Shown piece after piece: positions 1 through 64,000 of a stretch of DNA of 64,000 nucleotides (within the stretch, counting starts at the first letter, position 1; the number at the start of each line of letters is the position of its first letter). Below the pieces are notes generated by a model. That model did not search any database, was not told where the DNA came from, and worked only from the letters and a program-made list of their open reading frames with translations. This DNA is from a virus, in IMG/VR virus record IMGVR_UViG_3300042937_001707, positions 14,985-78,984 of that record. One strand, given 5' to 3'. The translations under genes and the position numbers were made by a program.

Positions 1-2
1 CG

Positions 3-881
3 ACATACCTATTTTATAAGAACAGGTATGGTTGGAATTTTAGATCCATACTATCAATATTTAATAATATCCCTAAATTTGAATATAAAAGCCCGTTCAA
101 AAAAAGTAAAAACACTTCTGGGTATTGGTATGGTACTAAGAACCTTTCTCCAAAAGAAGATATGAATTTTGATTTCGACCCCTTTGAGCAGATTATATCA
201 TATCAAATTGTAGATAATCACGACGCAATGGATATGATGCAAAGCGGGATGGTTTCAAATAAACTTATTGCTATTGATTATTTAAGAAGAACTCACGAAG
301 AAAAGGTATTTGATTATGAAAAATACTTTAATAATCATTTGGCAAAAAAAGTTGAAATGTATAAGACCTATAATAAAAACCCTATTCTTAGTAACGCAGA
401 AGATAGATTTAAGAAAAAACATAACGAATATCAACCAGTAGTAAAAATTGCTCCATCAACGACAAACCAAAAAAATAATCCATATATAAAAGAAAGACAG
501 CCAAATATACCTCAAAATTTTGTTGAGAATACCATCCCGTACAGATTTGCTCAATTGGGGTTGATAAATTTCAATAGGTTAAAATTGCTTATATCCGGAG
601 ACCCATATATTGCCGTTGGTAACATAATTTATGTACATTTTCCGCAAGCAAAAGAAGAAAAAGGTACAAAACCTTTGGATAGGTTTTTGAAGGGTAGGTA
701 TTTGGTTTCTGCAGTTAGACAAAGGTTTGATCAAGGTGTTTATGAAACGGTTTTAGAATGCGTAAAAGACGCTTATTGTGGACAAGTAGAAGCGAGAACT
801 AACGTTCAAGGATTAAAACCTTTTGACAATAGTAATAATGTTATAATACAGGTCCGTTCTGATAATTATAAATGGTGGTGA
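3..881 (+). CDS. Baseplate hub protein (gp27-like), 5'-truncated by the window edge
   Basis: The frame of ORF 162..881 is open back to nt 3 (TYLFYKNRYGWNFRSILSIF...). C-terminal ISGDPYIAVGNII...GRYLVSAVRQRF...LECVKD motif; lies directly upstream of gp5. Confidence 0.65.
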   Translation, partial: TYLFYKNRYGWNFRSILSIFNNIPKFEYKSPFKKSKNTSGYWYGTKNLSPKEDMNFDFDPFEQIISYQIVDNHDAMDMMQSGMVSNKLIAIDYLRRTHEEKVFDYEKYFNNHLAKKVEMYKTYNKNPILSNAEDRFKKKHNEYQPVVKIAPSTTNQKNNPYIKERQPNIPQNFVENTIPYRFAQLGLINFNRLKLLISGDPYIAVGNIIYVHFPQAKEEKGTKPLDRFLKGRYLVSAVRQRFDQGVYETVLECVKDAYCGQVEARTNVQGLKPFDNSNNVIIQVRSDNYKWW

Positions 882-884
882 TGC

Positions 885-1652
885 ATGGAAAAAACTAAAA
901 ATTTCCCTGGGATGGATGGGTTTATTTGGTGGACTGGTATAGTAGAAGACCGTAAAGACCCTTTGAAAGTTGGTAGGGTTAGGGTTAGAATTTTTGGTTG
1001 GCATAAAGACGATAAATCAAACGTTCCTTCTGACGGTTTATTATGGGCGCAACCTGTTATGTCGGCAAACGCATACCAAATTTCTCACGTACCAAAGGAA
1101 GGAGAAGTTTTGTTTGGGTTTTTTATGGATGGAGAATACGCGCAAGTACCGTTTTATATGGGGGTAATTCCAAATATACCAGAAATAAGGTATCCTAAGG
1201 AAAAAGGTTTTGCAGACCCAGCAACAGAAGAAGAAATAAAACAAAGACCAAGAACATTGCATTCTGGACAAACGAGATATCCTGGAGACGGAGAATTAAA
1301 TCAGCCAACAATTAGCAGGTCTGCTAGAAACGAAAATATGGATCAAACGCCATATGGTAAGTCTCATGGAGGGAAATATCCATATGTATTTTCAATACAA
1401 ACTGAATCTGGGCATTATTTGGATTTAGACGATACTCCAAACGCGGAAAGGGTTACTTTAATTCATAGAACTGGAAGTTTTATTTCTATAGATTCTGGAG
1501 GAAATATCACCATTTCGGGTAAAAATGTTAATATAATTGCGACTGGTTCCATAAATAATAAAGCTCCTGGCGGCATTAATGAAGATACTCCGAATCACAA
1601 AACTACAGGTACTCACACAGATGCTATTGGTATACACTATAGCGGGGGCTAA
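885..1652 (+). CDS. gp5: Baseplate central spike gp5 (OB-fold plus short beta-helix, no lysozyme domain)
   Basis: WWTGIVEDRKDPLKVGRVRVRIFGWH OB-fold motif; YPYVFSIQTESGHYLDLDDTPNAERVTLIHRTGS; followed by gp25. Confidence 0.9.
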   Translation: MEKTKNFPGMDGFIWWTGIVEDRKDPLKVGRVRVRIFGWHKDDKSNVPSDGLLWAQPVMSANAYQISHVPKEGEVLFGFFMDGEYAQVPFYMGVIPNIPEIRYPKEKGFADPATEEEIKQRPRTLHSGQTRYPGDGELNQPTISRSARNENMDQTPYGKSHGGKYPYVFSIQTESGHYLDLDDTPNAERVTLIHRTGSFISIDSGGNITISGKNVNIIATGSINNKAPGGINEDTPNHKTTGTHTDAIGIHYSGG

Positions 1653-1662
1653 TAAATAATAC

Positions 1663-2055
1663 ATGCAAAATAAAGACATAATATACTCGGACTTAGACCT
1701 AATGTTTAACATACATCCTGTTAAACAAGATTTGGTTATGAGTATAAACGAGAAGGCAGTAATTCGTTCTGTTAGAAATTTGGTTCTTACAAACCATTAC
1801 GAAAGACCGTTTCAATCTGAAATAGGGTCAAACGTTAAGAAAATGTTGTTTGAACCAATTACTTCTCTTACAGAAAATTACATTCAGAGAGAAATTTATA
1901 ATGTTGTAACAACTTTTGAACCCAGAGCAAAAAATGTTTTTGTTCAAGTTAAAGGTTATCCTGACGAAAACGCATTACGAGCAAATATTGTATTTTATAT
2001 AGAAAATTCAACGACACCAGTTGTAGTAGATATGCTTTTAGAAAGATCAAGATAG
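1663..2055 (+). CDS. gp25: Baseplate wedge subunit gp25
   Basis: YSDLDLMF...AVIRSVRNLVLTNHYERPFQSEIGS...FEPR; 130 aa; synteny. Confidence 0.92.
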   Translation: MQNKDIIYSDLDLMFNIHPVKQDLVMSINEKAVIRSVRNLVLTNHYERPFQSEIGSNVKKMLFEPITSLTENYIQREIYNVVTTFEPRAKNVFVQVKGYPDENALRANIVFYIENSTTPVVVDMLLERSR

Positions 2056-2065
2056 GAAAAAATAA

Positions 2066-4153
2066 ATGGCAACCTCTAATTCTAATTTAACTCTTGTGGG
2101 GACAGATTTTGATCAGATCAAAAGTAATTTATTAACTTTCCTTAGAGGTCAAGATGTTCTAAAAGACGCAGATTATACTGGTAGTGTTCTTCAAACTTTA
2201 TTAGACGTTTTAGCGTACAATACCCATTATAATGCCTTCTATTTGAATATGGTTGCTAATGAAATGTTTTTGGATTCTGCCGTTAAAAGAGCTTCCGTAA
2301 TATCGCATTCGAAAATGTTAGGGTATTTTCCAAGATCTGTTGTTGCTCCTACTGCCACAATTAAATTAACCATTACTAATTATGAACTACCGTCTATAAC
2401 TATTCCTAAATTTACAAAATTTATATCAGAGTCTGTTGATGGTGTTAACTACGTTTTTATGACCGATAAAGAATACGTTGTTAATAACGATCCAAATAAT
2501 AACCCTAATACTGCTATAGTAATAGCAGACGTTATAGTAAAACAAGGAGAACCAGTACAGTATACATTCACGTATAATTTAAAAGAAAACCCAAAGGGTA
2601 TATATAAAATACCAGACGCAAATATAGACCTAAGCACACTCCAAGTAATAGTCCAAAAGTCTCGGTTGGATTTTTCTTCTGTTTCTTTTTATACGGGTTC
2701 TACTGAAACTTTGTCCATAACTCCTGAATCAGAAATTTATTTCGTTCAAGAATCTATGGATGGTTTTTATGAAATTTACTTTGGTGATGGAGTTCTTGGT
2801 AAACAATTAGAAAACGGTAATGTTGTAATAGTTTCCTACATAACGTCTGATGGTAGTATTGCAAACGGAGCTAAAGAATTCACTATTGTGGGGGGTAACG
2901 AACAGCTTGCTTCTGGCATCATAAGCGTTGAAACTACTAGTCCAGCCTTTGGAGGCAGAGAAAAAGAATCTATTGAGTCAATAAAATTTATTGCTCCAAA
3001 ATCATACTCGGCGCAAAATAGGGCAGTAACGAATCAAGATTATATGACCCTATTGAATAACAATAATTATGGGTTTATATTTGATTCTGTTAATGTTTGG
3101 GGTGGACAAGAAAATGATCCTCCTGTGTATGGTCAAGTTTTTGTTTCTCTAAAACCACAAGGAGGTTACGCTTTAACAACATCTCAAAAAGAAATTGTGA
3201 AAACAAAGTTGATTAAACCTTTGAATGTAATTACTGTTGAGCCTACTATTATTGATCCAGACTACACATATATTAAATTAGAAATAGATGTAATATATGA
3301 TTCCAGAAAAACTATACTGAGCGTTGGTGAACTTGAATCTAGAATAAGAACTTCCATACAAGAGTTTTCAAGAGAAACTTTAAACTCTTTTAATTCTACA
3401 TTTAGTTACCCGGATTTAATGTTCGCAGTTCAGAACGCTGATAATTCTATCGTGACCAACGAAATAGACGTAACCCTTCAAAAGAAGTTCTTACCAAGTT
3501 TAGAAGTAGCCACAACATATGAATTAGAGTTTGGAAGCGTATTGGAGAGGGGTATATTATTTTCTGGTATAACTTCTTCTCCTTCTATGCAATATTATGA
3601 TAGACAAAATTCTTATGCCGTTATTGATGGGATATACCTTGAAGAATTGCCTTCATATTCTGGGGGTGTTGAATCAATCGATATTGTTAATCCCGGATTT
3701 GGATATAAAACAAACCCTTCAATAAAAATAGTTGGTGATGGGTCTGGCGCTAATGCGTATTCTATAGTTGTTAATGGTTCTTTGAGCAAAATTGTTGTTG
3801 ATAACCCCGGAGCGAATTATTCTCAGGCAATTATTGAAATTGAGGGTGGTGGTGGAAATCTGGGTCAAGCAACAGCAACACTACAAGGTAGGTATGGTAC
3901 TATAAAATCTTATTATTACAATAAGAAAAATATAAAAACTTCTTTTGATGAAAATGTTGGCGTTGTTGATTATTATACTGGAAAAGTAACTCTAACAGAT
4001 TTTAATCCTTTGAATGTGAATAACCCATTGGCACAATTAACTTTGACGGCAAAACCTCAATCTAACATTATAAGTTCCAGTAGAAATAGAATATTAACTA
4101 TAGACCAGTTTGACCCTTCAGCAATAGTGATAAACATCAAAGAGAAATCCTAA
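2066..4153 (+). CDS. gp6: Baseplate wedge subunit gp6
   Basis: DFDQIKSNL, LLDVLAYNTHYNAFYLNMVANEMFLDSA, YEIYFGDGVLGK, AQNRAVTNQDY. Confidence 0.95.
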   Translation: MATSNSNLTLVGTDFDQIKSNLLTFLRGQDVLKDADYTGSVLQTLLDVLAYNTHYNAFYLNMVANEMFLDSAVKRASVISHSKMLGYFPRSVVAPTATIKLTITNYELPSITIPKFTKFISESVDGVNYVFMTDKEYVVNNDPNNNPNTAIVIADVIVKQGEPVQYTFTYNLKENPKGIYKIPDANIDLSTLQVIVQKSRLDFSSVSFYTGSTETLSITPESEIYFVQESMDGFYEIYFGDGVLGKQLENGNVVIVSYITSDGSIANGAKEFTIVGGNEQLASGIISVETTSPAFGGREKESIESIKFIAPKSYSAQNRAVTNQDYMTLLNNNNYGFIFDSVNVWGGQENDPPVYGQVFVSLKPQGGYALTTSQKEIVKTKLIKPLNVITVEPTIIDPDYTYIKLEIDVIYDSRKTILSVGELESRIRTSIQEFSRETLNSFNSTFSYPDLMFAVQNADNSIVTNEIDVTLQKKFLPSLEVATTYELEFGSVLERGILFSGITSSPSMQYYDRQNSYAVIDGIYLEELPSYSGGVESIDIVNPGFGYKTNPSIKIVGDGSGANAYSIVVNGSLSKIVVDNPGANYSQAIIEIEGGGGNLGQATATLQGRYGTIKSYYYNKKNIKTSFDENVGVVDYYTGKVTLTDFNPLNVNNPLAQLTLTAKPQSNIISSSRNRILTIDQFDPSAIVINIKEKS

Positions 4154-7100
4154 TGATAAAAACTTCTCTATTAGTACAACAGCAATTACCTAGTTTCGTT
4201 AGGGAAGATGATAACTATCAGAATTTTGTTGCTTTTATAGAATCTTATTATGAATGGTTAGAACAAGATTCTAATGTATTAAGCGAATCTAAAAAAATAC
4301 AAGAATATATTGATATTGATTCTACCGTTGAAAAATTCGTTGAATATTTTTATTCAACGTTTATGCCAGCATTTCCAAAAGATGTTATTACAGACAAAAG
4401 AAAATTATTAAGGTTCTCAAAAGAACTTTATGAAAATAAAGGAAATAGAGCGGCTTATAAATTTCTATTTAGATGTTTATATAATGTTGATTCTGACGTA
4501 TATGAAACTAAAGAATATGTAGTAAAAGCGTCTGCAGGTAAATGGTTTTTACCTAAATCTGTTAAAATTAAATCCAATGATTCTAGGTGGATCAATGCTG
4601 AAAATTTGTTTATTTTCGGTGATATTTCAAAGTCTTTGGCTAAAATCGAAAGGGCAAAGGTTGTAAACGATAGGGTAGAGATATTCATATCCGACATACA
4701 AAGGTTGTTCCAAACTGGAGAATTTGTAAAAGTAGTTGACGTAAACCTCCAAAACGTTTATTTTGATGTTGAAGGTAATATAGTAGAAGAAGGGGAAATA
4801 TTAGAGGGAAAACTATTAGGAACTATATCTTCAGTTGACGTTAATCGAAATTATAGAGGTAATTATTATTTATCGGGCGACCCGGTCGTTTTTTACGAAG
4901 GATTAGAAGAGGAAACTTCTGATATTGGTGCTGTTGCTGAAGTCGGGGAAGTTACTTTGGGTGCTATACAGCGCGTAAAAGTTGAAGAGGGATCTTATGG
5001 TTATAGAGAACATCCCAACACATTTATTTTTGTAACTCCCGATTCCGGTAAACCTATATTAACGGTTGGTGCTATAAATCCAGCAAATACGTCAAACGTG
5101 ACAATGATGGTTGCGGATTCTTTGGAATTGAAAGAAAATATTCCACTAAATTGCAACGTTTTTACTGGGTTCCCAATAAGCAATACTCTTAATTATAATT
5201 TCTCAAGAACATTAGCAAATTCTTTAATATGTAATGCAAATACGGTTATGGCGAATGCATTTACGTTTAGAGAATTTTCGACGTATTCTATTGATACAGT
5301 TATTGTTCAAAATGGTGGTGGTGGATTTAGAACAATTCCCACCATATCCGCCGAATCAATGTATGAAACGGATTTGCCGTTTGGAATGGGGGATGAATAC
5401 GACCCTAGATACACTCCAGCAGCAAATACGGTAACGTCTATCAAAAATTTTGGTATTCTAGGACCAATCCTTATCAGAACAGACTCTTCTGGTAATAGAA
5501 AACGAGGAGTTGGCTACAAGGTAGGGGACGAAATACTATTTTCTGGTGGTCTTGGTGGAGGGGCTTTTGCAAACGTTACTTCAGTATTATCTGGAGGCGA
5601 AATCAACACCGTTTCTTATTATACGTCCACAAACAACCCTGCCCCTTTAGGCGGGTTTGGATATTCCAACGGAGAATTGCCTTACGTTTACGTTAAACCA
5701 ACGGAAACTTCTGCTAGTATTTCTAGCAATAATGTACTAAGGGTTTCTAGTTCTTTTGTTACTGGAAATGTTTTAGTGGGGCAAACTGTTTCTGGTAATG
5801 GTATTCCTGTTACAACAACCGTTATAAATTCATATTCTAATGGTTGGGTAATATTATCTAATAGCGCGACAGGAACCTATGTATCCAACACTTATTCTTT
5901 TGTTGGAACCGGAGCAGACTTATACGTCAGTACTGTACTTGGCGATGGAGCAAAGCTGGTACCAATTACAGATAGAATTGGTTCAATAACAACAATAAAA
6001 ATTACCAATTTTGGTGAAGATTATATTTCTGCGCCAAAAGTTTCTCTAAAGGTTCAGGATATCGCTGTAAGTAACGTAAGTTTGTTATATGTACCTCAAA
6101 AGGGAGACATAGTATATCAAGGAGCCAATTCTACTAGTTTTACTTATAAGTCGTATGTTGATTCTATTAATAGAATCACGTTTGACGAAAATTCTGAAAC
6201 ATCTACTTATATACTAAGGGTTTATAATTATAATAAACTTCCAAACCCTAACGCAGAATTAACTCTACAAAAAACCAAAATAATAGAACCAAATACATAT
6301 CCAATAACTATAAAAACCGACTATGTTTTCCCTAGAAAATTTTTACCAGACGGAACTTCTCAGATAGTTGGTAAAGACGGTATATTAACTTATGGTGATG
6401 GTACTGCTAAAGCAAATTCTAAATTCTTAAACGGACTGATACTTGGTTCTGGAAGATATATTGATGAATCGCACCAACCAAGTTCTTTTTCTGTTCTGGA
6501 AGATGAAAACTACAATAATTTTACTTATGTCGTTTCTGTTGAAAAAGACATCTCAAAATATAGAGATATTCTATATGAAAGTATGCATCCTTCTGGAACC
6601 AAGGTAATTGGTCAAGCGGTAATAAAGAACGAAGCTAACTCTGAAATAGAATTAAAAGAATCAACTTATGTAAATTATATTGACGATTTTGAATATATAT
6701 GGGCTGCGTTGGCTACTGAAGAAGTTGCCGAAAACGAGTTTAATTCTGAATTAATGCGATTCCCAGAATCAATTTCCAAATATGCAACGCTTGATTCTAA
6801 TAATTCCAATATGTTGCGGTTGTCTACATTCCCCAATATTTCTAAAGACCAAAACATATATGGTGCTGGAATTCTTTGGGACACTAAAATAAAATCTGTT
6901 AATATTGCAAACAGCAGCATAATTTTAACAGAAAACGCTACTGAAAACCAAAACAATACTTTATTGCTGGTTATGGATAATTGGTCTGGATCGGATAATA
7001 AGTACATATTACCGCACCAATTGATTCTATGCAATACTTCTAGTAATAGTAATGTTGTGGTAATAAGAACTTCTTCTAGTAGCAATTTAACGTCTGATTT

Positions 7101-7722
7101 GATTAAAAATCAGATCGTTGTTGGAAATACTACGACTATCTATGCTAACACTGTTAATAACAGTAACATGCTTAAAGGGGTTGAATCTGTCTCCAATATT
7201 GTTATTGGGCAATATATTACCGGAAACAATATTCCTAGCGGAACAAAAGTCTCTCAAATAATTTCTGGTAATAATACCATTGTTATGACCCATAATGCTT
7301 CTGCTAATGCTAACGGATACAGCTATAGCTACTTTGATAAACAGACCGAGACCACTGTTGGCGTATATAAATATAATTATATACAATTCCAGAGCGTTCC
7401 TTACAATACTAGAATAAGTAGAATAATAACGTCGAACAATACTTTATTATTATCAAACAATTGTATAAAAACTTCTATCGATAATGTTTATTATTTCTTG
7501 GGTGATGGTACTAGTAATAGAGACTCTGAAATTCCATCCGAATTCGTAAGGGTAGAATCTGGTCAATTTACTGAAAAATACGGTTCTATTGGTGGTGCGA
7601 GACAAAGACCAGAAGAAAACTATTTTGTATTCAATGACGATTTATTAAGCGAATCTGGAGAACCGCTACTAACAGAAAATAATGTTAACATATCAGCAAC
7701 AATTTACATAAGAATTAAATAG
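4153..7722 (+). CDS. gp7: Baseplate wedge initiator gp7-like protein
   Basis: QLPSFVREDD..FVAFIESYYEWLE, YENKGNRAAYKFLFRCLY, C-terminal YNNFTYVV...MHPSGTK; lies between gp6 and gp8. Confidence 0.8.
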   Translation: MIKTSLLVQQQLPSFVREDDNYQNFVAFIESYYEWLEQDSNVLSESKKIQEYIDIDSTVEKFVEYFYSTFMPAFPKDVITDKRKLLRFSKELYENKGNRAAYKFLFRCLYNVDSDVYETKEYVVKASAGKWFLPKSVKIKSNDSRWINAENLFIFGDISKSLAKIERAKVVNDRVEIFISDIQRLFQTGEFVKVVDVNLQNVYFDVEGNIVEEGEILEGKLLGTISSVDVNRNYRGNYYLSGDPVVFYEGLEEETSDIGAVAEVGEVTLGAIQRVKVEEGSYGYREHPNTFIFVTPDSGKPILTVGAINPANTSNVTMMVADSLELKENIPLNCNVFTGFPISNTLNYNFSRTLANSLICNANTVMANAFTFREFSTYSIDTVIVQNGGGGFRTIPTISAESMYETDLPFGMGDEYDPRYTPAANTVTSIKNFGILGPILIRTDSSGNRKRGVGYKVGDEILFSGGLGGGAFANVTSVLSGGEINTVSYYTSTNNPAPLGGFGYSNGELPYVYVKPTETSASISSNNVLRVSSSFVTGNVLVGQTVSGNGIPVTTTVINSYSNGWVILSNSATGTYVSNTYSFVGTGADLYVSTVLGDGAKLVPITDRIGSITTIKITNFGEDYISAPKVSLKVQDIAVSNVSLLYVPQKGDIVYQGANSTSFTYKSYVDSINRITFDENSETSTYILRVYNYNKLPNPNAELTLQKTKIIEPNTYPITIKTDYVFPRKFLPDGTSQIVGKDGILTYGDGTAKANSKFLNGLILGSGRYIDESHQPSSFSVLEDENYNNFTYVVSVEKDISKYRDILYESMHPSGTKVIGQAVIKNEANSEIELKESTYVNYIDDFEYIWAALATEEVAENEFNSELMRFPESISKYATLDSNNSNMLRLSTFPNISKDQNIYGAGILWDTKIKSVNIANSSIILTENATENQNNTLLLVMDNWSGSDNKYILPHQLILCNTSSNSNVVVIRTSSSSNLTSDLIKNQIVVGNTTTIYANTVNNSNMLKGVESVSNIVIGQYITGNNIPSGTKVSQIISGNNTIVMTHNASANANGYSYSYFDKQTETTVGVYKYNYIQFQSVPYNTRISRIITSNNTLLLSNNCIKTSIDNVYYFLGDGTSNRDSEIPSEFVRVESGQFTEKYGSIGGARQRPEENYFVFNDDLLSESGEPLLTENNVNISATIYIRIK

Positions 7723-7729
7723 GTTTAAT

Positions 7730-9145
7730 ATGGGAATAATAACCAGCAGTTTACCAAATCTAGGTAATCCAACAAGTAATACATTATTAATAGGGGTAAA
7801 CGTTATTAACGAAACCCCAAATAATAGCGTAAAAATAACCGCAGCAAACCTAAAATCGTTTATTGTTGCCGAAGCATTTTTAAAGGCGAATCAATCCTTT
7901 GTAAAAGCTAATGCTTCTTACGATGCATCAAATTCTGCTGCTAATTACGCCAATTCAGCGTTCGTTTATGCCAATTCAGCATATAATTGGGCTAATGCTT
8001 CTTATAATTTCGCAAACACTACGGCAAACACACTCTCTAATACAGAAATAAAATTATCCTCTGTATATAGTTTCTCTAATTCTTTATATGATATCTCAAA
8101 TATAATTTTTGGCGTTGCTAATTCCGGGGTTTCTTTTTCCGCTAATGCGTTTATTCAAGCAAACGCCGCATTTATTCAAGCAAATTCTGCAAATTCTTAT
8201 GCTATAGGGGTAAACGCTAAATTACAACAAATATATGATACAGCAAATTCAGCTTCTATATCTGCACAATTTGCAAACACAAATTCAACTGTAGCTTACG
8301 ATTTAGCGCAAACTGCAATAGGCGATTCTCAAAATGCAAACACAAACGCTTTTACAGCATTGAGTGTTGCAAACAATGCGTTATTTATTGCAGCAAATAC
8401 TGATATAAAATTATCTTCTGCGTATAGTTTGGCAAACAGCACACATGAATCTTTGGTTTCTGAATTAAATCTATATCCTATCGTTAACGCGAAAAGATTT
8501 AATGTTGTTGGTGATGGTGTTACAGACGATACGGTAAATTTGCAAAACGTTATTAATTCTATTCCTTTTGGAACGATCTTTATCCCTTCTGGCTTTTATG
8601 GTGTTACCACTTTGAATATTAATCCTGGTATAAGCATTAAAGGCGACGGAAGTAACTCTTCGATATTTGTAACGTTAGCAAATAATTCTACTGTCCTTAA
8701 ATATACAAAATCCAACACCTCTCTAAGTCCCGATAATATTTCTATATCTAGTATTGGTTTTAGATCTAACGGTACTGTTAATTGTATTCCTATCGGAGTT
8801 TCCGGCAATAGTAGCTCTTTACTTTGTGTTAATGCGAAAATATCAGATATTAAGATTGATGCAGAATTTGGATATTCTTTTTCTAAAGGTGTTGAATTAT
8901 CAAATTGTAAAAATTATATAGTTTCTTCTGTCATTTCAAGTAACTGTAATAATGATGTAGTAATTTCTAATTCTTTTAAAGGGCAGATTGTTAATAGTAT
9001 ATTTGATAGCGATTTGGCTAATAATATCATAGAAACAGGAACAAGTGATAAAAACATTATCTCCAACAATATAACAAGAAAGAGAATAAATATTGTCGGT
9101 CCTAATACCTTGAAAGTTAATAATATAGAAAACGCCTCAGAATAA
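7730..9145 (+). CDS. Tailspike-like protein: Asn-rich heptad coiled coil plus pectate-lyase-like beta-helix
   Basis: Repeating ANSAFVYANSAYNWANASY heptads, then VNAKRFNVVGDGVTDDTVNLQNVIN...IFIPSGFY (Pectate_lyase_3-type cap) and beta-helix-like repeats. Confidence 0.65.
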   Translation: MGIITSSLPNLGNPTSNTLLIGVNVINETPNNSVKITAANLKSFIVAEAFLKANQSFVKANASYDASNSAANYANSAFVYANSAYNWANASYNFANTTANTLSNTEIKLSSVYSFSNSLYDISNIIFGVANSGVSFSANAFIQANAAFIQANSANSYAIGVNAKLQQIYDTANSASISAQFANTNSTVAYDLAQTAIGDSQNANTNAFTALSVANNALFIAANTDIKLSSAYSLANSTHESLVSELNLYPIVNAKRFNVVGDGVTDDTVNLQNVINSIPFGTIFIPSGFYGVTTLNINPGISIKGDGSNSSIFVTLANNSTVLKYTKSNTSLSPDNISISSIGFRSNGTVNCIPIGVSGNSSSLLCVNAKISDIKIDAEFGYSFSKGVELSNCKNYIVSSVISSNCNNDVVISNSFKGQIVNSIFDSDLANNIIETGTSDKNIISNNITRKRINIVGPNTLKVNNIENASE

Positions 9146-9155
9146 AGGTAAATAA

Positions 9156-10208
9156 ATGTCTACACCTATCATAAGAATTTCTCAACTTCCGCCAGAAACA
9201 GAAAGAACTATGGCTGGCAATCCAAGTAATACTTGGTTCGCCATAGTTAATGTTAACGAGATGAAAACCAAAAGGCTTTCTCTAGACGCTTTATTAAAAT
9301 ATCTTTCAGAATATTTTGGAGATCCCCTACCTTTTCCATACCTTAAATTTCAAACTGAGGGTGGACTAAAAGCCAACGGGTCTTCTATAGCGACTGCTAA
9401 TTTGGGTGATGTTCTTTTAATCAGCGATACAACAACATTTAATCACTCAAATGCTTCCTACAATACAGCTAATTCTGCTTCAATTTATGCAAACGGTGCG
9501 TTTTCTAGAGCAAATGTTGCCAGACAACACGCAAACGTTGCATATAATCACGCTAATTCTGCCTTTAATAAAGCAAATTCGGCTATTTCTTTGTTTTCAT
9601 CTGGTGGAGTTTCTTTGCTATCTTCTAATCCAGATAACACCAAATTATCTTTGGGGCAAAGTTTATCGGTTTCTGTTTCGCCTATAGCATTGACGGCAAC
9701 AAACGGTATAACTATAGACGGCGGTCTTAATAAATCTTTATCCCTTGGCCAACCTTTGACTATAGGAGCCAACCCAATAACTATCAATACGTTAAATGGT
9801 ATTACTGGTGGAAAACAATTGAGGTTGGGAGAATCTATAACGCTTGACGGGGCTTTTATATATAATCACGCAAATTCTTCTTATAATTATGCAAATAATT
9901 GTATAATAAAACCAGCAATTAATTATGTCACAAGCTCTCAAAATAATTTAGTAACCATTGCTAACAATAGATATATAATTTTAGGTGATGTCAATAGTAA
10001 TATTCACGTAAAACTTCCTGCTGGAGTTCCTAAAGAAAATACATTCATATACTTTACTAATATGTCTCCATCTAAGAATAATACCATTCAGTATAATGGT
10101 ACGAGAATACACGGTCTTGCTCCAAACGAACATTTAAAAATAGACGTACCAAACGTTTCTATAACAATGTGTTATATAGATTCTACTAGAGGTTGGGTAA
10201 TAGTATAA
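9156..10208 (+). CDS. Baseplate/fibre-associated structural protein
   Basis: N-terminal RISQLP, AN-heptads, and a C-terminal VKLPAG...NGTRIHG...YIDSTRGW domain resembling gp9/gp10-type beta domains. Confidence 0.5.
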   Translation: MSTPIIRISQLPPETERTMAGNPSNTWFAIVNVNEMKTKRLSLDALLKYLSEYFGDPLPFPYLKFQTEGGLKANGSSIATANLGDVLLISDTTTFNHSNASYNTANSASIYANGAFSRANVARQHANVAYNHANSAFNKANSAISLFSSGGVSLLSSNPDNTKLSLGQSLSVSVSPIALTATNGITIDGGLNKSLSLGQPLTIGANPITINTLNGITGGKQLRLGESITLDGAFIYNHANSSYNYANNCIIKPAINYVTSSQNNLVTIANNRYIILGDVNSNIHVKLPAGVPKENTFIYFTNMSPSKNNTIQYNGTRIHGLAPNEHLKIDVPNVSITMCYIDSTRGWVIV

Positions 10209-12070
10209 TGATAGCAAATAACAGCATATTAACTAATGATAGTAATAGTTACGAAATTACTCAATTTTTTTACGCTCCGCAGGTAATTTTACCTCCAGAT
10301 AACAAAAATTTGCAATCTTTGTACGGGTTCATTTCTTATAATGACCCTTGGAACGAAACTTCTTACTCAAGTAATGCAGCTGAAACGATTATTATTAGAG
10401 ATGCTGCTATTATTGAAAATTCTAATAGTTTAATTATAGTAAACGAACCAACTCTGAATGATTTTTTTATTGGGCAAAAAGTTTCTCATGAAAACGTTCC
10501 AGCAAATACAGTAGTTGATCAAATAAATTATGAAGATTTTGTTTTAACGTTAAGTAAAAACGCAACGAAAACTTCAGTAGGTAAATTCACTTTTACTGGG
10601 TTTATTCCTAATGATAATAAAATAACTTTGAATGATAATGGGGCTTTGTCTAATAAGGATAATTTTTATTCTGATTGTGCGGTTAAAATTGATATTTTAA
10701 ACGATCCTGGAGAATTAAATTATTATAGAAGCGTAGTTGGATATGACGCTTCAACTAAAACGATAACTCTAAACGAGCCTTTAATGGATTATCCTCCAAT
10801 TAATAGTTCTTCTACTGTTACTTTAGTTAATGATAACGATCACCCACCAAAACCAAAAGATACCATAAAATATAAAAAACAAATATTTAAAAATATGTTT
10901 TATTTGAAGAAAATTACTTCAAATAATATTTCTCCGGTAGTAAGAAGAATAAATTGGTCTGAAGGGGAAGTATACGATTACTATAGAGATGATATTGATT
11001 TATATGAAAAAAATTCTGATGGAACTCCGGTATATAAATTCTATGTAATGAATCAATTTTATCAGGTATTTAAATGTCTTTGGAATAATAATGGTGGCGT
11101 TTCTACAGTAGAACCGTATTTCGTTGCTGGTAATTTTGATGATACTACTAATATTTTCTACGACCCAGACGATGGGTATAAATGGAAATATATGTTTACT
11201 ATTTCTTATGGTAAACTTCAGCAGTTTATGGATGAAAATTGGATTCCTATTCCAATTTCAACACCACCAGAAGCGAAATTTTCTAACGAAAAGGCTGGTG
11301 GAATAGAAGTAATAAATGTAACAAATGGTGGTTCTGGTTATGATTTATCATTAGCCCTTGTTGATGTTTCTATTATGGGAGACGGTTTGGGTGCTTCTGC
11401 CTATGCGGAAGTAGATCAAACAACAAAAAAAATTCAAAATATTGTAGTAAGAAATCCAGGATATAATTATACCACCGCTAACGTCGTTATATCTTCAGCA
11501 ACAGGAAATAATGCCTCTGCGATTGCTTCTATATCTCCAATAGGGGGAAATGGTGCAGATATTATGTCTGAGATGGGATGTGATCGAGTGATGGTCGCTT
11601 TCTTGTTTCAAGAATCTGAAGGTAATAAACTTCCAACAGACATGCAAATAAGACAAATAGGGTTACTTTCTAGTCCTACTGCTAATAGTACATATCCATA
11701 CGTTGCTAACGCGGAAACTTATGCCACATCTACTGATATTATTGTTTCTAACGGTTTTGGTACGTTTCAGGATGGAGAAATAGTATATCAGACACCAAAT
11801 AATGCAAATTTTGCAAACTCTACGTTTACTGCAACTTGCGTAAATTTCGAGTCAGCCCCAAATAAACTTAGACTGATTAACTTAAATGGTACTTATGTTA
11901 ATGGTTCTTCCATATATGGATTATCTTCTGGTACCGCCAGAACTTTGCTGCAAGTATTTGATCCAGATTTGATAAAGTATACAGGACACATAATCCATAT
12001 AGAAAACCGCCAAGAAATCCAGAGGAGCAGCGACGGTTTGGAATTATTCAGATTAGTCATAAAATTTTAA
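10208..12070 (+). CDS. gp8: Baseplate wedge subunit gp8 with inserted modules
   Basis: VVRRINWSEGEVYDYY, FYVMNQFYQVFKCLWNN, DGYKWKYMFTI, RQIGLL, IENRQEIQRSSDGLE. Start placed at the TAATG overlap (10208). Confidence 0.88.
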   Translation: MIANNSILTNDSNSYEITQFFYAPQVILPPDNKNLQSLYGFISYNDPWNETSYSSNAAETIIIRDAAIIENSNSLIIVNEPTLNDFFIGQKVSHENVPANTVVDQINYEDFVLTLSKNATKTSVGKFTFTGFIPNDNKITLNDNGALSNKDNFYSDCAVKIDILNDPGELNYYRSVVGYDASTKTITLNEPLMDYPPINSSSTVTLVNDNDHPPKPKDTIKYKKQIFKNMFYLKKITSNNISPVVRRINWSEGEVYDYYRDDIDLYEKNSDGTPVYKFYVMNQFYQVFKCLWNNNGGVSTVEPYFVAGNFDDTTNIFYDPDDGYKWKYMFTISYGKLQQFMDENWIPIPISTPPEAKFSNEKAGGIEVINVTNGGSGYDLSLALVDVSIMGDGLGASAYAEVDQTTKKIQNIVVRNPGYNYTTANVVISSATGNNASAIASISPIGGNGADIMSEMGCDRVMVAFLFQESEGNKLPTDMQIRQIGLLSSPTANSTYPYVANAETYATSTDIIVSNGFGTFQDGEIVYQTPNNANFANSTFTATCVNFESAPNKLRLINLNGTYVNGSSIYGLSSGTARTLLQVFDPDLIKYTGHIIHIENRQEIQRSSDGLELFRLVIKF

Positions 12071-12112
12071 CAAATAAATAGTTAAAAACATCTTTACTGA
12101 AGGAAAAGTTAA

Positions 12113-15100
12113 ATGCTAAATTTTAATGTTGAGCCGTACAGAGACGATTTCGATCCTAATAAACATTTTCACAGAATTCTTTTCAAACCTGGAAAAGCGA
12201 TTCAGGCAAGGGAATTGACTCAATCCCAAACGATTTTACAGGATCAAATTTCCAAATTTGCATTTCATATTTTTTCACAAAATACCCCAGTAACTGGAGG
12301 TAATGTAACCATCAATACCGATTGTTATTATCTTCGACTATTACCAGAATATGAAGAAAATTCTATTGATGTAAATAATTTTCTCAATAGAATCATTAGG
12401 GACGATACTGGAACTGTTATTGCTAGAGTTCTTGCAGTAGCAGAAGAAACTTTTGTTAACGAAGTTTCCGCAGAAGCCCCAACTTTAATTGTTTCTTATA
12501 TTTCCGGACAACAATTTGATGCTGGAGATATAATTTATTCTGCTGACGATTCTAATTTTACTGCACAATTAACTTCAGCAAATCATTCTGGAAAATCTTC
12601 TGTCGCTCATATTGCAGAAGGGGTTTTCTTTGTCGTAAATGGATATAGTTACTCAAATATTCAAAATCCAGACGGAACTTATTCAAAATATACTATTGGT
12701 AATTTTGTTGGAGTTCAACCGCAAATTGCAATTCTTGATAAGTATGGAAATAAACCAACATTAAGAGTGGGTTTAAATATAAACGAAACAGTTTATGATT
12801 ATGTTGACGACCCTTCTTTATTAGATCCAGCTATTGGTGCATCCAATTATCAGGCTCCTGGCGCAGATAGATACGTCATTGAATTGGATTTAGAAACCAG
12901 ACCTTTATCCATTGGTGACGACCAAAGCTTCATTGAATTGGTCAGAATGGAAGAAGGAGAAATAAAAAAGCAAGTAAACAATACTGTATATTCTGTTATT
13001 GATGATTATTTCGCCAAAAGGACTTCAGAAACAAACGGAAACTATATTGTAAACGATTTCGCATTTACGCCAAAAATAAATCCAGCAGACGCAAATTCTT
13101 ATATTATGACTGTAGGAAAGGGTGTTGCTTATGTAAATGGGTATAGAGTAGAAAATCAATCTGATATTGGCATTCTTGGTCAAAGAGCAAGAACAACAGA
13201 ATCTAGTAATAATGCGACTGTATATTTTGAGTATGGAAACTATTTCTATGTTGATAATTTAGAAGGGTTTTTCGAAATAACGAAATTACCAAAAGTAGAT
13301 ATTCATTGCGTACCTTATAATAATATAAATGTTTCTTCAACCACAGAATATAATAAAACTTTAGTCGGAACTTCTTATGTGAGGAACTTAGAACAATATT
13401 CTGGCGATATTTCTAATCCAGATTCTATCGTTTATAAAATGTTTGTTACCGATATACAAACAAGAAACATAAATGGGGCTGCGGCGAATACTGCACCAAC
13501 ATTTGACCGTTTATGGTTACAGTCTGGAACTTTTACTACTACTGCAAATGCTTATGTTGGAGTTACGGTTTCTATTACTTCTGGGTCTAGTGCCGGAGAT
13601 ACTAGAACAATCGTCGAATCTTACTCTAGCGGCATGATTGTAGTTAGCTCAAATTTTTCTGAAAGAATAGATTCCACTTCAAAATACACACTAAATTTTG
13701 GCATAAAAGACGCAGAAAGTATTGTACTATCCACTTCTCCCGTGTCAAAAACGATAAGAAGTAATATAAATTCTCAACACGGTAAAGAAAGAGGGTTTTC
13801 TACTGGTTATGCCAAATTGGTCGAGCCAAGCGATCCAGAAATGGTGTGGAACCTTGGACATTCTTATGTTAAACAATTAACAGATACCAGTTATCAGGGA
13901 ACATATCTATACGCAGACCAATCTTTACAATTCGCAAACGGTAAACTGGAATTATATTTAACGGCTCCAAATTCAACGACTTTCTCTGGTTCAGGTTCTT
14001 TAAGTGCAGATCAAATAAAATCGAATTTTATAGTGTCAAGAAGTGCTAATGGACAAATTTTGACCTTTGACACGATTTCAAGAAAAGTTATTGTAGAACC
14101 AACTAACAGACAGTCTGCTAAATTAGAAATTTCTAATCTCGGTAATATTTCTTTTGATATTGATATTATTTCTAAATTAAACGTCAATAATGCCGACGCT
14201 ACGAATATTTTAAGAACTAAAGAATTATACCAAGGCAATACTTCTTACTATTCAACAGGAACTTCTGTTGTCGATAAAGGTAATATTAGATTTAATTCGG
14301 CTTTAGGTCAAGTTTATATTCCCTTTGCAGAATTAGTACCAATAACACAAATACAAAGTTTATATGTTTGTGACGTAAAAAGGATTCTTAAAATATATGA
14401 AACAGCAAATTCTTCAACAGCCCCGAATTCCACTTTAACTAATGTAACAGACGTTACGAAATATTACACTTTTAATAGTGGACAAAAAGATTCGTATTAT
14501 GATCACGCATATATTCAATTAAATTTTGGCGCTCCAATAAGAAAAGGTAATTTATTAGTAATATTCGATTACTATTCACATTCTGGTGATATAGGTTACT
14601 TTAGCGTAATGTCTTATTTTAAGGGTGTAAGAAAAGAAGAATATTCCGAAGTATTAAATTCTAATTATACCGCTAAAAATGGCGATGTATATAGTGCGTC
14701 TGATAGTATTGACTTCAGACCAACCAGAAAAAATGGAGATGCAAATTTCGTTTTTGATAAAGATTACATTGTTCCAAATTACCTAACTGCATTTACTGGA
14801 GATTATGAATACTATCTAGGTAGAAAGGACATTTTAATATTAACAAAAGATAGAACATTTGAAATCGTACAAGGAGTTCCTGCGCAATATCCAAAATTTC
14901 CAACCATACCAGATGCTTCTATGGATATTGCCAAAATAAATTTAGACCCATATACAGCATATATAACTGGAGAAAATTCAAAAGTAACAAATATTGCAAT
15001 TCAAAAAATAGCCCATAAAACATGGAAGATGAAGAACATTTCCGATTTGGAAAAGAGAGTTAATAATATTGAATATTATACTTCCCTAAGTTTATTAGAA

Positions 15101-18100
15101 AAGAACGCGGAATCTTTACAAATTCCAGACGAAAACGGATTAAATAGGTTTAAATATGGTATACTAGCAGATGATTTTACTGGATTCTCTGCTTCTGATA
15201 CTGCAAATTACGACTTCAATAGCGCTGTATTAAAACTTGAAAGGTCTTTAACTGCTTCACATACAGTAGAAAATTGGAAGTTGCAGTGTTCTGCTCTTTC
15301 TAGAAATATGGGAGCGATTGATAATTCTCAATTAACAGATTTTGCAATAACAAGCAACAAAACAAATAAATTCTACACGTTACCATTTACAAAAAAACCA
15401 GTTATTGAACAAAAACTAGCAAGCAGAACTATAAACGTCAACCCTGTTGCTGTTATTGATGTTGTTGGAGACTTGGATTTGTCCCCTCCAATGGATACTT
15501 ATGTCGATAACTTAAAACTACCAAGTTTATTGATAGCCGACCCAGCGTTTAAATTCTATGAACCATCCGATCAAGTAAATCTTTTAAGTCAGTCTGATTG
15601 GAAACTCGTTGCTGGAACTACTACAGAAAAATTGGTTGATACAACTAGAATAGTTGATTCTGCTGGTGGTACTACTATAACAAAAGAGTTCCTAAAAACT
15701 TGGCAAGAATCGAGGGATAGTTTATATGGATACTACAAAGATTTAAATACAAACTTTATAGAAACCAACGATTTCATTACAGATATTAATATAATGCCCT
15801 TTGTTCGAGCGCAAGAAATTGAGTTTAAAACTAAAGGTTTATTAATTAATACCCCGCTAAATTGTTATTTCGATAACGTAAACATTAACGAAAACGTCAG
15901 ATTACCAAATCTTCTAAAAGTTGCGGTTTCTGGTGGAGAATTTAAAGAAGGTGATGTTATTGGTTATTTATCTGCAGGGGTTTTCGTTCCTACAGGAAAA
16001 ATACTCGGGGTTGCATATGAACCAGTTTCTAGATTTCCTTCTGGTGCTCTAACGACTCTAAGACTAAGAATGCTTCACCAATACCTATATGTTGTTGGAG
16101 ATATTGGTATTACAAGATATGCGGCTCCAGACACCAATTCGATTAATGTTGGCGTATTTAATACAAACGGAAGTTTTTCTAGGACAACCGCTTCTGGCGT
16201 TTTAGTAGAAACGTTACATTCGTCTGGATTATTAGGGGCTGTTTCTGGAGGAACTGCGCAAACAGCAGATTTATACGAAGACGAAACCGGGAGAGACTAT
16301 TCAGCAATAAGTAGAGCAGAATCTTTGGGTCAAAATAATAATACATATTTACCAAAAACCCTATTTAAGAGAACGGTTCGTAGGCAATTGGGAGTAACTT
16401 CAATTACTTTATCGTCAATGGCTTCTTCTACTAATAATTTTTATAAAGATGCTATTGTTACTATTTTCAATCCAAATCCAATAAATGACGAATGGAGCAG
16501 TTCTGCAGTAATTTCTGCTTATAATGGGTCTACTAAAGTAGCAACATTATCCACAACAATAAATGTAGAAATTTCTTCTGCCACTATTTACTCTATAAGT
16601 AGAAATACTTCTATTTTCAAAACTTCTGCTTCTACACCATTAGCAACTTCAAGAAATAACCCAGTTAATTTCTCAGAACCAATGCCGTTTATGTCTTCTG
16701 TTAATGGTATGTTTTGTGGTATATTTAAAGTTCCTGGTGGTAAGTTTTTCTCTGGAACTAAAGTTTTCAGAGTGGATAATGGTATTGATGGTAATGCAAA
16801 TTCTGCTACAACATACGCAGAATCGTCCTTCTTTGCTTCAAACTTGGCGACGCAAAGTCAAAGTTTACAATTTGCGTCAAAAATACCTGGATGGACAGAA
16901 ACGGATAAAATCAACAAGAGTTCTACTAGGAAGGAGCAAGAATATATTGCCCCACCTCCACCTCCTCCACCACCAGAAGACCCTTTGTGTCAATCTTTTA
17001 TCGTCGAAGGAAATTTATATCCTAATGGGGTTTTCTTAAAATCTTTAAGTCTATTTTTTAGAACAAGGTCTATAGATCAACCAATTTATATTTATTTGGT
17101 TGAAACATTAAATGGGTATCCTACATCAAAGGTTCTTGAAAATTCTAAAGTCATCATAGACCCATTAGTTGTAAATACTTCCGAAAGACCTCATTACTTG
17201 GATCAAAATTCAAAAACAACATTTGAATTTGATGTTCCAGTATACATCAAACCCGACATTTTGTACGCATTTGTTGTTAGATCTTCTTCTTTGGAGTATA
17301 CTTGCTGGTTGGCTGCTCAAAACGATTTTGCGTTGGCGTCAACTTCAAAAAATCTTCCAACAGACCCAGACCCACAAACAACAGCTAAATTGAGTTCTAA
17401 TCCATATGTTGGAACGTTATTTGTATCTCAAAACGCAATAACTTGGAGCGCTGAACAAACAAAATCGTTAATGTTTACCATTGATGCTTGTGAATTCGAC
17501 GTTTCCAAAACTCCGAATATTGATTTTGTCATCCCAAAAAGCGCCCCAAGATCTAAGCCAATAGATTTTGCTTCTGCGTATTTTAAAGATGATTTACAAG
17601 TTATTGCTAATACAACATATTCTGTATTCTCGCAAAGAAATTCTATTGAATATGATAAGTTGAATCTATCAACTTCGGATTTCACTCCAACACAGACTAA
17701 AATAAATTATTCTTATGATACAACACCAAAAAATACTTGGTTGTTAACAGGAACAAAAACTCCTATTAATCCTGGTAGGTATGGAACTCCTTCTGCTGAT
17801 CAGTTTTTAACTGATGGTAGGGGTGCTAGAATTATTGCTGGAAATAGTAATAATTCTTTAGTTATGACTGCGCAATTAACATCTTCAAATAAATGGGTTA
17901 GCCCCATGATTTCTGATGATGGTGTTTCTTTATATACAACAAAATGGTTGATTAACGATCTAGGAGTATATGATTATAATATCAATATTGTTGATGGGGG
18001 TAAAAATTACTCCAACACGACTACTGGAGTAAGAATAGAAGCTGATGGTTATGGGGTTGGTGCACTTGCAGACGTTGTTGTTGATCCGTCTAATGGAAAT

Positions 18101-18880
18101 TCTATTTCTAAAATAGTATTTGCTAATAATGGACGTAATTATGCAGTAAGACCTAAATTATATCTTTCTACAATATCTACTGCAAATACTGTATCTGGTA
18201 ATGATAATATCATATTTAAAACAGAAAATGGGAGCATTGCTAATGGTTCTATTTGGTATGGTCAATCTATATCTAATGGTAATAGTTCGTTTGTTACAAC
18301 AGTAGTTTCTGCAAACAATGCCAATGGTTGGGTTACGGTTTCTAATAATGTATTTGGAACTTCGACGAATCAAACTTTCTATATCGATGGAGAACCAAGA
18401 TTTGAAAATGGAAAACCCGCGATTATTATAAATTGCGAAACTTGTACTAGAACAGGAAACGGTCTGGCAAAATATATTTCTAAACGGGTTGTTCTTGCTC
18501 CTGGAGATGAAGCCGGAGATCTAAGAGTTTATTATACTGCATATAAACCATTGAATACAGAAATATATGTTTATTATAAGATTCTTTCTGGAGAAGACGA
18601 ACAAAAATTTGATGATGGAACTTGGCAAATAATGACTCCAATTTCTTCTACTAATAGGGTTTCCTCTACAAGAACAGATTTAATTGAATATGTTGCTGCT
18701 CCAGGTAAGGATAATATAGCTAATAATAATATTGTTTACACCAGTAGTTCTGGAGCAACATATTCAACATTTAACCAATTTGCTATTAAGGTGGTAATGA
18801 CAACTACAGATCCTACATATGTTCCTTTCTTAACTGATATTAGGGCAATTGCTCTTCCTGCTGGAACTGGAATGAGGTAA
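12113..18880 (+). CDS. Very large virion structural protein (VrlC/DUF4815-like)
   Basis: NVEPYRDDFD...ILFKPGKAIQARELTQSQTILQDQI, APGADRY, RVNNIEYYTSLSLLE, NRFKYGILADDF, DPLCQSF, FAIKVVM...DIRAIAL. Confidence 0.85.
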   Translation: MLNFNVEPYRDDFDPNKHFHRILFKPGKAIQARELTQSQTILQDQISKFAFHIFSQNTPVTGGNVTINTDCYYLRLLPEYEENSIDVNNFLNRIIRDDTGTVIARVLAVAEETFVNEVSAEAPTLIVSYISGQQFDAGDIIYSADDSNFTAQLTSANHSGKSSVAHIAEGVFFVVNGYSYSNIQNPDGTYSKYTIGNFVGVQPQIAILDKYGNKPTLRVGLNINETVYDYVDDPSLLDPAIGASNYQAPGADRYVIELDLETRPLSIGDDQSFIELVRMEEGEIKKQVNNTVYSVIDDYFAKRTSETNGNYIVNDFAFTPKINPADANSYIMTVGKGVAYVNGYRVENQSDIGILGQRARTTESSNNATVYFEYGNYFYVDNLEGFFEITKLPKVDIHCVPYNNINVSSTTEYNKTLVGTSYVRNLEQYSGDISNPDSIVYKMFVTDIQTRNINGAAANTAPTFDRLWLQSGTFTTTANAYVGVTVSITSGSSAGDTRTIVESYSSGMIVVSSNFSERIDSTSKYTLNFGIKDAESIVLSTSPVSKTIRSNINSQHGKERGFSTGYAKLVEPSDPEMVWNLGHSYVKQLTDTSYQGTYLYADQSLQFANGKLELYLTAPNSTTFSGSGSLSADQIKSNFIVSRSANGQILTFDTISRKVIVEPTNRQSAKLEISNLGNISFDIDIISKLNVNNADATNILRTKELYQGNTSYYSTGTSVVDKGNIRFNSALGQVYIPFAELVPITQIQSLYVCDVKRILKIYETANSSTAPNSTLTNVTDVTKYYTFNSGQKDSYYDHAYIQLNFGAPIRKGNLLVIFDYYSHSGDIGYFSVMSYFKGVRKEEYSEVLNSNYTAKNGDVYSASDSIDFRPTRKNGDANFVFDKDYIVPNYLTAFTGDYEYYLGRKDILILTKDRTFEIVQGVPAQYPKFPTIPDASMDIAKINLDPYTAYITGENSKVTNIAIQKIAHKTWKMKNISDLEKRVNNIEYYTSLSLLEKNAESLQIPDENGLNRFKYGILADDFTGFSASDTANYDFNSAVLKLERSLTASHTVENWKLQCSALSRNMGAIDNSQLTDFAITSNKTNKFYTLPFTKKPVIEQKLASRTINVNPVAVIDVVGDLDLSPPMDTYVDNLKLPSLLIADPAFKFYEPSDQVNLLSQSDWKLVAGTTTEKLVDTTRIVDSAGGTTITKEFLKTWQESRDSLYGYYKDLNTNFIETNDFITDINIMPFVRAQEIEFKTKGLLINTPLNCYFDNVNINENVRLPNLLKVAVSGGEFKEGDVIGYLSAGVFVPTGKILGVAYEPVSRFPSGALTTLRLRMLHQYLYVVGDIGITRYAAPDTNSINVGVFNTNGSFSRTTASGVLVETLHSSGLLGAVSGGTAQTADLYEDETGRDYSAISRAESLGQNNNTYLPKTLFKRTVRRQLGVTSITLSSMASSTNNFYKDAIVTIFNPNPINDEWSSSAVISAYNGSTKVATLSTTINVEISSATIYSISRNTSIFKTSASTPLATSRNNPVNFSEPMPFMSSVNGMFCGIFKVPGGKFFSGTKVFRVDNGIDGNANSATTYAESSFFASNLATQSQSLQFASKIPGWTETDKINKSSTRKEQEYIAPPPPPPPPEDPLCQSFIVEGNLYPNGVFLKSLSLFFRTRSIDQPIYIYLVETLNGYPTSKVLENSKVIIDPLVVNTSERPHYLDQNSKTTFEFDVPVYIKPDILYAFVVRSSSLEYTCWLAAQNDFALASTSKNLPTDPDPQTTAKLSSNPYVGTLFVSQNAITWSAEQTKSLMFTIDACEFDVSKTPNIDFVIPKSAPRSKPIDFASAYFKDDLQVIANTTYSVFSQRNSIEYDKLNLSTSDFTPTQTKINYSYDTTPKNTWLLTGTKTPINPGRYGTPSADQFLTDGRGARIIAGNSNNSLVMTAQLTSSNKWVSPMISDDGVSLYTTKWLINDLGVYDYNINIVDGGKNYSNTTTGVRIEADGYGVGALADVVVDPSNGNSISKIVFANNGRNYAVRPKLYLSTISTANTVSGNDNIIFKTENGSIANGSIWYGQSISNGNSSFVTTVVSANNANGWVTVSNNVFGTSTNQTFYIDGEPRFENGKPAIIINCETCTRTGNGLAKYISKRVVLAPGDEAGDLRVYYTAYKPLNTEIYVYYKILSGEDEQKFDDGTWQIMTPISSTNRVSSTRTDLIEYVAAPGKDNIANNNIVYTSSSGATYSTFNQFAIKVVMTTTDPTYVPFLTDIRAIALPAGTGMR

Positions 18881-18881
18881 T

Positions 18882-19112
18882 ATGTTAGTAAAAACTGAGG
18901 AAGGAAACTTTATTAGGGATACAGAATCTATGGCGCTTCTTAATACTGATAGAAGCGCCAGAGAAGAATATTTCATGAAAGCGAAAATGTTACATATACA
19001 AAAGACAGAAATTGCTAATATAAATAATGAGATAGATTCGTTAAAAAACGACATAGGTGATATTAAATCTATGCTAATTCAATTAATATCGGATAAAACT
19101 AATGGCAAATAA
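18882..19112 (+). CDS. Small coiled-coil hypothetical protein following the VrlC-like gene
   Basis: 76 aa, IRDTESMALLNTD and an EIDSLKNDIGDIKSML heptad; GAGG SD. Confidence 0.75.
   Translation: MLVKTEEGNFIRDTESMALLNTDRSAREEYFMKAKMLHIQKTEIANINNEIDSLKNDIGDIKSMLIQLISDKTNGK
19019..19026 (+). promoter_or_regulatory. Possible T4-type late promoter (intragenic, upstream of the long fibre gene)
   Basis: TATAAATA about 75 nt before ATG 19102. Confidence 0.45.
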
Positions 19113-22100
19113 TATAACCAATATCTATTTCTCTAATACTTTCGGTGATTTAGTAAGAACCGCAAATAACCTAGTAAACGCTTGGCAATATTTGGGGTTT
19201 TATGATTGGGATAAACCTTCTGGAACTTTTTCTATATCAAGTTCTGGAACTGGGTTTCTTTCCAATACGATATCAGTATTTTCTAGAGAAACTAGGGTAG
19301 AAGGTGTTGGCAGTAGTTTATACGTCCAAAATAATGCTGAAGTGGGGAAAACTCTATCTCTCACAGATAGAGCGAATAACGTAACGTTGTATTCGAACGG
19401 AACTTCAATATTTTCTGGTGGATATCAAAATTATGCTTCTTACTTAACCGGAATTGGTTATGAAAATGTTAACAATAGTTACGGTATAGTTACTCTTGCT
19501 AAATCTCTATTTGCCAATAGCGTAGATATTCTAGAAACAGCCAATGTAAATTTAATACAAGCAAACAATCAAATAATTTATTACAATTTATCTGGGAATA
19601 CTGCACAATTTTCTGCGAACGTTACAGTTGGAAATTTGGTAAGTAATAATTTTATATATGCTGCAAATAATATTTCTACTAATAGAAATTTATTTGTGTC
19701 TGTAAATTCTCATGTTATAGGTTTATCTTATACCGATAGATTGCAGGCAAATACTTCTGCAAATACTAGATATCTTTCTGTAACTGATGACGCCTTTGTA
19801 GATTACTTGCAAGCGAATACAAATTTACAAACAGGGGTTGCTGTTGCAAATACGAGAGTCGTTACTGGTATTGTTCAAGCGAATAATACTGTTATTGCTA
19901 ATACAGTTACTGCTAACTCAATAGTTACTTCGCCAACATTACATGGTAGTAGTAACGTATTCAGCGGATATGTACAAGCTAATACCAGAATCGTTACTGG
20001 TATTGTTCAAGCAAATAATACCGTTATTGCTAATACCGTTTCCGCCAACTCTTTGGTTACTACTCCAACGTTGCATGGTAGCAGTAACGTATTCACCGAT
20101 TATGTTCAAGCTAATACGAGAGTTGTTACAGGTATAGTTCAAGCTAATACTAACATATTTACTGCAACAATCTCTGCTAATAGTTCTATAGTTACTCCTA
20201 CAGTTCAAGCTTCTTCGAACGTTTATACAGGATTTCTTAAAGCAAATAATTTAATTGTTACTGATGTTATTGAATCTCAATCTAGAGTTATAACAGATAC
20301 TGCTTTAGCTAATACTAGAATAATTACAGCGACTTTACAATCTAATAATTCTATACTATCAAACGACATTTTAGCTAACACTAGAGTAGTTACTGGTATT
20401 GTTCAAGCGAACACCCACATATATACCGACTACGCTCAAGCTAACACTAGAGTAGTTACTGGTATTGTTCAAGCTAATACTAACGTAATAACTAATGATG
20501 TTTTAGCAAATACTAGAGTTGTTGCAGGATTCGTTCAAGCAAACAATACCGTAATATCTAATACTATTTCTGCTAATACTGTTGTTACTTCTCCTACTTT
20601 ACATGGTAGTAGTAATGTATTTTCTGGATATGTTCAGGCTAATACTAGAGTTGTAACAGGTATTGTTCAGGCAAATAATATAGTTCATTCTAATACTGTT
20701 TCTGCTAATACTGTTGTTACTTCTCCTACTTTACATGGTAGTAGTAATGTATTCTCTGGATATATTCAGGCTAATACTAGAGTTGTCACTGAAACTGTTC
20801 AATCTAATACTAATGTAATAACTAATGATGTTTTAGCAAATACTAGAGTTGTCACTGAAACTGTTCAATCTAATACTAATGTAATAACTAATGATGTTTT
20901 AGCAAATACTAGAGTTGTGACAGGTATTGTCCAAGCTAATACTAATGTAATAACTAATGATGTTTTAGCAAATACTAGAGTTGTGACAGGTATTGTCCAA
21001 GCTAATACTAGAGTTGTCACTGAAACTGTTCAATCTAATACTAATGTAATAACTAATACTGTTTCAGCTAATTCATTAGTTACTTCTCCTACTTTACACG
21101 GTAGTAGTAACGTATTTACTGCGATTTTGCAAGCAAATAGTGCAGCAAACACTCAAAACCTATCAGTAACTCAGAGAATATTTACAAATGATTTTATATC
21201 TAATACTAACATTTTAGTAGTAAATAATGCAAATACTACCAATTTATACGCATCAAATCTAGTTCAAGCTAATAGTGTAGGATATCTAGATAACAGCCAA
21301 AATCCATCTGTATATAATGTATATTCAAGAGAAGCACTATTCAATAATGCTTCGATAGTTTCAAACATGGTTGTTGGAGGAGACTTAAAAGTTTTAGGGG
21401 CTACTCAGTATGATGGTAAATCAATAAGATTAAGTGCTAACAGCCCTTCTTGGTGGACCAACACCATTCCTGCAGAACTGATTGTTAATAGAAAATTAGA
21501 TGAGGCAAATGGTATATGGTATTCTGCAAACTCTGACGCAGCAATATCTTGGTCCGATCTATCTTTAAGATGGAGAGCAGTCGATGTTCCTAATTCTACC
21601 GCCAACAGTAAAATTTATACTAATTTATTGCTAGAGTTAGATATTGCTGATAATCTAAATGAAACTAGTTCCGTAAGAGTTCCTTCTTCTAGAGTACATT
21701 CTCTAACAAGAACACACGCAAATTCTGCATTCTTAAATTCTAATTCTGCTTATACACATGCAAATTCTGTTTATACACACGCAAATTCAGCAATAACTAT
21801 AGGGACAACGCCAGTATATTTAAATAGAACTAATACAGTTTTTGGTGGTATATCAACATTGTCGGTAACAGGAACAACATTATCTAACTTTGTTGTTGCA
21901 AACACTAATGTAATTTCTCCAATAGTTGTTTCAAACAGCTTACAAGCAAACAATTTTGCTAATACCCAAAATCTTTCTGTAACCCAAACAATATTTACTA
22001 GAGATTTTCGAGCAAACAACGACGCTTTTATTGCTGAAGAAGCAAATGTTAATAATAAATTAGTGGTTTCGGGGTTAACTGGACAAATAGACCTAAAACC

Positions 22101-24969
22101 TTTATCAACTAATGTTAGAATTTGGGACAACAATAATTCAAATTATCATGAAATTGTTACTGGAGATACAACAGCTAATTATTTGTTAAATCTTGCCGCT
22201 GGAAATACTACTCTAGTTCCCGGCACTATGGTTCCAACTTCTTTAACTATTACTGCTTCTGGAGGTATCGCAACCGACGCGACTACCAATTTAAGCGTTA
22301 ATAGACAGTTCCAATTAACTGGACAAGCAAGGAGCTTACATGATTTAGCAACTACTGGTCTATTTACCAGAAACTCTGCCGGATCTATAATTTCAAGATC
22401 TATCGCTGTTTCTGGAACAGGAATTTCTATTACTAATGCTGATGGATCTGCTGGAAATCCAACAATAACTTCTAATGCTACAAGTGCAAATACCGTTTCT
22501 ACAATTGTTGCTAGGGATGCTTCAGGTAATTTCTCTGCAGGAACAATTACCGCATCTTTAAGCGGTAATGCAACCAGCTCATCTAAAGTAAACAGCATTT
22601 TAACCAGAGGTACATATTTAACAGGCAGCAATTTTGACGGATCTGCAGCAACCACTTGGACAGTAGATGCTACAACAACTAATACAGCAAACAAAATTGT
22701 TGCTAGAGATGGATCTGGTAATTTCTCTGCGGGAACAATTACCGCAGCTTTAAGCGGTAATGCTTCTACTGCAACTACTTTACAAACTGCAAGAAATATT
22801 AATGGAGTGTCCTTTAATGGTTCTGCGAATATACTCGTTCCAAATCTTTTTGGAACCAACGGAACAACAACACTAAACACAGTAGGTGTTACTTCTGGTG
22901 TGAATTATGCAACCATAACAAACGCTGCAAACGGATCTCCAGTGTTGATATCAACAGAGGGGCAGTTTGATAGTAATGTTGGTCTAACCATATCTACAAA
23001 AGGTACTGGGGCGATAACTCTAGATACCGGGGTTGGATTAGGAGCTATAGACCTAAAACCAGGAACTAGTACCGTAAGAATATGGGATACTAATAACACC
23101 AATTATTGGGAATTCATTACTTCTGACGTAACGTCCAACTATTCTGTTACTCTTCCGGTTGGTAATGTTGTATTAACTGCGGGTACTATGGTTCCAACAA
23201 GCAGAACATTGACAATAGCGAATGGAACTGGTATTACTGGCGGCGGTTCTGCTACAGATTTATCTACAAATAGATCATGGACTATTGGTTTAACTGGACA
23301 AGCATTAAACCTTCACGACATGACAACTACTGGATTATTTACTAGAACATCTTCTGGTACAATAACTGCTAGGTCTATCGCTGTTTCTGGAACAGGAATT
23401 TCTATTACTAATGCCGATGGATCTGCTGGAAATCCAACAATAGCTTCTAATGCTACAAGTGCAAATACCGTTTCTACAATTGTTGCTAGAGATGGATCTG
23501 GTAATTTCTCTGCAGGAACAATTACCTCATCTTATTTTAATTCTTCTGATAATTCAGTTACTACTGGTGTGACTGGAATTATATCGAAGACTTCTGATAA
23601 TTTTTATAGAACTGCTAGTGCTGCTGCTGTCGCAAGTTTTATCAGCGGTCAGACAATGAACATCAACGGTACTGCTACTGGTATTGGTGGTGCTGGAACC
23701 GTTAGCGTATCGACAGGATCATTTAGTTCTACTTTATCAGTAACTGGACAATTCTCGTCTTCTACGAGAATACTTGCTACTGGTTCTCAAGCATCGTCTT
23801 CTTTAGGAACTTCAACAGGTTCTCTTGGTGGTATTGAAATCCAAGGACCAAACAGTTCTTCCGCAGCATTCATAGCATTTCATAGACCAGGAGCTTACGC
23901 TACATATTTTGGTCTAGGAACTAACAATAGACTGCAAGTCGGTGGTTGGTCTGCTGCAACATCATCGTGGAATATTCCGTATTCCACTCTTGGTATAGCA
24001 TTTGACAACACCGATCAAGCAGGAACTCCGGCAAGGGTTTGGGGTGGTACAAACGACGCAACAACTTGGTACGAATACACTCCAGCAACATTAACTGTAG
24101 GATCGTATTTAACTGGTTCTAATTATACTGGCTATAACGCAACCACTTGGGCAGTAGATGCTACAACAACTAATACAGCAAACAAAATTGTTGTTAGAGA
24201 CGGTTCTGGTAATTTCTCTGCAGGAACAATTACAGCATCTTTATCTGGTAATGCGTCTACTGCAAGTAAAGTAAATAACATTTTAACCAGAGGAACATAT
24301 TTAACAGGCAGCAATTTTGACGGTTCTGCTGCAACCACTTGGGCAGTAGATGCTACAACAACTAATACAGCAAACAAAATTGTCGCTAGAGATGGTAACG
24401 GACAAATTACTGCTACTACCGCAATAATTGGAACCTCCGAATTTAGTAGTGTTGGGACTATTGAACTGGGAAGACAAGGAACAGGCGATAGGGGAGCTTT
24501 AATCGACTTTCATTCAGCAGGAACTCCTGGGCAATATGATTATCATGCTAGAATTATTAAAGATGTTGGTGCTAATGGTAATTTTTGGATGTCTAATATC
24601 GGTTCCGGTAATACTGGAATGTCTGCCGGAACTGGAACTGCAATTTTAAGTCCCTCAGGAGATTTCACTGCTTCTGGAAACGTTACTGCATATTCCGACA
24701 AAACGCTGAAAAAAGATGTTATTACATTAGAAAATTCTTTAGATAAAGTTTTAAATCTAAGAGGTGTGTCTTTTACCAAGATTGACTCCAATAAGAAAGG
24801 AATCGGTGTAATTGCTCAAGAGGTTCAAGAAGTTCTTCCAGAAGTTGTTGTAGAAAATTCCGATGGAATACTTTCAGTTGCTTATGGTAATATCGTAGGT
24901 GTTCTAATTGAGGCAATTAAAGAACAGCAAAAACAAATTGACGAACTAAAATCTAAAATAGGAAACTAA
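19102..24969 (+). CDS. Long tail fibre with C-terminal S74 intramolecular chaperone
   Basis: 1955 aa rich in T/S/N/G with internal repeats; ends GNVTAYSDKTLKKDV...[14 protein letters not shown]...[16 protein letters not shown]. Confidence 0.88.
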   Translation: MANNITNIYFSNTFGDLVRTANNLVNAWQYLGFYDWDKPSGTFSISSSGTGFLSNTISVFSRETRVEGVGSSLYVQNNAEVGKTLSLTDRANNVTLYSNGTSIFSGGYQNYASYLTGIGYENVNNSYGIVTLAKSLFANSVDILETANVNLIQANNQIIYYNLSGNTAQFSANVTVGNLVSNNFIYAANNISTNRNLFVSVNSHVIGLSYTDRLQANTSANTRYLSVTDDAFVDYLQANTNLQTGVAVANTRVVTGIVQANNTVIANTVTANSIVTSPTLHGSSNVFSGYVQANTRIVTGIVQANNTVIANTVSANSLVTTPTLHGSSNVFTDYVQANTRVVTGIVQANTNIFTATISANSSIVTPTVQASSNVYTGFLKANNLIVTDVIESQSRVITDTALANTRIITATLQSNNSILSNDILANTRVVTGIVQANTHIYTDYAQANTRVVTGIVQANTNVITNDVLANTRVVAGFVQANNTVISNTISANTVVTSPTLHGSSNVFSGYVQANTRVVTGIVQANNIVHSNTVSANTVVTSPTLHGSSNVFSGYIQANTRVVTETVQSNTNVITNDVLANTRVVTETVQSNTNVITNDVLANTRVVTGIVQANTNVITNDVLANTRVVTGIVQANTRVVTETVQSNTNVITNTVSANSLVTSPTLHGSSNVFTAILQANSAANTQNLSVTQRIFTNDFISNTNILVVNNANTTNLYASNLVQANSVGYLDNSQNPSVYNVYSREALFNNASIVSNMVVGGDLKVLGATQYDGKSIRLSANSPSWWTNTIPAELIVNRKLDEANGIWYSANSDAAISWSDLSLRWRAVDVPNSTANSKIYTNLLLELDIADNLNETSSVRVPSSRVHSLTRTHANSAFLNSNSAYTHANSVYTHANSAITIGTTPVYLNRTNTVFGGISTLSVTGTTLSNFVVANTNVISPIVVSNSLQANNFANTQNLSVTQTIFTRDFRANNDAFIAEEANVNNKLVVSGLTGQIDLKPLSTNVRIWDNNNSNYHEIVTGDTTANYLLNLAAGNTTLVPGTMVPTSLTITASGGIATDATTNLSVNRQFQLTGQARSLHDLATTGLFTRNSAGSIISRSIAVSGTGISITNADGSAGNPTITSNATSANTVSTIVARDASGNFSAGTITASLSGNATSSSKVNSILTRGTYLTGSNFDGSAATTWTVDATTTNTANKIVARDGSGNFSAGTITAALSGNASTATTLQTARNINGVSFNGSANILVPNLFGTNGTTTLNTVGVTSGVNYATITNAANGSPVLISTEGQFDSNVGLTISTKGTGAITLDTGVGLGAIDLKPGTSTVRIWDTNNTNYWEFITSDVTSNYSVTLPVGNVVLTAGTMVPTSRTLTIANGTGITGGGSATDLSTNRSWTIGLTGQALNLHDMTTTGLFTRTSSGTITARSIAVSGTGISITNADGSAGNPTIASNATSANTVSTIVARDGSGNFSAGTITSSYFNSSDNSVTTGVTGIISKTSDNFYRTASAAAVASFISGQTMNINGTATGIGGAGTVSVSTGSFSSTLSVTGQFSSSTRILATGSQASSSLGTSTGSLGGIEIQGPNSSSAAFIAFHRPGAYATYFGLGTNNRLQVGGWSAATSSWNIPYSTLGIAFDNTDQAGTPARVWGGTNDATTWYEYTPATLTVGSYLTGSNYTGYNATTWAVDATTTNTANKIVVRDGSGNFSAGTITASLSGNASTASKVNNILTRGTYLTGSNFDGSAATTWAVDATTTNTANKIVARDGNGQITATTAIIGTSEFSSVGTIELGRQGTGDRGALIDFHSAGTPGQYDYHARIIKDVGANGNFWMSNIGSGNTGMSAGTGTAILSPSGDFTASGNVTAYSDKTLKKDVITLENSLDKVLNLRGVSFTKIDSNKKGIGVIAQEVQEVLPEVVVENSDGILSVAYGNIVGVLIEAIKEQQKQIDELKSKIGN
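19840..21150 (+). repeat. Tandem 10-11 aa QANT/VLANTRVVTGIV repeats in the long tail fibre
   Basis: Many near-identical DNA copies, e.g. actaatgatgttttagcaaatactagagttg. Confidence 0.9.
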
Positions 24970-24970
24970 T

Positions 24971-25318
24971 ATGTCAGCAGGATATTTAGAATTATTTTTG
25001 GAACAAGGGGAAGATTATTCCGTTAATATCACATTAGACGGATTAAACGGTTATCCATATAATCTTACCAATTCTAACGTAAAATCTGATATAAGAAAAT
25101 CTTATTGGTCTGCGAACGTTGCTGCTTCTTTTTCTGCAAATGTTGCTAATACCCAATTAGGGATTATAAATTTATCACTATCTGCAAATACTACACAAAA
25201 CATTAAATCTGGAAGGTATGTTTATGACGTTTTTATAACAAATACATCAAACCCCACTAATAGATCAAAAGTTTTGGAAGGGATTATTCACGTAGAACCT
25301 AGTTCAACTAAAATATAA
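24971..25318 (+). CDS. Small Ig/BppU-like virion adaptor protein
   Basis: LFLEQGEDY...GRYVYDVFI...SKVLEGIIHVEP pattern. Confidence 0.6.
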   Translation: MSAGYLELFLEQGEDYSVNITLDGLNGYPYNLTNSNVKSDIRKSYWSANVAASFSANVANTQLGIINLSLSANTTQNIKSGRYVYDVFITNTSNPTNRSKVLEGIIHVEPSSTKI

Positions 25319-25330
25319 GTTTGACATTTT

Positions 25331-25338
25331 TATAAATA
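25331..25338 (+). promoter_or_regulatory. T4-type late promoter
   Basis: Intergenic TATAAATA. Confidence 0.8.
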
Positions 25339-25360
25339 CTAATAAAATTAGGAAACTAAA

Positions 25361-25648
25361 ATGTCAATCAGAGCAGTATCAGTAAAAGTCAATGGGCAAA
25401 ACCCAACTAGAGTTGGTAATGTGACTTATGATAATACTATTAATGTTAAAGTTGATAACCAACAAGATTATTCTGTAAAATCTATAAATTATGGAGCTAA
25501 AAAAATATCTCAGTTAGAAGACGTTTACTCTTTTAGTCCTGTGGACGGTAACGTGTTGGTATTTAATGCTGTAACAGGTAAATATGTATCCAAAAGGATA
25601 GACTCTTCTTCTATTGACATAAACAATATTGATGGCGGATTATTTTAA
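25361..25648 (+). CDS. Small structural protein ending IDGGLF
   Basis: Late promoter and AGGA SD upstream; ISQLEDV...DGNVLVFNAVTGKY fibre motif. Confidence 0.7.
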   Translation: MSIRAVSVKVNGQNPTRVGNVTYDNTINVKVDNQQDYSVKSINYGAKKISQLEDVYSFSPVDGNVLVFNAVTGKYVSKRIDSSSIDINNIDGGLF

Positions 25649-25664
25649 AAAATTAGGAAAATAA

Positions 25665-27170
25665 ATGGCAAATACAATCATCCAAATAAAACGCTCTCAA
25701 ACCACAGCGTTACCAACCACACTAAATTACGGTGAGTTAGCATATTCGTTCCAATCTGGTAAAATAGCAATTGGTGACGCTACTACTGGAGTTGTTGTTA
25801 TAGGCGGCAATACCTATACACAAATGCTAGATGCCGCCACTTCTTCTAATACTGGTTCTACCATTGTTAAGAGAGATTCTGACGGAAGTTTTTCCGCCAC
25901 TGTTGTTAATGCTAGTTTATGGGGTAACGCTAATACAGCAACGAAATGGCAAACCGCAAGAGACGTATTTGTTTTTGGTGATGCGTCTGGTTCTGCATCT
26001 ATAGACGGAACTGCTAATGCCGGTATTGGATTAACTTTCGCAACAGTAAATAACAACGTTGGAACGTTTGGTGGCGTTTCTCAAATTCCAGTATTTACGG
26101 TAAACGGTAAAGGTCTTGTTACTGCAGCAGCTAATGTTTCCATTGCAACAACACTTAATATAACTGGCGATACTGGTTCTGATGGCGTTTCTCTATTAAC
26201 AGAGACTTTGAATTTCCAAGGTGGAGATGGAATTACCACCACAGTAACCGACGATAATATTTCTATATTCGTTGATAATACTGTTATTAGAACTTCTGGC
26301 GGACAAACTGTTGGTGGCGATTTAACAGTTTCCGGCGATTTAACCGTACTTGGTAACACAGTAACAGTTAATACTTCTAGTTTGTTTGTAGAAGACTCTC
26401 TAATTAAACTTGCAAACAATAATACTTCTGGCGATGGTTTAGATATCGGTTTCTATGGAACTTATAACGACTCTGGAGTTAAATTCTCTGGTTTAGCCAG
26501 AACCATTTCGGATTCTAAACAATATTTCTTATTTAAAGGCTTGGATGACGACCCCACAGGAAATACGATTCCTTCTGCTTCCATTACTGTTGCTAATACC
26601 GCAACATTAAGAGCTAATGTAACTGGTGGTGTAATATCTAATTTACATCAAGCAATCCAACCTTCAGATGGTGGTACTGGACTAAGAAGTTATACCGTCG
26701 GCGATATAATTTTTGCTAATGGTTCTACTTCTCTAACAGTATTAAGCGACGTTTCTGTTGGTAGCGTTTTACTTTCTGGTGGTACTGGTGTAGCACCTTC
26801 TTACGGAAAAGTTGGTCTAGCCACTCACGTAGCAGATATTCTACCTATCGCTCATGGCGGTACTAATGCTGCGGCAATTGGTTCTGCTGGTTCTGTTGCG
26901 TATAGTAATGGTACATCGTATCTATTCAATACAGTTGGAACAACAGGACAAGCGTTTATATCTGGCGGTTCTGGCGCTCCTACTTTTGGAACATTAGATT
27001 TGCTTGGTGGTGGTCTTGGTTTCACCAATCCAAACGCAAACTCAGCAGTATTCTATTCCGGAAGTGGAAATGCTATGTCTTATACAAATTCTGCTTCTGA
27101 CGGTCATGTATTACAATTTGCTGCGGCAACTGGAGTAAAATTCGGTCATCTTGATGGCGGATCTTTCTAA
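25665..27170 (+). CDS. Tail fibre protein with Mtd_N/gp37-type N-terminus, ending LDGGSF
   Basis: MANTIIQIKRS...LNYGELAY; GDLTVLGNTVTVNTSSLFVEDSLIKLA; LPIAHGGT repeats. Confidence 0.75.
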   Translation: MANTIIQIKRSQTTALPTTLNYGELAYSFQSGKIAIGDATTGVVVIGGNTYTQMLDAATSSNTGSTIVKRDSDGSFSATVVNASLWGNANTATKWQTARDVFVFGDASGSASIDGTANAGIGLTFATVNNNVGTFGGVSQIPVFTVNGKGLVTAAANVSIATTLNITGDTGSDGVSLLTETLNFQGGDGITTTVTDDNISIFVDNTVIRTSGGQTVGGDLTVSGDLTVLGNTVTVNTSSLFVEDSLIKLANNNTSGDGLDIGFYGTYNDSGVKFSGLARTISDSKQYFLFKGLDDDPTGNTIPSASITVANTATLRANVTGGVISNLHQAIQPSDGGTGLRSYTVGDIIFANGSTSLTVLSDVSVGSVLLSGGTGVAPSYGKVGLATHVADILPIAHGGTNAAAIGSAGSVAYSNGTSYLFNTVGTTGQAFISGGSGAPTFGTLDLLGGGLGFTNPNANSAVFYSGSGNAMSYTNSASDGHVLQFAAATGVKFGHLDGGSF

Positions 27171-27191
27171 AAAAGATCTTTAGTAAAAACA

Positions 27192-27199
27192 TATAAATA
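27192..27199 (+). promoter_or_regulatory. T4-type late promoter
   Basis: Intergenic TATAAATA. Confidence 0.75.
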
Positions 27200-27201
27200 A
27201 T

Positions 27202-27242
27202 AACCGTAGGAAGGAAAAATATATTCTTTTCTACGGTTTTTT
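27202..27242 (+). terminator. Terminator-like hairpin immediately downstream of a late promoter
   Basis: aaccgtaggaaggaa / ttcttttctacggtt 15-bp stem with GU pairs, followed by Ts. Confidence 0.5.
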
Positions 27243-27259
27243 ATTAATAGGGGTGATAA

Positions 27260-27778
27260 ATGAATAATGAGAGATTTTTTAACGCTTATGTTGAATTGTT
27301 GACGTCAACCTTTCATGACGCTTTGGGAAAAAATATAGTATTCCAAGCGCAAGCAAAAATCAATGCAGAAGATCAAGAAGAATTAAAAAAGAAGGTCGAA
27401 ATTTTAGAAAATAAGTTACAAGAATTTAACGACATAGAAAAGAACATAGAAGAAAAGGACCACCAACTACTCGATAAAAATACAGAAATTGGTAGATTAA
27501 AAAACGAATTCGAACAAATAAGAGCAGAAACAAACCACTTAAATACTTTTAAGAACGAGTTGATTTCTGCAAGACAAGAATTACAAAATAAAGAAAAAGA
27601 AAAAGAAAAACTCGCGTTAAGATACGAAAAGAAAATAGAAGAATTAAACTCTAAAATAGAATATCTACAAATGACGCCAGCACAAAGAAGAAAATTTGAT
27701 GCTAAAAACGCTCCCGTAGTAACTAAAGAAATTAAAGAAGAAGTAGATTCCTATTCTAAAGACGGCGGAACATTTTAA
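27260..27778 (+). CDS. Charged coiled-coil protein ending KDGGTF
   Basis: E/K-rich heptads; GGGG/GGTG SD; 172 aa. Confidence 0.75.
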   Translation: MNNERFFNAYVELLTSTFHDALGKNIVFQAQAKINAEDQEELKKKVEILENKLQEFNDIEKNIEEKDHQLLDKNTEIGRLKNEFEQIRAETNHLNTFKNELISARQELQNKEKEKEKLALRYEKKIEELNSKIEYLQMTPAQRRKFDAKNAPVVTKEIKEEVDSYSKDGGTF

Positions 27779-27788
27779 GAGATATTAA

Positions 27789-28793
27789 GTGGCGAACACA
27801 GTAATTCAATTAAAGAAATCTATAGTACCTGGAAATGTTCCTAGTAGTTTAGAAAGCGGCGAAATAGCGATTAATACCGCTGACGGTATTTTATTCTATA
27901 AAGATCCTTCTAATGTTATAAGAACCGTAAGAACAGATACCACAACAAACGCATATTCTGTTCTAAATGTAAATTCTTCATTATTAATTGCAACATCCAA
28001 TTCTGATATTTTATCTATAGACTCTACGGGAGCAATAACATTAACTCCAGATTCTGTTAATGATAAATTTACTATTGGAGTAAAATCCGGAACAGTTTTT
28101 GAAGAGGGTGTTGTTCAATTATACGATGGAGTTGATTCGAATTCTATTGTGTTAGTAGCAACAGCAAACGCATTAAACGCTGTCTATAACTTAGCAAATT
28201 TAGCATTTAACAGTTCTGGATCTGGTCCTACATCAACAAACTTAGCGTATCAAGAATTCACAGCCGCAAATAATCAAACAGAATTTTCCATTACAAATGG
28301 ATATAATATAGGTAAAATTAAAGTATTTGTAAATGGTGTACTTTTAAATTCTTCCGACTATACGGCAACAAATGGAACATCTATAATATTATCGTCTCCA
28401 GCACCTTTAGGTGACGACGTTTCAATACAAAAATGGTATAACGATGTAAATGTTGCAAATTCTTATAGTTTAATATATGGAAATATTGATTCGAATAATA
28501 TAATAACTACGACAAATAGCGCAAATCAAGTATTGGATTTATTTTCAACCGCGTTATATAGATCCGTGAAATATCAAATACAAGTCACAAGTTCGACAAG
28601 TTATCAAATAAGTGAATTATTGTTGATTCATGATGGAACCACTTCTTATATTACAGAATATGGTTTAATTACAACAAATGGCGTATTAATGAGTTATGAT
28701 ACAGACGTTTCCGGAGGATCTGTGAGATTATTGATATCTCCTACCAACAATAGCAATAGTATTAAATTCACAAAAACCTCAATTGTAGTATAA
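27789..28793 (+). CDS. Fibre/adaptor protein (Mtd_N-like N-terminus, conserved C-terminal beta domain)
   Basis: GTG start; MANTVIQLKKS...GEIAINTADG; KVFVNGVLL..SDYTATNGTSI; YRSVKYQIQV...LIHDGT..YITEYG. Confidence 0.7.
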   Translation: MANTVIQLKKSIVPGNVPSSLESGEIAINTADGILFYKDPSNVIRTVRTDTTTNAYSVLNVNSSLLIATSNSDILSIDSTGAITLTPDSVNDKFTIGVKSGTVFEEGVVQLYDGVDSNSIVLVATANALNAVYNLANLAFNSSGSGPTSTNLAYQEFTAANNQTEFSITNGYNIGKIKVFVNGVLLNSSDYTATNGTSIILSSPAPLGDDVSIQKWYNDVNVANSYSLIYGNIDSNNIITTTNSANQVLDLFSTALYRSVKYQIQVTSSTSYQISELLLIHDGTTSYITEYGLITTNGVLMSYDTDVSGGSVRLLISPTNNSNSIKFTKTSIVV

Positions 28794-28796
28794 TAT

Positions 28797-29534
28797 ATGT
28801 CGAATTCAAGAGCAATTTCAAAAATACCCTCTGGTCAATTATTTTCAAAATATAATGGGGCTAATAGTGGCGCATTATTGATGTTATCTGGAAATAACAC
28901 AATCGGAGGAACAACATATTTCGATTTATTAAAAGCAACAAATATTGCTCCAGGAACAACCGATCCAAACAAAACGGTTCGTTTAAATAGTACAGGAAGC
29001 ATCGAAATAATTGATAGCACCTATACTAATGTTATATTTACAATAACCAACAGCGGCAACATATCAAATAAAGGTACAATTACTCCGGGATCTTATACCG
29101 CAGGTCAAGTGATAAAAGATACTATGTTGGATAATAGTCAAGTTACTGTCGTTAGTACGACTATTGCAACGACAGGATCAACAGTGAATTTTATTACTTA
29201 TAATTATACTCCTGTTAGTTCATCGAGTTATTTGATCATTCACTATCATCTATCAAAATATCAACCACAAGGAACCACCGATGATAGTTGGTATTCGCAA
29301 TTATTAGTTGATAACACTGAAATTGCATACGCTTGGCAGATGGCTAATGATAATAATCAGGGTACAAGCGGTCGTTCGGGAGTATTATTCCCATTGACGG
29401 GTAGATACACAAATTCTAGCACATCAACAAAACAAATACAAGTTGGTGCTCGTAGAGACAGCGCCGATGATGGTATAATTATAGATAACTCTCCTACATC
29501 TATGTGGTTGCGTATTACAGAGATTGCAAGATGA
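28797..29534 (+). CDS. Putative fibre-tip/receptor-binding protein
   Basis: T/S-rich; GQVIK...YTPVSSSSYLIIHY...LRITEIA C-terminal domain typical of phage fibre tips. Confidence 0.5.
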   Translation: MSNSRAISKIPSGQLFSKYNGANSGALLMLSGNNTIGGTTYFDLLKATNIAPGTTDPNKTVRLNSTGSIEIIDSTYTNVIFTITNSGNISNKGTITPGSYTAGQVIKDTMLDNSQVTVVSTTIATTGSTVNFITYNYTPVSSSSYLIIHYHLSKYQPQGTTDDSWYSQLLVDNTEIAYAWQMANDNNQGTSGRSGVLFPLTGRYTNSSTSTKQIQVGARRDSADDGIIIDNSPTSMWLRITEIAR

Positions 29535-29565
29535 ATTTTCTTTGTTAATATTTTTTAAATCTTAG

Positions 29566-29573
29566 TATAAATA
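29566..29573 (+). promoter_or_regulatory. T4-type late promoter
   Basis: Intergenic TATAAATA. Confidence 0.8.
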
Positions 29574-29604
29574 CTAAATAAACCTCCGAGGATAGGGAAT
29601 CGGG

Positions 29605-32600
29605 ATGTCAACAAAAAAGTTTACCACTAGGCATGGTATAGATGCCAATTATCAAGATATTGTTTCTGCCAATAATGTATCAACCAATACATTAACAGCT
29701 CTTGTTTCTACGGGAACTCCACCTCTAACCGTCTCATCAACTACAAAAGTTGAAAATCTCAACGTAGATTTACTCGATGGTTATAATACTGCAACATCAA
29801 ACGCTGCAAATACTGTAGTCGTAAGAGATGCAAATTCATTTATTTCTTTAAATGGATTGTATATGAACTCTTCCGAGGGATTGAAAAATATCTCGTGGAA
29901 TAATACATATTCAACATATGATATGGAACTACTAAATGGAGTTACATTACAAGTAGGACAAGAATCTCATATCTATGGTAGAGCAACAGAAACCATCCAA
30001 AATGGTAAAATTGTTATGTTCGCTGGCGCTCAAGGAGATGGTCTTCTATTAAGATTAGCAAATACACAAGTTACTGGATTTGAACCTAGATGGATTGTTG
30101 GTGTTGCCACCCAAACTATTCCTCAAAATAATTGGGGATATGTAACTTGGTTTGGTAAGGTTAATGACGTTGACACGTACAATTATTCTCTTGGAGATAT
30201 TTTATATCTAGATAATAACAATCCTGGAGCATTTTCTAATACAAGACCTACTGCCCCAGATTATGCTATAACATTAGCAGCAGTTGTTAGAGTTTCTAAT
30301 TCTCCATCTTCTAATAATGGCATTTTGATGGTTCGTCCAGATTTTGGATATGAATTATCAGAAGCACGTGACGTTAAGATTACTAATATTTCAGCAAACG
30401 ATGTTATTATTTGGAGTGCGAATAATAGATGGGAGAATAAACCTCAATCGAATTTAGATGTTGGCAATTCCGATAAATTAGATGGCGAACATGGTAGTTA
30501 TTATACAGGGTATACAGATACTGCTAATACAAACAATTTAATTTACACCAATAATGTAATAAATTCTAATGTAACATTATTACAGGGAATTAATACTACC
30601 CAAAATACTAATATTAGCAATTTAACATCATGGTTAAGTTCTAATGTAAGTTTGATTGCTGGAGTTGATAATACCCAAAATACAAATATATTATCTATAC
30701 AGGAAGTAGATAATACTCAGAATACAAGATTGACTGTTATTGAAGGTGTTGATGTTACTCAGAACACCAATATTAGCAATTTAACATCATGGTTAAGTTC
30801 TAATGTAAGTTTGATTGCTGGAGTTGATAATACCCAAAATACAAGATTGACTGTTATTGAAGGTGTTGATGTTACTCAAAACACATTTACTCAAGCAGCA
30901 TTTACTCATGCTAATGCCGCATTCTTATCTTCTAATACTAAATTTAGTTCTTCTGGTGGGACAATCACAGGAGATGTTGTTATTACTGGTAATGTTGCGG
31001 TTCAAGGCACTACAACCACTCTTGATGTTGATACTATTGCTGTAGAAGACAAGAACATAACTTTAGCAAATGTTGCTTCTCCTACGAATATTACTGCTGA
31101 TGGCGGTGGTATTACTGTTAGAGGAACAACAGATAAAACTTGGAATTGGATTAACGCAACTTCTTCGTGGACTTCTAGCGAAAATATTGACATTGCTTCT
31201 GGTAAAACCTATAAAATTAACGGAATAGATGTACTAACATCCACAACAATATCTAATATACAAGGAGTAGATAATACTCAAAATACAAGATTGACTGTCA
31301 TTGAAGGAACTGATGTTACCCAGAACACAAATATTACTAATTTAACAAGTTGGTTAAGTTCTAATAATACTCTGCAAACAAATATAAACGCGACTCAGAA
31401 TACTTCTATTACTGCAGCATTTATCCAAGCAAACTCTGCTTATAACCAAGCAAATACCACAAACACAAACGCTTCTAATGCTTCGAATTTGACTACAGGA
31501 ACAATTCCGGGCGATAGAGGTGTTACCGCTGGTTCCACAACTCCATCGTTTATTGAATATAATGGAACTACGAAAACTGCTGGTCAGTTTGATGGTGGTT
31601 CAACTGCACCAACAAATACTACTAGATTAAATTACGATGGTAATTTATATGCCACTACGTTCTATGGAGAAGGAACTGGTTTAACTGGAACTGCGTCAAA
31701 TTTAACTGCCAATGTCGCTAATTTTGAAGTAATAACCAACGCTACTTCTGGAACATATTATCCACAATTGGTTTCTGCTACTTCCGGAACTCTTGCTGGA
31801 TATACTAATAATGCGTTTGCGTTTGATGTTGCAAATGGTAGGTTTGGGATTGCGACAACAACACCAACAACAAAGTTACACATAACCGAAAGCGCCGGTG
31901 CTTGTGTACCAATTCTAACATTAGACAATTCTTCTGGTTGGGCTACTGGCATCAATTTTAAAGTCAATTATTCTGGTTATACGACTTCAAGAATAGTATA
32001 CGATTTTTATGGTTCAGAATTCGCCGGATTGTCTCACGGAATGAATTATGTTTCTGGTAGACCTTCAAATTCCAATCATTGGTTTAGAGACTCAGCAAAT
32101 AATATCCAATTAGCAATTTTAAATTCGGGTAATGTAGTAATTGGTTCTAATACTACAAATTACAAATTTGAAGTTGTGGGGACTGCTAAAGCAAATACAT
32201 TAACTCTAACTGCAAATACTGCTTCTACTAATACTACAACAGGAACATTAATTGTAACTGGTGGCGTTGGTATTTCGGGTGCATTAAATGCTACCACAAA
32301 ATCGTTCGATATCGTTCATCCTTCCGATCCAAATAAACGATTAAGATATGGTTCGTTGGAATCTCCATATCACGGAGTAAGATTAACAGGTAAAGGAAAA
32401 GTTATTAACGGAAAAGGAGTAGTAACCTTACCATATTACTTTAGAGATTTGGTTCATGAAGAAGATGTTAATATTCAATTAACAAATATTAAACACGGTA
32501 AAGTATTATGGGTAGAAGACATTAACATTAAAGAAAATCGGTTTACAGTGGGTATTGACGAAACTACTAGCATTTTTACTAAAGAATACGAATTCTTTTG

Positions 32601-32652
32601 GGATATAACGGCAGAAAGAAAAGATGTACCTTCATTAATAGTAGAGGAATAA
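29605..32652 (+). CDS. Tail fibre with TQNT coiled-coil repeats and putative C-terminal chaperone domain
   Basis: VENLNVDLLDG, DKLDGEHGSYY, VEDKNITL; ends KSFDIVHPS...LRYGSLESPYHGVRLTG...AERKDV. Confidence 0.75.
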   Translation: MSTKKFTTRHGIDANYQDIVSANNVSTNTLTALVSTGTPPLTVSSTTKVENLNVDLLDGYNTATSNAANTVVVRDANSFISLNGLYMNSSEGLKNISWNNTYSTYDMELLNGVTLQVGQESHIYGRATETIQNGKIVMFAGAQGDGLLLRLANTQVTGFEPRWIVGVATQTIPQNNWGYVTWFGKVNDVDTYNYSLGDILYLDNNNPGAFSNTRPTAPDYAITLAAVVRVSNSPSSNNGILMVRPDFGYELSEARDVKITNISANDVIIWSANNRWENKPQSNLDVGNSDKLDGEHGSYYTGYTDTANTNNLIYTNNVINSNVTLLQGINTTQNTNISNLTSWLSSNVSLIAGVDNTQNTNILSIQEVDNTQNTRLTVIEGVDVTQNTNISNLTSWLSSNVSLIAGVDNTQNTRLTVIEGVDVTQNTFTQAAFTHANAAFLSSNTKFSSSGGTITGDVVITGNVAVQGTTTTLDVDTIAVEDKNITLANVASPTNITADGGGITVRGTTDKTWNWINATSSWTSSENIDIASGKTYKINGIDVLTSTTISNIQGVDNTQNTRLTVIEGTDVTQNTNITNLTSWLSSNNTLQTNINATQNTSITAAFIQANSAYNQANTTNTNASNASNLTTGTIPGDRGVTAGSTTPSFIEYNGTTKTAGQFDGGSTAPTNTTRLNYDGNLYATTFYGEGTGLTGTASNLTANVANFEVITNATSGTYYPQLVSATSGTLAGYTNNAFAFDVANGRFGIATTTPTTKLHITESAGACVPILTLDNSSGWATGINFKVNYSGYTTSRIVYDFYGSEFAGLSHGMNYVSGRPSNSNHWFRDSANNIQLAILNSGNVVIGSNTTNYKFEVVGTAKANTLTLTANTASTNTTTGTLIVTGGVGISGALNATTKSFDIVHPSDPNKRLRYGSLESPYHGVRLTGKGKVINGKGVVTLPYYFRDLVHEEDVNIQLTNIKHGKVLWVEDINIKENRFTVGIDETTSIFTKEYEFFWDITAERKDVPSLIVEE
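30570..31420 (+). repeat. Repeated NTQNT(N/R) coiled-coil units
   Basis: An identical copy of about 75 bp at 30610-30684 and 30769-30843; further copies near 31260-31420. Confidence 0.85.
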
Positions 32653-32653
32653 T

Positions 32654-35023
32654 ATGGCAACTGCATATAATAGTAAACTTGTTACTGATAATTTGGTATT
32701 ATGTATAGATGCTGCTAATCCAAAAAGTTATCCAGGAACTGGAAATAATTGGTTTAATTTAGTAAAAGGCAATCGTTCAGAAACTATATCCGGAGAAACC
32801 ACTACAAATTTAATGTATTCTTCCGGAACTTTTGTTGGGTCTATTGGAACATTAACGGGTTCTTTTTCAGTGACAACTGTAGAGGCAAATAGTAAATATC
32901 GCGTTCAGTGTAACACTAGTGGGCTAATTAGAATATCAATTCCTAATGGTTTGTTAGTAAACAACCAAACATATACATTATCATACAAATATAAAGTCAT
33001 TTCTGGATTAACCAACTTTTTAATAAACGATTTTTGTGATGTTAATGTTGGCGACAGATTAATTATAGATACAGGCGATTATATTTTTGCTTCAGCAACG
33101 GCGAAAAGAATTACTTATGATTCGACATATAGATTTTTTGATACACCAACATTTCAAGTTGGTGATATTATAGATATTTGGGATATACAAGTAGAACAAA
33201 AAACGTATCCGACTGTTTTTGTAAATGGTATAAGATCCTCTGCAACATCAAATCAAATTTTAACTGGCGGAAATCAAAATTCAGATTTAATCAATGGTCC
33301 ATCATACCAATCTCAAGGGGTAATTGTGTTCGATGGCGTTGATGATTACGTTAAACAAAACCCTATGGCGTTTAAATCAGGAAGTGGGTGGACTCTATCG
33401 TGTTGGATAAGTCCTGTATTTAATTCCACTAAAATAGGAGCTTCTGTATTTTATGCTGTTGAAGGTAATTATCTAGGATACCCTTGTTCTGTCCCACTAA
33501 CAACTCAAACGGATACTACATATATAACACCTAAAAGCTCAATAGGTAGCACTTTTTATATTTGTTCTAACTATGTAACCAATTTTGTTGGTTCAGAAAG
33601 AATCCCTAAAATTTTTAAGATGAATTCTATTTTCACAGCGGTCGATCAAGGATTTAATACAGGTTCTGTAGGATACCTATCCACTCCAGTTCACATAACA
33701 GCATCTACATATTATTCTGGGAAAATATATGTATGCGAAAACCTTAGCCAATATAGTAAATATGGAAAAATAGGATTCAAACGATATAATTCTGATGGAT
33801 CGTTAGATACTGGTTTCGGAACATCTACTTCTGGATTTAATTTTTCTACGGCATTTTCCGCAGAAGACAGTTCAGGAAATATTTATGTTGTTGGCTCCTT
33901 TACTTCTTATAACGGAACCGCAGCAAACCGAATTATTAAATTAAACACTGACGGTTCAATAGATACTTCTTTTGTTTATGGTACTGGGTTTAATAATGTA
34001 GTAACAGCAATTTACATAGATCCAATTAATGGAGGCATATATGTTATAGGAAATTTTACTTCTTATAACGGAACCGCAGCAAACCGAATTATTAAATTAA
34101 CCTCTACTGGGTCGATAGATGCTTCTTTTGTTTATGGTACTGGGTTTAATGATCAAGTCCTTTGTATAGAGTTTGACGAAAACGGAGATTTATATGTTGG
34201 GGGAGGGTTCACTACATATAATGGAACGGCAGTAAATCGCATGGTTAAATTAACCTCTACTGGGTCGATAGATGCTTCTTTTGTTTATGGTACTGGGTTT
34301 AATGGTGTTGTTAGATCAATATCATACAGTTATGACTTTTCATGGTTATATGTTGGGGGAGCGTTTACTACATATAACGGAACCGCAGCAAACCGAATAA
34401 TTACATTAAACACTGACGGGTCAATAGAAACTTCTTTTGTTTATGGTACTGGGTTTGACGGTGCTGTGCTTTCTATATTAGCAGATAGTTCAGGTTTGTT
34501 ATATGTTGGTGGCTCATTCACTACATATCAAGGCAGTGCTGTAAGTAGATTCGTAGGATTAGACATATATGATGGGACTTTTGTAACAGACATATTTGGT
34601 CTTACTTCTGATTTTGAATCTTGTGTAAATCTATCTACAAATTTTTATAATATCAGATATTTAGATGGGTTTGTATTTGCGTGGGTTAACAAAACACCTG
34701 TAGACTTAACTATTATCGGAGCATCGCAAACAATTTTAACAGCCAATGAATTATATGACATTTTTGACGGGAATACCACTATAAATTTAGTGGAATCTAT
34801 GGATACTAATTCTACCTATAAAGCATATTTAAACGGACAATTAGTATGTGAAATTCCAAATGTAGAAAATTCTGGTATTCTTTTATATAATTTGTTTAAT
34901 GACATTTCAACGTCATCTAAATTTCAAGGGAAAGCTTCTAATATTTCTGTATACAGCAAAGCATTATCCGCCACAGAAATTCAACAAAACTTCAACGCTA
35001 CAAGGAGCAGATATGGAATATAA
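32654..35023 (+). CDS. LamG/concanavalin-like protein with inserted delta-60-type beta-propeller repeats
   Basis: LVLCIDAANPKSYPG N-terminus; FDGVDDY; repeats IYVVGSFTSYNGTAANRIIKLNTDGSIDTSF; C-terminal YSKALSATEIQQNFNATRSRYGI. Confidence 0.75.
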   Translation: MATAYNSKLVTDNLVLCIDAANPKSYPGTGNNWFNLVKGNRSETISGETTTNLMYSSGTFVGSIGTLTGSFSVTTVEANSKYRVQCNTSGLIRISIPNGLLVNNQTYTLSYKYKVISGLTNFLINDFCDVNVGDRLIIDTGDYIFASATAKRITYDSTYRFFDTPTFQVGDIIDIWDIQVEQKTYPTVFVNGIRSSATSNQILTGGNQNSDLINGPSYQSQGVIVFDGVDDYVKQNPMAFKSGSGWTLSCWISPVFNSTKIGASVFYAVEGNYLGYPCSVPLTTQTDTTYITPKSSIGSTFYICSNYVTNFVGSERIPKIFKMNSIFTAVDQGFNTGSVGYLSTPVHITASTYYSGKIYVCENLSQYSKYGKIGFKRYNSDGSLDTGFGTSTSGFNFSTAFSAEDSSGNIYVVGSFTSYNGTAANRIIKLNTDGSIDTSFVYGTGFNNVVTAIYIDPINGGIYVIGNFTSYNGTAANRIIKLTSTGSIDASFVYGTGFNDQVLCIEFDENGDLYVGGGFTTYNGTAVNRMVKLTSTGSIDASFVYGTGFNGVVRSISYSYDFSWLYVGGAFTTYNGTAANRIITLNTDGSIETSFVYGTGFDGAVLSILADSSGLLYVGGSFTTYQGSAVSRFVGLDIYDGTFVTDIFGLTSDFESCVNLSTNFYNIRYLDGFVFAWVNKTPVDLTIIGASQTILTANELYDIFDGNTTINLVESMDTNSTYKAYLNGQLVCEIPNVENSGILLYNLFNDISTSSKFQGKASNISVYSKALSATEIQQNFNATRSRYGI
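33880..34560 (+). repeat. About 52-aa delta-60-like tandem repeats
   Basis: Four copies of cttcttttgtttatggtactgggttt; acggaaccgcagcaaaccgaat is also repeated. Confidence 0.85.
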
Positions 35024-35267
35024 TGATAGAAATTTTATAATCTTTCCAACTTCGGAATTATCAAAAGTTGATTTTAGTCAAGTATTAGAAACTTCTGCCG
35101 AAACGGTTAGACGTTCTGTGGATGGTTCCAAAACGTTTGTTAAATGGGATGGAGAACAGCCAGAATTTGTTTCTACTTTGGAGAATACAGAAGGTCCGTA
35201 TACTTACGAAGAAATATTAGAAATATTAAATGGATTAGAATGGACTGCTCCAATGGAGGAAATGTAA
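35013..35267 (+). CDS. Small conserved hypothetical protein between the LamG genes
   Basis: Start moved to ATG 35013 (AAGGAG SD); VDFSQVLETSAETVRRSVDGSKTFVKW...YTYEEILEIL...W. Confidence 0.75.
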   Translation: MEYNDRNFIIFPTSELSKVDFSQVLETSAETVRRSVDGSKTFVKWDGEQPEFVSTLENTEGPYTYEEILEILNGLEWTAPMEEM

Positions 35268-36005
35268 GTGAGTTTGGGTCACGGAGCAAGTATTGTTACT
35301 AATGGATTAGTTTTATGTTTAGATGCTGCTAATCCAAAAAGTTATCCTGGATCAGGTGCTGTTTGGTATGATTTGAGTGGAAATGGTAATCACGCTTCTT
35401 TAGTAAATGGACCAGTTTATTCTACAGAAAATAATGGCAAATTTGTATTAGACGGAATAAATGATTATGTAGAAACGATTAATCCTCTAAATTTATCAAC
35501 AACCAATGCGGTAACAGTTTTATTTTCAGTAAAAGTATTATCCTATGGGACTTCTCCAAAAGTTCTATATGAATTAGGTCCAAATTTTAACAGTTATACC
35601 GATTGTTTTGTAGCATCATTTTCTGATAATTCTGTTGGAGCGAATTATGATATTTTTGCTAGTGTTAGAGGAAATGTTGGATATAATATAGGAGTATATT
35701 CTAAAACTTTATTAAACGATTCCAATTGGCATTCTAATATTATAATACACGACACTTCACAAACTTCCAAAGAAAATCTTATATACAGCAACGGTGTTAT
35801 AAAAGACGAAATATCTAACCCCCTTTCTGGATATGCTAATAATACTAATAATTTCGGTAACAGAAAATTTTATATAGGTTGTAGGGGAGGAGCTAGTTTG
35901 TTTGGCAATATTGAAATATCGAGTGTTATGGCGTATAACAGAGCATTATCCGCAGCAGAAATTCAACAAAATTTTAACGCTTCTCGCAATCGCTTCGGGA
36001 TATAA
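35268..36005 (+). CDS. LamG/concanavalin-like lectin protein
   Basis: LVLCLDAANPKSYPGSG..WYDLSGNGN, LDGINDY, YNRALSAAEIQQNFNA; paralogous to 32654..35023. Confidence 0.8.
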   Translation: MSLGHGASIVTNGLVLCLDAANPKSYPGSGAVWYDLSGNGNHASLVNGPVYSTENNGKFVLDGINDYVETINPLNLSTTNAVTVLFSVKVLSYGTSPKVLYELGPNFNSYTDCFVASFSDNSVGANYDIFASVRGNVGYNIGVYSKTLLNDSNWHSNIIIHDTSQTSKENLIYSNGVIKDEISNPLSGYANNTNNFGNRKFYIGCRGGASLFGNIEISSVMAYNRALSAAEIQQNFNASRNRFGI

Positions 36006-36008
36006 ATA
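36001..36008 (+). promoter_or_regulatory. T4-type late promoter heading the collagen/modifier operon
   Basis: TATAAATA overlapping the upstream stop codon. Confidence 0.8.
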
Positions 36009-36038
36009 GTTAAATAACAACTCCTTAGAGAATACCAA

Positions 36039-36659
36039 ATGGCATTAAACGAACAAAATATAGTAATTCAACCTAATGTTGGTATAGCAAATACTAACCC
36101 AAAAATTACGTTTTCCGCAGCAGACGCATCAACAAATGCTAAGAATATTGTTCTTAATGTATACCCAACTTCAAACGGAACACTTTCTTTTGAAGGTAAC
36201 GCCGGACAATTATTCTCTATCACAGACTCAATGTCTGGAACAATATTCTCTGTTAATGATATTTCTGGTATTCCTTCTATAGAAGTTTTAGACACTGGAT
36301 TAGTAAAACTTGCCCAATATTCTGGCGACGTTCAAATCGGACCTTCTACAGTTTTAATTTCGGAAAATTATACTACCACAACCACAAATCAAATTACACT
36401 AGACAGCTTTCCCGCAGCAACATATAGAACAGCAACTTATGAAGTGCAAATGACTTCATCTACAAATTATCATACAATAACACTAAAACTAATACATAAC
36501 GGCACAACAGTTTATCTCGCTCAATATGGAGAAATATTCACAAATGCTTCTCTAGGAACATTTGATGCTACAATTACTTCCGGTAATATGAATTTATTAT
36601 TTACTCCAACCAATGCTACTACCGTAGTAAAATTAACAAGACAACTAATCTTGGTATAA
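36039..36659 (+). CDS. Fibre adaptor/structural protein
   Basis: LSFEGNAGQLFSITDSMSGTIFSVNDISGIPSIEV; C-terminal domain paralogous to that of 27789..28793. Confidence 0.65.
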   Translation: MALNEQNIVIQPNVGIANTNPKITFSAADASTNAKNIVLNVYPTSNGTLSFEGNAGQLFSITDSMSGTIFSVNDISGIPSIEVLDTGLVKLAQYSGDVQIGPSTVLISENYTTTTTNQITLDSFPAATYRTATYEVQMTSSTNYHTITLKLIHNGTTVYLAQYGEIFTNASLGTFDATITSGNMNLLFTPTNATTVVKLTRQLILV

Positions 36660-36660
36660 A

Positions 36661-38349
36661 ATGGCAACAAATAAACCCTTTGAAATAAAAAACGGATTAA
36701 TTGTTGGGGATACTCTTGTCGCAAATTCAACTGGTCATTGGGTAGGTCCATCAACAAATATAACCGGAGATCAAGGATTTCAAGGAAATATTGGGATAAC
36801 TGGAAATGTTGGATTTACTGGAATAGCAGGATTCCAAGGTAGACAAGGAGTACAAGGTTCTACTGGTCCTCAAGGCGTACAAGGTGCTTTGGGTGCTACT
36901 GGTAATATTGGAGTTCAGGGTGCTATCGGAATAGCAGGATTTCAAGGTAGGCAGGGCGTTCAAGGTTCTACTGGTCCTCAAGGCGTACAAGGCGTGGTTG
37001 GTGCTACTGGAAATGCTGGAGTTCAGGGCGCTATCGGAATATCAGGATTTCAAGGTAGACAAGGAATACAAGGTTCTACTGGTCCTCAAGGCGTTCAGGG
37101 AGCAGTTGGTGCTACTGGAAATAGTGGAATAGCAGGATTCCAAGGCAGACAAGGGTTTCAAGGCACACAAGGTCCACAGGGACCACAAGGAGTTCAGGGA
37201 GCAGTTGGTGCTACTGGTAATGCTGGTGTGCAAGGTGCTATTGGAATAGCAGGATTTCAAGGTAGACAAGGAATACAAGGTTCTACTGGACCACAAGGAG
37301 CACAAGGCGCTGTAGGTGCTACTGGTAATGTTGGTGTGCAAGGTGCTATTGGAATAGCAGGATTTCAAGGCAGACAAGGGTTTCAAGGTTCTACTGGTCC
37401 ACAAGGAGCACAAGGCGCTGTAGGTGCTACTGGTAATGCTGGAATAGCAGGATTTCAAGGAAGACAAGGATTCCAAGGCGCACAAGGACCACAAGGACCA
37501 CAAGGCGTTCAAGGCGCTGTTGGTGCTACTGGTAATACTGGAGTTCAGGGTGCTATTGGAATAGCAGGATTCCAAGGTAGACAAGGAGTCCAAGGTCCAC
37601 AGGGACCACAAGGTGTACAAGGTGCTGTTGGCGCTACTGGACCGCAAGGAGTTCAAGGGACAGTTGGAATAGCAGGATTTCAAGGTAGACAAGGAGTCCA
37701 AGGTCCACAGGGACCACAAGGCGTACAGGGAGCAGTTGGCGCCACTGGTCCTCAAGGGGTTGCTGGAATAGCAGGATTCCAAGGCAGACAAGGATTCCAA
37801 GGCGCACAAGGTCCGCAAGGAGCACAAGGAGCACAAGGCGCTGTAGGTGCTACTGGTCCTCAAGGAGTTGCTGGAATAGCAGGATTCCAAGGCAGACAAG
37901 GATTCCAAGGAGCAAATTTAATAATTCCTGCCAATAATCTTAGTACATTAGGAGTAAATGCTGCACTTGGCGGAACTGGAGAAATACGAGCATCTGGAAA
38001 TATCATAGCAGCATACTCAGATCAAAGATTAAAGAAAAATATAAACAAAATTGAAAATTGTTTAGAAAAAGTATTAAGTATAAGTGGAATTTATTTTACT
38101 CAAAATAAGTTAGCAGAAAAGTTTGGATATAACGATTATAGTAAAAAAATAGGATTGATAGCACAGCAAATAAAACCTTTTGCTCCTGAAATAGTTAAAC
38201 CTGCTCCTTTTGATACGGATTCCGATGGAAATAGCATTTCTGGGGAAAATTACATAACAGTACAATATGAAAAATTAATTCCAATAATAGTAGAAGCTAT
38301 AAAAGAACAACAAAAGCAAATTAAAGAACTTTTAACATTAAGAAACTAA
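36661..38349 (+). CDS. Collagen-like fibre protein 1 with S74 chaperone
   Basis: 128 Gly-X-Y triplets (aa 36-419, nt 36766-37917); [10 protein letters not shown]...APFD...[14 protein letters not shown]. Confidence 0.92.
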
Positions 38350-38353
38350 TCAG

Positions 38354-40063
38354 ATGGCAGAACAATCTAAACTAATAATAAAAAATGGATTAGTTGTTGG
38401 AAATACTTCAGTTATTTCCAACAATTCTGTTTGGATTGCTTCTACAACGAACATAAAAGGTCCGCAAGGACCACAAGGATTTCAAGGCGTTCAAGGATTC
38501 CAAGGACCACAAGGAGCACAAGGACCACAAGGGTCTCAAGGAATTGCGGGAGTTACAGGACCACAAGGCATACAAGGGGTTGTTGGTAGACAAGGGTTCC
38601 AAGGTCCACAAGGATTTCAAGGAGCGCAAGGACCACAGGGAGCACAAGGTGCTGTCGGTGCTACTGGACCCCAAGGAGTTCAAGGCGCTGCAAGTTCTAT
38701 TGCAGGGTTCCAAGGTCCACAAGGGTTTCAAGGCGCTCAAGGTCCACAAGGTGCACAAGGTGCTGTCGGTGCTACTGGTCCACAAGGAGTTCAAGGAGCA
38801 ATCGGCGTAACAGGAGTCCAAGGAGTCCAAGGTCCACAGGGACCACAAGGTGCACAAGGTGCAGTTGGTGCTACTGGACCACATGGAGTTCAAGGAGCAG
38901 TTGGCATATCTGGATTCCAAGGTAGACAAGGAGTCCAAGGAGCGCAAGGACCACAGGGAGCACAAGGTGCTGTCGGTGCTACTGGACCCCAAGGAGTTCA
39001 AGGCGCTGCAAGTTCTATTGCAGGATTTCAAGGCAGACAAGGGTTTCAAGGCGCACAAGGTCCACAGGGCGCACAAGGAGCAGTTGGTATTACTGGTCCT
39101 CAAGGAGTTCAAGGAGCAATCGGCGTAACAGGAGTCCAAGGAGTCCAAGGTCCACAGGGACCACAAGGTGCACAAGGTGCAGTTGGCGTTACTGGACCAC
39201 AAGGAGTTCAAGGTGCTGCAAGTTCTATTGCAGGATTTCAAGGCAGACAAGGGTTTCAAGGCGCACAAGGTCCACAGGGCGCACAAGGAGCAGTTGGCGT
39301 TACTGGACCACAAGGAGTTCAAGGCGCTGCAAGTTCTATTGCAGGATTTCAAGGCAGACAAGGAGTCCAAGGTCCACAAGGTCCACAGGGCGCACAAGGA
39401 GCAGTTGGCGTTACTGGACCACAAGGAGTTCAAGGTGCTGCAAGTTCTATTGCAGGATTTCAAGGCAGACAAGGAGTCCAAGGTCCACAGGGACCACAAG
39501 GTGCACAAGGTGCAGTTGGCGTTACTGGACCACAAGGAGTTCAAGGAGCAGTTGGAATAGCAGGATTCCAAGGTAGACAAGGAGTCCAAGGTCCACAAGG
39601 TCCGCAGGGCGTTCAAGGGATATCTAATGTTTTGCAAACATCAGTAACTGCGTTAGGAGTTGGAACCCCAGCAGGACCAACAGGAGAAATAAGAGCAACC
39701 GGAAACATAACTTCGTATTATTCTGACATAAGGTTAAAAGATAATATAGAATCTATAAAAAATGCTAGTGAAAAATTATATCAATTAAATGGAATTTTTT
39801 ATAAACAAAATAAGTTTGCAGAAACCTTTGGATATAAAGATTATAGCAAACAAATAGGAGTTATAGCACAAGAAGTTCAAAAAATTATACCAGAAGCTGT
39901 TGCATTAGCACCATTTGATATTGATGAAAATCACAATAGCATCACAGGTTTAAATTTATTAACGGTTAATTATGAAAAATTAATTCCATTAATAATAGAA
40001 ACTATAAAAGAACAACAAAAAGAAATAGATTTATTAATAAAAGAAATAAAATATGGCAGCTAA
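38354..40063 (+). CDS. Collagen-like fibre protein 2 with S74 chaperone
   Basis: Gly-X-Y aa 36-424 (nt 38459-39625) with five GAASSIAG interruptions; [10 protein letters not shown]. Confidence 0.92.
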
Positions 40064-41735
40064 TAATAATTTCGTTGTAAAAAATGGCATATCTATAAAT
40101 CTAAATGAAATAATTTCATCAGAAGGCATTTGGACTGGTCCCGCTTCAAGCTATTCCGGATCACAAGGACCACAAGGAGCACAAGGACCACAAGGCGCTC
40201 AGGGTGCTGTGGGTGCTGCTGGTCCACAAGGAGTTCAAGGAGTAGAAGGATTCCAAGGTCCACAAGGATTTCAAGGCGCTCAAGGTCCACAAGGTCCACA
40301 GGGAGCACAAGGCGCAGTTGGTGCTACTGGTCCACAAGGCATACAAGGGGTGGCAGGGTTCCAAGGTCCACAAGGATTCCAAGGCGCTCAAGGTCCACAA
40401 GGTCCACAAGGCGCTCAAGGCGCAGTTGGTGCTATTGGACCACAGGGCATTCAAGGGGTAGCAGGATTTCAAGGTCCACAAGGATTTCAAGGCGCTCAAG
40501 GCGCTCAGGGTGCTGTCGGTGCTACTGGTCCTCAAGGAGTACAAGGTGCTGCAAGTTCGATTGCGGGGTTCCAAGGTCCACAAGGATTCCAAGGCGCTCA
40601 AGGTCAACAAGGACCACAAGGCGCTCAAGGCGCAGTTGGTGCTATTGGACCACAGGGCATTCAAGGGGTAGCAGGATTTCAAGGTCCACAAGGATTTCAA
40701 GGAGCGCAAGGTCCACAAGGTCCACAAGGCGCTCAAGGGGCAGTTGGCGTTACCGGACCACAAGGAGTTCAAGGGGTGGCAGGGTTCCAAGGTCCACAAG
40801 GATTTCAAGGTGCTCAAGGCGCTCAGGGTGCTGTCGGTGCTACTGGTCCTCAAGGAGTACAAGGTGCTGCAAGTTCGATTGCGGGGTTCCAAGGTAGACA
40901 AGGATTTCAAGGCGCTCAAGGTCCACAAGGACCACAAGGCGCTCAAGGCGCTGTAGGTGCTACTGGTCCTCAAGGAGTTGCTGGAATAGCAGGATTCCAA
41001 GGTAGACAAGGATTCCAAGGCGCTCAAGGTCCACAGGGCGCTCAAGGAGCACAAGGCGCTGTAGGTGCTACTGGTCCTCAAGGAGTTGCTGGAATAGCAG
41101 GATTCCAAGGTAGGCAAGGATTCCAAGGCGCTCAAGGTCCACAGGGAGCACAGGGGGCAGTTGGTGTTACTGGACCGCAAGGAGTTCAAGGAGCGGCTAG
41201 TTCAATTGCAGGATTTCAAGGCAGACAAGGAGTTCAAGGTCCACAGGGTCCACAGGGAGCACAGGGGGCAGTTGGTGCTACTGGTCCTCAAGGAGTACAA
41301 GGAGCGGCTAGCAATGTGGTAACTGAAGTTACAGCACTAGGAGTTAATACTATAGCAGGAACAACAGGAGAAATAAGAGCAACTGGACAAATTACTGCAT
41401 ATTATTCTGATAAAAGATTAAAACAAGTTTTAGGAAATGTTGACAATTGTTTAGAAAAGATAAGTAAAATACATGGTGTATATTACGAACAAAACGAATT
41501 AGCTAATTCATTTGGATATAAAGACTCTTCAAGACAAATAGGATTTATAGCACAAGAAATACAAGAAGTGCTACCAGAAGCAGTAAAAATTGCCCCTTTT
41601 GATTCTAATAAATATGGACATAGTATTTCTGGAGAAAAATATTTAACCGTACTATACTCAAAAATAGTACCGTTATTAATAGAAGCATTAAAAGAACAGA
41701 AAATACAGATAGATGAACTAAAAACAAAAAATTGA
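40053..41735 (+). CDS. Collagen-like fibre protein 3 with S74 chaperone
   Basis: Gly-X-Y aa 36-419 (nt 40158-41309) with three GAASSIAG interruptions; [10 protein letters not shown]. Confidence 0.92.
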
Positions 41736-41743
41736 GGAATATT

Positions 41744-42316
41744 ATGAAAGGTGAATGGTGTTATTTTAAATCATATTTTGATAAAGATACTTGCGAAAAA
41801 ATAATCAGAGATGTTCAATCCATTCCATCACAAGATGCTCTTGTTGGTAATATCGATGCTTTCGCTGATTATAAAAATAGAAGAAGTAAAATAAAATTTA
41901 TTCATAGTTCAAATTGGAGATTTGCGTATATATTTGATGCATTATGGAAAGCAGCAATAAGTGCAAATAATGATTTTTTTGACATACACATTACTAGATT
42001 AAATTTCATTCAATTCGCAGAATATAGTCACGAAGACCAAGGAGAATATAAAAACCATCACGACGTTTTTTGGTTAAACAATGATCCCGTTTATCATAGA
42101 AAACTTTCTTGTGTAATCCAACTATCAGACTCTACTGAATATGAAGGTGGAGATTTTGAGTTAGTAGATGTATCAACATATCCTGATGCTTCTGAGATTA
42201 GGCAACAAGGATCGACTATATTTTTTCCTTCATTTTTTACACATAGAGCAAATCCAGTAATAAGAGGAACTAGATATAGTATTGCTGCATGGTTTGAAGG
42301 TCCGAAATGGAGATAA
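41744..42316 (+). CDS. 2OG-Fe(II) oxygenase (prolyl-hydroxylase-like)
   Basis: HHD...RKLSCVIQLS..EYEGGDF...FPSFFTHRANPVIRGTRYSIAAW: HxD...H iron triad and RxS 2OG-binding motif. Start at ATG 41744 after GAGG. Confidence 0.88.
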   Translation: MKGEWCYFKSYFDKDTCEKIIRDVQSIPSQDALVGNIDAFADYKNRRSKIKFIHSSNWRFAYIFDALWKAAISANNDFFDIHITRLNFIQFAEYSHEDQGEYKNHHDVFWLNNDPVYHRKLSCVIQLSDSTEYEGGDFELVDVSTYPDASEIRQQGSTIFFPSFFTHRANPVIRGTRYSIAAWFEGPKWR

Positions 42317-42317
42317 T

Positions 42318-43040
42318 ATGCACCCAACCATACATTATAATGAACCGTTTGATTACTACATTATAGATGATTTTTTAGAACCATCTATCGCAAAAAAGAT
42401 ATCAGAAGAATTTATCCCATTTGAATCCACACATTGGTTCGATTATAATAATCCATTAGAAATAAAAAAAACTTTAAACAATTGGTATCATTTTCCAGAA
42501 ACCACTTATAAGTTTTTTTCTTATCTAAATTCAAAAGAATTCGTAGAAATAATTCAAAATATAACAAAAACAAATAATCTATATACTGATATCGGATTAC
42601 ATGGTGCTGGCTGGCACATTCATGGTAACGGTGGGAAATTGAATGTACATCTAGATTATTCAATTCACCCAAAATTAAAATTACAAAGAAAATATAATTT
42701 TATAATATATCTATCACAGGAATGGAATCCAAAATGGGGAGGTAATTTAGAATTTTGGTCACACGATTTTCTAAACAAAAAACCAAAAGAAAAAATTGCC
42801 CAAGTGGATTGTATATTCAATAGAGCAGTAATTTTTGACACTACCAAAAATTCTTGGCATGGGTTTAACGATCCCATAACTTGCCCAAATAATACATATA
42901 GAAAAAGTATTGCTTGTTATTACCTAACTGACCCAGAAGAAATCACAGAGGAACGATACAGAGCATTATATTCAGCATCAAAATCTCAAGAGAATGATAG
43001 AAACATTGAACAATTGATTAAAAATAGAAGTAAACTATGA
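42318..43040 (+). CDS. 2OG-Fe(II) oxygenase (Tpa1/Ofd1-like prolyl hydroxylase family)
   Basis: LHGAGWH..GGKLNVHLD...WGGNLEFW...FNRAVIFDT..SWHG...RKSIA. Start at 42318 after GGAG. Confidence 0.85.
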   Translation: MHPTIHYNEPFDYYIIDDFLEPSIAKKISEEFIPFESTHWFDYNNPLEIKKTLNNWYHFPETTYKFFSYLNSKEFVEIIQNITKTNNLYTDIGLHGAGWHIHGNGGKLNVHLDYSIHPKLKLQRKYNFIIYLSQEWNPKWGGNLEFWSHDFLNKKPKEKIAQVDCIFNRAVIFDTTKNSWHGFNDPITCPNNTYRKSIACYYLTDPEEITEERYRALYSASKSQENDRNIEQLIKNRSKL

Positions 43041-44755
43041 ATAAAAAATGTAAAATTGTTATGATTACCATGTTTAAGAATGAAGCAAGATCCATAGAAA
43101 GAATGCTAAATTCTTGTTTACCTTTTGTAGATTACTATGTTCTTCAGAACAACGGATCGACAGACGGTTCCGATCAAATAGTAAAAGATTTCTTGATTAA
43201 TAACGAGTTATCCGGAACTTTATATGATGTAGAAGAAGGTTGGGTTGGATTTGGATGGAATAGAGATCATTTAATTCAAACATGTCAAGATATTGATCAT
43301 GGATGTGATTGGATTTTAAAGATGGATTGCGACGAAGTTCTAGAAATTGACAGCAATTTTAATTGGGAGTTGTTAAGTGATAAATCTACCCAAGCATTTC
43401 ATATTCCTGCAGTAAGTGGAACTTGTGTATATTATAGAGCATGGATGTGGAACGCAAACCTTCCTTGGAGATTTAATCACGATACTTGCCACGAAACAAT
43501 ATATTGCGAAATTCCGGAAATAGATAAAAACTTTGTGTGTAAAGACTTACCAAAATCTTTTAGACAAGTAGGATATAACGAAGGACAAAGTTGGTCGGTT
43601 CCTACAAAATTTATTTCAGACTCTTTAATCTTAGAAGAAAAAATGATTAAAGAAAACACAATACATTCCGATATATACCATTTTTGGTATATAGGCAAAA
43701 GTTATGCAGATGCTTATCCATCAACAGCATTTCCTCTGGGAAAAACGCAGCAGAAAGAATATGCAAGAAGATGTATTTACTATTTTACTGAATATTTAAA
43801 TTTAATACATGATTTTGAAAATACGAAAAAAGCAAAATTTATAGACGAAACTTCTTACATGTCACTAATTTTAATGGCAGAGGCATATATATTCTTAAAT
43901 AAAGAAGACAACGCAATAGAGTGTTATATTCTTGCAGAATCTTTTGCTCCAAAAAGAAATGATCATCTTTTTGGATTAGCAAGAATTTATAAACGTTTGA
44001 AGCAATATGAAGAAATGTTACAAATCACTTCTGTAATGATTAACCCAGAAAGAAAAAACCCTTTCCCAGAATATTGTAATTTTATAGATTCTTCTTTATA
44101 TATCAATGAAGAAAATAATGTCGTAGAAGAACTTCATAATTTTGCATTATCACATAATACAAAAGAACAACATATTCCATTACCATTTTATATAAATTTA
44201 AATAAAGATAAAAATTTATTTGTAGTTGATAATTTTTATACCAATCCAGATGATGTCAGAGATTTTGCATTAAATTTTGTTGAATATAAAGAAGATTTAA
44301 ATTGGTATAAAGGGTTAAGATCTACAGTAACATATAGACCAGATGGTATAAAAGAAGCATTTGAAGAAATAATAGGAAAAAAGATTTATAATTTCGAAGA
44401 ACACGGATTTAATGGAGTTTTTCAGATAACAAGCGCAAAAGATCCCCAAGTATATCATTATGATGCACAAAAATGGGCAGCAATGATATATTTAACCCCA
44501 AATTCTCCGCTAGAAAGCGGAACAAGAACCCATAGATCCAAATTAAACGGAACAAAACACGCATCAGAACCAAACGTTGATTTTGCATTTAATGGCAATT
44601 TCTATGACAGCACTAAATTTGAAATTATTGATAATGTGGGGAATATATACAATAGATTAGTAATAATGGATGCTCAAAATATCCATTCTGCTGGTCCATA
44701 TTTTGGCTCTGCTATTCATGATAGTAGATTAACTCATTTATTTTTCTTCGATTAA
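43037..44755 (+). CDS. Glycosyltransferase family 2 + TPR-like helices + C-terminal 2OG-oxygenase-like domain
   Basis: MITMFKNEARSIERML, GSTDGS, MDCDE (DxD); helical middle; C-terminal VVDNFY..PD.VR...HYD..WAAMIYLTP...NRLVI...HSA. Confidence 0.8.
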   Translation: MNKKCKIVMITMFKNEARSIERMLNSCLPFVDYYVLQNNGSTDGSDQIVKDFLINNELSGTLYDVEEGWVGFGWNRDHLIQTCQDIDHGCDWILKMDCDEVLEIDSNFNWELLSDKSTQAFHIPAVSGTCVYYRAWMWNANLPWRFNHDTCHETIYCEIPEIDKNFVCKDLPKSFRQVGYNEGQSWSVPTKFISDSLILEEKMIKENTIHSDIYHFWYIGKSYADAYPSTAFPLGKTQQKEYARRCIYYFTEYLNLIHDFENTKKAKFIDETSYMSLILMAEAYIFLNKEDNAIECYILAESFAPKRNDHLFGLARIYKRLKQYEEMLQITSVMINPERKNPFPEYCNFIDSSLYINEENNVVEELHNFALSHNTKEQHIPLPFYINLNKDKNLFVVDNFYTNPDDVRDFALNFVEYKEDLNWYKGLRSTVTYRPDGIKEAFEEIIGKKIYNFEEHGFNGVFQITSAKDPQVYHYDAQKWAAMIYLTPNSPLESGTRTHRSKLNGTKHASEPNVDFAFNGNFYDSTKFEIIDNVGNIYNRLVIMDAQNIHSAGPYFGSAIHDSRLTHLFFFD

Positions 44756-44757
44756 TT

Positions 44758-46014
44758 ATGAAATTTAGCATTATAACCCCAGAACATAATAAAAATAATC
44801 CGTATTTGATGGAATTGTTCGAATCCATAGAAAACCAAACTTATGAAAATTGGGAATGGGTAATATTATTAAATAATGGTTGCGAATTCGAAGACCTTCC
44901 AGAACAAATTTTATACCATGATAAAGTAAATGTATACAAACTAGAAGAAACCAATTCAAATATTGGATTTATAAAAAATAAAGCATTTCATCTTGGGTCC
45001 GGAGATGTTTTAGTAGAAGTTGATCATGATGATATATTAATAAAAAATTGTTTAGAAAAATTATACGAAGTATATCAAGATGAAAACATGGGATTCGTAT
45101 ATAGCGATAATGCCGTCTTACATATGACCGATGAATTTTCCCCATATGACGCAAATCAAGGGTGGGAATATTCTATTTATAATTGGAAAGGTCGAGATTT
45201 AATTTCTATGAAAAGTTTCGAACCATCTTCTCAAAGTTTAGGTTATATTTGGTATGCTCCAGATCATGTCAGATCTTGGAGGTCTAATGTCTATAAAGAA
45301 ATTGGAGGACACAATCCAGAATTATCAGTATGCGATGATCATGAATTATGTATTAGAACATATCTACACACTAAAATGAAAAGAATTCCGGAAGTTCTTT
45401 ATATCTATAGAATTACCGGGGAAAATACTTGGTTGGAAAGAAATCAAGAAATACAACAAAAAACAATAGAATTATTCAATAATTATATTCAACTTTTAGC
45501 AGAAAAAGATTGCGAAGAAAAAGGATTATTGAAAATTGATTTGGGAGGGGGTTTAAATCCGTATAAAGATTATAAAACCGTTGATATCACAGAATCTGCG
45601 GATTTTCAATACGATTTAAATGAAGGGATACCGTTACCAGATAATAGCGTAGGAGTTATCAATGCCAGTCATATATTAGAACATTTAAAAGATCCTATCA
45701 AATCTATGAGCGAAATTCATAGGGTGTTATGTCATGGTGGATGGGCTTTTATAGAAATTCCAAGCACGGATGGAAGAGGAGCATTCCAAGACCCCACACA
45801 TGTAAGTTTCTGGAACGAAAATAGTTTTTTATATTATACCGATAAATATCTTGCTAATTTTATAAATAATAAATATATAAGATTTCAAGAATATTATAAA
45901 CAAACATATTTTCCAAATGAATGGTTACAACAAATAAATGTTTGTGTTACTTCCGCATATTTAACAGTTATTAAAGACGATTCTATCCGATACCCCGGAT
46001 TTTTAAAAATATAA
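44758..46014 (+). CDS. Glycosyltransferase family 2 fused to class I SAM-dependent methyltransferase
   Basis: FSIITP...SIENQTYENWEWVI, VDHDD, DDHEL; C-terminal IDLGGG, ASHILEHL, EIHRVLCHGG. Confidence 0.85.
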   Translation: MKFSIITPEHNKNNPYLMELFESIENQTYENWEWVILLNNGCEFEDLPEQILYHDKVNVYKLEETNSNIGFIKNKAFHLGSGDVLVEVDHDDILIKNCLEKLYEVYQDENMGFVYSDNAVLHMTDEFSPYDANQGWEYSIYNWKGRDLISMKSFEPSSQSLGYIWYAPDHVRSWRSNVYKEIGGHNPELSVCDDHELCIRTYLHTKMKRIPEVLYIYRITGENTWLERNQEIQQKTIELFNNYIQLLAEKDCEEKGLLKIDLGGGLNPYKDYKTVDITESADFQYDLNEGIPLPDNSVGVINASHILEHLKDPIKSMSEIHRVLCHGGWAFIEIPSTDGRGAFQDPTHVSFWNENSFLYYTDKYLANFINNKYIRFQEYYKQTYFPNEWLQQINVCVTSAYLTVIKDDSIRYPGFLKI

Positions 46015-46017
46015 ATA
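46010..46017 (+). promoter_or_regulatory. T4-type late promoter
   Basis: TATAAATA overlapping the stop codon of the GT/MTase gene. Confidence 0.75.
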
Positions 46018-46045
46018 CTAATATAAACAACTTATAGGTATCAAT

Positions 46046-46495
46046 ATGCCAAAATACAATCAATCAAACGTTTCAGGAGAATTGTGGAGAAGATCTCCTC
46101 AAATAATTTGTTATAATAATTATAATCAAAATCCAGTAATACTTTTTGATGAAGAAGATATAATAGTATTGAATAATGGAGAATTTGCATCCAATAGAAT
46201 CCAGTCAAAATTACATCAAGAATTTAATTCTGATAACGCTAATACTGCATTTGAGTTGAGAAACCCGGAAACAGAAGAATATATAGGAACATTTGCAACA
46301 TACAAAGATTTATACGTATTAATGTATTCTTTATATTTTCATTTGGCAAAGGAGAGAGACAAAGGACCACAACCATATCCAAGTTGGATATGGAACGACC
46401 AAACTAATTCGTGGGATGCTCCTATCCCAAAACCGGAAGATGGACAAGAATATTATTGGGATGAAAGTTCTCAAGAATGGGTTATCGTTGCATAA
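46046..46495 (+). CDS. Hypothetical fibre-associated protein
   Basis: Late promoter upstream; C-terminal PQPYPSWIWN...WDAPIPKP...YYWDE...W motif. Confidence 0.65.
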   Translation: MPKYNQSNVSGELWRRSPQIICYNNYNQNPVILFDEEDIIVLNNGEFASNRIQSKLHQEFNSDNANTAFELRNPETEEYIGTFATYKDLYVLMYSLYFHLAKERDKGPQPYPSWIWNDQTNSWDAPIPKPEDGQEYYWDESSQEWVIVA

Positions 46496-46507
46496 GGAGA
46501 ACTCATC

Positions 46508-47461
46508 ATGACAATGGTAGCGAGTGGATATATTGAATTAGGTCCAAACGCAGCAGCAGCTACACCAAACACCTCAATTGGAACAGAGTTAAAAAGAACT
46601 GCATATGCGTCAACAAACTTAACAGAAACAGATTGTAGATATTTAGGTGGAATCAACACAGGACAAATAGGGTTTTCTAATTTTTATTCAAAATATGTGA
46701 TACAAGGACAAACTTTTGCAACTAGCACCAGTGGAAATTGGACAGTGCCAACAGGAGTTTATTATGTCAGCATATTATGTATTGGCGCTGGCGGCGGAGG
46801 TGCAGCGCTTTCTGGAAGCACCACTTATTCTGGAGGCGGAGGTGCATTATCATATACAAATAACATACCAGTAACACCAGGAGAAGTTTTATCATATGTT
46901 GCAGCACCTATAACCGCAAGACAAGCGCAAGGAGGAACGTCTTCTGTTTCTAGGGGGGCAACTGTTCTTGTAAGTGCTGCTGGAGGAAGCCAATATGCAA
47001 CAGGAGGTCAAGCTTCTGCTGGAGTTGGATCTGTTAAATATTCTGGAGGAAATGGGAATTCTTATACAGGTATAGGATCTGCTGGCGGTGGAGGTGCAGC
47101 CGGATATTCTGGAGTTGGAGGAACCGGAGGAAACCCATCCACACAAGCGGGAACTGCTGGATCTGGAGGAGGTGGCGGAGGTGGCGGAGGGTCGTCTTCA
47201 TTCAGTACTGGTGGAGGCGGAGGAGGAGTAGGGAATATCGGAGAAGGACCAAGTGGTGCTGCTAGTGGGACAAACGGAGGAGCAGGAAAGGGCGGTTCCT
47301 ATGGAACAGATGGAGTTGGTGGATTTCTTTTAGGTGGTGCTGGTGGAGGATATGGTGGAGGCGGTGGAAGTGATACAACAGGAACCGGTGGTGCTGGTCT
47401 GGTAAGGTTTATGTGGGGAGTAAACAGATATTACCCATCAACAAATACTGGAGTATTATAA
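46508..47461 (+). CDS. Glycine-rich adhesin-like protein (gp38-like polyglycine architecture)
   Basis: N-terminal ...IGFSNFYSK; WTVPTGV...IGAGGGG; many poly-Gly runs. Confidence 0.65.
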   Translation: MTMVASGYIELGPNAAAATPNTSIGTELKRTAYASTNLTETDCRYLGGINTGQIGFSNFYSKYVIQGQTFATSTSGNWTVPTGVYYVSILCIGAGGGGAALSGSTTYSGGGGALSYTNNIPVTPGEVLSYVAAPITARQAQGGTSSVSRGATVLVSAAGGSQYATGGQASAGVGSVKYSGGNGNSYTGIGSAGGGGAAGYSGVGGTGGNPSTQAGTAGSGGGGGGGGGSSSFSTGGGGGGVGNIGEGPSGAASGTNGGAGKGGSYGTDGVGGFLLGGAGGGYGGGGGSDTTGTGGAGLVRFMWGVNRYYPSTNTGVL

Positions 47462-47602
47462 ATATTAATTAAAAAGAAGAATCTCCAAAATATTTACTAC
47501 AACCTTTTATAAACAATTCTGCTGGTTTAATAGAACTATTAGAATCAGACCCCCCTAATAAATTAATAGAATAACTTCTAAATTTCCTCCCTATCCTCGT
47601 TT

Positions 47603-47610
47603 TATAAATA
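47603..47610 (+). promoter_or_regulatory. T4-type late promoter inside an inverted repeat
   Basis: TATAAATA between arms 47588-47599 and 47625-47636; another copy at 47457. Confidence 0.75.
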
Positions 47611-47642
47611 ATAGTATAATTAACCGAGGATAGGGAATCGGA

Positions 47643-47711
47643 ATGTCAACTAAAAATTTTATCACTAAGCATGGTATAGATGTCAATTATAAGGTGTGTA
47701 TCGATGATTAA
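47643..47711 (+). pseudogene. 22-codon remnant or mini-ORF paralogous to the 5' end of fibre gene 29605
   Basis: MSTKNFITKHGIDVNYKVCIDD* versus MSTKKFTTRHGIDANY (12/16 identical), with the same leader ccgaggatagggaatcgg. Confidence 0.6.
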
Positions 47712-48021
47712 ATACTCATATAAAATAACAAAATTTAACATAAATCCAGATTCTAAACAACTAACTTCTGTTGAGTGGTGGTATGTCGGTAAAGAAAACG
47801 ATTGTAAATATGAAATTTATAACGTAACGCAATTAGACGTCAAAGGGAAAAAGTTTATTCCCCTAGAAAATTTACAAGAAAAAGAAGTAATTAAATTCAT
47901 TGAAAGTTCTTTAGACAAAGAATATATTAAATCAATGAAAGAAGTTATTACAATGGAAATCGATAAACAAAAAACTCCAGAAACAGTATCAATAACACCA
48001 CCTTGGATAGAAAATGTCTAA
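47704..48021 (+). CDS. Hypothetical protein
   Basis: Probable start MIKYSYKI at 47704, overlapping the mini-ORF stop; FIPLENLQEKEVIKFIE...PPW. Confidence 0.65.
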   Translation: MIKYSYKITKFNINPDSKQLTSVEWWYVGKENDCKYEIYNVTQLDVKGKKFIPLENLQEKEVIKFIESSLDKEYIKSMKEVITMEIDKQKTPETVSITPPWIENV

Positions 48022-48760
48022 CGTATCAACAAGAGACGAATTAAAAGATTATTGTTTAAGAAGACTTGGCTTTCCAGTAATTGAGATAAATGTATCTGAA
48101 GAGCAAATTGAGGATCGTTTGTCTGATTGTATGCAGTTTTACATTGATTATCATTATGATGCAACTTCTAAAGCATATTATAAACACACAATAACTCAAG
48201 AAGATATTGAAAATAGATATATAACGGTTCCAGATTCATTAATTGGGGTTACTAGAATATTACCGCTGAACAATTTGCTGAGTAAGTCGTATATGTGGGA
48301 TATTCGGTATCAACTAATCCTCAACAACCTTTGGGATTTAACCTCTACTTCTATGGTTCCGTATACTATAGCAATGCAACATATTCGCGGATTAGAAATG
48401 TTGTTTAACGGCGAAATTCCCATAAGGTTTCAAAGACATCAAAATAAAGTTAAGATTGATATGGGTTGGGGTACTGAACAATGTCCAGAAGGAACCGTTA
48501 TTGTTATTGAAGGATACCAAATAATAGACCCAGAAGAATACTCCGACGTGTTTAACGACCGTTGGATTAAAAGGTATTCTACAGCATTGATAAAACGTCA
48601 GTGGGGAGAAAATATGAAGAAATTCGGGCAAATTTCTCTACCGGGTGGCGTTACTTTAAATGGGGATAGAATATATCAAGAAGCAGTTGATGAAATTTCA
48701 ACACTAGAAAACGAAATGTTGGTTAAATATTCAGAACCGCCAGAATTCATGATTGGGTAG
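48014..48760 (+). CDS. gp13: Neck protein gp13
   Basis: LKDYCLRRLGFPVIEINV, WIKRYSTALIKRQWGENMKKF..LPGGVTLNG. Confidence 0.95.
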   Translation: MSNVSTRDELKDYCLRRLGFPVIEINVSEEQIEDRLSDCMQFYIDYHYDATSKAYYKHTITQEDIENRYITVPDSLIGVTRILPLNNLLSKSYMWDIRYQLILNNLWDLTSTSMVPYTIAMQHIRGLEMLFNGEIPIRFQRHQNKVKIDMGWGTEQCPEGTVIVIEGYQIIDPEEYSDVFNDRWIKRYSTALIKRQWGENMKKFGQISLPGGVTLNGDRIYQEAVDEISTLENEMLVKYSEPPEFMIG

Positions 48761-48766
48761 AAAATA

Positions 48767-49639
48767 ATGCCAACAAACCCATATTTCGATTTCTATAAGA
48801 ATAGACCAGAACAAAACCTCGTAGAAGATTTAATTCACGAGGCAGTTAAGATGTTCGGGTTTGATTGTTATTACATACCCAGAAATGAAGCTGCTGTATC
48901 TGATCTACTTTATGGCGATGACCCGTTAAAGAAATTTGATGCTGCATACCCTATGGAAGTGTATTTAACAAATTCTGTAGATCCCGGCATGAACAACGAT
49001 TTCTTTTCTAAATTCGGGCTAGAAATTAAAAATACAATTAGAATTCAAGTGCCTAGAAGAGCATTTGCTAAAAGAGTACCTCAAGATACCCACACCAGAC
49101 CAAAGGAAGGGGATTTAGTGTATATTCCATTTTTGTCTGGTACTGGCGAATTATATGAAATTAAATATACCAACGACGCCACAGACTATTTCACTTTGGG
49201 TAGAAAACAGCCATATTATTGGGAACTTGAACTAGAATTATTCAAATATTCTCATGAAGATATGAATACGGGGGTAGAAGAGATAGACGTTGTTGAACAA
49301 GTTAATTCTTTTGCTATTGATTATATATTGGATACTGGTACTGGCAACTTTAAAGTCAACGAATTAGCATATCAAGGTCCGGTAGGTTCACCAACAAGTT
49401 TCGCCACAGTACAAAATTGGAACGCTCCAACAAAAACTTTAAAAGTTACCAATATGTCTGGTATATTTGATTCTGATTTAAACGTTATTGGTTCTGAATC
49501 CGGAGCAAATTACTCTATACAGAATTTTGATGAATTGGATAACCCTCAAATTAGAGACGGTTGGGATAATAAGGTTATTGAAGATATTAGCGATACAGTA
49601 ATAGATACTTCGGAAAGTAACCCATTTGGAATATTATAA
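48767..49639 (+). CDS. gp14: Neck protein gp14
   Basis: EQNLVEDLIHEAVKMFG.DCYYIPR, FSKFGLEI, RPKEGDLVY, ESNPFG. Confidence 0.95.
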   Translation: MPTNPYFDFYKNRPEQNLVEDLIHEAVKMFGFDCYYIPRNEAAVSDLLYGDDPLKKFDAAYPMEVYLTNSVDPGMNNDFFSKFGLEIKNTIRIQVPRRAFAKRVPQDTHTRPKEGDLVYIPFLSGTGELYEIKYTNDATDYFTLGRKQPYYWELELELFKYSHEDMNTGVEEIDVVEQVNSFAIDYILDTGTGNFKVNELAYQGPVGSPTSFATVQNWNAPTKTLKVTNMSGIFDSDLNVIGSESGANYSIQNFDELDNPQIRDGWDNKVIEDISDTVIDTSESNPFGIL

Positions 49640-50658
49640 TGACCGCAATAAACCATTATCATAAATGTGTCCGCAAAATCACTTCTGCGTTTGCTTCAAT
49701 ATTTAATAATATAGTATTAATTAGGGACAATAACCAAAGAATCGTTGTTCCTATAGAATATGGAGATAAAGAAAAATTTGTTAAGAGGTTGCAAGGCGAT
49801 CCAGAATTGGATAAAAAAGTCCAAGTCCTTTTACCTAGAATGTCTTATGAGATGGTTGGGTTTAATTATGATAAGGATAGAAAATTAAATACAAACAATA
49901 AAAATTTCTCTTCAAATCCGGATAATGCAGATAAAGCGTTTATGCAATATAATCCGGTTCCTTACGATTTCAATTTTGGATTGACAATATATACCAGAAA
50001 TGTTGAAGATGGAAATCAAATTATAGAACAAATCCTTCCATACTTTACCCCAGATTATTCTTTAAGAGTTACTTTAGTACCAGAAATGGGTATAACTAAA
50101 GTAATACCTATTGTTTTAAACGACGTTAGATTAATTATAGAATCTGATGGGATGTTTAATACAGAAGTAAGAACAGTAATTTGGACTTTGAGTTTTACAG
50201 CTAAAGGGTTTATATTTGGGGCAGTTAAAGATGTTCCTATCATCAAAGAAGTAAACGAAAATTTCTTATTTGGTATTGGTGGTTCTTTCGATTCTGGAAT
50301 CGGTACTTCTTGTAATCCAAATGGATCAAAATCTTTTAATGTGGACCCCGACGGATATGGCGACTATATAAATGGAGAATGGGTTTATCAGGGACAAAAA
50401 TACGATTTGGCGTATGCTACTGGTAAGGTTGGGGATTGGAATGCAAATTCTAATACTGTTTATATTACCGATATTATGGGCAATTTCAAACTTAATCAAC
50501 CAATAGTAGGAACAGATTCTCTTTCTATTCACGTACCAATTTCTGCCACATCAAACGATATGATAGCGTTCACAAAAACAATTACGGTATCCCCGAATAC
50601 AGCAAACGCTAATTCTTACTGGCAACCAGAACTATCTATTACAGAATACGTTACATAA
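49639..50658 (+). CDS. gp15: Tail sheath stabiliser/terminator gp15
   Basis: VPIEYGDKEKF, LPRMSYE, PVPYDF, QIIEQILPYFTPD, IWTLSFTAKG. Confidence 0.93.
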   Translation: MTAINHYHKCVRKITSAFASIFNNIVLIRDNNQRIVVPIEYGDKEKFVKRLQGDPELDKKVQVLLPRMSYEMVGFNYDKDRKLNTNNKNFSSNPDNADKAFMQYNPVPYDFNFGLTIYTRNVEDGNQIIEQILPYFTPDYSLRVTLVPEMGITKVIPIVLNDVRLIIESDGMFNTEVRTVIWTLSFTAKGFIFGAVKDVPIIKEVNENFLFGIGGSFDSGIGTSCNPNGSKSFNVDPDGYGDYINGEWVYQGQKYDLAYATGKVGDWNANSNTVYITDIMGNFKLNQPIVGTDSLSIHVPISATSNDMIAFTKTITVSPNTANANSYWQPELSITEYVT

Positions 50659-50666
50659 ACATTATT

Positions 50667-51110
50667 ATGAGCAAATTTGATGAAAAAATGGAAAACTTTT
50701 TTGAAGTTGCTCCATCTGAACCCAACAACCTTCCAGAGAAAATTTCTTCTTCAGAACCAATACCCCATGAAACTCTAGACGTAGATTTAAAGAAAGACTA
50801 CGAAACAGCCAGGGAAAATTTTCACGAATTGATTGAGGTTGGTAAAGACGCAGTACAAGATATATTAACTATCGCAAGGGAAAGCGAAAAAGGAAGGGAT
50901 TTTGAAGTTGCTGCAAATTTGCTTAAAAACGTATTGGACGCAAACCAACAATTATTAGATATACATAAAAAAGTAAGAGATATTTCTAATTACAAAAATC
51001 AAAAAGAAGAAAAAACCACAATCAATAATGCTTTATTTGTTGGTAGTACGACAGAATTAAGCAAAATGCTCAAAGATCTAAATTCAAAAGAAAAAATTAT
51101 CGAAAATTAA
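50667..51110 (+). CDS. gp16: Terminase small subunit
   Basis: DYETARENF...RDFEVAANLLK...NNALFVGSTTELSKML; synteny. Confidence 0.92.
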   Translation: MSKFDEKMENFFEVAPSEPNNLPEKISSSEPIPHETLDVDLKKDYETARENFHELIEVGKDAVQDILTIARESEKGRDFEVAANLLKNVLDANQQLLDIHKKVRDISNYKNQKEEKTTINNALFVGSTTELSKMLKDLNSKEKIIEN

Positions 51111-51113
51111 ATT

Positions 51114-52001
51114 ATGATAGAGTCTTCTTATAGAGCTAATCCACAGCTCAAGCGTGAAGGAATACAAATAGAGTTTACTCAGGAGCAAGTAGAAGAATAT
51201 ATTAAATGCGCGTCTGATCCAATATATTTCATCCAAAATTATGTAAAAGTGGTCCATGTAGATAAAGGCGTTATTCCTTTTAATATGTGGGATTTCCAAA
51301 AAGACATGATTAAAACGTTTCACGAAAACCGTTTTAGTATTGTTAAGTGTCCTCGTCAGGTGGGAAAAACAGTTTCTTCTGTGGCGTACATTCTTTGGAT
51401 GACTTTATTCAATGACGATCAAAACATAGCAATCCTAGCAAACAAAGGCGACCTAGCAAGAGAAATTCTCGATAGATACCAACTCGCATATGAAAACTTG
51501 CCTATTTGGTTACAACAGGGAGTTAGAGTTTGGAATAAAGGTTCTATTGAATTAGAAAACGGTTCGAAAGTATTGGCGTCTGCTACTTCTTCAAACGCCA
51601 TACGTGGTGGCTCTTTCACATGTGTCTTTTTGGACGAATTTGCATTCGTTCCTTCTAATATAGCAGAAAATTTCTTCACATCTGTTTATCCAGTAATATC
51701 TTCTGGTAAAACAACTAAGATGATTATTGTTTCTACTCCAAACGGTATGAATTTGTTTTATAAAATGTGGACTGATGCTGTATCAAAAAGAAGTGAATAT
51801 AAAACTTTTAGTATCCATTGGGGAATGGTTCCCGGAAGAGACGAAAAGTTTAAAGAACAAACAATCAAGAATACTTCGCTACGGCAATGGCAACAAGAAT
51901 TTGAATGCGTTCATGGAGAAACTTTAATAGAAATTTTAGACACAAAAACAAATCAAACAATATCTATACCAATAAAAGATTTTTACGAAGATTTTGTTTG
52001 A
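51114..52001 (+). CDS. gp17: Terminase large subunit, N-terminal (ATPase) half fused to split-intein N-fragment
   Basis: PRQVGKT Walker A, VFLDEFAF Walker B, VSTPNG motif III; ends QQEFE|CVHGETLIEI...DFV*. Confidence 0.93.
   Translation: MIESSYRANPQLKREGIQIEFTQEQVEEYIKCASDPIYFIQNYVKVVHVDKGVIPFNMWDFQKDMIKTFHENRFSIVKCPRQVGKTVSSVAYILWMTLFNDDQNIAILANKGDLAREILDRYQLAYENLPIWLQQGVRVWNKGSIELENGSKVLASATSSNAIRGGSFTCVFLDEFAFVPSNIAENFFTSVYPVISSGKTTKMIIVSTPNGMNLFYKMWTDAVSKRSEYKTFSIHWGMVPGRDEKFKEQTIKNTSLRQWQQEFECVHGETLIEILDTKTNQTISIPIKDFYEDFV
51906..51998 (+). mobile_element. Split intein N-fragment (31 aa)
   Basis: Block A CVHGETLIEI begins at the conserved QEFE/C site of TerL and is followed by a stop. 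Confidence 0.88.
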
Positions 52002-52018
52002 TTAAGACTTTTTTGCTT

Positions 52019-52026
52019 TATAAATA
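52019..52026 (+). promoter_or_regulatory. T4-type late promoter for the HNH and IntC-TerL genes
   Basis: Intergenic TATAAATA. Confidence 0.75.
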
Positions 52027-52053
52027 TTATATTTTAGAAATATAGTTCATAAT

Positions 52054-52617
52054 ATGTGCGATAATTATAGAAAAATTTGGGAAAATCGTTTTGGGAAAAT
52101 CCCTTTTGATGATAACGGAAGAACTTTTGAAATACACCATATAGACGGTAATAAGTCAAATAACGATATAAACAATTTATTGTGCGTTAGTATTCAAGAA
52201 CATTATGAAATACACTATAAAAATGGAGATTATGGAGCTTGTGTTATGATAGCAAAACGCATGTCTTTACCTCCAAATTATATTTCTGAGATACAGAAAG
52301 GTGTTAAGAGACCGAGAATAGGTGGCGTTAAAAAGGGAACCAAACCTTGGAACAAAGGTTTAACTGGATATAAATTGAATTTAACTGAAGAAGGAAAGCA
52401 AAAACAAAATCAAGCAAAACCTAGAAAAATATCAGAAGAAAATGTAAGGGTAATTATAAAAAACTATAAAGATAGAATTTTTATAGAAGACGACAGAATA
52501 GGAAAAACGCAAAAAAATGGTAAAAAATTAACATACGAAAAAGCTTTTGCAGAATATTATTCTAAAATTTATAATGTTACTGATACTAGAATTTTGCAAA
52601 TAATAAAAAATGTTTAA
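52054..52617 (+). mobile_element. Free-standing HNH homing endonuclease gene between the split terminase halves
   Basis: EIHHIDGNKSNNDINNLLCVSIQEHYEIH (HNH); KGTKPWNKG (NUMOD3-like); own TATAAATA at 52019. Confidence 0.88.
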
Positions 52618-52924
52618 AGAAAATAATAGATATTTAATAAAAACCCCTTTAGGGTTTGAATCCTTTAAGGGTATACAAAATAAAAAAATTAATATATTAT
52701 ATACTTTTATTTTTGAAGACGGGGAATCAATAAAGTGTTCTGGAGGTCACAAATTTTTAACTGACATCGGATTTTTAGAAGCCAAAAATATAACTCTAAA
52801 AAACACGATAACAAACAAAAAAATAAAAGATATAGTAACAGAAAACGGAATTTTTGATGTATATGAACCTATATCTGTTGGAACGTATAAAACATATTTT
52901 ACTAACAACGTCATTTCTCACAAT
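52610..52924 (+). mobile_element. Split intein C-fragment (105 aa)
   Basis: IKTPLGF, block B CSGGHKF, block F VYEPISV, block G VISHN followed by Cys+1. Confidence 0.9.
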
Positions 52925-53821
52925 TGTGATTTCCTGGGTTCAACAAACACCCTCATATCTGGCGAAAAACTGGCTACAATAGCATATAAAGAATCATTAA
53001 AAAAATATGCGGATATGATAGTTTATGAAGACCCTATAAAAGAATTTTATGATGAGGATACTGGAGAGTTATTAACTAGAGATCATTTATACGCAATGAC
53101 TGTAGACGTTTCAGAAGGTAAAAATTTAGATTATTCTGCGTTTTCTGTTTTTGACGTTTCAACTATGCCTTATAAGCAAGTTGCTGTTTATAGAAATAAC
53201 GCAATACCTCCAATGTTATACCCAACTGTTCTTAAAATGTGTGCTGAATATTATAATAACGCTCATGTATTAATTGAAGTAAATAATAATCCACAAATAG
53301 CAGACGTTTTAATTGAAGATTTAGAATATGAAAACGTATTAAAGGTTTCTTCTGGTAATAAGCGAGCACAAACATTATGTTTATACGGAGGTAGAAACGT
53401 TGCTATGGGATTAAAAATGAGCCCACTAGTTAAACGTATTGGTTGTTCTACTCTAAAAACCCTAGTCGAAACGGATAAATTGGTTATACAAGATTTTGAA
53501 ACTATATCCGAATTAACAACATTTGTGCAAGACGGTCCGTCATATAAAGCCGAAGAAGGGGCAAACGACGATCTTGCTATGACTTTGGTCATATTTGGTT
53601 GGTTGGCAACACAAAAAATGTTTAAAGAAATAGTAGATCACGACCTCAGAAAACAACTTCAGTTAGAACATTTTAACTTTTCTGAAGAAGACCAACTACC
53701 TTTGGGCGAATTAGACAACGGATTAAAATTTGAACATTTTGTAGAAGGTAATTCCGTTTGGATAGAAACGTCTGACCCAGACCCATATAAACTTATTTTA
53801 AAGGATATGTTAGATTTTTAA
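52610..53821 (+). CDS. gp17: Split-intein C-fragment fused to terminase large subunit C-terminal (nuclease) half
   Basis: Intein ends ISHN|C, followed by DFLGSTNTLISG, VDVSEGKNLDYSAF, IEVNN and NDDLAMTLVIFGW (RNase H-like TerL nuclease). Confidence 0.93.
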   Translation: MFKENNRYLIKTPLGFESFKGIQNKKINILYTFIFEDGESIKCSGGHKFLTDIGFLEAKNITLKNTITNKKIKDIVTENGIFDVYEPISVGTYKTYFTNNVISHNCDFLGSTNTLISGEKLATIAYKESLKKYADMIVYEDPIKEFYDEDTGELLTRDHLYAMTVDVSEGKNLDYSAFSVFDVSTMPYKQVAVYRNNAIPPMLYPTVLKMCAEYYNNAHVLIEVNNNPQIADVLIEDLEYENVLKVSSGNKRAQTLCLYGGRNVAMGLKMSPLVKRIGCSTLKTLVETDKLVIQDFETISELTTFVQDGPSYKAEEGANDDLAMTLVIFGWLATQKMFKEIVDHDLRKQLQLEHFNFSEEDQLPLGELDNGLKFEHFVEGNSVWIETSDPDPYKLILKDMLDF

Positions 53822-53833
53822 AACGCTCAATTT

Positions 53834-53841
53834 TATAAATA
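53834..53841 (+). promoter_or_regulatory. T4-type late promoter (gp18)
   Basis: TATAAATA plus AGGAG SD. Confidence 0.85.
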
Positions 53842-53875
53842 ATTATATCAATTTACACTATAATAGGAGATAAAA

Positions 53876-55666
53876 ATGAGTGTTTTAAATATGTTATCCC
53901 CAGGAATTCAAGTAAACGAAGTAGATTTGACTACTATCGTTCCTGGAGTATCTACTTCTGTAGGAGCATTCGTTGGGGAATTCAATTGGGGACCAGTTAA
54001 TCAACCAGTGCTCATTTCTAACGAGACGCAATTACTATCGGTTTTTGGAAAACCCACAACAGAAACTTCAGATTCTTATGTTGCTACTTCTTTCTTTTCT
54101 TGTGCAAACTTTTTGTCTTATACAAATTCTTTGTATGTAACAAGAACTATTAACGCAAATAGCGCATTAAATGCCTCAACAGACAGAACAGCAAATAAAA
54201 TTTTAATTTCCAACGAAGACGCATACGAAAATAATTATTTAAATGCTAATAATGAATTCTTATACGGCGACTTTGTAGCAAAATATCCCGGAAAAATTGC
54301 CAATGGACTTCAAATTTCTTTGTGCGCAAATTCTGCTGGTTTTTCTTCTTGGTCTTATAAGAACTATTTCGATAACGCTCCAGGAACATCAACTTATGTC
54401 GCAGAAACGACTGGAAATTACTCTGCCAATGACGAATTCCATATGATTGTTATCGACAGTTTGGGGAAAATGTCTGGTAAAGCTAATACAATCCTTGAAA
54501 AATTTGCATTTTTATCAAAAGCAAAAGATGCAGTAGATATTAACGGAAGAAGTTCTTATTTCAAAAACGTTTTGCTACAATCATCGAATTATTTGTATGT
54601 GTTAGACAACCCAGATTATGCAAATACAGCCAATACTTGGGGAAAACTTTCTTCAGACGTTGTTTCTTATGATTCACCCATTAACTTTAATGTGACATTA
54701 AATGGTGGGTCTGATGGTGTCGCCCCAACGACTGCAAACGTTACTTCTTCTTGGGATTTAATCAACGATAAAGATAAGTATGAAATTTCTTTGGCTTTTC
54801 TAGGCGCAGCAGCACCAAATAATGACGCGACACCAATTGTCGCGCAACACGTATTAGACAATATTATTCTTGGAACTAGCGGCGAAACCCCAATTATCGG
54901 AAGAAAAGATTGTATGTTATTTGTATCTCCTCGCATAGGAGACGTATTAAACGAATCAGGATTTGAAGTCGATAATATAGTAACAAACAACCTTTCTTTC
55001 TTAAACGTCTTGAATAGAAGTTCTTCTTATATGGTTGTGGATTCTGGTTGGAAGTACCAATACGACCGCTATAATAATGTTTACCGTTGGATTCCATTAA
55101 ACGCAGATATTGCAGGGCTTTGCGCGTATACCGATTCTGTTGCTGATCCTTGGTATTCTCCTGCTGGATTTAATAGAGGTAAAGTTAAAAATGCAGTAAA
55201 GCTTGCTTGGAATCCTAATTTAACACAAAGAGACGAATTATATAAGAATGGAATCAATCCAGTAGTTTCTGTTACTGGTGATGGGGTTGTCCTTCTTGGA
55301 GATAAAACTCTACAAAGAAAACCTTCTGCGTTCGATAGAATTAATGTTCGTAGATTATTCATTACTCTTGAAAAATCTATTTCTAGAGCAGCAAAATTCA
55401 GCCTATTTGAATTTAACGATCCGTTCACTAGATCACAATTCGTCGCTTTAATTGAACCATACCTACGTTCAGTACAAGCAAGAAGGGGTATTACCGCATT
55501 TAGAGTAGTTTGTGACGAAACCAATAATACTTCAGATATTATTGATAGAAACGCTTTTGTTGGTGATATCTATATTAAACCAGCAAGAAGCATCAACTTT
55601 ATCCAATTAAACTTTGTTGCAGTAAAAACTGGTGTGGACTTTAATACAGTTGTAGGACAATTCTAA
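53876..55666 (+). CDS. gp18: Tail sheath protein
   Basis: LSPGIQVNEVDLT, FNWGP, PWYSPAGFNRG, FDRINVRRLF, IKPARSINFIQLNF. Confidence 0.97.
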   Translation: MSVLNMLSPGIQVNEVDLTTIVPGVSTSVGAFVGEFNWGPVNQPVLISNETQLLSVFGKPTTETSDSYVATSFFSCANFLSYTNSLYVTRTINANSALNASTDRTANKILISNEDAYENNYLNANNEFLYGDFVAKYPGKIANGLQISLCANSAGFSSWSYKNYFDNAPGTSTYVAETTGNYSANDEFHMIVIDSLGKMSGKANTILEKFAFLSKAKDAVDINGRSSYFKNVLLQSSNYLYVLDNPDYANTANTWGKLSSDVVSYDSPINFNVTLNGGSDGVAPTTANVTSSWDLINDKDKYEISLAFLGAAAPNNDATPIVAQHVLDNIILGTSGETPIIGRKDCMLFVSPRIGDVLNESGFEVDNIVTNNLSFLNVLNRSSSYMVVDSGWKYQYDRYNNVYRWIPLNADIAGLCAYTDSVADPWYSPAGFNRGKVKNAVKLAWNPNLTQRDELYKNGINPVVSVTGDGVVLLGDKTLQRKPSAFDRINVRRLFITLEKSISRAAKFSLFEFNDPFTRSQFVALIEPYLRSVQARRGITAFRVVCDETNNTSDIIDRNAFVGDIYIKPARSINFIQLNFVAVKTGVDFNTVVGQF

Positions 55667-55685
55667 CATAAATTAGAATAATAAT

Positions 55686-55710
55686 AAAAGGGGTCTTAGG
55701 ACCCCTTTTT
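55686..55710 (+). terminator. Rho-independent terminator after gp18
   Basis: aaaaggggtc-ttag-gacccctttt-t. Confidence 0.9.
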
Positions 55711-55732
55711 ATTTGACGTAAATTAAGATTAT

Positions 55733-55740
55733 TATAAATA
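55733..55740 (+). promoter_or_regulatory. T4-type late promoter (gp19)
   Basis: TATAAATA plus AAGGAG SD. Confidence 0.85.
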
Positions 55741-55774
55741 CTTAAAAATATTTACATTTCCAAGGAGAAATAAG

Positions 55775-56344
55775 ATGGCTAATTACCAACCTTTTAACAT
55801 TTCCACTTTTGTCAATAACATGACCTTTGATGGAGCCAGACCTAACCTTTTCGACATAACTTTTGAAGCTCAATCAGAAAATGTTGGAGACAACTTTACA
55901 TTAAGAGCCGAATCTACTTCCCTTCCTGGTTCCAGTATTGGTACCGCTTCTGCATATTTTTTCGGCAGAGAAGCGAAATTTGCTGGTAATAGAAGATTTG
56001 ATAATTGGACTGTTCAAATTCTAGTTGATGAACAAGATTTTAAAAGCGGACCAAGATTCTTCTTAGAAAGTTGGATGAATAAATTGAATGGTCACGTTGC
56101 AAACGTTAGAGATTCAGCAAAAATCACACCAAACGACTACCAAAAAGATGGATACGTTAGGCATTATAGTAAAGACGGTAAAGGTATTCTAGCAGAATAT
56201 AAAATGGTCCAGTGCTTTCCAGTAGATATTTCTCCAATTAATTTGGGTTGGGATCAAAACGACCAAATCGAAAGATTTTCCGTAACTTTCGCAATGCAAT
56301 GGTGGGAATCTAATACTGGAAGTACAGATAAGACTTCTTCTTAA
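55775..56344 (+). CDS. gp19: Tail tube protein
   Basis: GARPNLF, SLPGS, FGREAKFAGNRRFDNW, FPVDISPINLGWD...FSVTF. Confidence 0.95.
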   Translation: MANYQPFNISTFVNNMTFDGARPNLFDITFEAQSENVGDNFTLRAESTSLPGSSIGTASAYFFGREAKFAGNRRFDNWTVQILVDEQDFKSGPRFFLESWMNKLNGHVANVRDSAKITPNDYQKDGYVRHYSKDGKGILAEYKMVQCFPVDISPINLGWDQNDQIERFSVTFAMQWWESNTGSTDKTSS

Positions 56345-56348
56345 TGTC

Positions 56349-56356
56349 TATAAATA
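56349..56356 (+). promoter_or_regulatory. T4-type late promoter (gp20)
   Basis: Intergenic TATAAATA. Confidence 0.8.
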
Positions 56357-56386
56357 TTGAATTAATCTTAATTATGGAATAAAAAT

Positions 56387-58045
56387 ATGGCAGATAAATC
56401 ATTCAGTTTATTCGGGTTTAAATTAAAGCGTAAAGAAGAAGAAAAGGTAGATCAAATACCAAGTTTTACTGTACCTGCTAACGAAGACGGTGCAACAACA
56501 ATTTCTTCTTCTGCTTTTTATTCTCAAACTATAGACTTAGACGGAATAACAAAAAACGAGGTTGAATTAATAACTCGCTATAGGGAAATGGCGATGCAAC
56601 CAGAAATTGAATCTGCTATTGAAGATATTATTAATGAAGCTATAGTACAAAACGATGATGGAAAATCTGTAGATATCGTCACAGACAATATCGCAAAAAT
56701 GTCAGATAAATTGAGAGATGCCATCGAAGCAGAATTTAAAGTTGTATTAAAACTTTTAAATTATAATAATATGGCGTCTGATATTTTCAGAAGGTATTAT
56801 GTAGATGGTAGATTATTTTACCACGCAATTATTGATATTACCAACCCAAAAAAAGGTATTCAAGAATTACGATATGTTGATCCAAGAAAAATTAGAAAAA
56901 TTAGAGAAGTAAAAAAGCAAAAAGATAAAGAAACAGGAGTAGAAGTCGTTACAGATGTGAGCGAATACTATATCTATAACGATAGAATGGTATCCGGCAC
57001 CACAGCAACTTCAAGCGTTCAAGGTATTAAAATAGCTCCAGATTCTGTAATCAATATCAATTCGGGGCTAATGGACGCTAGAAGAGCAGTCGTTTTAAGT
57101 TATTTACATAAAGCAATCAAGCCATTAAACCAATTAAGAATGATTGAAGACGCTTCTGTGATTTATAAGCTATCAAGAGCTCCTTCTAGAAGAGTATTCT
57201 ACGTTGATGTTGGTGATATGCCTAAAGCAAAAGCTGAACAATATCTTAGGGATATGATGACCAAATATAGAAATAAATTGGTGTATGACGCCACTACTGG
57301 AGAAGTAAGAGACGACAGAAAACATTTATCCATGCTCGAAGATTTTTGGATGCCTAGAAGAAATAACGGAACAACTACAGAAATTAAAACTCTGGAATCT
57401 TTAGACAATTTCTCAAATATGGATATGGTAGAATATTTTGAGAGAAAATTGTATAAATCTCTGAACGTTCCCGTAAATAGATTGGACCCACAAAATGTTT
57501 ATAATGTTGGTAGAAGCAGCGAAATTACAAGAGACGAATTAAAGTTTGCTAAATTTATTGACAAACTAAGAAATAAATTTTCTGATATGTTTGATCAAAT
57601 CATGAGAATTCAATTAGTTTTAAAAGGGGTTTGTACAGAAGAAGAATGGGAAGAATATAAAGAGGGCGTATTTTACGACTTCGTAAAAGATAATAACTAT
57701 TCTGAATTGAAAGAAGCAGAATTGATGCAAGGTCGATTGGGGATTCTTGGGATTATTGACCCTTACGTTGGGAAATATTATTCAAAAGAATGGATTCAAA
57801 GGAATGTATTAAGGTTGAATGACGACGAGATTCGACATATGAGTAAAGAGATGGAAACCGAAAAAAAGGAAGACATAAAAAATCAAGAAGAAGATCAGAG
57901 CAATCAAATTAAATTACAAGCTCAAGCAGCGGAATTGCAGAGTAAATTGATGCCTCAACCAGATCAACAGATTGATGCCGGACAAGAACAAGGTCAAGAA
58001 TCAACACCGCAAAATCCAAATAATCCATACAACGTATATAAATAA
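56387..58045 (+). CDS. gp20: Portal protein
   Basis: YREMAMQPE, YVDGRL, LSYLHKAIKPLNQLRMIED, RVFYVDVG, EDFWMPRR, EITRDELKF. Confidence 0.97.
   Translation: MADKSFSLFGFKLKRKEEEKVDQIPSFTVPANEDGATTISSSAFYSQTIDLDGITKNEVELITRYREMAMQPEIESAIEDIINEAIVQNDDGKSVDIVTDNIAKMSDKLRDAIEAEFKVVLKLLNYNNMASDIFRRYYVDGRLFYHAIIDITNPKKGIQELRYVDPRKIRKIREVKKQKDKETGVEVVTDVSEYYIYNDRMVSGTTATSSVQGIKIAPDSVININSGLMDARRAVVLSYLHKAIKPLNQLRMIEDASVIYKLSRAPSRRVFYVDVGDMPKAKAEQYLRDMMTKYRNKLVYDATTGEVRDDRKHLSMLEDFWMPRRNNGTTTEIKTLESLDNFSNMDMVEYFERKLYKSLNVPVNRLDPQNVYNVGRSSEITRDELKFAKFIDKLRNKFSDMFDQIMRIQLVLKGVCTEEEWEEYKEGVFYDFVKDNNYSELKEAELMQGRLGILGIIDPYVGKYYSKEWIQRNVLRLNDDEIRHMSKEMETEKKEDIKNQEEDQSNQIKLQAQAAELQSKLMPQPDQQIDAGQEQGQESTPQNPNNPYNVYK
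58037..58044 (+). promoter_or_regulatory. T4-type late promoter (gp67-like gene)
   Basis: TATAAATA at the 3' end of the portal gene, plus AGGAG SD. Confidence 0.8.
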
Positions 58046-58063
58046 TAAATTTAGGAGTCAATA

Positions 58064-59047
58064 ATGAACGAGAATATTTCTAAAGCGGTAGATTTCGCAT
58101 TTTCTAATAACATTAGCGAAATGGGAAAAGAAATCGAAAACGCTCTAATGCAGAAAGTTTCTGACGCTCTTGCTGGTAAAAGAATCGAAGTTGCACAAAC
58201 CCTAGTTCAAAACGAAAGAGAAGAACCAGTTGACGACTTTGAAGACGAAGATTTTGAAGAATCTGAATCCATCCAAGAACTAAGCAAAGAAACCCTTCAA
58301 AGTTACGTTAATAAACGTCAATGGGATATGGGTGCTAATGAAAAGGCGCAAAAGAAAATGGATACTGGTTTAGCTAGAGCTGAAACTAAACTAAAAGGCG
58401 ACCAACACAAACTTGATAAAAATAAAAATGGTAAATTAGATTCTCAAGATTTCAAGTTATTAAGAAAAGAATCAGAAGAACTAGAAGAAAAGTTATCTGT
58501 TTCCGATGGAGCCGAAAAGTGGATCCACGATTTTGTACATTCTGACAACCCCAAGTTTGAAGGTAAATCCAAGAAAGAAAGAATTCAAATGGCTCTTGGT
58601 GCCTTTTATGCCGCTAAGAAAGCGACCAACGAAGAAGTTGAAGAACTTGACGAAATCTCCTCAAAATTAGCGTATAGAGCTGCAAGTAAGAGAGGGGAAC
58701 GAATGTCCAAAGCATGGCGAGCTAATGATATGGACACTTTCGAAAAAGAAAGAGGAAAAGCCGAAAAAACTTATAATATTGCAACAAAAAAAGCAAAAGC
58801 AGCAGAGAAGAAAAACCCACAAAAACCGGAACAATCATACCCTTTAGGTGGTTACTCGCGCGCAAGTAATAGATCATATAGTGAAGAAATTGAAGATATC
58901 CAAGAACTAAGCAAAGAAACCCTTCAAAACTACGTTAATAAACGCCAATGGGATATGGGTGCTAATGAAAAAGCGCAAAAGAAAATGGATACTGGTTTAG
59001 CTAGAGCTGAAAAGAAAATTAAGAGAAAATTGAAAATTAGTCAATAA
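58064..59047 (+). CDS. Prohead core protein (gp67-like N-terminus extended with repeated modules)
   Basis: Lies after the portal; KVSDALAGKRIEVA followed by an acidic tract; internal repeats. Confidence 0.6.
   Translation: MNENISKAVDFAFSNNISEMGKEIENALMQKVSDALAGKRIEVAQTLVQNEREEPVDDFEDEDFEESESIQELSKETLQSYVNKRQWDMGANEKAQKKMDTGLARAETKLKGDQHKLDKNKNGKLDSQDFKLLRKESEELEEKLSVSDGAEKWIHDFVHSDNPKFEGKSKKERIQMALGAFYAAKKATNEEVEELDEISSKLAYRAASKRGERMSKAWRANDMDTFEKERGKAEKTYNIATKKAKAAEKKNPQKPEQSYPLGGYSRASNRSYSEEIEDIQELSKETLQNYVNKRQWDMGANEKAQKKMDTGLARAEKKIKRKLKISQ
58271..59012 (+). repeat. 115-bp direct repeat (58271-58385 and 58898-59012)
   Basis: Four mismatches; encodes IQELSKETLQ(S/N)YVNKRQWDMGANEKAQKKMDTGLARAE. 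Confidence 0.92.
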
Positions 59048-59053
59048 GATATA

Positions 59054-59440
59054 ATGAAAACAATAAAGTCGCCACCACAGAATATACTTTTTAGTTTGGT
59101 TGCAATTCAACCATTCCCTAAAAATCAAAAGGTGGCTCTTTATTTTTCAAAAGAACTTAAAAAATATTTTTCAATGAGTTACGGTAAAAATGGAATAGAG
59201 TTATCTGAATCAGATTTTTCTATTATTGAAAAACTAAAAACAATAGAAGAAATAGAACCGTTATATTTTCATGACGGTTCTATTTTGAATATTGATAAAA
59301 AATGTTCTGAATATATGTTAAATCTATATGAAAATATATCAGAAGGTAAATCTGATTTTGAGGAATTCATACTCAGTTCAGATAAACATTTTTTATCAAT
59401 ATTAAATTATTCTGTAAATAGATTTAAAAAGGAAACATAG
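59054..59440 (+). CDS. Hypothetical head-cluster protein (gp68 position)
   Basis: AIQPFPKNQKVALYFSKELKKYFS motif; synteny only. Confidence 0.5.
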   Translation: MKTIKSPPQNILFSLVAIQPFPKNQKVALYFSKELKKYFSMSYGKNGIELSESDFSIIEKLKTIEEIEPLYFHDGSILNIDKKCSEYMLNLYENISEGKSDFEEFILSSDKHFLSILNYSVNRFKKET

Positions 59441-59442
59441 AT

Positions 59443-59973
59443 ATGTCAGTTTCAAGAGTTAAGTATCAAAAGCAGTTCTTCCCAGTAGAAGCATACAATT
59501 ACGACTGGGCGAATGGTAAAGTGGTTATTACGTCTACTGGACACATATTACACAATAATGTAACGGTAACTCTTGCTTCTGGAGCAAGTTACGACGCTTT
59601 AACGGGTTTAGTTACTGTTATAAACGCCAATACATTTTCAGTCCCAGCAATTACGAATTTACAATTTATCGATAATTATGCTTTAAACGGTTATGTTTCA
59701 GGACAATCAGGAGAAAAACCAGCACAAACTTTACCAAGAGGTACTGGTTGTGATGCAGTAATCCAATCTTACGTTACAGGTACTGGAGGCGCTTCTTATA
59801 AAATAGACGTTTCTTTGGATACTGAACATTGGATTTCTCACTCCACGATTACACATTCAACAACAAGCGGAAATACTTATTTTATTACTGTTGCTCCTGG
59901 TTGGGCATACTATAGAGCAAACGTTACTTCTATTGGTGCAAATACTAATTTGGTAATTATGTCTTCGGAGTAA
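59443..59973 (+). CDS. Hypothetical beta-rich virion protein
   Basis: 176-aa ORF with AAGGA SD; T/S/G-rich. Confidence 0.6.
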   Translation: MSVSRVKYQKQFFPVEAYNYDWANGKVVITSTGHILHNNVTVTLASGASYDALTGLVTVINANTFSVPAITNLQFIDNYALNGYVSGQSGEKPAQTLPRGTGCDAVIQSYVTGTGGASYKIDVSLDTEHWISHSTITHSTTSGNTYFITVAPGWAYYRANVTSIGANTNLVIMSSE

Positions 59974-59976
59974 GAT

Positions 59977-60399
59977 ATGCCTCTGGTAAATTCATCAGAT
60001 TGTTGGAAAAAATACGGGAACCCATTTAAAGAAAATAATATGTCTGTTTGGGTTGTTCCAAACTATTTGCATATTGGACCAATACCCAAAAAGATTTATT
60101 GCAATAAAGATATGATTACCCCATTAACAAACGCTTTTGAGAATATCCTAAAAAAAGGAATAAGCGACCAAGTAAAAACTTGGGATGGATGTTTTAATAT
60201 TAGATCAAAGCGAGGGGCAAAATCTATGTCTTTACATTCTTGGGGTATTGCTATCGACATTAATGCTTCTTGGAATAGGTTTGGAAAACCCCCAACTATG
60301 TCAAAAGAATTAGTAGATTGTTTTACTACAGTTGGATTCTCTTGGGGTGGATATTGGAATAAACCAGACGGTATGCACTTTCAATTAGAAAAAATTTAA
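59977..60399 (+). CDS. M15-family zinc peptidase (candidate endolysin)
   Basis: GCFNIR...SLHSWGIAIDIN...GFSWGGYW..PDGMHFQ (SxHxxGxAxD and DxxH motifs). Confidence 0.85.
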   Translation: MPLVNSSDCWKKYGNPFKENNMSVWVVPNYLHIGPIPKKIYCNKDMITPLTNAFENILKKGISDQVKTWDGCFNIRSKRGAKSMSLHSWGIAIDINASWNRFGKPPTMSKELVDCFTTVGFSWGGYWNKPDGMHFQLEKI

Positions 60400-60440
60400 A
60401 ACTTTTTAACAAAACCAAGAATCCCAAAAGGAGAATTTAA

Positions 60441-61088
60441 ATGAAACTTTTAAGAGAAGACATAGAAGATTTCGAAGTGTTAACGGAATCTACTAAAGAC
60501 GGTAGCAAAAATTATTATATCCAAGGACCATTCATGCAAGCGGATACACCAAACCGTAACGGAAGAATGTACCCTAGATCGGTTATGGAAAGTGCTGTAG
60601 GAAAGTATATCGAAGAAATGGTTTCTAAAAATAGAGCAGTAGGAACTTTGGGTCACGAAGAGTCCCCTAAAATTTCAGAAAATAAAATCTCACATCTAAT
60701 CACAGATTTAAGATTTGAAGGTAATGACGTTTGGGGTAAGGCAAAAGTTTTAGAAACCGCTTCTGGTAAAGAATTAAAAGCGTTAATCGAAGGTGGAGTT
60801 TCTTTTGGTTGTTCTTCTAGGGCATTAGGTTCTCTTAAAGAAGGAGCAAACGGAATCAAAGTTGTACAAGACGATTTTACAATTTCTTGCGTTGATGCAG
60901 TATTACAACCCTCTGGAATGTCTTGTTGGGTTGATGGTATTATGGAAGAAGCAGAATGGATTATGGTTAATGGAGAATGGGTAAAATCTAACCTAGAAAA
61001 ATCCCAAGAAATGATAAGGAAAGCATCTAAACATGATATTGAAAAGGTTGCTTTACAAATATTTGAAAACTATATCAATAGGTTATAA
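60441..61088 (+). CDS. gp21: Prohead protease
   Basis: IQGPFMQAD.PNRNGRMY, LGH, SHLI, GCSSRALGSL, DAVLQPS. Confidence 0.95.
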   Translation: MKLLREDIEDFEVLTESTKDGSKNYYIQGPFMQADTPNRNGRMYPRSVMESAVGKYIEEMVSKNRAVGTLGHEESPKISENKISHLITDLRFEGNDVWGKAKVLETASGKELKALIEGGVSFGCSSRALGSLKEGANGIKVVQDDFTISCVDAVLQPSGMSCWVDGIMEEAEWIMVNGEWVKSNLEKSQEMIRKASKHDIEKVALQIFENYINRL

Positions 61089-61107
61089 ATATTAAATTTT
61101 ATAAATA
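61084..61107 (+). promoter_or_regulatory. Tandem T4-type late promoters (gp22)
   Basis: TATAAATA at 61084 and 61100. Confidence 0.8.
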
Positions 61108-61139
61108 CTTTAAAGAATTGTATATCTAAGGAGATAAAA

Positions 61140-62468
61140 ATGTCTAATTATAATTTATCAGAAGCAGCTGCTGAAATTTTAACTCAAAGCGTTAAATCTG
61201 CTGGAAAGGAAAATTTCGGTGCTGGCAAAAAACTAACCCCAACCCCAGGACAAAAAGAAGTTGACCTAGGAACCGCAGGTCATAAGACCACTGATGCCAA
61301 CTATGATGCTGCAAAGGAAATTTCTCAAGCAACATTACCTACTGGTAAAGGTGTCGCTTCAGAACCTATGAAAAAGTTATCTGGACAACCAGCACAAAGC
61401 GGTTCAGTTAACCAACCAGAAGGCGAAGAAACTTCCGAAGAAGGTAAAGTTAACCGTAAGAAAGGTCCAGTCGCAAAAGCTACTTCTCCAGTAAATTCTG
61501 GCGCTAAAGCTCCATACGTCCCTGAAGACGAAGCAGAAGAAGAATGGGAACCAGAAGAAGAAGATCAAGAATGGGAAGATGAAGAACTAGAAGAAGCAAC
61601 CATGGAAGAAGTTATGAAAGACTTAGAATCTATGGATGAAGAAGCATTCGAAGAAAAGTATGGTTGTGATAAAGGTTCTGCAAAAGATCAAATGGAAAAA
61701 ATTTCTAAGAAAGAAGCAAAGAAAGCAGAAATGGATAAAACTATGAAAGAAGATATCGAAGCAATGCTTTCTGGCGAAAACCTTTCTGAAGAATTCAAAG
61801 GTAAAGCTTCTATGATTTTCGAAGCCGCAGTTAATTCTCGTGTAGAAATGATTGCCGAAGAACTGGAAGAAAAATTCACTGAACAGTTTGAAGAAACTGT
61901 TGAACTAGTCAAAGAAGATTTCGCCGAAAAGCTAGATTCTTATCTTGACTATGTAGTAGAAAATTGGATGGAAGAAAATACTCTTGCCGTCGAAAAAGGA
62001 CTTCGTTCTGAGATCGTAGAAGATTTCATCGGAGCTTTAAAGAATGTGTTTGTTGAACACTATATTGATATTCCAGAAGATAGAGTTGACGTTGTTGAAG
62101 AATTAGTATCTAAGGTTGAAGAACTAGAAGATACAGTCAACGAACATATCGAAAAGAATATCGAACTTAAGAAGAAACTTTACGAACACGAAAAGCAAGA
62201 AGCAATTCATGCTGTATGCGAAGGTTTAACCCTTTCTCAAGCAGAGAAAATTAAGTCTTTAGCGAAAAGTGTAGAGTTTGTTTCTGAAGAAGATTTTTCT
62301 GATAAGTTGGAAACTATTAAGGAATCTTATTTCCCAACTACCATTAAATCTGCTTCTCCAGACGCACTTAACGAAACCGTTGAATTCGATGAAGATGCTA
62401 CGACAAAAGTTGTCGATCCTGTAATCGAAGCATACGTTAATAAAATCGGAAAACTTTATAAGTTTTAA
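61140..62468 (+). CDS. gp22: Prohead core scaffolding protein
   Basis: LSEEFKGKASMIFEAAV, LDSYLDYVVENWMEEN, FVEHYIDIP, KLETIKESYF. Confidence 0.93.
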   Translation: MSNYNLSEAAAEILTQSVKSAGKENFGAGKKLTPTPGQKEVDLGTAGHKTTDANYDAAKEISQATLPTGKGVASEPMKKLSGQPAQSGSVNQPEGEETSEEGKVNRKKGPVAKATSPVNSGAKAPYVPEDEAEEEWEPEEEDQEWEDEELEEATMEEVMKDLESMDEEAFEEKYGCDKGSAKDQMEKISKKEAKKAEMDKTMKEDIEAMLSGENLSEEFKGKASMIFEAAVNSRVEMIAEELEEKFTEQFEETVELVKEDFAEKLDSYLDYVVENWMEENTLAVEKGLRSEIVEDFIGALKNVFVEHYIDIPEDRVDVVEELVSKVEELEDTVNEHIEKNIELKKKLYEHEKQEAIHAVCEGLTLSQAEKIKSLAKSVEFVSEEDFSDKLETIKESYFPTTIKSASPDALNETVEFDEDATTKVVDPVIEAYVNKIGKLYKF

Positions 62469-62472
62469 TTTT

Positions 62473-62480
62473 TATAAATA
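62473..62480 (+). promoter_or_regulatory. T4-type late promoter (gp23)
   Basis: TATAAATA plus AAGGAG SD. Confidence 0.88.
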
Positions 62481-62510
62481 ATTAATACCAAATATTAAGG
62501 AGAAACAACA

Positions 62511-63815
62511 ATGTACTTAGACGAACAAGTAATGAATAAATGGAGTCCAGTTCTAGATCATCCAGAACTACCTACCATTACCGACCCATACAAGAAAGCC
62601 GTTACTGCTATGGTTCTAGAAAACCAACAAGCAGCAATGGATTCCGATCGTCAAACCCTAATGGAAGCACCAACCAACGTAACTGGTTCTTCTATCAGCA
62701 ATTTCGATCCAATCCTAATCAGCCTAGTTAGACGTGCTCTACCTAATTTGATTGCTTATGACGTTGCTGGCGTACAACCAATGACTGGTCCTACTGGACT
62801 AATCTTTGCTCTACGTTCCAAATACGGTTCACAAACTGGCGCAGAAGCGTTCTATAACGAAGCCAATACTATCTTCTCTGGTATTGTTGGTGTTTCTAAT
62901 AATAGCGATACTTCTACCAACCCAGTCGCAAACGTTGCTAACACCGCTGCGTTCACCACTGGTAAAGGTCTATCTACCGCTCAAGGCGAAAACCTAGGAG
63001 ACGCTGCTGGTCTTGCTTTCCCAGAAATGGCACTAAGCATTGACAAGGTAACTGTTACTGCGAATACTCGCGCTCTAAAGGCAGAATATTCTCTAGAACT
63101 AGCTCAAGACCTAAAAGCTATCCATGGTCTAGACGCTGAAACCGAACTAAGCAACATTCTATCTACTGAAATCCTAGCGGAAATTAACCGTGAAGTTATC
63201 CGTACGATCTACACTGTTGCTAAGCCAGGTGCTCAATGGGGTACTGTTACTCCAGGCGTTTTCGATCTAGATACCGATTCTAACGGTCGTTGGTCTGTTG
63301 AACGTTTCAAGGGTCTAATTTACCACATCGAACGCGAAGCTAACGCAATTGCGAAAGAAACTCGTAGAGGGAAAGGTAATATCCTTATCGTTTCTTCTGA
63401 CGTAGCTTCTGCTCTAGCAATGGCTGGTGTTCTACAATACACCCCAGCACTATCTGCTGATCTACAAGTTGACGATACTGGTAATACTTTCTGCGGTATG
63501 CTACATGGTCGTATTAAGGTCTATATCGACCCATACTTCAATGGCATGTCTGCTGGTACTGAACTAGTTACCGTTGGTTATAAGGGTACTTCTCCTTATG
63601 ACTCAGGTCTATTCTATTGCCCATATGTACCTCTACAAATGGTTCGTGCAGTTGATCCTGCTACCTTCCAACCAAAAATCGGATTCAAAACCCGTTATGG
63701 TATGGTTGCAAACCCATTTGCTGAAGGTGCTGCTCCTACTAATGTTGGCGGTGGCGCTCTAACTGCTCGTAAGAACACTTACTATCGTATCTTCACAGTT
63801 AAGAACATTGCCTAA
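62511..63815 (+). CDS. gp23: Major capsid protein
   Basis: KWSPVLDH, LISLVRRALPNLIAYDVAGVQPMTGPTGLIFA, RALKAEYSLELAQDLKAIHGLDAE, FQPKIGFKTRYG. Confidence 0.98.
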   Translation: MYLDEQVMNKWSPVLDHPELPTITDPYKKAVTAMVLENQQAAMDSDRQTLMEAPTNVTGSSISNFDPILISLVRRALPNLIAYDVAGVQPMTGPTGLIFALRSKYGSQTGAEAFYNEANTIFSGIVGVSNNSDTSTNPVANVANTAAFTTGKGLSTAQGENLGDAAGLAFPEMALSIDKVTVTANTRALKAEYSLELAQDLKAIHGLDAETELSNILSTEILAEINREVIRTIYTVAKPGAQWGTVTPGVFDLDTDSNGRWSVERFKGLIYHIEREANAIAKETRRGKGNILIVSSDVASALAMAGVLQYTPALSADLQVDDTGNTFCGMLHGRIKVYIDPYFNGMSAGTELVTVGYKGTSPYDSGLFYCPYVPLQMVRAVDPATFQPKIGFKTRYGMVANPFAEGAAPTNVGGGALTARKNTYYRIFTVKNIA

Positions 63816-63832
63816 TCTATTAGGGAATAACG

Positions 63833-63858
63833 AAAAGGGGACTTCGGTCCCCTTTTTT
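63833..63858 (+). terminator. Rho-independent, probably bidirectional terminator after gp23
   Basis: aaaaggggac-ttcg-gtcccctttttt, with a cUUCGg tetraloop. Confidence 0.93.
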
Positions 63859-63859
63859 A

Positions 63860-64000
63860 TTATTTTAAATTCTTTTCTATAAATTCTAATATTGTTTTTT
63901 GATCGTCAAACTTATCGTTAGGAAATACTTCAGTATAATCCATATATTCAAAATTGGCTAAAATATTATCAATCTTGGTATTTCTACCTTTTAAAAACGT
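63860..64000 (-). CDS. 3' end of a convergent gene (possibly a P-loop nucleotide kinase), truncated by the window edge
   Basis: Open minus-strand frame TFLKGRNTKIDNILANFEYMDYTEVFPNDKFDDQKTILEFIEKNLK* ending at the terminator. Confidence 0.5.
   Translation of the reverse strand, partial: TFLKGRNTKIDNILANFEYMDYTEVFPNDKFDDQKTILEFIEKNLK

Follow-up and report, generated by a model that had tools for sequence, protein, structure and literature searches.

Three collagen-like fibre genes share a late operon with modifying enzymes in a freshwater T4-like phage

In LH3/PLOD3, a glycosyltransferase (GT) and a lysyl hydroxylase that act on collagen are carried on one chain, and the collagen prolyl 4-hydroxylase C-P4H carries a TPR-type peptide-binding domain. 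Collagen modification encoded by giant viruses is also of an already known kind, and the genome of Mimivirus encodes collagen-like proteins. Mimivirus L230 is a fusion of a GT and a hydroxylase, and PBCV-1 A064R, a GT-GT-methyltransferase fusion, builds and O-methylates a capsid glycan (PMC9614988). The collagen-like protein BclA of Bacillus anthracis bears Thr-linked oligosaccharides with a terminal 2-O-methylated sugar (PMC6222408), and the peptide (GPT)10 becomes triple-helical through Thr glycosylation, which stabilises the GPT helix (PMC11923368).

The window analysed here comprised 64,000 nt of IMG/VR record IMGVR_UViG_3300042937_001707 (positions 14,985-78,984), from a freshwater T4-like phage in which three collagen-like fibre genes share a late operon with modifying enzymes. 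Eight genes, all on the + strand, were packed between two T4-type late promoter motifs, TATAAATA: the first (36001..36008, + strand) lay 31 nt 5' of the first gene's ATG at 36039, and the second (46010..46017, + strand) overlapped the stop codon of the last gene, GT_MT, and opened the following unit (orf149). With corrected starts, the gene junctions measured +1, +4, -11, +8, +1, -4, and +2 nt. Among the 19 copies of the motif in the window, 18 were on the + strand, and most occupied short gaps just 5' of genes; an extra copy at 45861 was intragenic, within GT_MT, and no + strand terminator-like sites were found in the 36- to 46-kb section. These results bore out the initial annotation, which had proposed a late unit of abutting or overlapping genes running from the promoter at 36001 with no terminator or intergenic promoter until 46010; its gene content (three collagen/S74 genes, two 2OG oxygenases, and two GT2 fusions) likewise agreed with the open reading frames and their Pfam domains. 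The cassette was situated in a variable fibre island, just 5' of the neck genes gp13 and gp14, and no collagen, PF13640, or GT2 matches beyond the cassette genes were found in the 79-kb record. Because the timing is late, virion proteins fit better as targets than DNA or early host takeover.

The first gene (36039..36659), previously called an adaptor, encodes a 206-aa phage-only protein with a putative fibre-associated role. It had a weak PHROG baseplate-wedge match (E 1e-4), its C-terminal 120 aa were 39% identical to the C terminus of the open reading frame at 27789-28793 (E 4e-24), and its Atlas model resembled the Mtd_N region of tropism-determinant proteins. The three genes that follow each matched Collagen (PF01391; E 1e-53 to 1e-62) and Peptidase_S74 (E 1e-9 to 3e-14): colA (36661..38349), with a 35-aa N-terminal anchor containing an xxKNG motif, 128 uninterrupted GXY triplets, and a C-terminal S74 match (aa 453-512) beginning at the motif SDQRLK; colB (38354..40063), with 123 triplets, five SSIA interruptions, and an S74 domain at aa 457-516 (SDIRLK); and colC (40053..41735), with 124 triplets, three SSIA interruptions, and an S74 domain at aa 452-512 (SDKRLK). 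At the collagen rise of 0.29 nm per residue, a helix of about 384 residues would form a rod of ~110 nm. Since the cleavage motif S-D-x-R-L-K is present in all three chains, the earlier likening of S74 domains to collagen C-propeptides seems reasonable.

The parallel that had been drawn with animal collagen maturation failed at the level of the substrate. Across the 375 triplets of colA, colB, and colC there was neither a Y-position Pro nor a Lys, so animal-type 4-hydroxyproline and hydroxylysine-glycan chemistry is impossible. Helix prolines occurred only at X positions (GPQ), and the Y positions were dominated by Gln (about 70%), with Thr at 8 to 18 of about 125 positions per chain. On these sequences, X-position Pro and Y-position Thr/Ser are feasible modification targets. 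The Thr-O-glycosylated helices of BclA and Riftia cuticle collagen likewise place Pro at X and Thr at Y, but the phage chains differ from them in their mostly Gln Y positions.

The remaining four genes encode the enzymes, which together contain three domains of prolyl-hydroxylase type, two GT domains, and one methyltransferase domain; profile and structure searches returned oxygenases of the protein prolyl-hydroxylase branch, a GT2-TPR part resembling peptide glycosyltransferases, and a GT2-methyltransferase. OG1 (41744..42316; ATG 41744, preceded by GAGGA) is a 190-aa 2OG-Fe(II) oxygenase of the P4H/PKHD family, and OG2 (42318..43040; ATG 42318) is a 240-aa OGFOD1-like 2OG-Fe(II) oxygenase. 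Upstream TTG starts were rejected for both genes. Both proteins matched PF13640; in the family alignments, HxD...H...R was invariant in 35 homologues of OG1 and HxD...H...RxS in 46 homologues of OG2. Profile matches of OG1 included PKHD hydroxylases, the PBCV-1 collagen P4H (3e-6), algal and human P4H, and P3H1, and those of OG2 included OGFOD1 (6e-12) and P4H/PHD enzymes. OG1 thus shares superfamily and catalytic motif with the collagen P4Hs (animal C-P4H, P3H1, PBCV-1 vCPH, and Bacillus anthracis P4H), but the defining C-P4H substrate, X-Pro-Gly, is absent from the phage chains, whose X-position Pro is the P3H-type or Riftia-type position. Cyanophages very commonly carried OG1-type oxygenases away from their fibre regions: the family occurred in 321 phage records, many members were not fibre neighbours, and a frequent location was beside uvsW or within a non-structural region. 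This agrees with the earlier caveat that 2OG oxygenases, common near fibre genes in T4-like phages, could act on other substrates. Virion preparations of S-SCSM2R also contained an Ofd1-like oxygenase with no known role (PMC12801897).

The third oxygenase domain forms part of a 572-aa enzyme (43037..44755), in which Pfam matches, alignment, and the predicted structure delimit a GT2 domain (aa ~6-180, D97-x-D99), a TPR-like helical domain (aa ~190-376), and a DUF6445 domain (aa ~390-572, H474-x-D476...H550...R564). The model of the full fusion (pLDDT 90.5) was nearest, by Foldseek, to the peptide glycosyltransferases SunS/ThuS (E 5e-15; TM by target 0.53 for the GT2-TPR part), followed by AspH, LH3, and P3H1, and the best sequence-profile match of the GT2 domain was the flagellin O-GlcNAc transferase GmaR (2e-6). 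The DUF6445 model (pLDDT 91) was nearest to OGFOD1 (Z 14.8) and EF-Tu prolyl hydroxylase (13.5), then Tpa1 and PHDs. The models therefore place DUF6445 as a 2OG oxygenase with a fold closest to protein prolyl hydroxylases, and by profile and structural comparison all three oxygenase domains are assigned to the protein prolyl-hydroxylase branch; AlkB or TET was the closest relative of none of them.

Several described systems resemble this fusion in part. L230 and LH3/PLOD3 likewise have a GT-A glycosyltransferase at the N terminus and a 2OG oxygenase at the C terminus, L230 is virus encoded, and full-length LH3 was among the Foldseek matches (E 2e-8). The phage collagens, however, contain no lysine, which excludes the Lys-to-Hyl-to-Glc reaction, and the phage oxygenase was nearer to the OGFOD1/PHD type (Z 13-15) than to lysyl hydroxylases (Z 10.5-11; L230 hydroxylase domain, 11.1); the linker is a TPR domain in the phage enzyme and an accessory domain in LH3, and the host virus is a bacteriophage. 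The TPR-plus-oxygenase arrangement is reminiscent of P3H1 and AspH and of the peptide-binding domain of C-P4H. SunS/ThuS, which are glycocin S-glycosyltransferases, and GmaR likewise combine GT2 with a TPR-like peptide-binding domain in soluble, cytoplasmic peptide or protein glycosylation, and the modelled GT2-TPR part resembles such enzymes, although they lack the C-terminal oxygenase domain and are only 12-15% identical to the phage enzyme.

The last gene, GT_MT (44758..46014), encodes a 418-aa two-domain enzyme with matches to GT2 (D89-x-D91) and to the class I SAM methyltransferase family Methyltransf_11 (aa ~255-350, with a DxGGG loop). By description it is comparable to PBCV-1 A064R, a virus-encoded fusion of a GT with a class I SAM methyltransferase that acts on a virion protein glycan (PMC9614988), but A064R has another GT family and domain number and serves the capsid-protein N-glycans of a eukaryotic virus. 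A glycan such as that of BclA requires a GT and methyltransferase pair, as found here; as far as tested, the phage enzymes are not homologous to known BclA glycosylation genes, and the cassette comes without genes for sugar-nucleotide biosynthesis. Catalytic motifs of all four enzymes were invariant across 35-51 homologues, and from their sequences all four look catalytically intact. No transmembrane segments were found in them.

The collagen-enzyme module recurred in >80 non-redundant IMG/VR contigs, and collagen stayed adjacent to the enzymes in at least five gene orders. Of the non-redundant enzyme loci, 29 had 6 kb or more of upstream sequence, and 25 of these carried collagen. In a set of 50 non-redundant S74 loci, the enzymes accompanied 13/17 with collagen versus 0/33 without (Fisher 7e-9), and among gp13-anchored relatives collagen occurred in 3/18 without the GT set versus 25/29 with it (p 3e-6). 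The link of collagen-S74 genes to this enzyme set thus exceeded chance in aquatic T4-like phage contigs, in statistics that mix two ascertainment schemes and ignore shared ancestry. Two cultured phages represent independent associations: the GTQ/GTT collagen fibres of DSL-LC02 have a DUF6445 homologue, a mannosyltransferase, and an FkbM methyltransferase beside them, and in S-CAM9 a collagen-containing tail fibre is followed by an OG1-like pair. Presence of OG1 went with proline-rich adjacent collagens (median 0.30 vs 0.04 Pro per triplet; MWU p 1.4e-4, uncorrected for kinship); on the GT_MT tree this amounted to only 6 independent OG1 changes and was not significant (sign test p about 0.38). 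Counter-examples were L157, with Pro-rich collagen and no OG1, and L168 and L173, with OG1 beside Pro-poor GDK collagens. No collagen was found in the records behind L069, L073, L134, L051, and L061 (up to 62 kb) despite the presence of the enzymes, and in S-CRM01 the GT_MT homologue was 50 kb away from the collagens. Three collagen loci of related phages lacked the enzymes, so collagen fibres do not require them.

Taken with the models, these sequences suggest that the enzymes most likely decorate the neighbouring collagen fibres, and not by animal collagen chemistry. The best reading, which we hold with slightly better than even confidence, is a late-expressed fibre-decoration cassette with BclA/Riftia/Skp1-like chemistry. 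In favour of the proposed compact collagen-maturation pathway are the late unit, intact motifs, enzyme classes, and co-occurrence; animal-type hydroxylation and glycosylation fell with the lack of Y-Pro and Lys. We infer substrate, residues, sugars, and order of steps as follows. The three paralogous chains would trimerise from their C termini through self-cleaving S74 chaperone domains, as the conserved S-D-x-R-L-K motif suggests, and four soluble cytoplasmic enzymes from the same transcript would modify them before or during assembly. OG1, perhaps with OG2 and the DUF6445 domain, would hydroxylate peptidyl proline at X (GPQ); the GT2-TPR module would grip the unfolded chain and add the first sugar either to Thr/Ser at Y or to the hydroxyproline just formed; and the GT2-methyltransferase would attach a second sugar and then O-methylate it. 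The outcome would be a glycan-coated fibre, and the coat could stabilise it, protect it, or adapt it to host recognition.

The enzymes could instead act on other virion proteins (upstream non-collagen fibres, neck, or capsid), their adjacency to collagen reflecting a shared hypervariable island before gp13. The closest gp13 relative, L248, lacked the entire ~28.8-48.0 kb region, so that collagens and enzymes belong to a larger variable island; the enzymes of L143 and L145 followed an RCC1-repeat protein in place of collagen; and the zero-Pro collagens of L119, L123, L125, and L029 were still accompanied by OG2 and both GT fusions. Phage GTs are known to glycosylate the capsid and tail tube of mycobacteriophages (Freeman et al. 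2023, as cited in PMC12801897). This alternative is nevertheless unlikely, given that collagen adjacency outlasted several rearrangements and arose independently in DSL-LC02 and S-CAM9, that S74 loci without collagen had no enzymes, and that no alternative conserved partner gene was seen.

We also consider it doubtful that the role of the GTs and methyltransferase is to remodel glycans of the host envelope (O-antigen, S-layer, or pilin), thereby blocking superinfection or aiding release, although GTs encoded in the host-recognition clusters of cyano- and pelagimyophages are usually interpreted in this way (PMC7029224). Polysaccharide pathways typically include GT2 enzymes and class I methyltransferases, GT_MT matched profiles of chondroitin synthase, TarS, and SpsA, and L134 additionally carried a sulfotransferase, an APS-kinase-like protein, and an FkbM methyltransferase. 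In the complete genome of cyanophage Sf-FS3, where no collagen was found, the DUF6445 homologue lay in a sugar-biosynthesis island with sugar-nucleotide and fucosyltransferase genes. Against this, the present unit is flanked by late promoters only and set among structural genes, the enzymes lack membrane segments, one GT is fused to TPR and prolyl-hydroxylase-type domains and is nearest to peptide glycosyltransferases, and the DUF6445 subfamily was essentially phage-only, being almost absent from 185,579 cellular genomes.

That OG1 and OG2 are general cyanophage-type enzymes acting on host proteins (ribosomal proteins or translation factors, as for OGFOD1 and PPHD), nucleic acids, or small molecules, with the GT fusions alone, if anything, acting on virion proteins, is improbable despite the 321 phage records, the kinship of OG2 and DUF6445 to the ribosomal prolyl hydroxylase OGFOD1 and the EF-Tu hydroxylase, and the S-SCSM2R oxygenase, given that neither AlkB nor TET was the closest relative of any of the three oxygenase domains, the uncorrected correlation of OG1 with collagen proline content, and the position of OG1 directly 3' of a collagen/S74 gene in several gene arrangements that otherwise differ, some of them at loci without GTs.

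Eight genes between 36 and 46 kb of the window, where every long ORF lay on the + strand, formed a tightly packed unit. Pfam and PHROGs searches identified the first four as a gene for a 206-amino-acid (aa) phage-only protein (36039-36659) and three genes for chains with collagen repeats and an S74 domain, colA (36661-38349), colB (38354-40063), and colC (40053-41735). These were followed by two small 2OG-Fe(II) oxygenase genes of family PF13640, OG1 and OG2, placed by Pfam and family alignment with starts at ATG 41744 (preceded by GAGGA) and ATG 42318, respectively, and, from Pfam, by a 572-aa GT2-TPR-DUF6445 protein (43037-44755; hereafter the fusion), whose DUF6445 part is a 2OG oxygenase domain, and a 418-aa fusion of GT2 and Methyltransf_11 (GT_MT; 44758-46014). 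Upstream TTGs as starts of OG1 and OG2 were ruled out by family alignments and the DNA, and with the corrected starts the seven gene junctions measured +1, +4, -11, +8, +1, -4, and +2 nt. On the + strand, the T4 late-promoter motif TATAAATA occurred 31 nt upstream of the first ATG, at position 36001, and again at 46010. No terminator-like site was found on the + strand between these positions, and the genes thus make up a predicted T4-type late unit. Gene calls, junctions, and motif scan agreed on the unit described in the initial annotation; the accompanying statement that no promoter precedes 46010 held insofar as no other pre-gene motif was reported, but one additional copy of the motif was intragenic, at 45861 within GT_MT, the last gene of the unit.

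In the whole window, 18 of the 19 copies of TATAAATA were on the + strand and 1 was on the - strand. Most were in short pre-gene gaps, mostly 25 to 45 nt before start codons (further sites include 19019, 27192, 29566, 52019, 53834, 55733, 56349, 61100, and 62473), and this distribution amounts to a putative late-promoter map of the structural region. Sigma-70-like promoter sites were not enriched (53 found versus 47 expected). The 206-aa protein encoded at 36039-36659, previously labeled an adaptor, resembled the Mtd_N region of tropism proteins and shared a C-terminal domain of ~120 aa with the product of ORF 27789-28793 (39% identity; E of 4e-24). Each of the two genes directly precedes fiber genes whose products have an xxK(N/H)G motif at the N terminus; this points to a connector/fiber arrangement that is repeated.

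The products of colA, colB, and colC are paralogous chains of 560 to 569 aa, each consisting of a 35-residue N terminus with a shared xxKNG motif, a long Gly-X-Y region of 123 to 128 triplets (PF01391; E of 1e-53 to 1e-62), and ~143 C-terminal residues. Peptidase_S74 (PF13884) scored above the cutoff in all three chains, with the matches beginning at SDQRLK, SDIRLK, and SDKRLK, respectively; S-D-x-R-L-K (S-D-x-R-x-K; Ser...Lys) is what we take to be the self-cleavage motif of the S74 family. The chains are predicted to be phage collagen-like fibers with a self-cleaving S74 intramolecular chaperone; collagen/S74 fibers are ordinary in phages. The Y position was occupied by Gln in ~70% of the triplets and by Thr 18, 12, and 8 times in colA, colB, and colC, respectively, Thr at Y being the arrangement of the BclA/Riftia type. 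Pro occurred at X only, as GPQ (17 to 32 per chain), with none at the 375 Y positions of the three chains (no X-Pro-Gly), and their collagen regions had no Lys, at Y or elsewhere. Among 8,691 triplets from 42 nonredundant related loci, Y was Gln in 57%, Thr in 15%, Pro in 4.5%, and Lys in 0.3%, and X was Pro in 21%. Because the window chains lack both Y-Pro and Lys, the animal-type reactions, namely, 4-hydroxylation of Y-Pro and hydroxylation and glycosylation of Y-Lys, have no substrate in them, a situation shared broadly by the relatives, and the parallel with animal collagen maturation that had been drawn for this unit was abandoned. Identical four-residue interruptions, SSIA, break the GXY register five times in colB, three times in colC, and never in colA; conceivable roles are as hinges or as sites of modification.

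In alignments of 35 to 51 homologues from related contigs, HxD...H...R was invariant in OG1, HxD...H...RxS was invariant in OG2, and H474-x-D476...H550...R564 was invariant in the DUF6445 domain of the fusion, so that all three carry the HxD...H motif and basic 2OG-binding residue of the 2OG-Fe(II) double-stranded beta-helix. Among solved structures, the OG1 profile matched PKHD/PiuC enzymes best (6e-11), for which no known substrate was found in the literature, and also matched the PBCV-1 collagen prolyl 4-hydroxylase (P4H) vCPH (3e-6), algal Cr-P4H (1e-5), human P4Hs, and P3H1. The OG2 profile matched the ribosomal prolyl hydroxylase OGFOD1 (6e-12), followed by P4H/PHD enzymes. Modeled alone, DUF6445 had a double-stranded beta-helix oxygenase fold (pLDDT of 91) nearest to OGFOD1 (Z of 14.8), the EF-Tu prolyl hydroxylase (13.5), Tpa1, and PHDs, compared with Z values of ~12 for small-molecule oxygenases and of 11.1 and 10.5 for the LH domains of L230 and LH3, respectively. 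The Skp1 hydroxylase PhyA was among both the OG2-profile and the DUF6445-structure matches. A scan of cellular genome contigs for the DUF6445 subfamily of the fusion returned a single 2.3-kb MAG contig, and the subfamily appears to be phage restricted.

D97-x-D99 was invariant in the GT2 domain of the fusion, as were D-x-D and the DxGGG S-adenosylmethionine (SAM) loop in GT_MT; GT2 domains belong to the inverting mechanism class. The GT2 profile of the fusion matched the flagellin O-GlcNAc transferase GmaR (2e-6), TPR profile matches were also obtained, and the GT_MT profile matched chondroitin synthase, TarS, GalT1, and SpsA. When the fusion was modeled at full length with AlphaFold (pLDDT of 90.5), the best Foldseek matches were the SunS/ThuS peptide S-glycosyltransferases (GT2 plus TPR-like; E of 5e-15), followed by AspH (TPR plus oxygenase), full-length LH3, P3H1, and the teichoic acid glycosyltransferases (GTs) TarS/TarP. 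In the model, a GT-A fold with DxD, for which sugar transfer is predicted, is followed by a helical TPR-like domain, and GT-A and 2OG oxygenase domains share one polypeptide. No hydrophobic stretch in the enzymes reached the level of a transmembrane segment; membrane-bound glycan enzymes were ruled out on this ground, and the cassette enzymes are therefore apparently all soluble, and apparently active. The HMM and structure searches upheld the hydroxylase, GT2, and methyltransferase assignments initially made for the four enzymes, which together are predicted to comprise three prolyl-hydroxylase-type domains, two GT2 domains, one peptide-binding-type TPR, and one SAM methyltransferase.

With the two fusion proteins as queries, IMG/VR yielded 141 loci, which reduced to 85 nonredundant ones. 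The commonest order was one to three collagen/S74 genes, OG1, OG2, GT2-TPR-DUF6445, GT2-methyltransferase, and the neck genes gp13 and gp14; in others the collagen genes followed the enzymes, the enzymes lay between two collagen genes, or the enzymes were permuted. When 50 nonredundant loci were instead anchored on S74, at least one enzyme (E < 1e-20) was present in 13 of the 17 with collagen repeats and in none of the 33 without (Fisher 7e-9), two of the 33 having only weak OG1-like hits; kinship aside, these counts agree with the proposed co-occurrence of collagen-S74 genes and the enzyme set. A gp13-anchored search sampled relatives regardless of content, and of the 19 nonredundant loci in which 5.6 kb or more of upstream sequence was available, 14 had neither collagen nor enzymes, 3 had collagen only, 1 had OG1 only, and 1 had a free DUF6445 only. 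Collagen runs were present in 25 of the 29 nonredundant enzyme-anchored loci with at least 6 kb upstream versus 3 of 18 gp13-anchored loci (p of 3e-6), a comparison that ignores shared ancestry and pools different ascertainments and therefore denotes association, not proof of function. Two cultured phages provide independent cases of the association: in DSL-LC02, a DUF6445 homologue, a mannosyltransferase, and an FkbM methyltransferase lie between GTQ/GTT collagen fiber genes, and in S-CAM9, an OG1-like gene pair directly follows a tail fiber gene with a GPK/GEK/GPT collagen segment.

Late timing, soluble enzymes of protein-modifying types, the TPR, the phage-restricted DUF6445, and the repeated linkage to collagen favor protein substrates, among which the collagen chains are the best candidate. 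Together with precedents for X-Pro and Y-Thr/Ser targets, these features lead us to read the unit, by inference, as a putative fiber-decoration cassette, and it is slightly more likely than not that some or all of the enzymes act on the collagen fibers. OG1, and perhaps OG2 and the DUF6445 domain, would hydroxylate peptidyl proline, the GT2-TPR module would attach the first sugar, and GT_MT would extend the glycan and O-methylate it; X-position Pro and Y-position Thr/Ser are chemically feasible targets. The fuller proposal is more tentative: aquatic T4-like phages might possess a self-contained, nonanimal pathway in which a GT2-TPR-prolyl-hydroxylase, assisted by a GT-methyltransferase and by one or two separately encoded hydroxylases, would hydroxylate X-Pro of Gln-rich collagen fibers and attach methylated O-glycans to their Hyp and/or Thr. 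Of the collagen-maturation pathway first suggested, the anatomy, the intact motifs, and the co-occurrence with collagen thus survived, and the Y-Pro/Lys chemistry did not.

Skp1 provides a precedent for Hyp-linked glycans, which are made there by a P4H and then soluble GTs. In annelid cuticle collagen and BclA, Y-position Thr bears O-glycans; the window chains likewise have Thr at Y, where a glycan may be attached. A 2-O-methyl sugar terminates the glycan of BclA (PMC6222408), and glycosylation converts (Gly-Pro-Thr)10 from a coil to a triple helix (PMC11923368). Among viral enzymes, PBCV-1 A064R is a GT-methyltransferase fusion that finishes and O-methylates the virion glycan, and mimivirus L230 is a GT-hydroxylase fusion that acts on viral collagen (PMC9614988). 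LH3 and L230 combine GT-A and 2OG oxygenase domains on one chain, as the fusion does, but they need Y-Lys, which the window collagens lack; similarly, collagen P4H uses Y-Pro, whereas Pro in the window collagens is at X only.

Other virion proteins are an unlikely alternative substrate, given the repeated collagen linkage, although in L143 and L145 an RCC1-repeat protein is encoded upstream. Other loci speak against a simple tie of the enzymes to collagen: the records behind L134, L051, L061, L069, and L073 have enzymes and no collagen in 12 to 62 kb (all are fragments), and in S-CRM01, 50 kb separate a GT_MT homologue from the collagen genes. Host surface glycans are just as improbable a target: GTs of myophage host-recognition clusters are routinely held to modify the O-antigen of the host (PMC7029224), and in the complete genome of Sf-FS3, which lacks collagen, a DUF6445 homologue lies within a sugar-biosynthesis island, to be weighed against the protein-modifying types and the TPR of the window enzymes. 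The enlarged enzyme island before gp13 at L134:204-8284 encodes a sulfotransferase, a 2OG-FeII_Oxy_5 protein, an FkbM methyltransferase, a GT2, two more methyltransferases, and an APS-kinase-like protein, with no collagen in the 30-kb record, and hints at sulfated and methylated glycans. That the small oxygenases act on unrelated substrates is less probable still; the OG1 family was found in 321 phage records, many of them with the gene outside fiber regions, in line with the original caution that such oxygenases could act on other substrates. AlkB/TET-like modification of DNA or RNA was set aside because the three oxygenase domains matched protein prolyl hydroxylases best and the genes are late.

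Within the fiber-decoration reading, collagen Pro is not a universal target of OG2 or DUF6445, since Pro-free collagens (L119, L123, L125, and L029) retain OG2 and both fusions. OG2 presence was not associated with any of nine composition features. OG1 presence went with more Pro per triplet in the adjacent collagen (median of 0.30 versus 0.04; Mann-Whitney p of 1.4e-4, kinship ignored), but the GT_MT tree showed just six changes in OG1 presence, and a paired test of these was not significant (p of ~0.38). L157 has a Pro-rich collagen without OG1, and L168 and L173 have OG1 beside Lys-rich, Pro-poor GDK collagens; for these reasons, a role of OG1 as a collagen prolyl hydroxylase, as suggested by Pro content, was kept only as a lead. 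In the latter two loci (L168:9647-10950 and L173:10001-10900), which represent another group of contigs, the OG1 homologue (E of ~1e-53) directly follows the S74 fiber gene, and the collagens are of the G-D-K/G-x-T type with hardly any Pro and Lys at ~40% of Y, the classical lysyl-hydroxylase position, beside a P4H-family enzyme.

To our knowledge, giant viruses are the only viruses for which modification of collagen by enzymes of their own is established, and no paper tying 2OG oxygenases or GTs to phage collagen was found in the literature. The novelty here, we infer, lies in a phage counterpart that uses another type of enzyme, with three domains, and that must act on other residues. Genomes of cyanophages and pelagiphages are well known to carry 2OG oxygenases and GTs whose presence there is unexplained (PMC9301287, PMC7029224). 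In aquatic viromes, P4H-type 2OG oxygenases of viruses rank among the commonest unexplained "auxiliary metabolic genes," and the use that viruses make of prolyl 4-hydroxylase has been called "cryptic" in a survey (PMC9301287). The locus offers a concrete, testable alternative, in which enzymes of protein-modifying types travel with collagen-like fiber genes in one late operon. If this is true, at least some of the abundant P4H/2OG oxygenase "auxiliary metabolic genes" found in lakes and oceans would serve virion maturation, the chains would be the first posttranslationally processed collagen described in a bacteriophage, and bacteriophages would join animals and giant viruses as organisms and viruses that modify collagen posttranslationally. 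The GT2-TPR-hydroxylase fusion would then be a new three-domain architecture convergent with LH3 and L230, and fiber glycans would add a layer to phage host-range and stability determinants.

The window belongs to a 79-kb IMG/VR viral record with a completeness of ~47%. It comes from a T4-like myovirus whose portal protein was at best 47 to 49% identical to those of cultured phages, the nearest being cyanomyoviruses, and no cultured phage matched the enzyme region by megablast; the phage thus has no annotated close relative. It is not rare, since 20 studies contributed 20 lake/freshwater metagenome runs with near-identical DNA and >650 sequence clusters made up the family of the fusion protein; no RNA run was among the public runs listed with near-identical sequence. 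The stretch from 28.8 to 48.0 kb is missing in its entirety from L248, the closest gp13 relative: at L248:5101-5987, compared with 28797-48013 of the window, a homologue of ORF 27789-28793 is followed almost directly by gp13. The ~19 kb holding fiber genes, collagens, enzymes, orf149, orf317, and orf113 therefore makes up one hypervariable island before the neck genes, at the T4 gp12/wac site, and the cassette is part of this larger variable fiber island. In the nearest gp13 relatives, L234 to L237 (5613-8213), two homologues of orf149 (46046-46495 in the window), ~2 kb apart and upstream of gp13, replace the collagen/enzyme block. The record is labeled "provirus" by IMG/VR, a doubtful label, as T4-type structural genes and late promoters are all that the window shows. 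Farther upstream in the window, at 12113-24969 and in the same orientation, are two very large ORFs of 2,255 and 1,955 aa, which presumably encode giant structural or fiber proteins.

What the first reader, a model, noticed from the sequence alone, without database searches (positions are those of the whole stretch)
36661..41735. Three divergent collagen paralogues have matched lengths and register, suggesting a heterotrimeric phage collagen
Seen, counted by hand: all three have a 35-aa N-terminal leader with Gly-X-Y starting at residue 36. The collagen domains are 384, 389 and 384 aa: 128 triplets; 123 triplets plus 5 SSIA units; and 124 plus 3. Counting each SSIA as replacing a GIA triplet gives 128, 128 and 127. 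The S74 cleavage Ser falls at 453, 457 and 452. The internal repeat units differ (GST/GNA units only in chain 1), so the chains expanded independently yet ended at the same length, about 110 nm at 0.29 nm per residue. Inference: selection for co-assembly as an ABC heterotrimer. Characterised prokaryotic collagens are generally homotrimers.
Basis: partly seen in the sequence, partly recalled or inferred. Interest (0 to 1): 0.8.

Follow-up and report, generated by a model that had tools for sequence, protein, structure and literature searches.

The report
Three-gene collagen tail fibre, probably heterotrimeric
A T4-like phage carries three old, distinct collagen genes whose helix lengths stay equal to within about one Gly-X-Y triplet while varying more than four-fold among related phages. 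This is what one mixed three-chain collagen fibre would require, and no such fibre is known outside animals.

Summary
Three adjacent genes (562, 569 and 560 aa) each encode a 35-aa N-terminus, about 128 collagen units, and a self-cleaving Peptidase_S74 domain with its Ser/Lys pair.

- **Conserved triad.** In 19 non-redundant related metagenomic phage loci the genes form three orthologous clades, A, B and C. Each locus has one gene of each, in the order A-B-C or B-A-C.
- **Lengths co-vary.** Collagen length ranges from about 45 to 203 units between phages but matches within a phage. Examples are 69/69/69, 99/99/99, 128/128/127, 170/170/169 and 202/202/203. The median difference is 1 unit, against a shuffled expectation of 48 (p<1e-5).
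- **Not gene conversion.** Recent gene conversion does not explain this: the repeat arrays are out of phase and share little DNA.
- **Cross-chain avoidance.** Bulky or charged residues of different chains avoid the same helix level. This holds in the window (0 against 13.7 expected) and in 16 other loci (34 against 55; p=0.0006 each).

Points against: helix breaks are not aligned between chains, a few loci are outliers, and there is no biochemical test.

Best reading is one ABC heterotrimeric collagen fibre registered by its three S74 domains (about 0.55). The main rival is three equal-length homotrimers (about 0.27). No published precedent for a viral or prokaryotic heterotrimeric collagen was found.

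The parts
36039..36659 (+). Adaptor protein (206 aa). Residues 1-101 resemble the N-termini of single-chain S74 fibre proteins in other phages, one of which carries collagen. Residues 118-206 form a connector domain found at the C-terminus of the gene just upstream of the triad wherever that gene is present in the fetched DNA.
   Evidence: the C-terminal ~89 aa are 47-64% identical to the C-terminal end of the upstream gene in L005, L165, L176, L183, L088, L193, L203, L205, L206, L184, L189 and L092. Those proteins range from 197 to 1360 aa. The N-terminal 100 aa are about 60% identical to the N-termini of L009 and L178 fibre proteins. No Pfam or PHROG hit.
36661..38349 (+). Collagen chain A (562 aa). 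N-terminal 35 aa at 36661-36765; 128 uninterrupted Gly-X-Y at 36766-37917; 33-aa tip at 37918-38016; S74 domain from Ser453 at 38017-38346.
   Evidence: clade A, support 97/94. A related contig, L085, has the same 562 aa and 128 units.
38354..40063 (+). Collagen chain B (569 aa). Collagen at 38459-39625: 123 triplets plus 5 SSIA breaks, 128 units in all. S74 domain from Ser457 at 39722-40060.
   Evidence: clade B, support 98/94. Starts 4 nt after the stop of A.
40053..41735 (+). Collagen chain C (560 aa). Collagen at 40158-41309: 124 triplets plus 3 SSIA breaks, 127 units in all. S74 domain from Ser452 at 41406-41732.
   Evidence: clade C, support 99/94. Overlaps the end of B by 11 nt. C is always the last gene of the triad in relatives.
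41732..46014 (+). Syntenic downstream genes: two 2OG-Fe(II) oxygenases (41732-42316, 42282-43040), a GT2 plus DUF6445 protein (43037-44755), and a GT2 plus methyltransferase protein (44758-46014). They may modify the fibre. The link is not shown.
   Evidence: Pfam hits. Same order downstream of the triad in L005, L006, L014 and L088. The GT2/DUF6445 gene also occurs in 40 fetched loci with no collagen gene in the DNA fetched, so it is not strictly tied to collagen.

Best explanation
The three genes encode the A, B and C chains of a single heterotrimeric collagen fibre of a T4-like myovirus. The steps below are inferred, not shown.

1. The genes are tightly linked and translated together.
2. 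The three diverged C-terminal S74 domains associate one of each. They set the chain register and nucleate folding of the roughly 110-nm triple helix from the C-terminus towards the N-terminus.
3. Each S74 domain then cuts itself off at its Ser/Lys site. This parallels the procollagen C-propeptide, which selects chains and is later removed.
4. The three 35-aa N-termini (FxxKNG motif) form a plug that docks on the conserved C-terminal connector of the adaptor protein encoded just upstream.

Because all three chains run through one helix, both ends can only close if each chain has the same number of triplet-equivalents. Every gain or loss of repeats in one gene would then have to be matched in the other two.

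Shown here: the domain content, the conserved A/B/C triad, the length co-variation, the lack of conversion, and the cross-chain residue avoidance.
For: 1. **Ancient, obligate triad.** S74-domain tree: clades A (97/94), B (98/94) and C (99/94) each hold one gene per locus. All 19 loci in which all three types can be seen have exactly one of each, in the order ABC or BAC with C last.
2. **Length co-variation.** Rounded units A/B/C:
   - window 128/128/127
   - L165 69/69/69
   - L189 99/99/99
   - L176 135/136/137
   - L183 150/151/148
   - L213 155/156/155
   - L005 170/170/169
   - L193 179 (plus insert)/183/183
   - L203 187/188/186
   - L086 197/198
   - L206 202/202/203

   Over 45 pairs the mean difference is 2.3 and the median 1, against a shuffled mean of 48 (p<1e-5).
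3. **Not conversion or descent.**
   - In-register unit identity is at background.
   - Paralogue DNA 18-mer sharing is 0-16%, and 0% for L086 A/B, which are 197 and 198 units.
4. **Lattice units fit better than residues.** In 5 of 6 loci the break-rich chain matches its partners better in lattice units than in residues. L005 has 509/508/497 residues but 170/170/169 rounded units (170 each if every break counts as one unit). L203 C has 584 residues but 186 units.
5. **Residue avoidance.** F, Y, W, R and K of different chains avoid the same unit.
   - Window: 0 against 13.7 expected (p=0.0006). The Phe/Arg clusters appear interleaved B-A-C along the whole length when the positions are read by hand.
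   - Replicated in 16 other loci: 34 against 55.1 (p=0.0006).
6. **L193.** By hand count, the 173-aa insert in A and the only 12-aa break in B both begin after unit 147, and 32 units follow each. The flanks are not similar in DNA.
7. **L088 outlier.** The excess 12 units in B are a 99%-identical 108-nt tandem duplication.
8. **Precedent.** Three consecutive fibre genes of virophage DSLV2 form a heterotrimer (PMC12724248).
Against: - No structural or biochemical test was made.
- From my own knowledge, the characterised S74-bearing fibres (endosialidase, T5 pb1) are homotrimers. [quoted passage not shown]
- Helix breaks of different chains coincide no more often than chance (8 against 8.8 expected). 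From my own knowledge, breaks in animal heterotrimers are often aligned.
- Many breaks sit in one chain only and are 1, 2 or 4 residues long. L203 C has 22 one-residue insertions. In an ABC helix each would need a bulge or a stretch.
- Outliers exist: L088 B (+12 units), L204 C (-19), L205 A (-7).
- The PA14 inserts in L184 A and B lie 11 units apart.
- Length changes come in modules of about 12 units, so selection for roughly equal length could yield near-exact matches.
- The helices have almost no acidic residues, so no charge pairs are available to specify register.
Confidence: 0.55

Rival explanations
1. There are three separate homotrimeric collagen fibres (A3, B3, C3), each folded by its own S74 domain. 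All dock through the same N-terminal plug on the same adaptor socket. Selection keeps them the same length because fibres of one virion must reach the cell surface together. Because length changes come in modules of about 12 units, equal module numbers give near-equal unit counts.
For: - From my own knowledge, characterised S74 fibres are homotrimers. A review says prokaryotic collagens are homotrimers.
- Breaks are not aligned between chains. One-chain breaks such as the 22 single-residue insertions in L203 C are automatically commensurate in a homotrimer.
- The N-terminal plug motif and the tip sequence are shared by A, B and C.
- PA14 lectin inserts occur in two of the three chains at different levels in L184.
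- All chains have a 108-nt module period.
Against: - The match is far tighter than flexible, independent fibres of 40-175 nm should need (median 1 unit, several exact triples).
- The match is in lattice units, not in residues or physical length.
- Independent fibres with separate specificities would be expected to be lost or gained, yet every locus in which all three types can be seen has exactly one A, one B and one C.
- The model predicts no positional dependence between chains, but bulky or charged residues avoid the same level in the window and in the replication set.
Confidence: 0.27
2. Equal length is a by-product of concerted evolution. Gene conversion or unequal exchange among the tandem paralogues keeps homogenising the collagen arrays, and there is no selection on length and no co-assembly.
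For: Collagen domains share more peptide 7-mers within a genome (window 27-55%, L005 about 30%, L014 about 22%) than between orthologues (about 5-20%). DNA 18-mer sharing is 4-16% within some genomes.
Against: - Arrays are not collinear: in-register identity is at background.
- Break patterns differ between chains (0, 5 and 3 breaks in the window; 2, 2 and 12 in L005).
- L086 A and B share 0% of 18-mers yet are 197 and 198 units.
- The flanks of the matching break in L193 A and B are not similar.
- Partial conversion tracts in out-of-phase arrays would not equalise total counts.
Confidence: 0.05
3. Some other in-register co-assembly occurs. Examples are a parallel bundle of three homotrimeric helices tied at both ends, or mixed stoichiometries such as A2B, rather than one ABC helix.
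For: This also explains the equal lattice length and the cross-chain residue avoidance, as staggered lateral packing.
Against: I know of no precedent in phage fibres. Three genes for a three-chain helix is the simpler reading. A bundle would need extra lateral contacts, for which there is no evidence.
Confidence: 0.1

Closest known systems
Phage and prophage collagen-like tail fibre proteins (E. coli O157 prophage EPcl proteins, SPP1 gp12, PHROG 'collagen like minor tail' families)
   Same: Gly-X-Y triple-helix stalk flanked by non-collagen trimerisation domains in a tail-fibre gene region. There are PHROG tail-fibre hits.
   Different: The collagens characterised so far are homotrimers, as a review states for prokaryotic collagen-like proteins in general (PMC8968730). 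Here three anciently diverged paralogues are kept as a fixed set with co-varying helix length.
Peptidase_S74 C-terminal intramolecular chaperone domains (endosialidase K1F, T5 pb1, MYRF)
   Same: Pfam PF13884 above cut-off in all three chains. The Ser-x4-Lys pair SDxRLK is conserved. PDB sequence matches to MYRF (7dc3) and a long tail fibre distal subunit (6f45).
   Different: The known examples fold homotrimeric beta-helix or fibre domains (my own knowledge). Here the domain follows a collagen helix and exists as three type-specific orthologous versions per phage, which may select chains.
Animal heterotrimeric collagens and C1q (type I, IV, IX; tandem C1qA/C/B genes)
   Same: Distinct chains of matched helix length. 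A non-collagenous terminal domain would select and register the chains and then be removed, as the procollagen C-propeptide is. Tandem paralogous genes, as for C1q (my own knowledge).
   Different: No homology outside Gly-X-Y. The chains have Pro only at X, Gln-rich Y positions and almost no acidic residues, so no charge pairs. Removal would be by autoproteolysis. Breaks are not aligned between chains.
Virophage DSLV2 tripartite tail fibre (PMC12724248)
   Same: Three consecutive, same-strand paralogous fibre genes conserved across a lineage. They were shown by co-purification to form a 1:1:1 heterotrimer.
   Different: A gp37-tip-like fold with the phage tail collar domain, about 16 nm long. 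It has no collagen and no S74 domain.

Membership tests
Collagen triple-helix repeat proteins (PF01391) | Long uninterrupted Gly-X-Y repeats | tested here: met
   128, 123 and 124 triplets. Pfam Collagen E-values are 8e-62, 5.5e-53 and 1e-57.
Collagen triple-helix repeat proteins (PF01391) | Actual formation of a triple helix | not testable with these tools
   Needs CD, melting or structural work.
Peptidase_S74 intramolecular chaperone (PF13884) | Domain match above the curated cut-off at the C-terminus | tested here: met
   38.3, 53.5 and 48.9 bits against a cut-off of 22. The profile hits MYRF and a long tail fibre distal subunit in the PDB.
Peptidase_S74 intramolecular chaperone (PF13884) | Catalytic Ser and Lys five residues apart (Ser-x4-Lys) | tested here: met
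   SDQRLK, SDIRLK and SDKRLK at Ser453, Ser457 and Ser452. The 'SD.RLK' consensus holds in all three clades across 66 sequences.
Peptidase_S74 intramolecular chaperone (PF13884) | Autocleavage and release after trimer folding | not testable with these tools
   Needs expression and SDS-PAGE or mass spectrometry.
Heterotrimeric (ABC) collagens | Three distinct chain types conserved as a set | tested here: met
   Three orthologous clades, one of each per locus, in all 19 loci where all three types can be seen.
Heterotrimeric (ABC) collagens | Helical domains of equal length in register | tested here: met
   Median within-locus difference of 1 unit over a range of 45-203 units; p<1e-5.
Heterotrimeric (ABC) collagens | Interruptions at corresponding positions in the chains | tested here: not met
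   8 coincidences against 8.8 expected. There are isolated matches only (L193, L005, L183, L184).
Heterotrimeric (ABC) collagens | Physical co-assembly of the three chains in one helix | not testable with these tools
   The single complex-prediction job was not used: any S74 paralogue set would score by likeness to solved homotrimers.
T4-like myovirus tail-fibre module | Location among baseplate and tail structural genes of a T4-like phage | tested here: met
   Baseplate wedge genes lie upstream. Head-closure, sheath stabiliser, sheath, portal, scaffold and major capsid genes lie downstream. The capsid protein is about 64% identical to those of Melnitz, pelagimyophages and DLP_6.

The most novel reading that the evidence does not exclude
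This would be the first natural heterotrimeric collagen outside animals. An ABC triple helix of 40-175 nm would have its chain selection and register set by three diverged, self-cleaving S74 domains. It would have no hydroxyproline and no charge pairs, and would tolerate many one-chain breaks and even lectin domains inserted in single chains.
Probability: 0.5. Interest if true: 0.85.

Novelty: new variant of a known kind. Interest (0 to 1): 0.8.

Why it matters
Collagen heterotrimers are regarded as an animal speciality, and they are hard to make recombinantly because chain choice and stagger must be controlled.

A phage system would give a compact natural toolkit for making defined ABC collagens in bacteria. 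It would rest on three small self-removing domains that pick one chain of each kind and register helices of up to about 600 residues.

It would also show that phage fibres can be asymmetric along their whole length. A single chain could then carry a receptor-binding insert, such as the PA14 domains seen in a relative.

Even if the chains form separate homotrimers, the near-exact co-variation of three repeat arrays is an unusually clean natural example of selection on repeat number. It is directly testable by co-expression.

Tried and rejected
1. **Megablast against isolate phages.** Searching the locus found nothing. A protein search with the A-type S74 domain found at best 49% identity (Pseudomonas phage Milchi long tail fibre). 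No cultured phage carries the triad.
2. **Gene conversion as the cause of equal length.** Rejected.
3. **Alignment of helix breaks between chains.** No enrichment (8 against 8.8 expected). The striking single cases (L193, L005, L183, L184) are about what chance gives across the whole set.
4. **Arg/Lys-only avoidance.** Not significant.
5. **Phe/Tyr/Trp-only avoidance in the replication set.** Weak (p=0.065 at the exact unit, 0.012 within ±1 unit).
6. **Type-specific residues in the S74 domains.** These exist. No obvious complementary charge pattern was seen, and without a trimer model they cannot be placed at an interface.
7. **Complex prediction of A+B+C S74 domains.** Not run. With one job there is no AAA, BBB or CCC comparison, and a pass would only reflect likeness to solved S74 homotrimers.
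8. **2OG oxygenases as prolyl hydroxylases.** PDB sequence search gives only weak PiuC-type hits. The conserved GT2/DUF6445 gene also occurs in 40 fetched loci with no collagen gene, so a collagen-maturation operon is not established.
9. **Naive unit counting.** Counting every break as one unit mismatches L203 and L205. Rounding each break to the nearest whole triplet fixes these but worsens L204.
10. **Read mapping.** Not attempted, because the tool turns away long repeats.
Full report
**What is in the window**

Three adjacent plus-strand ORFs encode proteins with the same plan. They lie at 36661-38349 (562 aa), 38354-40063 (569 aa) and 40053-41735 (560 aa).

- Each has a 35-aa N-terminus and then a collagen domain: 128 triplets; 123 triplets plus 5 SSIA breaks; 124 triplets plus 3 SSIA breaks.
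- A tip of about 33 aa follows, then a Pfam Peptidase_S74 domain starting at Ser453, Ser457 and Ser452. The SDxRLK Ser/Lys pair is intact in all three.
- Outside the helix the proteins are truly divergent. C-terminal domains are about 52% identical and N-termini 23-43%.
- A is separated from B by 4 nt, and B overlaps C by 11 nt.

The genes sit in the structural module of a T4-like myovirus. Baseplate wedge genes lie upstream. Head closure, sheath stabiliser, sheath, portal, scaffold and major capsid genes lie downstream. The capsid protein is about 64% identical to those of Stenotrophomonas phage DLP_6, the Melnitz phages and pelagimyophages. The source is an IMG/VR record estimated to be 47% complete. 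No cultured phage has an orthologous triad.

**The triad is old and fixed**

I used the three S74 domains as a profile and fetched related loci from viral and metagenome contigs. A second search used the conserved downstream GT2/DUF6445 gene as an anchor.

- A maximum-likelihood tree of the S74 domains gives three well-supported clades: A 97/94, B 98/94, C 99/94. Each holds one gene from each locus.
- New loci were assigned to these clades by best match.
- In all 19 loci where all three types can be seen there is exactly one A, one B and one C. They are tightly packed, in the order A-B-C or B-A-C, with C always last.
- The duplications therefore predate the divergence of this whole phage group. 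Each type keeps its own conserved motifs.

**Lengths co-vary**

I counted helix length in lattice units. Each triplet counts as one unit. Each break is rounded to the nearest whole number of triplets. Globular inserts are set aside.

| Locus | A / B / C |
|---|---|
| L165 | 69 / 69 / 69 |
| L200 | 86 / - / 87 |
| L189 | 99 / 99 / 99 |
| L006 | - / 100 / 99 |
| L174 | 115 / - / 115 |
| window | 128 / 128 / 127 |
| L176 | 135 / 136 / 137 |
| L014 | - / 143 / 142 |
| L183 | 150 / 151 / 148 |
| L213 | 155 / 156 / 155 |
| L005 | 170 / 170 / 169 |
| L184 | 169 / 170 / 173 |
| L193 | 179 (plus insert) / 183 / 183 |
| L203 | 187 / 188 / 186 |
| L205 | 175 / 182 / 181 |
| L086 | 197 / 198 / - |
| L206 | 202 / 202 / 203 |

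- Over 45 within-locus pairs the mean difference is 2.3 units and the median is 1. Shuffling loci within chain type gives 48 (p<1e-5).
- The first six loci alone gave r=0.99.
- Records from several different metagenomes give the same lengths. This holds for L005/L168/L169, for L200/L201/L202, and for window chain A against L085. Assembly artefacts are therefore not a general explanation.

There are two clear outliers.
- **L088 B** has 76 units against 61 and 63. It carries a 99%-identical 108-nt tandem duplication. Removing one copy gives 64.
- **L204 C** has 168 units. It differs from its sister L203 (186) by three 19-residue repeats.

**Conversion does not explain it**

- The arrays are built from modules of about 12 triplets (108 nt), but they are out of phase between chains. 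Unit-by-unit identity at offset 0 is at background in every locus.
- Break patterns differ between chains: 0, 5 and 3 breaks in the window; 2, 2 and 12 in L005.
- DNA 18-mer sharing between paralogues is 0-16%. It is 0% for L086 A and B, which are 197 and 198 units.
- Some compositional co-evolution within genomes is visible. Peptide 7-mer sharing is higher within genomes than between orthologues.

**The match is in lattice units rather than residues**

In loci where one chain is rich in breaks, that chain matches its partners in lattice units and not in residue number.
- L005 has 509, 508 and 497 residues but 170, 170 and 169 units (170 each if every break counts as one unit).
- L203 C has 584 residues but 186 units, against 187 and 188.
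- This holds in 5 of 6 such loci.

**A second, independent signal**

In the window the Phe/Arg-rich motif recurs about every 12 units in each chain. When the positions are read by hand, the three chains' motifs interleave B-A-C along the whole helix.
- F, Y, W, R and K never fall on the same unit in two chains: 0 against 13.7 expected under random relative phase (p=0.0006).
- This was a post hoc observation, so I tested the same statistic on the 16 other loci. It replicated: 34 against 55.1 (p=0.0006), and 126 against 164 within ±1 unit (p=0.002).
- Separate homotrimers predict no dependence between chains. Common descent predicts a positive dependence, not a negative one.

**Evidence that does not support the heterotrimer**

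- Breaks of different chains coincide no more than chance (8 against 8.8 expected).
- The matches that do occur are therefore anecdotes. In L193, by hand count, the 173-aa insert in A and the only 12-aa break in B both start after unit 147, and 32 units follow each; the flanks are dissimilar in DNA. L005 has breaks at units 162, 163 and 163.
- Many breaks sit in one chain only and are 1, 2 or 4 residues long. In an ABC helix each needs a bulge or a stretch.
- In L184 the PA14/GLEYA lectin inserts in A and B lie 11 units apart.
- Because length changes come in modules of about 12 units, selection for roughly equal length would already give near-equal counts.
- From my own knowledge, characterised S74 fibres are homotrimers. 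[quoted passage not shown]

**Context**

- The gene just upstream of every triad ends in a conserved domain of about 89 aa, which corresponds to residues 118-206 of the window's 206-aa protein. Upstream of that domain the protein varies from about 110 to about 1270 aa.
- The N-terminal 100 aa of the 206-aa protein match the N-termini of single-chain S74 fibre proteins in other phages, one of which (L178) carries collagen.
- This fits an adaptor whose C-terminal socket takes the FxxKNG N-terminal plugs of the collagen chains. That docking is inferred, not tested.
- Two 2OG oxygenases and two glycosyltransferase fusions follow the triad in the same order. The GT2/DUF6445 gene also occurs in 40 fetched loci with no collagen gene. 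The oxygenase has only weak PiuC-type PDB matches.

**Reading**

| Explanation | Confidence |
|---|---|
| One ABC heterotrimeric collagen fibre, with chains selected and registered by the three S74 domains, which then cleave themselves off | about 0.55 |
| Three equal-length homotrimers | about 0.27 |
| Another in-register co-assembly | about 0.10 |
| Concerted evolution alone | about 0.05 |

**Literature**

- Searches found no report of a heterotrimeric viral or prokaryotic collagen.
- The nearest precedent is the heterotrimeric, non-collagen tail fibre made from three consecutive genes in virophage DSLV2 (PMC12724248).
- The domain combination of collagen plus S74 is itself known. The conserved three-chain set with co-varying length is new.

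Noticed in passing
window 19102-24969: A fourth S74-bearing protein (1955 aa, no collagen) lies in the same structural module. It is probably another large fibre.
   Followed up: partly
window 46508-47461: A 317-aa protein with about 19 Gly-X-Y triplets (phrog_4474, function unknown) lies downstream of the glycosyltransferases. It has no S74 domain.
   Followed up: no
window 27789-28793: The C-terminal 124 aa are 39% identical to the connector domain of the adaptor (36039-36659). This suggests a second socket-type protein in the same phage.
   Followed up: partly
L184:4834-5301 and L184:2185-2685: PA14/GLEYA carbohydrate-binding domains are inserted inside the collagen helices of chains A and B, but not C, of a related triad. 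They begin after units 73 and 62.
   Followed up: partly
L193:5289-5807: A 173-aa globular insert with no Pfam match sits in chain A. By hand count, chain B has its only 12-aa non-collagen break at the same unit (after unit 147), and chain C is uninterrupted.
   Followed up: partly
L088:8476-8738: A 99%-identical 108-nt tandem duplication (12 triplets) in chain B accounts for the one large length mismatch in that triad. It could be a recent slip or an assembly artefact.
   Followed up: partly
L191:7017-8306 and L191:13036-14652 (also L192, L188): More distant relatives have two separated collagen genes with the same N-terminal plug and similar lengths (82 and 79 triplets). One has a distant S74 domain and the other has none.
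   Followed up: no
window 41732-46014 and syntenic loci: Two 2OG-Fe(II) oxygenases, a GT2 plus DUF6445 protein and a GT2 plus methyltransferase protein follow the triad in conserved order. The GT2/DUF6445 gene also occurs in 40 fetched loci with no collagen gene in the DNA fetched.
   Followed up: partly
window 32654-35023 and 35268-36005: Two proteins with concanavalin-like (Laminin_G_3) domains lie just upstream of the adaptor. One also has DUF5122 beta-propeller repeats. The number and sequence of these genes differ in the near-identical strain L085.
   Followed up: no
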